This document shows, one piece after another, positions 1 to 31,591 of a stretch of 31,591 bases of DNA. Within the stretch, counting starts at the first letter, position 1. Each line of letters starts with the position of its first letter. Location of the stretch: positions 1-31,591 of the forward strand of contig JBCCQY010000107.1 in the NCBI GenBank assembly GCA_039208735.1, in the 5' to 3' direction. The position numbers were made by a program, and so were the translations under genes. The notes beneath the pieces were generated by a model, which ran no database searches, had not been told where the DNA came from, and worked only from the letters and a program-made list of their open reading frames with translations. This DNA is from Myxococcota bacterium. GTDB lineage: Bacteria > Myxococcota_A > UBA796 > GCA-2862545.

Positions 1-23
1 ACGTGCCACTGCTGGGCACCGCG

Positions 24-244
24 GGCCTTCGGCGCTTCACGCCTGCAGCCCTACGCGGGTCCGCTTTCGTCGCTTACGCTCCTGCAAGTCCGTGCTCCGC
101 TGGCCTTCGGCGCTTCACGTCTGCAGCCCTACGCGGGTCCGCTTTCGTCGCTTACGCTCCTGCAAGTCCGTGCTCCGCTGGCCTTCGGCGCTTCACGCCT
201 GCAGCCCTACGCGGGTCAGCTTTCGTCGCTTACGCTCCTGCAAG
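24..244. repeat. Tandem repeat, 78-bp unit x ~2.8, each unit made of two imperfect hairpins (REP/BIME-like)
   Basis: The unit GGCCTTCGGCGCTTCACGCCTGCAGCCCTACGCGGGTCCGCTTTCGTCGCTTACGCTCCTGCAAGTCCGTGCTCCGCT starts at 24, 102 and 180 with near identity. Internal inverted repeats are GGCG/CGCC, GGGC/GCCC and, in the last copy, TCAGCTT...AAGCTGA. It lies just past the slyX stop. Confidence 0.9.
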
Positions 245-248
245 CTGA

Positions 249-446
249 TTAATAATGCGGCGGCGGCTCGTCCGTGGCATCAGGAGCTTGACGTTCGACC
301 GCTTCCCGAAGCGCGTCCATGTCGCGCCGCAGGCCTTCGACCTCGTCTCGGACGGTGCGCAGTACCTCGTCGAGTTTGGCAAGAAGGTCCTCCTGAAACG
401 CCACCTTGACCTCGAGATCGGTCAGCCGCTTGTCGGTCTCACTCAT
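249..446 (-). CDS. slyX: SlyX family coiled-coil protein
   Basis: 65 aa, MSETDKRLTDLEVKVAFQEDLLAKLDEV...DEPPPHY, with the LExKxAFQE and C-terminal EPPPHY signatures. The ATG at 446 overlaps the helicase stop (ATGA). Confidence 0.92.
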   Translation of the reverse strand: MSETDKRLTDLEVKVAFQEDLLAKLDEVLRTVRDEVEGLRRDMDALREAVERQAPDATDEPPPHY

Positions 447-2533
447 GAGTCGTCCTTCTCGAAGATCTCGCGCAAGATCGCTGACGGCGTGCCCACCGAC
501 GTAAGCCAAAGCTGATGGATGGCTCGGGTGCTTGCAACATGCAGCAACCGCCTGGCCTCGGCTGCGTCAGGGTAGTACCGCGCACTCGCTTCGAGAACCA
601 CGACGTAGTCAAACTCAAGGCCCTTGACCGTGGCGACCTCAGCGATCTCGATGCCGGGGGCAAAGGTGAAGTCCTGCTGCGTCACCCGACGCAACCGGGG
701 GACCTCACTGCGGTTGAGACCGGCAAAGTACACACCCGAAATCTCGGAGGACGGCGACAACAGCACCACCGAAGCGAGCGGCTCAGCACGGACCAACTCC
801 TTGAGAGAGTCAGCGAGGAACGCGACGCAAGCACCGTGATCGGTAAACTGGAACAGTTCGACGTCAGGACCCCCTCGCGTGGCCAACGGAGGGTCATCAT
901 CCTCGCGCAGATCGCCGAGCACGGCTTGCGAGAAGGCCACGATGGGACGGGACGAGCGGTAAGCGATGCGAAGGGTGTTCACTGTGGTTCCAGCCAGCCC
1001 CAGGCGATCGAAGAAATTCGCCCAAGACGTAAAGCCCGCCTCTTGCATCACATGCTGCTGGGTGTCGCCCGCCAATGTGATGGACTTGTGCCGGTCAAGG
1101 CACTCGATGAGCACCCGAACCTCAAGCGGCGAAAAGTCCTGGACCTCGTCAATGGCAATGTGGCGGTAGCGCAAGGCCCCGCGCTTGTGGCGCAATGGAC
1201 CGACGCGCAACTGCCAGGCATGCAAGAGCAATACTTCATCTTCGGGGTCGAGGGCAGCCCCACTTTTCTTGTCACCGTCCAAAAACGCGTACAGCTCCTC
1301 AAACCGGTCGCGGCACCACACCGTCGCCTTTTCGAGCTCGGCCTGGGTGAAGGCGATGCTTCCTTCATCGGACAACGCACGGCGCAGCGCCTCGACGTTC
1401 GTAAGCGAACTCACCACATCGTCGAGCGCCTGCTCGGCCGTAGCGGGCCCCGTCACGTGCTCCACTTGATCGGCCAACCGCGCCATCATCACGGGGTGCA
1501 GCTTGAGGCGCACGACAATCGCAGGCGTATCGGAGCGGACCGACTTGGGCAGCTTGGGAAAGTGCCGGTGCACCTGACTCCGCGCCCACGATCGGAAGTC
1601 CCGCACTTGAGCATGCTCGACGCCAAGCGCGGGCAGGACGTGGCTCACATACTGGCGCAGCGCAGTGGAAAACACCACAAACAGCGTTCGGGGAGTATCG
1701 ATCTCGGCGTCTTCGTAGGCGAGGTAAGCAATGCGGTGCAGCGCCACCGTGGTCTTGCCAGATCCCGCGGTGCCGCGAATGACCACGAAGCCCGACGAGG
1801 GCTGGGTGATCAGCTCGAACTGCTCGGCATCGATGAGTCCCGCAATGTCGGGCAGGCGCTTGTCGCGCCGTTGGCGCGTCCCCTTACGGTCGGTCCCCAG
1901 ACGACGCGCCCTCCCCTGGTCGACCGCATGCGCTCGCAGCGCGGCCCCTTGACCGCCCGCCAACTTCGCGGGCTCGAGTCGGACCTGACGCCACCCCTCC
2001 TCCGCCTCGGGGTCGTTCACGAACGTCCCCTCGGGCGCATCGACCCGCTCCAAGGTTCCCTTTTGGATGGTCAGGGTGCGCCTGGCCTCGACCTCGCCTT
2101 CGTGGACGCGACCCCCGAACTCTTCTTCGTACTCCTCGCCCTGCTGGTACGCGTAGAACAGGCGGGAAATGGGAGCATCTCGCCAGTCCACGATGCGCAA
2201 GCGACCTGAAATGCGGGTCGTCTTCCCCAAGAAGACATCACGGGACTTCCCATTCTCGGTCAGCCGCAGGTGGGCAAAGTAGGGCGAATCAGGATCGAGC
2301 TGGGCTTTGTCCCGACTCGCACGCACCTGCGTGAGCAGAGCATACTGCCGATCGAACTGTTCCCGAAGGGCTCCCTGATCTTCTTCTTTGGCATTGGGAA
2401 TCTCGTCGCGCAGACGAACCAACTCATTGACAATTTCGGTCTCGGAAACGGGAGCCTCGTAGGGCTCCTCGTTCAGCCAGGTCCGGATCCGGCCGAGCAG
2501 TTCCTGCTCTTCCTTCACGATCGGATTCGACAC
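443..2533 (-). CDS. HelD-like superfamily 1 helicase/ATPase (RNA polymerase recycling factor family)
   Basis: N-terminal DSPYFAHL...IVDWRDAPISRLFY as in HelD; Walker A GTAGSGKTTVALHRIAYL; DEVQDFS; AGDTQQ; YRSS; VKGLEFD; VASTRA. Confidence 0.85.
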   Translation of the reverse strand: MSNPIVKEEQELLGRIRTWLNEEPYEAPVSETEIVNELVRLRDEIPNAKEEDQGALREQFDRQYALLTQVRASRDKAQLDPDSPYFAHLRLTENGKSRDVFLGKTTRISGRLRIVDWRDAPISRLFYAYQQGEEYEEEFGGRVHEGEVEARRTLTIQKGTLERVDAPEGTFVNDPEAEEGWRQVRLEPAKLAGGQGAALRAHAVDQGRARRLGTDRKGTRQRRDKRLPDIAGLIDAEQFELITQPSSGFVVIRGTAGSGKTTVALHRIAYLAYEDAEIDTPRTLFVVFSTALRQYVSHVLPALGVEHAQVRDFRSWARSQVHRHFPKLPKSVRSDTPAIVVRLKLHPVMMARLADQVEHVTGPATAEQALDDVVSSLTNVEALRRALSDEGSIAFTQAELEKATVWCRDRFEELYAFLDGDKKSGAALDPEDEVLLLHAWQLRVGPLRHKRGALRYRHIAIDEVQDFSPLEVRVLIECLDRHKSITLAGDTQQHVMQEAGFTSWANFFDRLGLAGTTVNTLRIAYRSSRPIVAFSQAVLGDLREDDDPPLATRGGPDVELFQFTDHGACVAFLADSLKELVRAEPLASVVLLSPSSEISGVYFAGLNRSEVPRLRRVTQQDFTFAPGIEIAEVATVKGLEFDYVVVLEASARYYPDAAEARRLLHVASTRAIHQLWLTSVGTPSAILREIFEKDDS

Positions 2534-2551
2534 GGCATCCCCATGGGCAGC

Positions 2552-4522
2552 CTATCGCCGTAATTTGGGGACCCGTTCGTGGCCAGAATCGACCGCAAGC
2601 TCATCGACGTCGCGGACGAAGGCGGCAAACGCACGGCGAGTGGCCCGCATCGTCCCAGGAATGGACGTCTGCATGGCCTGTGCGGCCTCCCACCAGGGGC
2701 GGCCCTCCACGATGCGGTGACGGATCAACCGCTGCTCTTCGGCCGATCGCCGAGCGAGAAGGTCGCCATGCCATCCAACGAATTGGCGAAGTTCGACGAC
2801 CACGGCGTCGAGGGGCCGAGGTCCCTGAGTGTAGCCACGAACGCCTTGCTCGACCTCCACCGCGGGAACGGGGGCGGAATTGGCGACCAGGCCCTCCCAC
2901 AGAGCCTCTTCGAGAGCCTTCGGACGAGGGCCGGCATCATCGCGGGCGAGCAAGGAGAGCTGCGTCTCAAGCCTCGCCGCAAGCCTTGCCCGGAGCTGCT
3001 CGACCACCTCCGTCGCCCGCGCACTGACCGGCCGCACCATGACGGCCGCGGGGTCCCCCGTCCGTGAGCCACGAGACGCGCCCAGCCGAACGAGGACGTA
3101 GCCTAGGGCCTGTCGGAAGCGAACCACCGCCGCGGTAGCCCCAAACAACGTCCCAAAGGCATCGGGGGCGTAGTGCTCATGAATCGCCGCCACGAGCTGA
3201 CGGGCGAGGCCCCGGCGCCGACATGCGGGATGCGTCACGATGCGAACACTCCGGATGAACCGCAGTGCACCGGCCTCTCGAACGCCAGCATGACTCACCA
3301 ACGTCTCAGGAAGAGCCTGGCCACGCAGCCGCCGCGTCCCTGTCGTCAACGCCTCGATCGTCGCTTCGTCGAGAGGACCCTCCAACGCCACGATCGAGGC
3401 CGCTACGACCGTGTCACCCTGACGAAGGGTGTGCAGGGCCAGGTTTGGCGCATCGAGCAACCGCTGCAGATCCCCAGGGGTGGTCCGGTAGTGCGCGTGC
3501 ACCAACAGGCCGAAGATGTGGTTGAGAGCACGCTCATCAGAGGCCAACACCTCTCGATCCCACACCTCGTGGTGCACCGTTCCCCGCGTCGGGGCGAGTG
3601 GAGGACGGGGGGTCATCAGCAGCGCATGAGTCACCGCGCGCTCAAGCGGATCATCGGCGGGGTACCGAATCGGCTCGTGCAGCGTGAGGGTCGAGGTCGG
3701 ACGGGCTTGACGGCCCAACCAGGCACCAAACCGCAAGCCAAACCCCCGGCCCGTGCCTTCGTAGCCCTCGGTGGTCGTCGCAAACCAAAAGTGGGCGCCT
3801 TCAAAGCGGCGAACCAGGGCCTGGAGCCATGCCACAGACAGCGCGGCAGCCTCGTCCACCACCACAAGTCGCGGTTCGAAATCACCCCATCGGAGGCGGC
3901 TGGGTTCGATGAACGCCACGTCCGGACGCTCTGCAAACCGCACCACCTCTGCCACGGCACGGGGATCTGGACTGGTCAGACAGACGCGCCCGACGGTGTG
4001 TCGCAACGCAAGGCCCAATGCGCTCGATTTCCCTCGACCCCGGCGCGCCGTGACCACGGTGCATGCTGGAGGACCGTCGAGCCCTGATCGAAGGAACTGC
4101 ACTACCGCGGCCTGGTCGGCCGTTCCCATCGTCCGCTCGCGCACCGGAGGAGGCTTTACGAGGGTGAGGTCTGTGGCCGTGTCTAGCGCCGCCACGACCC
4201 GCCAGGTAAACCGCTGCCCGACATCGTCGACCGAAAACGGTGGCACCGCAAGCCGAGGGTCTCGCGGCCACACCCCGGTCTCGGGCAGCCGCACGACCAG
4301 CACCCCGCCGGACCCGATGAGACCTTGAGCTTGGCCGAACGCCTCGGCGGGAAGAGGATGATGGCCATCGAGCACCACGGCTTGCACCGTGGTCCCTAAG
4401 GCCCTCCGCAGCGTCAACGGGTCTGCCCAAAGCACTGGATCGAAGCCTTGGAGCCAAACCTTGGCCAACGCCAGGGTCGCCTCGGGCGTCCCCCGGGCGA
4501 TCCGCACCGTGCGGGGGGTCAC
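2552..4522 (-). CDS. tmcA: tRNA(Met) cytidine acetyltransferase TmcA (helicase + GNAT)
   Basis: TARRGRGKSSALG, VDEAAA, FATTTEGYEGTGRGF, EPIRYPADDPLE, LLVHAHYRTTPGDLQRLLDAP, and GNAT motif A RIVTHPACRRRGLA. Start placed at GTG 4522, which overlaps the upstream stop (GTGA). Confidence 0.9.
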   Translation of the reverse strand: MTPRTVRIARGTPEATLALAKVWLQGFDPVLWADPLTLRRALGTTVQAVVLDGHHPLPAEAFGQAQGLIGSGGVLVVRLPETGVWPRDPRLAVPPFSVDDVGQRFTWRVVAALDTATDLTLVKPPPVRERTMGTADQAAVVQFLRSGLDGPPACTVVTARRGRGKSSALGLALRHTVGRVCLTSPDPRAVAEVVRFAERPDVAFIEPSRLRWGDFEPRLVVVDEAAALSVAWLQALVRRFEGAHFWFATTTEGYEGTGRGFGLRFGAWLGRQARPTSTLTLHEPIRYPADDPLERAVTHALLMTPRPPLAPTRGTVHHEVWDREVLASDERALNHIFGLLVHAHYRTTPGDLQRLLDAPNLALHTLRQGDTVVAASIVALEGPLDEATIEALTTGTRRLRGQALPETLVSHAGVREAGALRFIRSVRIVTHPACRRRGLARQLVAAIHEHYAPDAFGTLFGATAAVVRFRQALGYVLVRLGASRGSRTGDPAAVMVRPVSARATEVVEQLRARLAARLETQLSLLARDDAGPRPKALEEALWEGLVANSAPVPAVEVEQGVRGYTQGPRPLDAVVVELRQFVGWHGDLLARRSAEEQRLIRHRIVEGRPWWEAAQAMQTSIPGTMRATRRAFAAFVRDVDELAVDSGHERVPKLRR

Positions 4523-5715
4523 AGCGAGGCGTAGATGGCGCGGGTCAACGCGATGGCCCGAGGAGACCGAATCCGCCAATCCATGCGGTTCATCACGTAG
4601 CCAATGGCCAGTTCCGCGTCGGGGTCGGCCCAGCCCAAGGCCCCGCCTGCCCCGGGATGCCCAAACGAAGCCGGATTCGGCGAAAACACACCTTCCGGTT
4701 CCTTCACGAAGCCTTGGGCAAACCCCATGGGCTTCTGGAGTACCCCGTCGCGCTCAGACCAAGATTGGCGAACCCTGAGCGGTTTGACCACCGTGGGGTC
4801 GACCAGGCGCACCCCGTCCACTTCGCCAATCACCGCCGCATAGGCCTTTGACAATGCATCGGCGGTGCAAACGGCCCCCATCCAAGGCAATTCCAGTGCA
4901 AGGACGGATGGGTCGTTCATCACGTCAAGACGTCGCGGTCCAAGATCAGGGTTGAGCAAGGCTTGTCCTACGAGGGTCCGCTTTCCCAGCAGGAGGCGAC
5001 GTCCGATGCGTCCCTCTGCGGTTCCGCGCACGAACAGGGCCGGCAGATGATGGCGCATCCGTTCTTGCGACGACACCGTGATGAGCTGCGCCCGGCGGGC
5101 CAACACCTCGGGGCCCGCTCCAATCCAGGCCGCCAACCCTAACGGCGCGGCGATGTGTTCGGCGAACCAGCGCCCCACGCCCATGCCCGTGACCTTGCGA
5201 AACAGGCCCCCCATGAACGCGCCCCACGCCGTGGCCCCGTAGGCCTGGGTGTGACCGGGGGCCCATTGCGGGGGCTGAGCCTCGAGAACCGCGTCAATCC
5301 GAACCGGGTTTGCAAAGTCGTGCAGATCCAGCGGCTCGTCGATGACGGAGAGCCCCGATCGATGGTTGAGGAGCTGCCGCACTGTGACGTGCGCCTTGCC
5401 AGAAATCCCAAAGCCTGGCCAAACGTCCGCCACCGGCGCATCGAGTTCGAGCTGACCACGCGCGACGAGCATCAACGTGGCAATGGCCACGAGCCCTTTG
5501 GTGGCCGAGAACACGACAACCGGCGTGTCGGCGTCCCACTCGCGTGCCGTATCAGGGTCGGCCATGCCCGCGTGGAGGTCGACCACGACCTCGCCGCGAT
5601 GGCGAACCACGACCGAGGCACCCATCTCGCCCCGCCGTTGAAAGTTTGCGACGAACGCCTCTCCGACAGAAGAGAAGCGAGGATGCACGAAGCCATGCAC
5701 GGCGGGTTCGGCCAT
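4519..5715 (-). CDS. Serine hydrolase, beta-lactamase/family VIII esterase fold
   Basis: SxxK motif FSATK, LLNHRSGL, PQWAPG..QAY, FGHPGAGG...ADPD..LAIGYVMN. Start at ATG 5715 (MAEPAVHG). Confidence 0.88.
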   Translation of the reverse strand: MAEPAVHGFVHPRFSSVGEAFVANFQRRGEMGASVVVRHRGEVVVDLHAGMADPDTAREWDADTPVVVFSATKGLVAIATLMLVARGQLELDAPVADVWPGFGISGKAHVTVRQLLNHRSGLSVIDEPLDLHDFANPVRIDAVLEAQPPQWAPGHTQAYGATAWGAFMGGLFRKVTGMGVGRWFAEHIAAPLGLAAWIGAGPEVLARRAQLITVSSQERMRHHLPALFVRGTAEGRIGRRLLLGKRTLVGQALLNPDLGPRRLDVMNDPSVLALELPWMGAVCTADALSKAYAAVIGEVDGVRLVDPTVVKPLRVRQSWSERDGVLQKPMGFAQGFVKEPEGVFSPNPASFGHPGAGGALGWADPDAELAIGYVMNRMDWRIRSPRAIALTRAIYASL

Positions 5716-5769
5716 GCTGTGTGGTATCCCGCTCCCGGAAAGGTATCGGGAGGCACAGGGACGGAAACG

Positions 5770-6342
5770 ATGCCTCCACTTCCCAAACCACCCGGAAAGA
5801 TGGACGTGGAGGTCCTTCACGATGGGGTGCGGTGGTCGTACCGCCAACCCATCGGACGGACCTCTTTGTGGGCGTTGTTCGGCCTCATCCTGGTCGGAGG
5901 GCTCGGAGCCGCGGCGGGCCTCTCCCCCAGCGCACTTGCGCTAATGGCCGGTCTTGCGCTGTGGCTCCTCGTGGTGGTCGTGATGCGGTACCCCTATCGG
6001 GTCGAAGCGCGACTCACGGATCGCCTGCTCATCGTCGACCGTTGGCGGATGGTCGGCCGCTCTCGGGCGTCGCTGCGCCTCGACGAACTGACGCTCGTGA
6101 AAGTAAGCGATCCACCCGAACAGGGCGGCACGGGTCGCGTCATCGTGAAGGCCGACGACCAGATCGAAGCATTTGGGCGAGACCAGCCCCGACGGCACAC
6201 GGAGTGGTTTGTCGAGGCTGTGGAGGCCGCCCGCCAGTCCGTCGCCCGCCGCGAGCAACGGGAAGGCCGTGAATACTCGTTCCTGCGCAAGACGCCGCAG
6301 GACGTCGATGCGCTACGGGCGCCTCCGAAGACGGAGTCGTAA
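5770..6342 (+). CDS. Hypothetical membrane protein (2 TM helices + beta-rich, possibly bacterial PH-like domain)
   Basis: ATG 5770, divergent from the hydrolase; two hydrophobic stretches followed by beta strands. The longer ORF from 5155 is the antisense shadow of the hydrolase. Confidence 0.7.
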   Translation: MPPLPKPPGKMDVEVLHDGVRWSYRQPIGRTSLWALFGLILVGGLGAAAGLSPSALALMAGLALWLLVVVVMRYPYRVEARLTDRLLIVDRWRMVGRSRASLRLDELTLVKVSDPPEQGGTGRVIVKADDQIEAFGRDQPRRHTEWFVEAVEAARQSVARREQREGREYSFLRKTPQDVDALRAPPKTES

Positions 6343-6346
6343 ACCC

Positions 6347-6640
6347 CTACATTGCCGCGATGACTTCAGGCAGGCCGCGAATCACGTCGTAGACGTCTAG
6401 CACGCTTTCGGCAGATTCCATCTGGGTCAGCACGTGGAGCGCCACGTAGCTGCCGTTGCGAGATGGACGTTCGGAGACTTCGAGCACCGAAGCCTCTCCG
6501 GCTGCCGCTCCCACCGCGGTGATCACGGTGGACCGGCTTTCCGGACGCACGACGATCCGAAAACGGTAGGGTCCAGGAAACTCGTGTTGGGATTCGAGGA
6601 GCGACAACACACGTTGCCGGTCGTCGGGCTGCGGATCCAT
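6347..6640 (-). CDS. DUF493/YbeD family protein
   Basis: 97 aa with LESQHEFPGPYRFRIV...SERPSRNGSYVAL...VLDVYD; GGAGAG RBS before ATG 6640. Confidence 0.85.
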   Translation of the reverse strand: MDPQPDDRQRVLSLLESQHEFPGPYRFRIVVRPESRSTVITAVGAAAGEASVLEVSERPSRNGSYVALHVLTQMESAESVLDVYDVIRGLPEVIAAM

Positions 6641-6709
6641 GGGTGCTCTCCACCGGTCCCGGGGGTAGCGTGTCTCTATCTGGTGGCGGCGCAGGAGGGC
6701 GGACACAGG

Positions 6710-8773
6710 ATGAGCGACACCATCACGGGCACCACCATCGCGGGCCGCTACCACGTCACAGGGCTGTACCGTCCAGGACGGATGGGTGACACCTACCTGG
6801 CGCGACGCATCGAAGATGATGCGCTCGTCTTCGTAAAGCTGCTCGACCCCGCCTACTTCGACCAGCAAGAGCGCGTGCGTCGTTTCGAACGCGAGCTTCG
6901 GATCACCCGGTCCATCCAGCATCCTGCCACCTTGTCGGTGCTCGATGCGGGCCGCGATGAACACGGGCCCTTCCTCGTCACGGAATACGTCCAAGGCGAG
7001 TCGCTGGCCGATATTCTCGCCGAACATGGCGCGTTGTCCGCAGATCGCGCCGCCCGGCTTGCCGCGCGCATCGCCTCAGCCCTGCATGCCGCCCACAACG
7101 TGGGCGTCATCCACCGCGACCTTGCCCCCACAAACGTGCTCGTGGGGCACGACGACCTCATCAAAGTGACGGACTTCGGCTTGTCCGTGCTGACCCAGCT
7201 CGACAACAGCGGCGCCGATGAGGTGACGGCCACGGGCGTCAAAATCGGCACGCCCTGGTACATGGCTCCCGAGTACATCACTGAGGAAAAGCTCGACGCC
7301 CGTGCCGATCTCTACGGGCTGGGGGTGGTCCTCTTCGAGATGCTCACGGGGTCGAAACCCTACACCGGGCGTCCTTACGAGGTGATGGACCTCCACGTCG
7401 ACGCGCCCATTCCGCACCCGCAGGCCAAGGCGGGAAACACCCCAGGGTGGCTCGACGCACTAACCGTGCAGCTCATGGCAAAGGAACCGGGTTTGCGACC
7501 GCCCTCCGCCATCGACGTCATCCGGCGCATCGAGGAAGGTCTTGGGGGCGCAGTCGTCGCCGGCCCCTCCCCGATGACGCCGTTGGGCGCGGGCCGCGTC
7601 GCCGAGCCACCGCCACGGATTCGCCGGTTGATCGGTAGCCACCTGCGCCAGGGCGCCAAGCAGGTCGCCGCGTCCCTCGAACGACGACGCTCCTACGTGG
7701 TTCAGCGCCTGGCCAATCCCTCGGTCGCCGCCGAGTTGGGTTGGCGACCGGGATGGCGGATCGTGCTGCCCGACGAGCCCGTCGATGGATTGCTCGAACC
7801 CGAGTTTTCGGCCGAGGTCAACCAGCGGCGTTTCTTCGCCTTCCCTCCTGGACAAACCACCCAAGCCGTCGAAGGGGTCACCTCGGGCGCCGATCCTGGC
7901 GCCACCTTGATGCGCGCCCCCGAGAACGTCGAAGCCTACTTCAATCCAGAAGAACCCTCCGCCGAAGCGCTGCACGACCTATGGATCCAGTCGCGCTACG
8001 AATTGCTGGAACGCCTTTGCCAAGCCACGCTTGAGGGCGGCTCCTCCGACCCAGCGGCCTTGGTGCTCAAGGGAGCGGCGCAGTACGAGCAGGGTCGTCA
8101 GGGCGAAGGATTGCGCTGGATCCAGCAATTCCACGACCGGCATGCGGCCTCCGCACCCGCGCCCTACCGCGCGGTCGCGCACTTCTACCTCGGTCTCGAC
8201 CGGTTGCAGTTTGGGCATCGACCATCCGCCGCGGAGCACTTTCGCCATGCGACGGTCCTTGGTGGCCTGTTGTCGGCGGCAGGCCGCCACGAGGAACTCA
8301 CGGGAAGCCGCCCCGATGTCACGCCGTGGGTCGGACGAACCTTCGCTCCCGCCACCCTTCCCCGCCAGGACACCGGTGCGCCCGTCGACGTGGTGGCGCG
8401 ATGCGAGCCGCTTGGACCCGACCAATTGCTCGCCGTCGTGTTTGCCGGGGGCCAGGAACGCACCGCTGACCATGGTCGAACCTTGCGCAGGTTGCACCGA
8501 CACCTCCGTGGGTTTCCATCCGTCCTCCCGGAGGCGTTGGTGGTCACGGCGATTCACGATGGGGACCCTGAGCCGCCCCTTCACCCCGCAGACGAAGCGC
8601 TCCGCGCGACCGACCGAGCCATCACGTGGCTCGTCGACCCAGCCGCACAATGGCATCGCGCGATTCACCCTGCCAACCTGCCGTGCGTGTACTTGCTCGA
8701 TGCACAGGCAACCTGCCGCTACCAGGGCCCGCTTTCTGGCGTAGGCCTTTGGGAGGCTTTGGCCGCCTCATGA
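6710..8773 (+). CDS. Hanks-type Ser/Thr protein kinase with C-terminal TPR-like and thioredoxin-like regions
   Basis: GRMGDTY, VFVKLL, RRFERE, HRDLAPTN, DFG, GTPWYMAPE, RADLYGLGVVLFEMLTG. Start at ATG 6710 after a GGAGG-containing leader. Confidence 0.88.
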   Translation: MSDTITGTTIAGRYHVTGLYRPGRMGDTYLARRIEDDALVFVKLLDPAYFDQQERVRRFERELRITRSIQHPATLSVLDAGRDEHGPFLVTEYVQGESLADILAEHGALSADRAARLAARIASALHAAHNVGVIHRDLAPTNVLVGHDDLIKVTDFGLSVLTQLDNSGADEVTATGVKIGTPWYMAPEYITEEKLDARADLYGLGVVLFEMLTGSKPYTGRPYEVMDLHVDAPIPHPQAKAGNTPGWLDALTVQLMAKEPGLRPPSAIDVIRRIEEGLGGAVVAGPSPMTPLGAGRVAEPPPRIRRLIGSHLRQGAKQVAASLERRRSYVVQRLANPSVAAELGWRPGWRIVLPDEPVDGLLEPEFSAEVNQRRFFAFPPGQTTQAVEGVTSGADPGATLMRAPENVEAYFNPEEPSAEALHDLWIQSRYELLERLCQATLEGGSSDPAALVLKGAAQYEQGRQGEGLRWIQQFHDRHAASAPAPYRAVAHFYLGLDRLQFGHRPSAAEHFRHATVLGGLLSAAGRHEELTGSRPDVTPWVGRTFAPATLPRQDTGAPVDVVARCEPLGPDQLLAVVFAGGQERTADHGRTLRRLHRHLRGFPSVLPEALVVTAIHDGDPEPPLHPADEALRATDRAITWLVDPAAQWHRAIHPANLPCVYLLDAQATCRYQGPLSGVGLWEALAAS

Positions 8774-9786
8774 ACCTCGACGACTTCAATCCCGATTCTG
8801 GAGCCGAGGATCCCCGTTTGCTCTTCGGGCTGCCCCATGGCCCCGAGCACGCCCGTGTGGTGGTGATCCCTGTGCCCTTCGAAGCCACGACCAGCTACGG
8901 CCATGGCACGTCGAACGCGCCGCGCCGCATCCTCGCCACGTCGGTCCAGGTCGACCTTCGCGACGACTGGGTCGGGGAGCCTTGGCGCGAGGGCATGGCG
9001 ATGCTGCCCATTCCCAAAGCCATCGAAGCGCTCGATGCAAAAGCGCGCGCGCTGATCGCGGAACGCACCGAGGAGGGCCCACCGGTCGATGACGCCGATC
9101 GACAGCGCGTCGAAACCATCAATGCGTGTGGGGCCCAGGTCAATGCATGGCTGCGAGCCCAGACCGACGCCTTGTTCGATCAAGGGCGGATTCCCGGTGC
9201 GCTTGGGGGCGACCACTCCATCAGCTTCGGGGCCATCGAGGCCGCGGCCGCTCGCGTACCCGGCTTGGGCCTCCTCCACATCGACGCCCATGCCGATCTG
9301 CGCGAGGCGTACCACGGTTACACCTGGTCGCATGCTTCGATCCTGTTCAACGTGCACGAACGGCTCGATGTTCCGAGCATCGTGAGCGTAGGCCTACGCG
9401 ATTACTCGCCCATCGAAGGTCGGCGGCTCGAAGAGTCACCTCGCTTTCATCCATTTACCGACCGGCAGCTCGCCGAACATCGCCTAGCGGGGCGCCCCTT
9501 CTCGGCCTTCATCGACTCGATTCTTGCCAAGCTTCCCGAGCACATCTGGATCACGTTCGACGTCGACGGTCTCGATCCCACGCTGTGCCCGAACACCGGC
9601 ACTCCGGTACCCGGAGGCCTGCGCTACGACGAGGTCAACGTGCTGCTGCACCGGGTTGCATCGGCGCGCCGCATCGTTGGATTCGACCTCACCGAGGTGG
9701 GGGACGGCGAATGGGACGCTAACGTCGGGGCTCGGCTGCTCTACAAGCTCGCGGGGCACGCCATCCACAGCCAGAATCGAGACTGA
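8770..9786 (+). CDS. Agmatinase / ureohydrolase (arginase family)
   Basis: GGDHSI, DAHADL, SHAS, FDVDGLDP..PNTGTPVPGGL, FDLTEV; ATGA overlap with the kinase stop. Confidence 0.9.
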   Translation: MNLDDFNPDSGAEDPRLLFGLPHGPEHARVVVIPVPFEATTSYGHGTSNAPRRILATSVQVDLRDDWVGEPWREGMAMLPIPKAIEALDAKARALIAERTEEGPPVDDADRQRVETINACGAQVNAWLRAQTDALFDQGRIPGALGGDHSISFGAIEAAAARVPGLGLLHIDAHADLREAYHGYTWSHASILFNVHERLDVPSIVSVGLRDYSPIEGRRLEESPRFHPFTDRQLAEHRLAGRPFSAFIDSILAKLPEHIWITFDVDGLDPTLCPNTGTPVPGGLRYDEVNVLLHRVASARRIVGFDLTEVGDGEWDANVGARLLYKLAGHAIHSQNRD

Positions 9787-9853
9787 CACCCGGGCGATAC
9801 CCACCCCGCCGCCCTGACGCCGAAGTGCCTTCGTCGAAATCGGAGGGGCTACC

Positions 9854-12586
9854 GTGGTTGCGTGGGTTTGCCTTTCGGCCTTCGCCGGGTCTGCCGGCGA
9901 GCGAGTCCATCCCCCCACGGTCGACCCGCTGGTCACCACAAAACGAAGCCCAACGCTCTCGGGCACGCTCGACCCTCGGAGCATCGCCCTCCGGGTTCGC
10001 ATCCGCGGCACCTATGCGCTGCCCGGAACCCAAGGCCTCCATCATGAAGCGGGACGCTGGACGCTCGACCTGGAAGCGGCGTGGTTGAGCCTTCCCGAGG
10101 GCCGCCATGACGTTGTGGTCGAGGCCCAGGGGCCCGATGGGCGTTGGGTCACCGACCCCACCCGATTCGAAGTCGAGGTCGACCGTACGCCGCCTCCTGC
10201 CCCTACGGTCACGGCCAAGCGCACCGCGGATTCACCATCCCACCTCGACGGCCACTACGATCCCCAACAGGCCAAGCTCCTGACCGTGACGGTGGCGGGC
10301 CGCCGCTTCCCACAGGAGCACAAGGCGCTACGGCTTGATCCGGCCCGTCGGCGGTGGCGACTTGATCTGCGAAAGGCAGGCCTGCGCTTGCCCTCCGGCC
10401 ACCATGAAGTCATCGCTGTCGTGACCGATGCCGCGGGCCTCAAAGCGGCGGACACCACCCGACTCGAACTCGTCATCGTCACGGACCGGGATGGTGACGG
10501 CGTACCTGCCGAGGTCGAAGCGCGCTACGGCACACGCGACGACCGGGTGGACACCGATCACGATGGACTCCCTGACCGTGCCGAAATCCGTTGGTGGGGT
10601 ACCGACCCCCAGATTGCCGACACCGACCGCGATGGCCTCACCGACGGCGAAGAGGCGCTTCGCGACACCGACCCCCAAAGCCCCGACACCGACGGCGACG
10701 GTCTGTCGGACGGGGCCGAGATTCGCACGGACCCCCGGACCGCTGACACCGACCACGACGGTCTCGCCGATGGAGACGAGGACGTCAATGGCGACGGCCA
10801 CACCGACGAGCAAGAGACCGACCCGACCAATCCCGACTGCGATCACGATGGACTGCCCGATGGCGCCGAGTACGTGTTTGGGAGTCATCCCCTTTGGCCG
10901 GACACCGACGGCGGCGGGCAGCCCGATGGAGCCGAGGTTCTCGAGGGCCGCGATCCGACCGATCCCCGCGATGATCCCGTGGACCAAGACGGCGATGGCC
11001 TCGACGATCCGTCCGAAGTTCGGCGCTACGGGACGTCACCCCAGCTGGCCGATACCGACGGCGACGGCCTTGACGATGGCGTCGAGGTGCGCCGAACCCG
11101 GACCGATCCCACCCGTCGCGACTCGGATCGCGATGGATTGCTCGATGCCGAGGAGGACAAGCGAGGAACCGCCCCGACCAACGCTGACTCCGATGGGGAC
11201 GGACTTATCGATGGGGCCGAGGTCTTCCTTTGGTACACCGATCCCACCCATCGCGACACCGACCGCGACGGGTGGACCGATCACCACGAGGTCACCACGA
11301 CACACACGGACCCCACCCTCGCGGACACCGATGGTGATGGAATCATCGATCCATCCGAAGGTGCGTTCGGGAGTGACCCATACCACCCCGACTCCGATGG
11401 GGATGGGCGACTCGACGGAGACGAGGTCTACCTCATCGCCACCGATCCCGCGGACTGGGACACCGATGCCGACCAAATCGGCGACGGCGCAGAACTTGCG
11501 GTCGGCCGGTCGCCCTACGTTCCCGAGGTCCGAGGGAATCGGCCGGACCGTGACAAAGACGGGCTGTGGGATGGGGATGAAGCAGCCTGGGGTACCGATT
11601 CGGAGCGCTCCGATACCGATGGCGACGGGCTGTCGGACTTTGATGAGATCGATGGTGTGGGCTCAGACCCACGGCTCGCCGACACCGATGGCGATGGGTG
11701 GACGGATGGCGCAGAGCTGCTGGTTCACCTGACCGATCCGCGACGCATCGACACCGATGGCGATGGCCTTTCCGATCCCTCGGAACACTTCGTGCACGGC
11801 ACGTCGCCAAGCCTCCACGACACCGACGGGGACGGGCTCTCCGATGGCATGGAGTTGCGGATCTGGGGCTCGGATCCCCGTCGGATCGACTCCGATGACG
11901 ATGGCCTTCCGGATGGTGAAGAGGTTCGCATCGGCAGTGAGCCGCGCGCTCGCGATACCGACCATGATGGTCTGTCGGACTACGATGAGGTGCACGTCTA
12001 CTTCACCGACCCTGACCTGCCCGACACCGACAACGGCTCGGTGCTCGATGGGGTCGAGGTGGAGCGCGGGACGGACCCTCGCGACTACATCGACGACATC
12101 CGACCTGACCCGTGGGATGGGGATGGAGATGGCCTTTCGTGGGAGCAAGAACGCCTCTTGCGGTCCTCACCAGACCGGTTCGACACCGATGATGACGAAC
12201 TCGACGATGGCTTCGAATGCCGGATTAGCCGAACCCGACCTCAGGATCCGGACTCGGATGATGATGGCTGGTCGGATGGCGAGGAACGGCGGCGGGGTAC
12301 GCATCCCCTGCGGGGCGATACCGATGGTGACGGGCTCCCAGACCCCGCGGAGGGTCCTCTCGGAACGGACCCGACCCATCCCGACACTGATGGGGACCAG
12401 CTGCCCGATGGCGAAGAGCTGTTTGTGACCCGAACCGACCCGACCAATCCTGATACCGATGCAGATGGACTGGCCGATGCCATCGAAGTGCACTGGTGGA
12501 TGTCGGATCCGCTGAACCTTGACTCCGATGGCGACGACGTTCCCGACGCGGCCGAGGTCGACCAAGGAACGTTGGGGAGTCCTTGA
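9854..12586 (+). CDS. Secreted/surface protein: two Ig-like repeats + ~30 Ca-binding DxDxDG (TSP3/PA-like) repeats
   Basis: Short hydrophobic N-terminus; two ~100-aa PTV...RWxLDL..LPxGxH repeats; then D[TS]DxDGLxDGxE...TDP units of 20-24 aa; GGAGGGG RBS. Confidence 0.85.
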   Translation: MVAWVCLSAFAGSAGERVHPPTVDPLVTTKRSPTLSGTLDPRSIALRVRIRGTYALPGTQGLHHEAGRWTLDLEAAWLSLPEGRHDVVVEAQGPDGRWVTDPTRFEVEVDRTPPPAPTVTAKRTADSPSHLDGHYDPQQAKLLTVTVAGRRFPQEHKALRLDPARRRWRLDLRKAGLRLPSGHHEVIAVVTDAAGLKAADTTRLELVIVTDRDGDGVPAEVEARYGTRDDRVDTDHDGLPDRAEIRWWGTDPQIADTDRDGLTDGEEALRDTDPQSPDTDGDGLSDGAEIRTDPRTADTDHDGLADGDEDVNGDGHTDEQETDPTNPDCDHDGLPDGAEYVFGSHPLWPDTDGGGQPDGAEVLEGRDPTDPRDDPVDQDGDGLDDPSEVRRYGTSPQLADTDGDGLDDGVEVRRTRTDPTRRDSDRDGLLDAEEDKRGTAPTNADSDGDGLIDGAEVFLWYTDPTHRDTDRDGWTDHHEVTTTHTDPTLADTDGDGIIDPSEGAFGSDPYHPDSDGDGRLDGDEVYLIATDPADWDTDADQIGDGAELAVGRSPYVPEVRGNRPDRDKDGLWDGDEAAWGTDSERSDTDGDGLSDFDEIDGVGSDPRLADTDGDGWTDGAELLVHLTDPRRIDTDGDGLSDPSEHFVHGTSPSLHDTDGDGLSDGMELRIWGSDPRRIDSDDDGLPDGEEVRIGSEPRARDTDHDGLSDYDEVHVYFTDPDLPDTDNGSVLDGVEVERGTDPRDYIDDIRPDPWDGDGDGLSWEQERLLRSSPDRFDTDDDELDDGFECRISRTRPQDPDSDDDGWSDGEERRRGTHPLRGDTDGDGLPDPAEGPLGTDPTHPDTDGDQLPDGEELFVTRTDPTNPDTDADGLADAIEVHWWMSDPLNLDSDGDDVPDAAEVDQGTLGSP

Positions 12587-12663
12587 TGAAGCCTGGCTGA
12601 TCCCGCGAAGCCTTCAGCCCTCCGGTGACGGCCCGATGAGGGATCAGGGCGGAGGACCTAGCC

Positions 12664-13638
12664 ATGGACGGGGGAGCAGAGGTCGAGACCAGCGAAGCAC
12701 AGGTCGACCTGGAATCGGCGACCTCGCTGATCGGCGCCGACTTGTCTGGACGAGATTTATCGGGCGTCGATTGGTCTCATCGGGACTTGTCCAGAGCGAA
12801 CCTCACGGGGGCCTCGCTCGTGGGGGCCAAGCTTGAAGGGGCGGTGCTGTTCCAGGCCCGGCTGGATGGCGCAGAACTGGCTGGCGCCAACCTCTCAGGC
12901 GCCAACCTGGCCGAAGCGAGCGCCCTACGAGCCGGACTCGGCCGGACCGGCCTTCAAAGCGCAAACCTCGCGGGAGCCCAGCTTCAAGGCAGCACCCTGT
13001 CCGGTGCCGACCTCACCGATGCCGACCTTCGCGCGGCGAGCCTCGACGACGTGCGGCTGTTGCGGGCCAAGCTCACCCGGGCAGACCTCGGTCGGGCCAG
13101 TCTCCGCCGGGTTGAAATGGCCGACTGCAACGTCTCGGGGGCGTCGTTTCGTCACGCGGACCTCCGTGACAGCCGGATTCGTGGGGCCTCAGGCTACGAC
13201 ACGACCGATTGGGTGGGGGCGGACTTCCGAAATGCCGACCTGTGTGGTTCGTACCTGCTCCGTCGCTTCGCCCACGACCAGAACTTCATCGAGGAGTTCA
13301 AAAGCCAATCGCCTGCTCACGCCTTTGCGTACGTGGTGTGGAAGGTAACGAGCGATTGTGGTCGTTCGACCAGCCGATGGGCACTGTGGACCTTTGCTCT
13401 TGCCTTTGGCTACGCGCTGCTCTACACCCGTCTGCCCATCAACTTTGGGCCCTACGAAACCGTACTTTCGCCTTTGTACTTCTCGGTCGTGACGCTGACC
13501 ACGCTTGGCTACGGGGACGCCCTTCCGACCAACATCATTTCTCAGCTCGTCGTGATGTCGGAGGTGTTCGTTGGGTACTTCATGCTCGGCGGCCTGCTGA
13601 CCCTGCTCTCCAACAAAATGGCCCGTCGGGCCGAGTAA
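12664..13638 (+). CDS. Pentapeptide-repeat protein fused to a 2-TM K+ channel pore domain
   Basis: A[DN]LxG-type pentapeptide repeats over the first ~200 aa; C-terminal TM, LYFSVVTLTTLGYGD selectivity filter, TM; GGAGG RBS. Confidence 0.9.
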   Translation: MDGGAEVETSEAQVDLESATSLIGADLSGRDLSGVDWSHRDLSRANLTGASLVGAKLEGAVLFQARLDGAELAGANLSGANLAEASALRAGLGRTGLQSANLAGAQLQGSTLSGADLTDADLRAASLDDVRLLRAKLTRADLGRASLRRVEMADCNVSGASFRHADLRDSRIRGASGYDTTDWVGADFRNADLCGSYLLRRFAHDQNFIEEFKSQSPAHAFAYVVWKVTSDCGRSTSRWALWTFALAFGYALLYTRLPINFGPYETVLSPLYFSVVTLTTLGYGDALPTNIISQLVVMSEVFVGYFMLGGLLTLLSNKMARRAE

Positions 13639-13653
13639 GTCGCCGGAGTCCAC

Positions 13654-14475
13654 ATGTTGCGAGGGACGAAACGTTGGTTTGCCCGCACGCCTCGGGCCGA
13701 ACTCACCGAAGCCCTCGGTGAGTCGAAAATCCCGAGCTTTCGCTCCAACATCATGCGGCTGCTCAAGCAGCTTCGCGACGAAAGCGCGACGCACTCCATC
13801 ATCGCGCGCACCGCTGAAGCGGATCCAGGTCTCACCGTTGAAATCATGCGTACGGTCAACTCGCCCGCATACGGCCTGCACCGGAAGGTGAACAGCGTTC
13901 AGCACGCCATCAGCCTTCTCGGCCGTTCCGAACTCGAGACGCTGACGCTCACGGTAGCCGCTCGTAAGGTCATTCCCCCCAGTCGCCACGCAGACCGTCG
14001 CTTTTGGCATCTCGCTGCCCGCCGCGCGGCCATCGCGCGGGCCCTGGCCGAAAAGGTCAGCCCCTCCTTGGCGAGCGTGTCGTTTTCCGCGGGTCTGCTC
14101 CAAGACCTGGCGATTCCTTTGCTCGCCGATGCACGTCCGTCCTACGCCGAACTGCTGCGCGAGACCGAAGGGGAAGCGCTCGTGGCCGTGGAGCGCGAGA
14201 CGTACGGCTTCGATCACCCTGAGGTTGCGGGCTGGCTCTGCGAATGCTGGGGGTTTCCGGAGGCCTTGCAGGAGGCCATCTCGAGTCATCACGGAGGTGC
14301 GGACGCACCAGTACCCGTCCAACTCGTTGCGTTGATCGACCGCGCCAACCTCGACCACCCCGAAGAGATCATCGAGGAAGCGCACGATCGATTTGGGCTA
14401 TCCCGCGAGCTCATCGACCAGGCCGTCGAGGCAGGACGTCGAGATGGTGACGCGTTGGCGCTGTTGCTGAAGTAG
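13654..14475 (+). CDS. HDOD domain protein
   Basis: DPGLTVEIMRTVNSPAYGL..KVNSVQHAISLLG, FW, AGLLQDL, ERETYGFDHPEVAGWL..WGFP...HH. Confidence 0.88.
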   Translation: MLRGTKRWFARTPRAELTEALGESKIPSFRSNIMRLLKQLRDESATHSIIARTAEADPGLTVEIMRTVNSPAYGLHRKVNSVQHAISLLGRSELETLTLTVAARKVIPPSRHADRRFWHLAARRAAIARALAEKVSPSLASVSFSAGLLQDLAIPLLADARPSYAELLRETEGEALVAVERETYGFDHPEVAGWLCECWGFPEALQEAISSHHGGADAPVPVQLVALIDRANLDHPEEIIEEAHDRFGLSRELIDQAVEAGRRDGDALALLLK

Positions 14476-14478
14476 CGC

Positions 14479-14991
14479 TCAGCCGAGCGGCCAGGCGCCA
14501 AAGTGCTCGAGTCGATGAAAGTTAGGCCCGTCACCCGGCACCGGAGCCCACGCAAAGAACCGCCGCTTCGGTCCCACGCCCGCAATCCGAAAGGCGTTGG
14601 CCGTCCGCCGGTCCGCGGGCAAGTGGCGCTTTGCAATTCGAGCCCGGCCCGTCCAACGATCGCCTTGAATGGTGGGAGCAAACTCGATGGTGATGCCCTT
14701 GTCGACCGCCTGACGAATCCCCTCGAGACGCAGGACCCAGTGATGGCCGTGGGGTGAAAGCTCGATCTCGGTGTAGGTCTCGCCCTCCCCGACCACAAAG
14801 AGTTCGACGACTTCATGTTCCCAGAGTCGGTCGGTCGGACCGATGGGCGCGGTGGGAGCCGGGTCGCCCTGGAACGGGGCATCGACATCGATGACGAGTT
14901 CGTCGCCCTCCCAAGCGAGGCGCAAGCTGGCGCATTCGTCGGTCGGAAGCGGCGTCCCGTCCCACAATTTGTCGATGGAAAGCTCGGTCAT
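14479..14991 (-). CDS. UPF0462/C4orf33-like protein (DOMON/CBM9-like beta sandwich)
   Basis: WDG..P; APF.GDP; LWEHEVVELF; YTEIELSPHGHH.VL.L.G.R; W.G.A; NAF.I.G; PNFHRLEHF. These blocks are colinear with human C4orf33 as I recall that sequence. Confidence 0.75.
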   Translation of the reverse strand: MTELSIDKLWDGTPLPTDECASLRLAWEGDELVIDVDAPFQGDPAPTAPIGPTDRLWEHEVVELFVVGEGETYTEIELSPHGHHWVLRLEGIRQAVDKGITIEFAPTIQGDRWTGRARIAKRHLPADRRTANAFRIAGVGPKRRFFAWAPVPGDGPNFHRLEHFGAWPLG

Positions 14992-16085
14992 CAGCGTCGC
15001 TCCGGGCGAACAGTTGCGATGTCATCGGCCACCGCCCTCAACTGGTCGCCAAAGGCTTCCAGTGCGCTTTGGTGGAGGATGGCCTCGGTCTCGCCCACCG
15101 CCGGCAACGGCGTCGAAGCCGTGATGGTGGTCTCGAGAACCGGCTTACGAGAGGGTGGACAGTACAGCTGGACCGTGGCCGAAATGTCCGTCGCGCTGCC
15201 CGAGGGCTCGAGCCGTGCGCCCAGCTTTTCGCTGTAGTTGACCACCACAATGCCCGTATTGGGATTGTTGCCGTAGGCATCTTGTGGATGAGGAGAGGGG
15301 CCGCCGCGCAGGTCGACCATCAACGTCCGAAGCACCTGAAAGTCCCTGCGCAATTCGACGTTTAGGGTTTGATCGATCTCCTTGCGAACCGCGTAGGTCA
15401 GCGCCGCCCGGTCCGCGAATTCCACAGGCGCTTCGCCCAAGGTCACCACCGGTTGGATTCGGGTGACCCGCAATCGGGCCATCCAGTCCAACGCATCCAA
15501 ACGGTAGCGGCCATCGGCGAATCGATCGAGATAGCGCTGGTACGCCGTCGGGGTGTCACCCTCCACAGCCCGGGCCCACGCGGCTTCTTCACGTGCTTGG
15601 CGTGCATCCTCGGCCCACCGGCCCTCGGGGTAGCGCACGAGATAGCGCCCCCATGCATCCTCGGTGCCTTCGGTCACCGCAAGACGGTGCCACGCTTCCT
15701 CGATACGACGCTCCACCTTGGCTTTTCGCTCACTCGATGGGTACTGCACCAGGAAGGCAAGGAGGGCTTCGGGCGTCCCTACGGCCTCCGCTTCGGCCAG
15801 CGCCAAGGCTTCGGCCCGCTCCCGTGCCTCGGCGGCATGGGGCCCCGTGGGATGCGCGCCCAGATAGCTGCCGTAGGCCCCTGGCGTGTCGGTGGCTTTG
15901 GCGAAGATCCAGTCGAGGCGTTCGGCCCGTTCCATCGCAAGGGGAACCTTCGACGAACCCGGGTTGGCCGACACAAAGCTGCGGTAGGCCTCGCCCGTGT
16001 TCAACGACTGGGCCCGTCGCCAGTCGCGTCCTGCACACGCCGTCCATGCAGCAAGAACGCACATCATCGCGACGAATCGGATCAT
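14991..16085 (-). CDS. Putative lipoprotein with ~5 helical AY..YL..YP.G..A..AR repeats
   Basis: Signal peptide ending AWTAC; repeats AYRSFVSANP, AYGSYLGAHPTG, LLAFLVQYPSS, AWGRYLVRYPEG, AYQRYLDRFADG; TGATG overlap with the downstream gene. Confidence 0.75.
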   Translation of the reverse strand: MIRFVAMMCVLAAWTACAGRDWRRAQSLNTGEAYRSFVSANPGSSKVPLAMERAERLDWIFAKATDTPGAYGSYLGAHPTGPHAAEARERAEALALAEAEAVGTPEALLAFLVQYPSSERKAKVERRIEEAWHRLAVTEGTEDAWGRYLVRYPEGRWAEDARQAREEAAWARAVEGDTPTAYQRYLDRFADGRYRLDALDWMARLRVTRIQPVVTLGEAPVEFADRAALTYAVRKEIDQTLNVELRRDFQVLRTLMVDLRGGPSPHPQDAYGNNPNTGIVVVNYSEKLGARLEPSGSATDISATVQLYCPPSRKPVLETTITASTPLPAVGETEAILHQSALEAFGDQLRAVADDIATVRPERR

Positions 16086-16144
16086 GAGAGTCTCCGTTCC
16101 GATACTGGGTAGCCCGGGAGACTGCCATCGCTCGACCTCTCACT

Positions 16145-16849
16145 GTGCTCGCCGAATCTGAACGCTGGCTTGTGGTCGCGAAACCCTCGGGTCTTCCTGT
16201 TCATCGCTCGGCAATGGTCAACGAACGCCGCACCCTGATCAGGATCGCCAAGCGACAATTCGGGGCGTCGGTGGCTCCTGTGCATCGCCTCGACCGTGCC
16301 ACCTCGGGATGCCTGCTGCTTTCGCGCGATGCCGCCACCACCGCCCGATTGCAGGCGGCAATGGCCCGCGGCACCAAGCGGTACCTCGCGTTCGTGCGTG
16401 GCGCAGTGCGGGACTTCGACGAGATGCACGTCACCACCCCGGTCAAGGACGAGCGCAAGGGCCTTCAGTCCGCCGAGAGCTACATCCGCCCCGTTGGCAC
16501 AAGCCAGGACCCACGCTGTTCCTTGCTGCTCGTTCGCCCCATCACCGGGCGCAACCACCAGGTCCGGCGACACTGTCGTGACCTGCATCATCCGGTGATT
16601 GGCGATGGCCAGCATGGCGACACCCGGGTCAACCGTTGGTGGCGAGAGCACTACGCGATGCCTCGCTTAGGGCTGCACTGCCTCTCGATGTCGCTCGAGA
16701 CCGACGAGGACGGCGTCGTTGATGCAACGTGTCCCGTCCCGCCAGACCTGATGGCCGTGTTCGAACAGATGCCGTGGTTTGACCATGCGGTACGAGAAGT
16801 CCCCGAGATGCTGAGCCCTGCCGCCCACGGTAGAGACGCGGAGTCATGA
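16145..16849 (+). CDS. RluA-family pseudouridine synthase, TruC-like
   Basis: KPSGLPVH, VHRLDRATSG (catalytic Asp), TGRNHQVRRH, HPVIGDGQHGD, LHC; no S4 domain. Start uncertain. Confidence 0.88.
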   Translation: MLAESERWLVVAKPSGLPVHRSAMVNERRTLIRIAKRQFGASVAPVHRLDRATSGCLLLSRDAATTARLQAAMARGTKRYLAFVRGAVRDFDEMHVTTPVKDERKGLQSAESYIRPVGTSQDPRCSLLLVRPITGRNHQVRRHCRDLHHPVIGDGQHGDTRVNRWWREHYAMPRLGLHCLSMSLETDEDGVVDATCPVPPDLMAVFEQMPWFDHAVREVPEMLSPAAHGRDAES

Positions 16850-17328
16850 CACGCATCCTCGATCGGATCGACCATTTCACCCAAGCGCTCCTCGACCGCC
16901 CGTGGCCCTGGTGGCTGTGGCCGACGATGATGCTTGGCATGGGCCTTATCGCATGGGTGGCAAGCCTCGGCCTGCATCCGGGGCCCGACGAGTTCGTGTA
17001 CTTCCCGAACGGCACGCGGTTTGGTGACACCTGCGGCCTCATCGTGGCCACGGGCTTTCCCTGTCCGCAATGCGGGATGACGCGCAGCTGGGTCTACGCG
17101 GCGCGGTTCGACTTCTTGACGGCCTTCTTCTACAGCCCTGGTGGATTCGCCCTGTTCTGGTGGGTTCAGGTCGGGGCCGTAATCGGTCTCGTGCGACTGG
17201 TGACCCGTAATCCAATCGCGCTCGCGCCACCGTTCGCCCTTTCGGCGGGCTGGTCGGTGATCTGGCTCGTGGGCCTGTACGCGCTGCCCTGGGCCCTTCG
17301 ACTCGCAGGAATAAACGAGCTGCCGTAA
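16846..17328 (+). CDS. DUF2752 family membrane protein
   Basis: C..x..TGFPCPQCGMTRS motif between TM helices; ATGA overlap with the upstream gene. Confidence 0.8.
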   Translation: MTRILDRIDHFTQALLDRPWPWWLWPTMMLGMGLIAWVASLGLHPGPDEFVYFPNGTRFGDTCGLIVATGFPCPQCGMTRSWVYAARFDFLTAFFYSPGGFALFWWVQVGAVIGLVRLVTRNPIALAPPFALSAGWSVIWLVGLYALPWALRLAGINELP

Positions 17329-17336
17329 AATACGGG

Positions 17337-17891
17337 GTGATGTCTGCCTTAACGACCCCGCCTGACCTGACCATTGCCTGGAACCCCGACGGATTGTTCG
17401 CACGTGCGACAAACGAACGCGATCATCCGGTCTCGACCGTGTTTTGGTTTCTTGCCGCCTTCTGGAGTGGATTGTACGCGATGCCCCTTGGCATGGCGGT
17501 CGGCACCTCCCATGTGACCTTGGCCTGCCTCGTGCTCGCCTTGTTCGCCGGATGGATGGCCCGGACGCGAGCCCCCCGCGCCCTCGAGATTCATGGCGAT
17601 GCACTCACGTTTCGGGGCTTTGACCGCACGCGTGTGCCCCTCGACCAGGTCGTGGACGTCCAAGTCGAAGGGGACCGCTTAACCGTCGCGATGGATGGAG
17701 GAGAGCCCCTGTGGCTGTGGGTGGGCAGCTGGTCCCGGCCCGCTCGCACTTGGGCCGCCACCATCATCGAGCAAGCGGCCCGCCGCGTGCGAAACGCCCG
17801 CGAGTTCGACGAGCAGGCCGAAGCGGTCGCCCGGCAGTCCCTGGCTGGCCTTCGAAACCTCAAGCGCCCAATCGACACCACGCGACCTTGA
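17337..17891 (+). CDS. Hypothetical membrane protein (2 TM + beta-rich domain)
   Basis: Co-oriented, 8 bp after the DUF2752 gene; architecture resembles 5770-6342. Confidence 0.65.
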   Translation: MMSALTTPPDLTIAWNPDGLFARATNERDHPVSTVFWFLAAFWSGLYAMPLGMAVGTSHVTLACLVLALFAGWMARTRAPRALEIHGDALTFRGFDRTRVPLDQVVDVQVEGDRLTVAMDGGEPLWLWVGSWSRPARTWAATIIEQAARRVRNAREFDEQAEAVARQSLAGLRNLKRPIDTTRP

Positions 17892-18837
17892 GCGGCGGCT
17901 GCCCATCGGGCGAGGGAAAATCCTCATCCGGAGGCATCCACTCGAGATCCACGAGCGGGCGACCCGCCTTTGCCGCACAGCGACGAAGGATCTCGAACCA
18001 CGCTTCGCGGTCCACGCTGGCCACGTTGTTGGTGGCCACCACCACCCCGCCCGGGGCCGTGGCCAACACGGCTGGCTTGAAGAGCGAAGGATAGTCCCGC
18101 ACCGTGTCGACAGTACCCGCCCGCGACGTCGACCATCGCGGCGGATCGAGGATCACCAGGTCAAAGGTGCGAGGCGCATAGCGCGTGTACCGGCCGCGGC
18201 GGCCGACCGACAAGCCAGCCAGCTGCCGGGTCACCACGAAGACGTTCTCCTGCACGAAACGCTGTGGAAGGCCGTTGCGCGTAGCGTTGGCTTCCCCGAT
18301 TTGCAGCGCACGTTTAGCGAAATCGACATTCCACACTTCAGTGGCTTGGCCCGCCGCGGCCGCCAGTCCCACTCCGCAGGTGTAGGCAAACAAGTTCAGC
18401 ACGGACCGCCCCGCGGACTCGGCGCGAACGCGTCGTCGGACCGACCGCAGGTCCAAAAAGAGCAGCGGATCCTGACCGTCGTGTCGAGGGCGCACGTCGT
18501 ACACCAAGCCACCTTCATGGCCGTCGACCGGCGATGCATCGGCATGAGGCCAGTGCCTCTCGAAATCGATGGGCTTTGCACGGTGATTGTGAACGGGCGT
18601 GAGCCCCACCCCAAGGTGGTCCGACACCCGATCCGCCCAGGCATGGACCGCGTCGACCGGCACCGGCGTTCGCCAGGTCTGAACCAGCAAGACCGGCCCG
18701 TAGCGATCGATGGTGAGACCAGGGTGTCCTTCGACGGCGCCGTGAAAGAGACGGTAACAGTCTGTGCCTTCGGCCTGCAGGGCATCGACAAGGGGCTCGC
18801 GGCGCGCCAAGGCTTCATCGAGGTTGCGGGAATCCAT
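17860..18837 (-). CDS. RlmI/RlmK-family SAM-dependent methyltransferase
   Basis: CYRLFHG..EG.PGLTIDRYG, LFLDLR..RR, VLNLFAYTCG, NVDFA, FDLVILDPP. Start placed at ATG 18837. Confidence 0.88.
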   Translation of the reverse strand: MDSRNLDEALARREPLVDALQAEGTDCYRLFHGAVEGHPGLTIDRYGPVLLVQTWRTPVPVDAVHAWADRVSDHLGVGLTPVHNHRAKPIDFERHWPHADASPVDGHEGGLVYDVRPRHDGQDPLLFLDLRSVRRRVRAESAGRSVLNLFAYTCGVGLAAAAGQATEVWNVDFAKRALQIGEANATRNGLPQRFVQENVFVVTRQLAGLSVGRRGRYTRYAPRTFDLVILDPPRWSTSRAGTVDTVRDYPSLFKPAVLATAPGGVVVATNNVASVDREAWFEILRRCAAKAGRPLVDLEWMPPDEDFPSPDGQPPLKVAWCRLGA

Positions 18838-18881
18838 GCTGGTTTGTACGTGGCCCGCGCACCCCGAGCCACGCAAAGGAC

Positions 18882-21377
18882 GTGACCCCCGTGTGGATGC
18901 TGCTTGCCATGGGCTGTGGCGCGCCCGATCTCGACTTCCTCGATGCTCCGCCGCCGGCCCCCATCTCCAAGCGTCAGGCGGCGCTGGCGCTGTCGCGCAC
19001 TGGACCGTTCGAGTTCCAGCTCCCGCCCATGAACCGGCCCAACGATGAAGCTGCGCCCGACGAGTTCCCCTTCGTCGGAGAGTTCAGTCGTTTCAAGAAG
19101 ACCGACGAAGTCACGCTGTACCGCATCGACCTCCCCGTCGCGGTGCACCTGCTGCCCCAGCCGTCCGGAGGCACGCACCTCATCGGCGGGGCCGAACCCG
19201 AGGGATTCGAAGTCATCGGGCCCGACGGTCCAGTGAAGTGGCACTTTCCCCGAGCCCGTGCCGTCAACACGTGGGGGTTCGACCATCTGTACCTCTACTT
19301 GGGCCTGGCCCACGATGCGCCAGCACCGCGAGCCGCCGACTACCGAGTGCGGTTTCCGCGGGCCACCGAGGCCGAGAATGGTCGCAACTTCGCGGTGAGC
19401 GGTCTATCTCCTGACGCCTTCGTGCGTCGCGGCGTCACCGTGAGCCAAACGTCCCGTCACGGCCTGTTCCTGCCGGCCCCCGCCCGGGCCACCTTCCCCC
19501 TCACCGTGCCCGCGAACGGGCGGCTCACCCTCAAGGGCACCATCCTCGCGCCGGCCATTCATCACGCGACCCAAAGCGATGGCGCCACCCTCCACGTACG
19601 ACTTCGTGAGGGGGACACCGTCACGCCGCTGGGCGAGCTGCCACTTTCGGTCGATCAAACGGTTCCTGGTACCTTCGATTTGTCGGCCTTCGCGACCCGC
19701 GACGTCGATCTCATCCTTGAAACCGTGCCCGGGCCGACGCGGTCGTTCGACTACGTCTTCCTCGAGGCTCCGGTGGTCGCCGAAGCCGACCGCAAGCCAA
19801 GGCGAATCCTTGCGCTCTTCATCGACACCCTGCGGCCTGACCACCTGGGATTCATGGGGTACGAGCGCGAGACCTCCCCCGTCCTCGACCGCATGGCCCA
19901 GCACGCAGCCGTGTTCACCCAGGCCCGGTCGGTGGCCCCCTGGACGCTGCCTTCGGCGCGTGCGGCGCTGTCGGGACACCAGCCGGAACGTTGGCAGGAT
20001 GTCACGACGCTGGCTGAACAGCTGGGTACGGCCGGATTCCGCACCGAAGGCTTCGTCACCAACGCCTTCCTCTCGCCGCCTTTCGAGATGCAGCGAGGGT
20101 TTGATCGCTACCGGTATCGGCACCTCCGCTCCGCGAGCAACGTGGTGTCTGAGGTCGAAGATCTTGTCGAGGAGTACGCAGATCGGGACCTGTTCGTACT
20201 CGCTCACTTCATGGAGCCTCACCTTCCGTACGATGAACCCTGGCGCTACCGGTTCCGTTGGGCGGGGCTCCGACCACGGGGGCTGCACTACTATTCAAGG
20301 CCTTCCCTCATTAATGTGCGGCCCGACCATGAGAACTTCGCCAACATTCGTCAACACCTCATCGACCGGTACGATCAGAACATTGTCGCCGTCGATGCAG
20401 CGATCGGTCGAGCGCTCGAGGCCGTAGGCCCCGACGCCACGGTCATCGTTTTCTCGGACCATGGCGAGGAGTTCTGGGACCACGACGGCTTCGAGCACGG
20501 GCACACCTTCTACGACGAAGTGCTGCGCGTGCCCTTCGTGATTCGTGGCCCCAGCATGCCGGTTGGTCGCTTCGACCACCCCGTATCGTTGCTCGACTTG
20601 ACGCCAACGGTCCTCGACCTCGTTGACGTCTCGTTCGACGATACCCAAGGCCGTTCGTTGGTTCCCCTCGCTACGAACCCGGCTGCGGAAGCAAACGCCT
20701 TTGCCGCGCGACCCCATGCCTTTGGGCGACCCTTGTACGACGGAGACGGGTGGGGCAGCCTGGTCAACGGGGAGAAGTGGTGGAACCGCTCGGGCGTCCA
20801 AGCCCGGTTTGAGCTGGAACCCGATCCCGGCGAGACCACCAATGTCGTCAAGAAGAACGACGATCAGCGATTTGTTCCTGTCATGGCCGAGGCGTTGGGA
20901 ACCGAGGTTGAACAGGTCTGGCGCTTTGTCTTCGAGGCAGCGCGGGCCTGGCCGCATGACTTGGTCGTGACCGTCTCGCATCCGCAGGGGATCCGGGAGG
21001 CCGAACTCGCGTATGCGCCTCGGGTCGAAGTGCCCGTTCCTCCACCAAAGATCAAGAACGGCAGAGTTATCTTCAAGCTTCCCGCACGAACGCCTGCGCC
21101 CGAAGCGATGTATGTACGCCCGAATGGACCTGCCACCAGCATCGAGGGCCTCGCACTCTCGATCGTGAGCAAGGATCTGGTCACCAGCGCAAATGTCACC
21201 TTCCCGCTTCGATCAAGGCCTCCCGAAAAGCGGCAGCAATTCCTCCGTCTCGGAAAGCCGGCCTTCCAGATTGCCGTCGATCTCGCATGGATTCCAAAGT
21301 CCCAGGGTCAGGCCGTTGAGGGCTTTTCGTCCGACATGACCTCACAGCTCAAGGAACTCGGCTACGTCGACCCGTAA
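18882..21377 (+). CDS. Sulfatase/alkaline phosphatase superfamily lipoprotein
   Basis: Lipobox LAMGC; FIDTLRPDHL, APWTLPS, HFMEPHLPY, FSDHGEEF..H..FEHGH, C-terminal QLKELGY. Confidence 0.85.
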   Translation: MTPVWMLLAMGCGAPDLDFLDAPPPAPISKRQAALALSRTGPFEFQLPPMNRPNDEAAPDEFPFVGEFSRFKKTDEVTLYRIDLPVAVHLLPQPSGGTHLIGGAEPEGFEVIGPDGPVKWHFPRARAVNTWGFDHLYLYLGLAHDAPAPRAADYRVRFPRATEAENGRNFAVSGLSPDAFVRRGVTVSQTSRHGLFLPAPARATFPLTVPANGRLTLKGTILAPAIHHATQSDGATLHVRLREGDTVTPLGELPLSVDQTVPGTFDLSAFATRDVDLILETVPGPTRSFDYVFLEAPVVAEADRKPRRILALFIDTLRPDHLGFMGYERETSPVLDRMAQHAAVFTQARSVAPWTLPSARAALSGHQPERWQDVTTLAEQLGTAGFRTEGFVTNAFLSPPFEMQRGFDRYRYRHLRSASNVVSEVEDLVEEYADRDLFVLAHFMEPHLPYDEPWRYRFRWAGLRPRGLHYYSRPSLINVRPDHENFANIRQHLIDRYDQNIVAVDAAIGRALEAVGPDATVIVFSDHGEEFWDHDGFEHGHTFYDEVLRVPFVIRGPSMPVGRFDHPVSLLDLTPTVLDLVDVSFDDTQGRSLVPLATNPAAEANAFAARPHAFGRPLYDGDGWGSLVNGEKWWNRSGVQARFELEPDPGETTNVVKKNDDQRFVPVMAEALGTEVEQVWRFVFEAARAWPHDLVVTVSHPQGIREAELAYAPRVEVPVPPPKIKNGRVIFKLPARTPAPEAMYVRPNGPATSIEGLALSIVSKDLVTSANVTFPLRSRPPEKRQQFLRLGKPAFQIAVDLAWIPKSQGQAVEGFSSDMTSQLKELGYVDP

Positions 21378-21454
21378 CAGGGGTGTGACGAGCGTCGGGC
21401 GCGGTTTGGGCTGCCCCCATACGGAGACCACCTCTTACGAATCGGAGGAACCGT

Positions 21455-22267
21455 ATGTGGACCGTCCTGATCGCGGCTGCCATGGCCCAGACGCCAGGTT
21501 TCCAGGAAGCCGTGGTACCCGCGCAGAGCGACGACGTTGAGGTGGAGGTCGAAAAGCCGGAGACTCAGCTCACCGCCGAGCTCGGCTTCACCTACGTGAG
21601 CGGCAATGCCGTCCTGATTACCCTCAATGGTGGAACCGCCTTTAGCCACCGGTGGAAGAAGAACCGGTTCCAGGTGCCCATCACCCTCAATGTGGGTCAA
21701 TCCATCGCAGATGCGGATGGCAACGGGTCGCTCGACGCCGAAGAACGGGAGTTGGGCCTGCAGGAGAATGCCCGTCGGTTCATCGCCGAGCCACGCTACG
21801 ACCGATTCCTAAGTGAACGAGACAGTCTGTTCCTCGTCGTGGGCTTCCTGCACGATCCGTTTTTGGGATACCTCGCTCGTCCGCACGAGATGATCGGCTA
21901 CTCACGCCTGCTCATCGACAAGGAAAAGACATCGCTATCAGCCGAGATTGGGTTCGACTTTGCGCAGGAATTCTACGTCGAGGGAACCGATCCGAATTCC
22001 CAACTGATCTACGCGGCGCGGCTTCAGAGCGCGTTTCAACAGAAGCTGAACGACAACGTCAGCTTTGCAGACACCCTTGAGATCTTCGAGAATGTGGTGG
22101 ACCTCCAAGACTTCCGCCTCCTCAACACCGCCACCTTCTCGTCAAAGCTTTCCGACGCACTTTCGCTCAACCTCTCGCACAAGCTGTTGTTTGACAACGT
22201 GCCTGTCGAGAACTTCCGTAAAACCGACCAGACCACCATGGTCACCTTGGTCGCGACCCTGATCTGA
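21455..22267 (+). CDS. DUF481 family outer-membrane beta-barrel protein
   Basis: Signal peptide, AELGFTYVSGN, RYDRFLSER, amphipathic strands, FDNVPVENFRKTD, C-terminal strand; GGAGG RBS. Confidence 0.78.
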   Translation: MWTVLIAAAMAQTPGFQEAVVPAQSDDVEVEVEKPETQLTAELGFTYVSGNAVLITLNGGTAFSHRWKKNRFQVPITLNVGQSIADADGNGSLDAEERELGLQENARRFIAEPRYDRFLSERDSLFLVVGFLHDPFLGYLARPHEMIGYSRLLIDKEKTSLSAEIGFDFAQEFYVEGTDPNSQLIYAARLQSAFQQKLNDNVSFADTLEIFENVVDLQDFRLLNTATFSSKLSDALSLNLSHKLLFDNVPVENFRKTDQTTMVTLVATLI

Positions 22268-22277
22268 GGAGTTCCTC

Positions 22278-23144
22278 ATGGATTTCGTCACACCCGAGTC
22301 TCTGATCGAGAGCGGCATTCCCGCCGAGTATGCACCGTTGGTGGCCACAGGAATCGAGTGGGGGATCAACATCCTCTTCGCTTTGGTCATCGTTGCCATT
22401 GGGTGGTGGTTGTCGCGTCGCGTCGAAAAGTGGACGTTGCAGGCGCTCGAAACGCGCAGTGTCGACAAGGCGCTGACCCGCTTCATCGCGGCGTTGGCGC
22501 AATGGACCGTGCTCGTGCTCACGGGCATTCAGGCCGTGGCTCAGCTCGGCATGCCCGCGACCAGCTTCGTCGCCGTGCTTGGTTCGGCCGGTATCGCCAT
22601 TGGTCTTGCATTGCAGGGCACCCTTTCGCACTTCGCCAGTGGCGTGATGCTGTTGTTGTTCCGTCCGTTCACGATTGGCGACATGGTCACGGTCGGCGGA
22701 TCCACAGGTGTCGTCGACGAGATCGGGCTGTTCGCCACGAAGCTCATCACGCCCGACAATCAGGTGATCATCGTCCCCAACAGCGCCATCACAGGTGATG
22801 TCATCGTCAACATGACCACCCGGGGCACCCGTCGCGCCGACGTGGTCGTGGGCGTGGGCTACGGCACCAACCTCGCAGAAGCCGAGCGGGTGCTTCTCGC
22901 GGCGTGCAAGTCCGTCAACACCGTTATCGACGAGCCTGCTCCGGCCGTGGCACTGGCGGAGCTGGGGGGCAGTTCCGTGGACTTCAAGTTGATGGCGTGG
23001 TGTGCGAGCAGCGACTATCTCGGTACCCTCGCTGGACTCCGCACCGCTGCCTACGACGCGCTGAACCGCGAGGGGATCGAGATCCCGTTCCCACAGATCA
23101 CGGTGCACCAAGCGGCTTCGGCGGCTGAGGCCGCCGCGAAGTAG
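22278..23144 (+). CDS. mscS: Small-conductance mechanosensitive channel
   Basis: GSAGIAIGLALQGTLSHFASGVMLLLFRPFTIGD, G.V.EIGLFAT...D...IIVPNS, GIEIPFPQ. Confidence 0.93.
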   Translation: MDFVTPESLIESGIPAEYAPLVATGIEWGINILFALVIVAIGWWLSRRVEKWTLQALETRSVDKALTRFIAALAQWTVLVLTGIQAVAQLGMPATSFVAVLGSAGIAIGLALQGTLSHFASGVMLLLFRPFTIGDMVTVGGSTGVVDEIGLFATKLITPDNQVIIVPNSAITGDVIVNMTTRGTRRADVVVGVGYGTNLAEAERVLLAACKSVNTVIDEPAPAVALAELGGSSVDFKLMAWCASSDYLGTLAGLRTAAYDALNREGIEIPFPQITVHQAASAAEAAAK

Positions 23145-23190
23145 AGCGCATCGCGCGCCGTTCGGCTATCGAACGGCTGGAGGTGCGCGG

Positions 23191-23937
23191 ATGCGGTATC
23201 AGCGGGTGTTGGTCAAGCTCTCGGGCGCGGCGATGCGGGGTGGTGACAAGACGACCACCTTCCAGCGCCACGCCATCGACCACATCGTCGACGAGCTGCT
23301 CAAGCTCCGGCGAGCGGGCATCGATGTGGTCACGGTCGTCGGCGGGGGCAACATCTTCCGCGGTAACCTCCACGAGGAGTGGGGGATTGAGAAGGCCGAA
23401 GCCGACAACATGGGAATGCTCGGCACGGTCATCAACGGAGTGCTCCTCCGGGCAGCGATTGGCGGATCCGACGCGGGCGTAGATGTGCGGCTCATGTCAG
23501 CCGTTCCGATTCCTTCCGTCGCCGAGCCCTACATTCGGCTGCGGGCGATTCGGCATCTCGAGAAGGGTCGCATCGTGATTTTGGCCGGTGGCATCGGTCA
23601 GCCCTATGTCACCACCGACTATCCCGCCGTGCAGCGAGCGATCGAAACCCGTTGCGACGCGGTCCTCGCGGCGAAGCACGGCATCGATGGCGTGTTCGAC
23701 GCCGATCCGAAACTTCACTCTGACGCACGGCGCTACCACACCCTCGCGAGCGACGACGCCATCCGACAGAACCTCAAGGCCATGGACCAGTCCGCACTGC
23801 TGCTTGCCCGCGACCATGACTTGTCCGTGCACGTCTTCAACTTCGACCTAGCCGATGCACCCATCCGCATTTGTCGCGGCGAAGACCTTGGGACCTTGGT
23901 GCGCCGCGACGTCAACTCCGTCAACTACGACGGGTAG
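23191..23937 (+). CDS. pyrH: UMP kinase (orphan clade resembling Bacillus anthracis BA1797)
   Basis: RVLVKLSG, GGGNIFRG, ADNMGMLGTVIN, AEPYIRLRA, GQPYVTTDYPAVQRAIE, MDQSALLLARD. Confidence 0.9.
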   Translation: MRYQRVLVKLSGAAMRGGDKTTTFQRHAIDHIVDELLKLRRAGIDVVTVVGGGNIFRGNLHEEWGIEKAEADNMGMLGTVINGVLLRAAIGGSDAGVDVRLMSAVPIPSVAEPYIRLRAIRHLEKGRIVILAGGIGQPYVTTDYPAVQRAIETRCDAVLAAKHGIDGVFDADPKLHSDARRYHTLASDDAIRQNLKAMDQSALLLARDHDLSVHVFNFDLADAPIRICRGEDLGTLVRRDVNSVNYDG

Positions 23938-23940
23938 GCC

Positions 23941-24876
23941 TCACGGCGTCGCGGGTTCGTCTTCGTTGACCAGGTCCTGCATCCATTGCGGGAAGTTGTC
24001 CGGCACATCGATATCTCCGCGCCCGTTGACCTTGATGGACAGCTCCTCGAAGATCAGGCCCCAGCTGGCGAGCGAGTCCGCGACTCCGTTGCCGTCGTTG
24101 TCGGCCCGATCCGCGTTCACCCAACCCAAAAACGTGTCCGGCTGCAAATCCGCCACTTCGACCACCGCATCATAGTCGAGCGACAGGCTCCGGAAATTGT
24201 TCAGCGCCGACACCAGTGAGGGGGCATCCAACGTGATTTCCTGCGTCTCGCCAGGCTGCAGAACGAAAGTATAATCCTGGTCTTTGGGGGCATCGGCGGC
24301 CATCACCAACGCGGTGCGGTCGACCACGCTCTGCGAGTCTCCCATGAACAGCGAGAACCGAATCGGCACGCCCCATACTGCATCGGTGCGGTTGCGAACG
24401 CAGACCGTGAGTTCCACTCCCGTGAATTCCACCACGCTTGCGATGGTGCGGCCTAGCTGCTCGCCCACGCCCACCCCCAGGGGGCTTGAGTTGTAGATGC
24501 TGAGCGAGCGTGCGAGCTGATCGTCGACCCAGCCTTGGACCACGTCGAGTTCTGAGATCGCGCTGTCGATCGAGTTGCGAGCGCCGGGCACGGTGTTCAG
24601 CAGGTCCGTGAGGCAGACTTCCGTGAGGCCCACATCGATGCAGATGCCGCCTCCCGCTTGGTTGATCGCGTTGCGGAAGGTCACGTCGGAGAGCTGCGTC
24701 GCTACGAGGTCTGAGACCGACTCCGACGAAAACGCCTTGGGGTAGACCGGGAAGCCTGTTGGGAGCAGCTGAATGGCCTGGGAATTGAATTCCGCTTCAG
24801 GGAGCTGTGACACGAGTTCATCACAGCTGGTGAGCAGGGCGCCACAAACGATCAGACCGACCACAGAACGGTTCAT
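23941..24876 (-). CDS. Hypothetical lipoprotein
   Basis: MNRSVVGLIVCGALLTSC lipobox, GGAGG RBS before ATG 24876; acidic, beta-rich; one DNDGNG motif. Confidence 0.75.
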   Translation of the reverse strand: MNRSVVGLIVCGALLTSCDELVSQLPEAEFNSQAIQLLPTGFPVYPKAFSSESVSDLVATQLSDVTFRNAINQAGGGICIDVGLTEVCLTDLLNTVPGARNSIDSAISELDVVQGWVDDQLARSLSIYNSSPLGVGVGEQLGRTIASVVEFTGVELTVCVRNRTDAVWGVPIRFSLFMGDSQSVVDRTALVMAADAPKDQDYTFVLQPGETQEITLDAPSLVSALNNFRSLSLDYDAVVEVADLQPDTFLGWVNADRADNDGNGVADSLASWGLIFEELSIKVNGRGDIDVPDNFPQWMQDLVNEDEPATP

Positions 24877-24913
24877 CTTCGCCTCCAGAGGCAAAGCATA
24901 GCGGGGCGGCTCG

Positions 24914-25699
24914 TCAGGCGGTTGGATTCTCGTCGAGCCAGGCGGTGACGATGTGGGTACGTGTGATCCAGCCGGTCGGGCGAAGCCCCTCATCCACTAC
25001 GGGCAAACACCCGATTCGATGGGTCGTCAGCAGGTTCGCTGCCCCTCGGAAACTCACCCCCTCGGGCGCCGAATGGGCAGGTCGCGTCGCCAGAGACCCC
25101 GCGGTCGCTCCACCTGCGATGTGGGCTTCGACGGCGACGTCACGGAATGAGAGCACCCCGTAGAGGCGGTCACCGTCGAGCACGATGGCGTGGCGAGCGC
25201 GGCGGCGAGCCATCAGGGAGCGTGCATCGTCGGCGAGGCTGTCCTTGTCGACGAGGACCGTTGGGCGAGCGACGGGGGGGCCTTCTTCGGAAAGGTCCGC
25301 CGCACAGCGCGCCACCGCCTCGGCTTCCGAGAGCAAGCCGATCGGGCGCCGCGTGTCGTCAACCACCACGATCGCGTCCTGCATGGACCCGATCAGGGCC
25401 TGAAGGGAGTTCGCCAGGGCCGCTTCGGGCCCTACTTCGACTTCTGCGACCCGCGTGAGTTGTTGGGCGGTCAGCGCCGACTCTTCCGGATCGAGCGGCA
25501 CGAAGGTGTCGTCGCGGAGTTCGCCCCGTCGCCAGACCTCGGAGTAGCTGAGAAGTCCGCAAAGCCGGCCTCCATCGTCTACCACCACCAGGTGTCGGAC
25601 GTCGTCGGAGGCGAGTCGCTGCGCGCAACCCGTGATGGGTGTGTCGCGGCGGACGATCGAGGGTTTAGCGGACATCCAGTCGGAGACGGTGCGGCCCAT
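24914..25699 (-). CDS. CBS domain protein (two CBS pairs)
   Basis: TVSDWMS..P, VRHLVVVDD.GRLCGLLS, IVVVD..RPIGLLS, RHAIVLDG..LYGVLSFRD, IGCLPVVD. Start at ATG 25699. Confidence 0.87.
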   Translation of the reverse strand: MGRTVSDWMSAKPSIVRRDTPITGCAQRLASDDVRHLVVVDDGGRLCGLLSYSEVWRRGELRDDTFVPLDPEESALTAQQLTRVAEVEVGPEAALANSLQALIGSMQDAIVVVDDTRRPIGLLSEAEAVARCAADLSEEGPPVARPTVLVDKDSLADDARSLMARRRARHAIVLDGDRLYGVLSFRDVAVEAHIAGGATAGSLATRPAHSAPEGVSFRGAANLLTTHRIGCLPVVDEGLRPTGWITRTHIVTAWLDENPTA

Positions 25700-25812
25700 G
25701 ATCGGCGTGTAGTCTCGCGCTCGACCCGAGGCGAGGCCACGATCCCGGTTTGGCAATGTGCCGGTCAGGGGGTCGTCGGGCTATGGCTCGACCATCATCG
25801 AGGGAGGCCCCC

Positions 25813-26907
25813 ATGGCCCTTCAGGCCGGCATCGTTGGCTTGCCGAATGTCGGAAAGTCAACGCTCTTCAACGCGCTCACGGCCGCGGGAGCGGAGTCGG
25901 CGAACTATCCGTTCTGCACCATCGAGCCCAACGTTGGCGTCGTGGCGGTTCCCGATCCGCGACTCAACCAGATCACAAGCAAGATCGAGACTCAGAAGGT
26001 GATTCCTGCCGCGGTCGAGATCGTGGACATCGCTGGCCTGGTGCGAGGCGCGAGTAAGGGCGAAGGGCTCGGCAACCAGTTCCTGGGTAACATTCGCGCG
26101 GTCGATGCGATTCTGCACGTGGTGCGATGCTTCGACGACGCCGATATTACGCACGTCGACGGCGGCGTCGATCCGATTCGCGACATCGAGACCATCAACC
26201 TGGAACTGATCTTCAGCGACCTCGAAGCCGCCGAGCGCCGTTTCGACAAGTGGAAGAAGGCGGCGAAGTCAGGCAACGCCGAGGCGGTGAAGGAGCGCGA
26301 CCTCGCCGAGAAGCTGGTGGGACTGCTTGAAGCAAACCAGCCCATCCGGGGCGGCGAGTTTACCGAAGACCAGCAGACCCTGTTGAAACAAGCCCAGATG
26401 CTCACCGACAAGCCCGTTTTGTATGTGTGCAATGTCGATGAGGACGGGCTTGCGGAGGACAACGACTACGTAAAGGCGGTTCGCGAACATGCGGCGACGG
26501 AAGGCAGCGGTGTCGTCGTGCTGTGCGCGAAGGTCGAGTCCGAGCTCTCGGAGCTGGATGACGAAGATCGGGAAGTCTTTCTCACAGATCTCGGGCTTGC
26601 GGAGCCCGGGCTTTCCGTACTTGCGCGCGGGACCTATGAGCTGCTCGGGCTGCAAACGTATTTTACGGCGGGCGAGAAAGAGGTTCGGGCCTGGACGATT
26701 GGACAGGGGTGGAAGGCGCCGCAGGCGGCTGGGGTGATTCACAGCGATTTCGAGCGTGGGTTCATTCGGGCCGAGGTGTACACCATTGCCGACTTGTTGG
26801 AACATGGGTCAGAGGCATCCATGAAGGCGGCGGGACGAATTCGGTCGGAAGGGAAAGAGTATATTGTCAAGGATGGCGACGTGATGCATTTTCGCTTCAA
26901 TGTATAG
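25813..26907 (+). CDS. ychF: Redox-regulated ATPase YchF (Obg family)
   Basis: [51 protein letters not shown] domain ending [21 protein letters not shown]. Confidence 0.98.
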
Positions 26908-26936
26908 GCGCGCCGCTCAGCCCCATCTGGACAGGA

Positions 26937-26988
26937 TCGTTACCGCCACCGAAGGCGGATTGGTAACGAATCGGTAACACGCTATGCT
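26937..26988 (+). promoter_or_regulatory. Predicted sigma70-type integrase promoter overlapped by GGTAAC repeats
   Basis: TTGGTA (26960-26965)-N17-TATGCT (26983-26988). GGTAAC occurs at 26962 and 26973 (11 bp apart) and inverted as GTTACC at 26939; GGAGG RBS at 26997. Confidence 0.55.
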
Positions 26989-27010
26989 TTGCTGACGGAG
27001 GCAAAGCGGC

Positions 27011-28252
27011 GTGCGATTGACAGATGGGGTGTCGGGACACCTCGATCCGACGAGCGGTCGGGTCAAAGTGATGTGGCGGAACCGCGAGCAACAGGCCGAC
27101 GGTTCGATCAAGCAGCGACAGCGCAAACTGACATCGGATTCGTTGCCCGAAGCCCGCGAGCTTGCCGTCCAGATTGCGGCATCGTTGAAGAGGACGGGAT
27201 GGTTCGAACTCGGGCAATCGGCGTTCCGACCGGCGGTGGAGGACCTCGAGCGTGTATTCAAGGCCTACCTCGACCACAAGGTGAAGTTCGAGCGGGTGCG
27301 ACCCAATACACGAAGCAACCTCGCGCGTTCGTTCCAACGGTTCGGGCGTGGCATGCGTTCGTTGCTAGCGTTGTCGAATGCCGAAGTGATTCCCGCTGAA
27401 GCGATGACGCTCGAGAACTACCGACGTTGGGTCATGTGGGCCGGTTCGGTGGGGACGAGAGCAGGTGGAGCGTACGGTCCAGGCACAATCTACCAAAGTG
27501 CGCACACTGTATTGGATGCGTGGGGTTGGGCTGCAGACCAAGGACGTTGGATGTCGCTGCCGGCGCCTCCGTACAATCGCCGTGCCCATTTGCCGCCGAG
27601 TCCGCAGTACGGCCCACCGGCCGACACCGCGACCTGGGCGGAAATGGATGCAGCAATCGCGCGCATCCGAGCGGACCGTGGCGGGCCTACGCCGAATGTA
27701 GGGACTGCAAAGTACTCGGCGATTATCCAGCGGTTTACGGGGTTGCGCCTGTTCCAGGCGATCGGCATGCATGCAGAAGACATCGACATTGGCGGAAACA
27801 CGTTGATCATTCGACGAGGAAAGAGCAGGCGTGAGGCGGCATTAATGCGACGCATTGCGGTGTCGCCCCATCTTTGGGTCGCGCTCGAGCCTGTTCTGGC
27901 CCACGTCACGACCGGGCCGCTGTTTCCCGATCGGAGTCGTCCTGACTCGCCAATGGTGAGCTACCGCAACACGACGCGGTATGTGACCCGTGCTTGGAAC
28001 GATGCAATCGAAGACGGTCTCGCGCGAATAACGGTGGTTCGTCCCCCCAACCGAGACAAAGGAAGCCCGACGCATTGCTTCCGTTCAGGCTTCATGGCTC
28101 AGTTGGCGGCGAATGGGGTGAGTGACGCAGTGCTCGACCACCTTGTAGGGCATGCGCCGGGCAGTGTAAGAGGACAGCACTACACAACACCAAGCCTTGA
28201 ACTTCAGCATCAAGCGGTTTCGAACATTCCTTCCCTATCAGCCGGCACGTGA
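27011..28252 (+). CDS. Tyrosine recombinase/integrase, full length
   Basis: Catalytic residues R (RFTGLR), K (RGKS), HxxR (HCFR), H (LVGH), Y (GQHY); N-terminal arm-type and core-binding regions present. Confidence 0.92.
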   Translation: MRLTDGVSGHLDPTSGRVKVMWRNREQQADGSIKQRQRKLTSDSLPEARELAVQIAASLKRTGWFELGQSAFRPAVEDLERVFKAYLDHKVKFERVRPNTRSNLARSFQRFGRGMRSLLALSNAEVIPAEAMTLENYRRWVMWAGSVGTRAGGAYGPGTIYQSAHTVLDAWGWAADQGRWMSLPAPPYNRRAHLPPSPQYGPPADTATWAEMDAAIARIRADRGGPTPNVGTAKYSAIIQRFTGLRLFQAIGMHAEDIDIGGNTLIIRRGKSRREAALMRRIAVSPHLWVALEPVLAHVTTGPLFPDRSRPDSPMVSYRNTTRYVTRAWNDAIEDGLARITVVRPPNRDKGSPTHCFRSGFMAQLAANGVSDAVLDHLVGHAPGSVRGQHYTTPSLELQHQAVSNIPSLSAGT

Positions 28253-28322
28253 ACTCGAACCGACCACACCGCGGTCCCAACCGAAGCCAGTCGCAGCGGT
28301 GATGACTAGCTCACAGCCGGGC

Positions 28323-28513
28323 TCACCGCTCGTCCTGGGGGGCGGCTCCGCCTTCCCCTGGGGCTCCGCCCCCTGGCGCTAGACCTCCCGCCACACGAAA
28401 CCAAGGTCGGCGAAGCGGTCGCCGGGCGAGTACGCGTCGCGGAACGCGGCCCGCACGTTGCGCGCATTGCCGAACCAGCTGCCACCTCGGCCCACTCGCT
28501 CCGGGCCCGCAGT
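28323..28513 (-). pseudogene. C-terminal fragment of an FGE-sulfatase/CLec-fold protein, DGR variable-region-like
   Basis: The minus strand from 28513 reads TAGPERVGRGGSWFGNARNVRAAFRDAYSPGDRFADLGF. Restoring one C after GGTTTC gives the canonical LGFR and then VAGGLAPGGGAPGEGGAAPQDER* (TGA 28325-28323). There is no start codon or upstream FGE sequence. Not in the ORF track. Confidence 0.8.
28338..28372 (-). other. Tandem GC-rich hairpins with GGA triloops (DGR target-like cis element)
   Basis: Minus strand GGGGC-GGA-GCCCC (28372-28360) and GGGGaaGGC-GGA-GCCgcCCCC (28358-28338), 24 nt past the LGF codons. Confidence 0.55.
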
Positions 28514-28847
28514 AAACCCTGCTCGGGCCGAAGCGCCGAGGCCAACAAGGTCAGCAAACGGTCTACCAACGTGCGCCGTTAAGACTCAGAGACATCAGGA
28601 CCTTCGTCCCAACTCAATGTGGTCCAATGACGGCTCGGCACCTGACCTGGCACTAACGCGCACGCTGGACCTTCCATGACGGGCGAGGCGGTCCCCACTC
28701 GCTCCCAAAGGTGAACCAAGGGGCTTCTCACCCCGTCCTCAGGCTGCGGAGCATAGAATCCGAGGTCGTTCAAGTAAGGGTTGGCCCGTTGCGAGCAAGG
28801 CGTTGATGGCATGAACCGTCGGTTTTATCGAAATCGTGCCAAGATGG

Positions 28848-28888
28848 GGCCTACGACTTGGTGGAGGTGGTGCGGAGGGTGCCAGCGT
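28848..28888 (+). repeat. 41-bp direct repeat, copy 1 (integrase 3'-end remnant)
   Basis: GGCCTACGACTTGGTGGAGGTGGTGCGGAGGGTGCCAGCGT, 38/41 identical to 30202-30242; encodes AYDLVEVVRRVPA versus AYDLAEVVGRVPV. Confidence 0.9.
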
Positions 28889-28907
28889 TGCATGCCGACC
28901 ATCGAGA

Positions 28908-29582
28908 TCAGTCGTGTGCAACTGGGTAGCCTATGGCAACTGCATTGGAGACCGCGGCGGGCCAGTCCACTGCAGTGGGCAAAGCATCGAACTGCTTGCG
29001 ACTGAGAGGGGAGAGTCCGAAGAAGTGTTGTAGCACCTCATCCTCCATCCCAACCTCGAAGTAGTCTTTACAGTGCTCTAGGTACCCCTGTCGACCATGC
29101 AACAGTGGTGAAGTCAAATGAGTCGCTCCGTCCGGATCAAGGCCGTTTGGTAGCTCTAGGTAGTCGTGTGTCCAACCGTGACCATCGCCGAGGTTCCAGG
29201 TACAGAAGGTCGTGCAGTCAACTGCGAACGCTGGCTCCTTCAATAGAGCCATTAGGCAATTGGGCAAAAGAGAGAAGAGACCAGGCCAGAGCCTTGGTGG
29301 TTCTTCACGAAAGGGCGACATCTGACTCTCATGGTCGAATCCCTTGAGCCAAGCACTTCCGTCACCGAACACGATGAAGAAGTGGTCCCCGCTACCGTTC
29401 TGCATGGATGCTAGCCCTTGACGAGGAGCCCAGGCCGAGTCGAACCTGTAGACGCTGCTCGCCTCGTCCATCGCCAACATGGAATCTAGCATAGCCGCGG
29501 CTTGAAACCACTGACGAGCTTCAGCTGAAGATGGCAGCAGTTGAACGACTTCTCGAATCGACACGAATTCCTCCTTGGGCAT
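28908..29582 (-). CDS. Conserved hypothetical protein, probable orphan immunity protein
   Basis: 224 aa with blocks AMLD..L, Y.FDS.W, ASM.NGSGD..FIVF, KGFDHES.MSP, WPGLF, EPAF, DG, DY.E, IGYP, a pattern I recognise from a widespread uncharacterised family. AT-richer than the host genes; GAGG upstream. The immunity role is inferred from context. Confidence 0.75.
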   Translation of the reverse strand: MPKEEFVSIREVVQLLPSSAEARQWFQAAAMLDSMLAMDEASSVYRFDSAWAPRQGLASMQNGSGDHFFIVFGDGSAWLKGFDHESQMSPFREEPPRLWPGLFSLLPNCLMALLKEPAFAVDCTTFCTWNLGDGHGWTHDYLELPNGLDPDGATHLTSPLLHGRQGYLEHCKDYFEVGMEDEVLQHFFGLSPLSRKQFDALPTAVDWPAAVSNAVAIGYPVAHD

Positions 29583-29599
29583 CTGCCACGAGCCTCATA

Positions 29600-30271
29600 C
29601 TGGTTCAGCTGATGTGGCGATGGGCGGACGAGAGCGACCGGTGGCCGGGTCGCGTCCCAAGACCGAGGCGCATCGAGACGCCGCGGAACGCGCCGAGACC
29701 GCCGAAAGCACCCATGTGGCCGGAGATGGACGCCTGCATCGCGGCGGTGAAGACACCGTGGATTGCCTCCTTGTTGACGTTCCTCCGCTTCACCGGGCTC
29801 CGGGTCGGCGAGACCATGATGTTGCGCCGGAACGATCTCGACATGGAGCGGAGGCTCCTGACCATCGAGCCGGGGATCACAAAGAACAAGCGTGGCCGCA
29901 TGATCTCCGTGAGCGCTCACCTCATCGAAGCGCTCGACGCATGGCCGAGGGACACCGTCTGGCTGATCCCGTCGCCGGCCAGGGGTCAGGACAGGACGCG
30001 GCAACCGCGACCCCGGGAGGTGGCTCTCGCGTGGCAGGACGCTGGCGTGCCGGAGCGGGTGTGGCGTGGAGTGCCGCATCATGCCTTCAGGAAGGGCTTC
30101 AAGAGTGGGCTCCTCCGAGCCGGGGCCGCGCCCGACGCCGTCGACCACCTGCAGGGGCACGTAATCTCGGGCAGTCGGGAGCGCTACATCGACCCATTCG
30201 TGGCCTACGACTTGGCGGAGGTGGTGGGGAGGGTGCCAGTGTCAATGGAACCAGCATCACTGGGGTCGTGA
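29600..30271 (+). pseudogene. 5'-truncated tyrosine recombinase (catalytic domain retained)
   Basis: MWRWAD..RW, WPEMDACIA, RFTGLR, TKNK, HHAFRKGF, DHLQGH, RERY. Homologous to 27011-28252 but missing about the first 160 aa. The ORF-track ATG at 29531 lies inside the opposite-strand gene. Confidence 0.85.
30202..30242 (+). repeat. 41-bp direct repeat, copy 2 (3' end of the truncated integrase)
   Basis: GGCCTACGACTTGGCGGAGGTGGTGGGGAGGGTGCCAGTGT; also supplies the TAG stop (30205-30207) of the opposite-strand immunity gene. Confidence 0.9.
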
Positions 30272-30648
30272 GGAAGGGTCCACCCCACGCTGAACTCCAC
30301 GTTGTGGCAATCAGCAACCACCTCGGCGCCATATGAGGCCTCGAGGACAAAGACGAAGTCACCCTTGAAGGACCAAGTGTCCCCATGTCCAAGGCGCTGG
30401 AGCAAGGCGCTGCTGACCCTGGTCTTCGCTTCTGCTACAGGGTGCACGAGCGCGTCAAGGATGATGTTCCCGTTCCGGAAGTTCGAAACGCACATCGCAC
30501 AGACGCCCTCAAGGGTCATCGTCCTCCTCGTTCCATCGACGTCCCGGTAGAGGAGATGGACCTCGTCATCGGAGACGTTCACGACTGCATCAAGGCTGCC
30601 ATCGTGATGGCGTTCCAATACCTGCCCATGCTCGTTGGTCCGCACCAT
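30205..30648 (-). CDS. Putative cognate immunity protein of the Hint toxin
   Basis: ATG 3 nt after the toxin stop; small beta-rich protein with HDG.L, L.GV, F..GNII.D, L.ASYG...A.C; overlaps the integrase 3' end by 67 bp. Confidence 0.78.
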   Translation of the reverse strand: MVRTNEHGQVLERHHDGSLDAVVNVSDDEVHLLYRDVDGTRRTMTLEGVCAMCVSNFRNGNIILDALVHPVAEAKTRVSSALLQRLGHGDTWSFKGDFVFVLEASYGAEVVADCHNVEFSVGWTLPHDPSDAGSIDTGTLPTTSAKS

Positions 30649-30651
30649 CGT

Positions 30652-31590
30652 CTACCCTCCGTCGAAGCCGCGGGGTGGCGGAGGGTCGTCATCCGTCGGC
30701 GGCCGGGATGGGCCTCGGTCCGTCTTGGTGGGTGGCCCACCATCCGCAGGACGGCCCCAGTCGTGAGAATGGTCTACCGAACCCTGGACGTCAACGTCGC
30801 CCTTACCCCTCTCCCCAGGATGTGGGAGGTCGCGGTCTGTCTTCGGGAAGCCATCGTCGCCATAGGTGCGAGACTGCTTCTTGGCACGAACAGTAGTACC
30901 AGGGTCGCCCCTGAATGGTGGACTGGCGGCATCAATATCCGTCACGGGTCCACACCCGTTGTGCACCAGAACCCCGTCACCATCGCCACCCGGCGCACGG
31001 ACGTAGTAGTTGTGGGCGCCCTCGACCTCGAAGTTGAAGACCTCGAAGTCGCCCTCGCGCCACGCCAAGGACGCGACGCGAGACTCACCGCCACCGACCG
31101 TGCGAAGGACACTCCCGACCTCGAGGTCGCCCATCGCCACATAGTCGCCAACCTCGGGAACCCAGAACGGATGCTCTGGGGTGCCCGTGATCACCTCGGA
31201 ACCGTCTGCCCCGGTGACTACGAGGTCGATGACCACGTCCGACTGCCGCACGTGGGTCTGGTAGACGCGCCCGAGCACGTCACCAGACCAACGGACCTCG
31301 ATGTCACCATCGCCGTCGAAGTCGGCGGTGTCGAAGACCCGGCCTTGGAATGCGAAGCGCTCGCCCGCCTCTACCTCCGACAGCCGCCAGTGCCCAGCGC
31401 CCTCATCGCCACCGAGCACGAGCACCCACTCGTCGGTGCCCGGCACCTGGGTCGCGGCCTCCGCCGCCCACGTCGCATTGGCTTCAGCCAGGTCCTTGAC
31501 CGTGGCCGAGCCGCGGTCCTCGACCCCAGCGTCGGTCCACCGATGGAGCCGACCGTCAGCGAGCCAGGTGTCCCCGACCTCGAGCTCGGC
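30652..31590 (-). CDS. Polymorphic toxin, 3' part: pretoxin Hint domain + ~101-aa C-terminal toxin domain (5' end outside window)
   Basis: The frame is open to the window end (AELEVGDTWLADGR...). Hint blocks ITGTPEHPFW and VFNFEVEGAHNYYV...VLVHN|GC. The C-terminal domain has GDPG..Q.RTYGDDGFPKTDRDLPH...HSHDW...R. Confidence 0.88.
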   Translation of the reverse strand, partial: AELEVGDTWLADGRLHRWTDAGVEDRGSATVKDLAEANATWAAEAATQVPGTDEWVLVLGGDEGAGHWRLSEVEAGERFAFQGRVFDTADFDGDGDIEVRWSGDVLGRVYQTHVRQSDVVIDLVVTGADGSEVITGTPEHPFWVPEVGDYVAMGDLEVGSVLRTVGGGESRVASLAWREGDFEVFNFEVEGAHNYYVRAPGGDGDGVLVHNGCGPVTDIDAASPPFRGDPGTTVRAKKQSRTYGDDGFPKTDRDLPHPGERGKGDVDVQGSVDHSHDWGRPADGGPPTKTDRGPSRPPTDDDPPPPRGFDGG

Positions 31591-31591
31591 C

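What the first reader, a model, noticed from the sequence alone, without database searches (positions are those of the whole stretch)
26908..31591. Layered integrase-toxin/immunity island at ychF: a possible immunity-gene accretion system
Seen: three pieces of one tyrosine-integrase subfamily, all on the + strand (complete 27011-28252, 41-bp 3' remnant 28848-28888, 5'-truncated 29600-30271). Each is followed by convergent - strand cargo: a DGR-like fragment, an orphan immunity-like gene, and an immunity gene with its Hint toxin. In two cases the immunity gene ends at or inside the integrase 3' end. Established: polymorphic toxin loci accumulate orphan toxin/immunity modules, usually by recombination in the toxin stalk. 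Inference: here the module boundary is the integrase 3' end. That suggests a family of integrative elements built as int -> <- immunity <- Hint toxin, stacking at ychF and decaying to their immunity genes, or recombinase-driven cassette capture.
Basis: partly seen in the sequence, partly recalled or inferred. Interest (0 to 1): 0.85.

Follow-up and report, generated by a model that had tools for sequence, protein, structure and literature searches.

The report
Integrase tail collects toxin-immunity pairs
One integrase family in these marine bacteria has its gene cut at the same base in every copy and fused there to the ends of many unrelated genes that sit behind Rhs-type toxin tips and are predicted to be their immunity genes, which likely marks a mobile element that picks up toxin tips and would swap them onto host toxins; the neighbouring ychF integrase is an ordinary island integrase.

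Summary
The pieces are real, but there are two integrases, not one. intA (27011-28252) belongs to a ychF-targeting clade: 15 of 24 homologue loci lie behind ychF, none with a Hint gene, and a second att core lies on contig C212. intB (29601-30271) and the remnant at 28848 belong to a separate clade.

In 21 of 21 intB-clade junctions (7 genomes, 2 metagenome contigs) conservation ends inside one proline codon, and the flanks share no more than chance. In 18, a convergent ORF ends within 33 nt; 13 of these follow a Hint toxin tip. Pfam found no Hint, Rhs or immunity family in 39 ORFs beside 30 sister integrases. A second fixed edge lies in the Hint linker and shares a motif with the first. One complete unit was seen: VapE, resolvase, RHH, integrase, immunity gene, 2794-aa Rhs.

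Best reading (0.55): an integrative element whose integrase cuts at its own 3' end, loads toxin-immunity pairs and replaces Rhs tips, leaving stacked orphans as in this window. Rival (0.25): illegitimate recombination plus selection. ychF is incidental, the 'DGR' is unsupported, and no activity, circle or hybrid site was shown.

The parts
25819..26907 (+). ychF (host gene, target of the intA island)
   Evidence: PF06071, PF01926
26890..26907 (+). att core of the ychF island (last 18 nt of ychF); a copy with 2 mismatches lies on C212:12039(-)
   Evidence: further copies downstream of ychF in closed genome G013
26939..26978 (.). GGTAAC arm-like repeats beside the att core, also on the island side of the C212 copy
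   Evidence: sequence; role inferred
27011..28252 (+). intA, ychF-clade tyrosine integrase; not part of the toxin-linked clade
28357..28498 (-). frameshifted C-terminal fragment of an FGE-like gene family (3 copies on C120, 1 on C22); not shown to be a DGR
28848..28883 (+). site A, copy 1: 36-nt stub of the intB-clade 3' end; fixed edge after 28883
28908..29582 (-). imm1: orphan, predicted immunity gene (start may be 29564); kept whole with a ribosome-site-like stretch, while its toxin is gone
   Evidence: no Pfam/NCBIfam/PHROG hit; Atlas clusters of 211-235 aa, one auto-named SMI1/KNR4; junction sequence
29601..30237 (+). intB: catalytic half of the toxin-linked integrase (R, K, HxxR, H, Y present), ending in site A copy 2; fixed edge after 30237
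30238..30271 (+). non-homologous integrase tail read from the antisense of imm2
30205..30648 (-). imm2: predicted cognate immunity gene, 3 nt behind the toxin stop; its last 11 codons and stop come from the integrase antisense
   Evidence: broken homologue on C123; no homologue among 25 candidates
30652..30957 (-). variable C-terminal toxin tip, no family hit
30958..31591 (-). conserved Hint C-part plus part of the family insertion; site B and the Rhs body lie beyond the contig end
   Evidence: PF07591 E 9e-11; 68-73% aa to C3 and C153

Best explanation
The window holds two stacked, decayed copies of a toxin-tip module whose integrase gene is cut at one fixed base and fused to the end of a predicted immunity gene, and this module is likely a small integrative element that loads toxin-immunity pairs at that cut and would graft them in frame onto resident Rhs toxins. 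Shown: the fixed edge (site A), its fusion to many unrelated gene ends, a second fixed edge in the Hint linker (site B) joined in frame to different Rhs genes or to non-Hint DNA, a motif shared by A and B, and one complete unit (B, Hint C-part, tip, immunity gene, A, integrase, RHH, serine resolvase, VapE). Inferred: (1) the circle enters an Rhs gene at B, or by homology in Hint, so the host toxin gains the element's tip and the old tip and immunity gene are pushed behind the element; (2) the integrase then cuts at the left edge of A and joins it to a loosely specified site just behind the displaced immunity gene, so the element leaves with a new pair; (3) homologous recombination between the conserved Hint and integrase flanks shuffles pairs among copies; (4) deletions remove old tips and most of the integrase but spare the immunity gene, as at 29582-29601. 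The stack here sits inside an ordinary ychF island run by intA.
For: Edge precision: majority base 20-21 of 21 at positions 0-1 against 6-13 of 21 to the left. Shared flanks over 210 pairs match chance (54 vs 54.8 expected for >=1 nt; 2 vs 1.0 for >=4 nt). The proline wobble base is 9 of 21, while other four-fold wobble bases of the site are 16-20 of 20-21. Sister integrases mostly keep a native C-terminal tail; the clade has lost it. 18 of 21 junctions have a convergent ORF ending within 33 nt, among them Imm27 and two Imm8 genes over the Pfam cut-off. 13 of 32 Hint modules have A downstream, 16 do not and 3 are too short; 8 of 9 modules with B have A. Controls: no Hint match at 40 non-clade loci, 11 with a tRNA or tmRNA within 300 nt; no Hint, Rhs or Imm family in 39 control ORFs. 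B: 10-12 of 12 at positions 1-18, at most 8 of 12 to the left. The two-block B motif has 7 matches with <=4 mismatches among 18.8 million positions: 3 B, 2 A, 2 background. On C153 the B module entered in frame about 190 residues into a diverged resident insertion. A shared non-Hint left partner of B occurs in G021 and in proteins P0121, P0124, P0128, P0139.
Against: No hybrid A/B site among 22 A and 12 B copies, no circle and no empty site were seen. The DNA on the far side of B was found in 1 of 154 genomes, and a VapE close to the element's only in that same genome, so the element's second end rests on one genome plus four protein sequences that were found by searching with B. The two G061 modules have A without B; one A copy (G047) is not beside a toxin. 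The protein step at B is modest (0.41 vs 0.62 identity, 21 pairs). A 78%-identical Hint C-part without A exists (G045:C552). The model does not explain why the partner site always hugs the stop codon; a trimming ratchet should leave by-products (A joined to Hint or to a tip) that were not seen. The cut is also at the last conserved residue of the protein. This genome holds no complete intB (C153 is cut by its contig start). The junctions come from related genomes and are not fully independent; two pairs share an immunity family.
Confidence: 0.55

Rival explanations
1. No site-specific step. A conserved integrase and a conserved Hint block flank a variable cassette. New pairs arrive by homology-facilitated illegitimate recombination and deletion, and selection for the last essential integrase residue and for an intact immunity gene squeezes both sides together. 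Stacks are ordinary displacement arrays.
For: The edge is at the last conserved residue. Integrase stubs vary from 25 nt to full length. Orphan genes keep their ribosome-site-like stretch while the old tip is gone (window, G061), as modelled for Vibrio arrays (PMC5361080 passages). All six read-through genes use the one frame that stops after 11 codons, which shows selection acting at the junction.
Against: Random breakpoints should leave shared bases next to the edge in relatives, above all the wobble base; none are seen. A second fixed edge (B) with unrelated left partners, and its likeness to A, are not predicted. Classical Rhs orphans have core fragments of variable length (PMC2935791 passages).
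Confidence: 0.25
2. The mobile unit is only integrase-RHH-resolvase-VapE, with A as its end. It inserts just behind toxin-immunity operons, for example at the foot of their terminator hairpin. The toxins are hosts, not cargo.
For: Sister integrases point their 3' end at a target, a tRNA or tmRNA in 11 of 40 loci. A sister element shares the resolvase and RHH genes without toxins (G128). A structure-guided target would explain gaps of 0-24 nt.
Against: Hint C-parts beside A are about as similar across genera (70-82% nt) as the integrases (78-88% nt), which fits joint transfer. No common motif was evident behind the genes of 16 A-less modules, read by eye with crude gene calls. Six junctions leave the gene without its own stop.
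Confidence: 0.12
3. Pairs are captured through RNA: a reverse transcriptase copies trimmed toxin-immunity transcripts, whose ends lie near the stop codon, and the copy is joined to the A edge.
For: Gaps of -1 to 11 nt in 11 of the 12 genes with their own stop. A group II intron-like fragment follows the A stub on C3. The genome has 3 RT matches.
Against: No RT in the one complete unit; the C3 case is single; no untemplated tails are evident at the junctions.
Confidence: 0.05

Closest known systems
Rhs C-terminal displacement arrays (Jackson et al. 2009, PMC2935791) and Vibrio cholerae effector-immunity arrays (Kirchberger et al. 2017, PMC5361080)
   Same: New tip in front, old tip or orphan immunity gene pushed behind; a circular intermediate was proposed for Rhs.
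   Different: [quoted passage not shown] Here each module ends in the same integrase at one base, and many start at one base.
rAID-1 of Bacteroidales (10.1101/471110) and XerC/D-linked polyimmunity loci (Zhang et al. 2012, PMC3482391)
   Same: Tyrosine recombinase beside accumulating immunity genes; a repeated sequence between genes.
   Different: rAID has a 5' recombinase, co-directional low-GC orphan genes and non-coding repeats. Here cargo is convergent, includes the toxin tip, and the repeat is the integrase's own coding end.
Integrons (features recalled from memory)
   Same: Works like cassette accretion: unrelated ORFs end a few bases from a recurring site.
   Different: Not an IntI (26.9 bits against a cut-off of 265); no attC-type structure shown; cargo lies at the integrase 3' end.
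Genomic islands integrated at the 3' end of ychF (ychF as a target recalled from memory; two papers listed were not read)
   Same: intA: integrase behind ychF, duplicated 18-nt core, tandem islands.
   Different: None found; this part is ordinary.
SitA lipoprotein toxins of myxobacteria (PMC5562445, PMC8546572; search listing and start of abstracts only)
   Same: Stand-alone relatives of the module have a lipoprotein-like signal and a variable tip.
   Different: They carry a Hint C-part; delivery by outer membrane exchange was not tested.

Membership tests
Rhs/Hint polymorphic toxin system | Hint domain followed by a variable C-terminal tip | tested here: met
   PF07591; different tips behind the same Hint block
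Rhs/Hint polymorphic toxin system | Rhs delivery body in the same ORF | tested here: inconclusive
   present on C153, C3 and G021; beyond the contig end for the window's gene
Rhs/Hint polymorphic toxin system | Immunity gene directly downstream, orphans further on | tested here: met
   by position; Imm27 and Imm8 in relatives; the window's two genes have no family hit
Rhs/Hint polymorphic toxin system | Toxicity and neutralisation | not testable with these tools
   needs expression tests
ychF genomic island (intA) | Intact tyrosine integrase directly behind the target gene | tested here: met
ychF genomic island (intA) | Second copy of the target 3' end | tested here: met
   C212:12039(-), 2 mismatches in 18 nt, with arm-like repeats and a broken second integrase; the link to this contig is inferred
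Integron | IntI-type integrase | tested here: not met
   TIGR02249 26.9 bits, cut-off 265
Integron | attC hairpin behind each cassette | tested here: inconclusive
   A folds weakly (-6.2 and -8.0 kcal/mol over 70 nt), B -14.2; no shuffle control
Integron | Array on the 5' side of the integrase gene | tested here: not met
   cargo is convergent at the 3' end
rAID-1 | 5' XerD-like recombinase with two or more co-directional low-GC genes | tested here: not met
   convergent layout; GC 0.55-0.67; criteria read
rAID-1 | Repeated sequence between immunity genes | tested here: met
   A stubs follow each gene in the window and in two of three modules of G002:C151, but they are coding-derived
Diversity-generating retroelement | Template repeat paired with the variable region, near an RT | tested here: not met
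   no match of the FGE ends on the RT contigs C42, C145, C283; the genome is 93% complete, so 'not found'
SitA-type lipoprotein toxin | N-terminal lipobox | tested here: inconclusive
   simple pattern in 20 of 62 stand-alone relatives; internal in the Rhs fusions
SitA-type lipoprotein toxin | Transfer by outer membrane exchange | not testable with these tools
   needs cells

The most novel reading that the evidence does not exclude
A selfish 'tip-swapping' element: its tyrosine integrase uses its own C-terminal coding end as a one-sided capture site, splices its toxin tip in frame into the host's Rhs gene, and leaves carrying the host's old tip and immunity gene. It would be the enzyme-driven circular carrier of Rhs tips that was postulated in 2009 without an integrase, and a model for how gene cassettes are cut close to a stop codon. 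Displaced tips may stay active as lipoprotein toxins from an internal signal peptide.
Probability: 0.3. Interest if true: 0.92.

Novelty: new variant of a known kind. Interest (0 to 1): 0.72.

Why it matters
How polymorphic toxins gain new tips, and how orphan immunity arrays grow, has been put down to homologous or illegitimate recombination; the papers read here state that no integrase was known for the step. This family offers a named enzyme, two short sites and base-level predictions, so the question can be tested with plasmids in a laboratory strain. It also bears on how cassettes come to end within a few bases of a stop codon.

Tried and rejected
One subfamily for all three integrase pieces: rejected. 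ychF as the family's target: rejected; it is intA's. DGR: no template repeat; FGE-like immunity proteins exist (abstract of 10.1101/2021.05.21.445229), but the fragment's role is unknown. Microhomology between the integrase antisense and the Hint N-terminus: not the junction used. Direct A x B recombination: no hybrid seen. B as the target of an A-ended element: predicts Hint-N joined to A, seen in 0 of 21.

Searches that gave nothing: viral contigs (no site A, no integrase, one weak Hint match); imm2 homologues; Atlas search of the Hint insertion. A single-sequence model of imm1 had pLDDT 34.6, so no fold search was run. Three other runs hold small shares of the window. One contig in the run from a second study joins 30237 to 31019 with unknown DNA between, at 85% likeness; this fits another family member but is weak. 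Earlier scan notes: nothing by sequence or place. Supplements were not read; Additional File 1 of PMC3482391 and Fig. S4 of 10.1101/471110 may bear on novelty.
Full report
SETTING. The window is the whole contig C107 of a 9.4-Mb, 288-contig genome, 92.7% complete with 6.2% contamination. The probable source run is labelled marine metagenome. I did not determine the lineage.

OBSERVATION. One contig of the probable source run spans 25918-29635 without a difference, and others cover 29620-30160 and 30186-31589 (725 pieces were not shown). That run may be the source, so this is not independent, but it gives no sign of a chimera. The 41-nt repeat is significant (E 2e-8); 36 nt of it are the family sequence.

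TWO INTEGRASES. intA and intB align at 30%. Of 24 intA homologue loci, 15 lie directly behind ychF, including the best 14, and none has a Hint match within 1.5 kb. In a tree of 49 rows the seven ychF integrases form one side of a 100/100 branch, and the six intB-type rows form a 100/99 clade nested among relatives. The last 18 nt of ychF recur on C212 with 2 mismatches, between GGTAAC repeats like those at 26939-26978 and a broken second ychF-type integrase. The closed genome G013 has further core copies downstream of ychF. So ychF carries ordinary tandem islands; the physical link to C212 is inferred. intA is followed by a frameshifted FGE-type gene end with relatives on C120 and C22. No template repeat was found, and none of these ends matches the three RT contigs.

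SITE A. A 35-nt probe from the intB 3' end has 7 copies in this genome at 0-5 mismatches and the next hits at 10. A 33-nt pattern matched in 5 of 49 family genomes. I collected 21 junctions with 30 nt of flank from 7 genomes and 2 metagenome contigs, and left out C5, whose contig ends 2 nt past the edge. The majority base is 20-21 of 21 at the first two positions and 6-13 of 21 in the twelve positions outside. Over 210 pairs, shared flanks are at chance (at least 1 nt: 54 observed, 54.8 expected; at least 4 nt: 2 and 1.0). The edge falls between the second and third base of the proline codon of 'VVGRVP': that wobble base is 9 of 21, while other four-fold wobble bases in the site are 16-20 of 20-21. 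Relatives at 40-56% identity mostly carry a native tail of 10-20 residues after this proline; clade members carry unrelated tails. In 18 of 21 junctions a convergent ORF ends at the site: 12 with their own stop -1 to 24 nt from the edge, and 6 reading on to a stop 33 nt inside the integrase. Two had flanks too short to call, and one (G047) is not beside a toxin. Named families among them are Imm27, Imm8 twice, ankyrin, Sel1, DUF416, and below cut-off DUF4275 and MafI. The window's two genes have no family hit, so 'immunity' rests on position and, for imm1, on an Atlas lead.

ENRICHMENT. Of 32 Hint modules examined, 13 have A within 1.3 kb downstream (one marginal), 16 do not and 3 are too short. 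In this genome the three insertion-type Hint toxins have A and the two plain Hint genes do not. None of 40 non-clade integrase loci (some duplicates, some short) matched the Hint probe, and 11 have a tRNA or tmRNA within 300 nt. For 30 distinct control loci with at least 1 kb downstream, 39 ORFs picked by a crude composition score gave no Hint, Rhs or Imm family; short genes may have been missed.

SITE B. Toxin-side conservation begins at a second edge, in the linker after the Hint N-block (codons A-A-S-T-D-G). A pattern for it matched in 4 of 154 genomes of the order, all of which also have A; G013 has a degenerate copy. Among 12 DNA copies, positions 1-18 are 10-12 of 12 and positions to the left at most 8 of 12. 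Left partners are: Hint N-blocks of different Rhs genes in frame; a diverged resident insertion on C153 and 36 extra codons on C3, both in frame; the upstream region of a Uma2 gene (twice in G001); an A stub; and, in G021, the region upstream of VapE, whose translation resembles the left partner in four database proteins. A and B share two 13-nt blocks 18-19 nt apart. With up to 4 mismatches the B blocks occur 7 times among 18.8 million positions: 3 B, 2 A, 2 background (blocks chosen after the fact). Relative to the motif the two edges are 8-9 nt apart, close to the 6-8 bp overlap of tyrosine recombinases (recalled).

COMPLETE UNIT AND ARRAYS. G021:C8 reads, on the toxin strand: 2794-aa Rhs, B, Hint, EndoU tip, MafI-like gene, A, integrase, RHH-like gene, serine resolvase, VapE, then B, Hint, Ntox10 tip, Imm27 and a degenerate A stub. 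G001:C103 has resolvase, RHH-like gene, integrase and a broken module. G002:C151 stacks three modules, and G061:C682 repeats the window's layering with unrelated genes. In the window and in G061 the orphan gene keeps a ribosome-site-like stretch and a stop codon just upstream, and the old tip is gone. Integrase pieces range from 25 nt to full length; five end at 33-41 nt, which I cannot explain.

MECHANISM. I commit to an integrative element that enters Rhs genes at B, and whose integrase cuts at the A edge to pick up the displaced pair (0.55). The fixed edges, flanks, motif and layout are shown; every enzymatic step is inferred. Against it: no A/B hybrid, circle or empty site; the far end found in 1 of 154 genomes; a close VapE in that genome only (a stricter search whose counts are a floor); G061 modules lack B; the step at B is modest at protein level (0.41 vs 0.62); nothing explains the closeness to stop codons. 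Rivals are illegitimate recombination with selection (0.25), a minimal element that targets operon ends (0.12) and RNA-templated capture (0.05).

LITERATURE. [quoted passage not shown] Abstract and outline only: 10.1101/2021.05.21.445229. Listing only: SitA papers, ychF papers. Searches for this architecture returned 1 paper, 0, 0, 6, 1, 5 and 4; none of those read describes it. The library lacks most subscription papers, and no supplements were read.

VERDICT. Interest 0.72.

Noticed in passing
P0142, P0145, P0161, P0165, P0168, P0170, P0184: A large stand-alone family of 320-470 aa proteins: signal or lipoprotein-like peptide, the roughly 190-aa insertion domain, Hint C-part without the N-terminal block, variable tip. 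The same lipobox-like motif persists inside the Hint insertion of many Rhs toxins.
   Followed up: partly
L003 (G000:C212) 12040-12992: A CRISPR-like array on the island side of the second ychF att core.
   Followed up: no
L010 region and G000:C120 8600-10930, C22 67030-67190: Three tandem FGE-like gene ends about 1 kb apart on C120 and one on C22, with a shared GC-rich tail; no template repeat found.
   Followed up: partly
L002 (G000:C3) 142090-142790: A group II intron-like RT fragment begins about 44 nt into the A stub, followed by an orphan tip fragment and a small gene.
   Followed up: no
L033 8258-8900, L057 1659-2570, L224 6330-6480: A Uma2 (PF05685) gene recurs next to integrase fragments and site B in G001 and G000:C7, perhaps a variant element end.
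   Followed up: partly
L051 (G021:C8) 100-15200: A block of unnamed genes with a 1697-aa methyltransferase/helicase (DarB-like PHROG hits) upstream of the Rhs gene; possibly another mobile element.
   Followed up: partly
L138 (G128:C218) 4685-7542: A sister element (55% integrase, resolvase, RHH-like gene) also has a duplicated integrase 3' stub, followed by a convergent IrrE-like gene and a tmRNA.
   Followed up: partly
L133 590-645 and L213 behind the immunity-like gene: Two A-less modules in different genera share a short sequence behind the immunity-like gene, a different recurring end.
   Followed up: no
L131 (G013:C1) 8386-10528: An IS66-like element splits the Hint insertion of the Rhs gene; a similar one lies behind a second Rhs toxin (L219).
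   Followed up: no
window 29800-30230, run X4: Summed contig depth reaches about 1000 over the integrase end in a microbial-mat run: the family appears abundant and diverse there.
   Followed up: no

Follow-up and report, generated by a model that had tools for sequence, protein, structure and literature searches.

A likely relic of a MoxR-linked DGR locus, probably collapsed by two large deletions, beside a ychF-associated integrase in a Myxococcota genome

We find that positions 28822-28323 (minus strand) of a 31,591-nucleotide contig from a Myxococcota bacterium are likely to be the dead remains of a MoxR-linked DGR locus, probably collapsed by two large deletions. The window that we analysed is the whole of this contig, C107, of a 9.4-Mb assembly in 288 contigs that is 92.7% complete. 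Within about 500 bp of it lie three pieces of one operon, from a MoxR ATPase, from a long CLec target, and from a variable region (VR) with its hairpins; they follow each other in operon order on one strand, and each was recognised by its own, independent homology match. Because the pieces stand in this order and kilobases are missing where they meet, we read the locus as a collapsed MoxR-CLec DGR operon of the clade 5A layout (Dore et al. 2024), and we put at roughly 85% the probability that it holds a real DGR-derived VR within such a collapsed operon, most likely inert. An earlier, sequence-only reading of this DNA had seen the VR fragment and had missed the two further operon remnants, at 28822-28504.

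The VR, which forms the end of an FGE/CLec domain, lies at 28402-28513 (minus strand), and DNA homology to its family spans 28513 to about 28326 (nhmmer, 94 bits, with seven CLec-domain DNAs of the genus). The terminal motif is where the sequence-only reading had placed it, with the arginine of RGGSW at 28489 (minus strand), and each of the 12 codons that it had listed is exactly as written. Variable codons were defined from a set of 29 templates, all of other genomes (two Asn-rich, not template-like sequences, L096 and L116, were left out), as those reading AAY in 40% or more of them, which gave 11 positions. All 11 end in a pyrimidine in the window (NNY) and are so derivable from AAY by changes at codon positions 1 and 2, against 12 of 22 codons elsewhere in the segment (Fisher p=0.007); with the local pyrimidine-ending background of 0.565, the probability of 11/11 is 0.0019. 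Verified VRs, meaning those whose own locus holds a template that they match with one non-adenine difference at most (n=35, not mutually independent), have 11 such codons in 26 cases, 10 in five and 9 in four, and ordinary FGE ends of the same genome (n=12) have 4-10, with a mean of 7.1. On a base-composition score over these 11 codons (DGR versus ordinary FGE) the window reaches +13.5 bits; the verified VRs range from 3.4 to 22.5 and the ordinary ends from -43.9 to -3.2; these controls exclude the VR-like end on C238 and four matches to the motif (C7, C14, C30, C70) that do not belong to FGE genes. The score is fallible, in that two members of the family fall below zero, C120b at -12.4 and the orphan VR of G012:C209 at -2.3. 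The high GC3 that had been raised as a caveat therefore does not explain the codons, all 12 ordinary ends being negative on the same scale.

A DGR origin of the segment, as had been proposed, is further seen in its closest homologues, which are verified DGR targets and not ordinary FGE proteins, and in an intact cassette of the same genus that has the same tail; the template pattern predicted by the sequence-only reading is approached in a G062 template, which is Asn-rich at nearly the same codons. The single-nucleotide deletion that had been noticed in the Gly-Phe-Arg codons is at 28400-28401 (minus strand) and appears as a gap against every aligned paralogue. It falls where, in homologues, the VR and the template have a 3′ stretch in common, and, with this base missing, the VR frame ends at a TAG at 28382-28380. 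Elsewhere in the genome, C238 (L021:5281-5430) carries a second orphan VR-like end, from a different template family, with +6.5 bits and without a GGA hairpin; its neighbour is presumably a transposase fragment. The orphan VR of G012:C209 (L005:1500-1640) has a 5′ boundary nearly like that of the window and is in frame with a truncated CLec domain.

The tail at 28373-28401 (minus strand) is common to the paralogous targets and resembles an IMH, a role that it may once have had. In the same genome three CLec domains on C120 and one on C22 terminate in it, and of 154 genomes in the order only 3, each a member of this genus, have its pattern; in the sister species G014, the template diverges from its targets within the equivalent stretch. 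Two GGA-triloop hairpins follow, as claimed before: hairpin 1 at 28360-28372 (minus strand), with a 5-bp stem and its loop at offset +32, and hairpin 2 at 28344-28352 (minus strand), with a 3-bp stem and its loop at +50. In other tails of the family the first loop lies at +33 to +36 in six of seven (at +41 in C22), and the +32 of the window is the shift expected from its 1-nt loss; the second lies at +47 to +56 in homologues, where stem sequences vary yet pair over 3-7 bp. At least two GGA-loop stems are present in all eight full-length close-family tails versus 0.135% of 20,000 random 75-mers; among the 35 verified VRs, which are more distant, just 4 have two. At least one GGA hairpin occurs in 18/35 verified VR tails, 1/12 ordinary FGE tails and 1/29 template tails, which makes it, that one template apart, a VR-specific 3′ element absent from the template, with a putative role in homing. 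The support for these hairpins is their conserved position and not their stability: we rejected folding energy as evidence, since the hairpins are no stabler than shuffled sequences (z = -0.67) and their bases are paired differently in the minimum-energy fold of the window. Hairpins 3′ of the VR aid homing in BPP-1, according to the part of that report used here (PMC3240598), and GRA triloops inside the target gene are described for archaeal DGRs in the part drawn on of PMC4372165. The tail of C107 is similar to the tails of C120c and C22, both terminal short targets, which suggests that the second of the two deletions may also have taken out an HRDC-RT-template core.

Upstream of the VR lie the two remnants that had been missed. 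The first is an N-terminal piece of a MoxR AAA+ ATPase at 28766-28822 (minus strand), consisting of the 19 codons just 5′ of the Walker A loop. A whole-domain MoxR profile did not list this piece, only 19 codons long as it is; a PSSM from 41 such motifs of other genomes reached at least 25.6 bits at 2 of 18,765,098 six-frame 19-mers of the genome, which are the intact MoxR gene of C120 and the window's 28822-28766. The second, at 28504-28773 (minus strand), comes from the extension at the N-terminus of a long CLec target and has 90 codons, with an internal TAA at 28581-28579. Profiles of the long target from other genomes, built without the window sequence, found it genome-wide with iE 1.4e-5 (44 sequences) and 1.1e-6 (46 sequences), as the genome's second-best match behind the intact gene of C120, and the spacing within the piece, 249 nt, is normal (219-282 in homologues). 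An FGE-domain DNA-profile match at about 28641-28582 (E 0.05) was considered and rejected, the long-target extension fitting far better. What remains of MoxR thus lies immediately 5′ of what remains of a long CLec target and its N-terminal extension, in the right order.

The pieces meet at two deletion junctions. At junction 1 (28765-28774, minus strand) the MoxR and target frames overlap, and about 1.6 kb is missing: motif to motif the distance is 10 nt versus 1514-1745 nt (median 1604) in 17 intact loci, and a microhomology was probably involved. At junction 2 (28504-28513, minus strand) 9-10 nt encode the conserved LRA when read in the target frame and give a TAG when read in that of the VR; the loss here is at least 1.3 kb, the distance to RGGSW being 35 nt versus at least 1299 nt (median 1545) in 19 loci. 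The distance table leaves out the window copies and duplicate loci, and 17 of its 19 intact loci were measurable for the first gap. LLRA is found in 35 of the 44 motif matches listed, and a TAG 5′ of the VR also in G014 VR1, G012:C209 and C22; the 9-10 nt therefore read as conserved residues in both frames, which is the mark expected of a short-repeat deletion. We infer this mechanism, an intact parent not having turned up: the 90-codon piece had no match when a database was searched with it directly, and 51 of 248 homologous proteins match it, none closely. Ectopic insertion of a cDNA was rejected as the origin of the fragment because the tail is target-type, not template-type, and is fused to upstream operon pieces. 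With two deletions, an internal stop and the 1-nt loss, the target reading frame is not intact.

Relatives of the locus show what may have been lost. On G014:C118, from a sister species of the same genus, an intact cassette has the order TIR-MoxR-long CLec target-HRDC-RT-template-short CLec target, and each of its two VRs, within the first 60 nt, departs from the template at 7-8 adenines and nowhere else; the C22 VR of our own genome likewise differs from the G014 template over this length at 8 adenines and 0 other bases. A cassette similar to that of G014:C118 is found in G062, and the 76 loci fetched with the C120 short target include many template-VR pairs with adenine-only differences. In the 3′ half of the G014:C118 template (L119:2340-2450), G, C or T stands where its own VRs have A, at codons 21, 24, 27 and 29, with 4-6 non-A mismatches, as if this template had itself been overwritten or were mis-assembled. 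G014 has 8 matches to the DGR RT query, and DGR cassettes or templates of other families were seen at L165:1900-4300 (G014:C131), L026 (G001:C188), L024 (G017:C532), L029 (G014:C217) and L164 (G013:C509).

In the own genome, C120 (L019:5445-10961) keeps an intact MoxR gene, a long target with two CLec domains, whose nearest named homologue is labelled 'Myxococcales bacterium', and a short CLec target. Its HRDC accessory gene, from 9883 (9883-10038), consists of the first 51 codons and ends at the start of the short target (E 2.8e-9), in an interval about 1.6 kb shorter than the equivalent one in G014; the HRDC-RT-template core has therefore been cut out in this genome, and C120 is a frozen sensor locus, apparently still readable. 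C22 (L020:4990-6600; G000:C22:66986-68594) holds decayed tandem CLec genes, with a duplicated stretch after both copies. Taking C120, intact and frozen, together with C107, reduced to little beyond VR, tail and twin GGA hairpins, one could speculate that MoxR-linked DGRs of this lineage are switched off by core excision while keeping their sensors and landing signals; the twin hairpin would then be a lineage-specific target code, and minimal relics would be dormant landing pads or decoys, rewritable by an arriving compatible cassette. We think this generalisation very unlikely.

Turning to the trans-acting parts, the window contains no RT, Avd or template, as the sequence-only reading had stated, and this extends to the assembly. 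The own genome, G000, has 3 matches to PF00078, which we take to be two retron-like and one group II intron-like fragment. The G014 DGR RT as query found no match in it, and a 22-sequence DGR-RT profile gave only weak partial matches to two of these three. Avd (NF033474) had no match in the assembly, and the HRDC matches there are C-terminal domains of three long housekeeping-type proteins and not a whole accessory gene, the sole accessory trace being the truncated stub at C120; such absence in a 92.7% complete assembly is not proof, and DGR repeats can fail to assemble. By blastn and an adenine-wildcard scan no cognate template was found in the own genome, the best site on all 288 contigs having 25 non-A mismatches in 99 nt. 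The same scan of other loci (a set of 171, less 3 window copies; 1.47 Mb) gave at best 13 non-A mismatches, in the nearest template, that of metagenome locus L030 (12 A and 13 non-A in 99 nt). Nor was a cognate template found in 49 family genomes, in 182 class genomes or on further RT-bearing contigs of the genus, and exact template patterns had 0 matches in viral contigs, 0 in genome contigs and 5 in metagenome contigs, none of them cognate. The copy differing only at adenines beside a DGR RT, for which a BLASTn search had been proposed, was thus not found in the genome and metagenomes searched, and a template for the four paralogous VRs is likewise absent from the assembly. With neither a cognate template nor an intact parent found for the C107 VR, its divergence cannot be demonstrated to be adenine-only. 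None of four defining features tested for a complete DGR was found, and the locus is therefore not a complete DGR.

The sequence-only reading had left the choice between a relic and a remote target. The relic part is supported, with the locus collapsed, frameshifted and interrupted by an internal stop; the remote-target part is not, no cognate template having been found. A remote target would still be live if VR, tail and hairpins, though they encode no protein, could be homed to by a cognate RT-template cassette that is unassembled or visiting. The codon signature is indeed still sharp, the assembly is incomplete, DGR RT matches occur in 3 of the 4 other genomes of the genus, and remote targets exist in cellular DGRs, as described in the part of PMC5758913 used here. 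Against this, no template, RT, Avd or whole HRDC accessory gene is in the assembly, and the 1-nt loss is inside the very 3′ homology stretch. Between the window VR and the VRs of C120 and C22, moreover, 14-17 of 63 constant-codon bases are different, almost always silently, so that the window VR would come from a separate cassette, and several templates, one each for C107, C120 and C22, would all need to be missing. A contig from one run, X1, shows no variant letters here at a depth of 8.7, though contigs drop rare variants. We consider a live target very unlikely, and return to a relic whose present role is most likely none.

The same run bears on whether the collapse might be an artefact, in which repeats of paralogous MoxR-CLec loci were mis-joined. 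There are several paralogous loci on the 288 contigs, and assembly can also create junctions at short overlaps. The X1 contig, however, was assembled separately (possibly from the same sample) and matches 26500-29635 with 0 differences and 0 gaps, the 1-nt deletion included. The overlaps of about 10 nt are far below the assembly word length, no near-identical copy of the pieces exists elsewhere in the assembly, and a 212-base contig from another study joins the integrase end to the hairpin tail (28177-28392) at about 96% identity, stopping short of the VR. A mis-join is accordingly highly improbable. Runs X2-X4 had small match shares, which are no evidence of habitat. That the segment is an ordinary FGE-sulfatase gene end, with NNC codons and hairpins from high G+C, is hardly credible and already largely refuted: there are 32 FGE-family matches in the genome, C makes up 41% of third positions in the window genes, the hairpin folding energy is unremarkable and one ordinary end reaches 10/11 NNY, but the 11 positions show a template-type bias at a score that none of the 12 ordinary ends approaches, the nearest homologues are verified DGR targets, and MoxR and long-target remnants are attached.

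Drawing on established DGR knowledge and on the intact G014 and G062 cassettes, we can sketch how the collapsed operon would once have worked, as a target locus of the clade 5A type. In the whole system the RT and the HRDC accessory protein would copy an adenine-rich template RNA with errors at A, and the cDNA would then replace the VR, guided by the common 3′ tail and the GGA hairpins, so that a CLec sensor, coupled to MoxR, would vary in the residues that bind its ligand. Such a sensor role of MoxR-coupled CLec proteins is a proposal of Dore et al. 2024, in the part of that article used here (PMC10907252). In the decay that we envisage, a deletion of about 1.6 kb would have joined MoxR to mid-target, and another of at least 1.3 kb would have joined mid-target to the VR at the 9-10 nt overlap, probably via short-repeat recombination; the 1-nt loss and the stop codon would have accumulated.

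The relic lies in what appears to be an integrated island. Its left bound and likely integration site is ychF at 25750-26907 (plus strand; Pfam YchF-GTPase_C), of whose 3′ end there is no second copy in the assembly, followed by a tyrosine integrase of a ychF-associated family at 27011-28252 (plus strand; PF00589, E 1.6e-8). Across the order, 39 of 154 genomes match this integrase family, and ychF is adjacent in 14 of 19 homologue loci. The upstream bound of the relic is a 41-bp repeat of the 3′ end of a second integrase gene at 28848-28888 (plus strand), with a copy at 30202-30242 (93% identical) and further copies on C3, C5, C7, C153 and C212; the two window copies bracket a 224-aa gene, and the second integrase is apparently 5′-truncated. 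Past the integrase and this repeat are two genes without a family match in three libraries, and a PT-HINT frame cut by the contig end; C3 and C153, both contigs with the second-integrase end, also match the PT-HINT gene. From this layout, immunity genes and an interbacterial toxin may stand beside the relic. The sequence-only reading had linked DGR cargo to a toxin-bearing integrase island: the link holds here by position, the toxin-bearing part of it through the PT-HINT domain, but not in general, with no target, RT or HRDC match in 15 stretches (205 kb, several short) of ychF islands from 12 other genomes, so that the association looks incidental. Elsewhere on the contig, 9854-12586 (plus strand) encodes a 910-aa protein that, to judge from its translation, consists mostly of Asp-rich 'DTDGDG' repeats after two Ig-like segments, and where the contig begins (1-252) a unit of about 81 bases is repeated in tandem, seen as repeated peptides among the ORFs.

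As a pseudogene of a described system, the C107 relic is of modest value in itself. It shows, nonetheless, that codons and cis-elements still record the history of a DGR once RT and template are gone; RT-anchored surveys miss such cases, a limit noted in the part of PMC8144416 used here. It is also a clear example of gain and loss, with at least three separately derived disarmed loci (C107, C120 and C22) in one genome, and an intact cassette kept by the sister species.

The closest known systems are the clade 5A MoxR-linked DGRs, such as DGR 8 of Thiohalocapsa PB-PSB1 (PMC10907252; here and below we compare with those parts of the cited papers on which we drew). As in these, MoxR lies directly 5′ of a long CLec target, which has an unannotated N-terminal extension and a C-terminal CLec domain, and in G014 and C120 there is also a further, short target consisting of CLec only, with TIR or peptidase genes nearby; for the relatives in G014 and G062 this is a likeness of layout. 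Loss or decay of RT or template at some MoxR-linked loci is in print (PMC10907252, section 7), and C107 is likely a relic of a known kind of system. Unlike those loci, what remains of the C107 operon spans about 500 bp and holds no reading frame, its losses are clean deletions with no MITE-like array seen, and RT, template and accessory gene were not found in its assembly. The vWA-MoxR (VMAP) ternary conflict systems (Kaur et al. 2020, PMC7159879) likewise combine MoxR with an FGS-domain partner that has a variable C-terminus, in association with DGRs, although the C120 and G014 genes gave no vWA or VMAP Pfam match and the window retains no effector gene. With the HRDC-type DGRs of architecture C (Wu et al. 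2018, PMC5758913) G014:C118 shares an HRDC accessory gene beside the RT and two targets, whereas the window is without any trans-acting part.

The hairpins, finally, recall two described elements. Like the IMH and GRNA-tetraloop hairpin of BPP-1 (PMC3240598), they are short GC-rich inverted repeats just 3′ of the VR and absent from the template, and like those of the archaeal DUSEL4 DGRs (PMC4372165) they present a GRA triloop inside the target reading frame. We found no description of twin GGA hairpins in the parts of the DGR literature searched, supplements aside. Whereas phage DGRs have one 7-10 bp stem with a 4-nt loop, the C107 family has two tandem hairpins with 3-7 bp stems and a GGA loop in all listed cases; with their sequence-varying stems, these twin hairpins are a concrete candidate, open to testing, for the signal by which cellular HRDC-type DGRs recognise a target.
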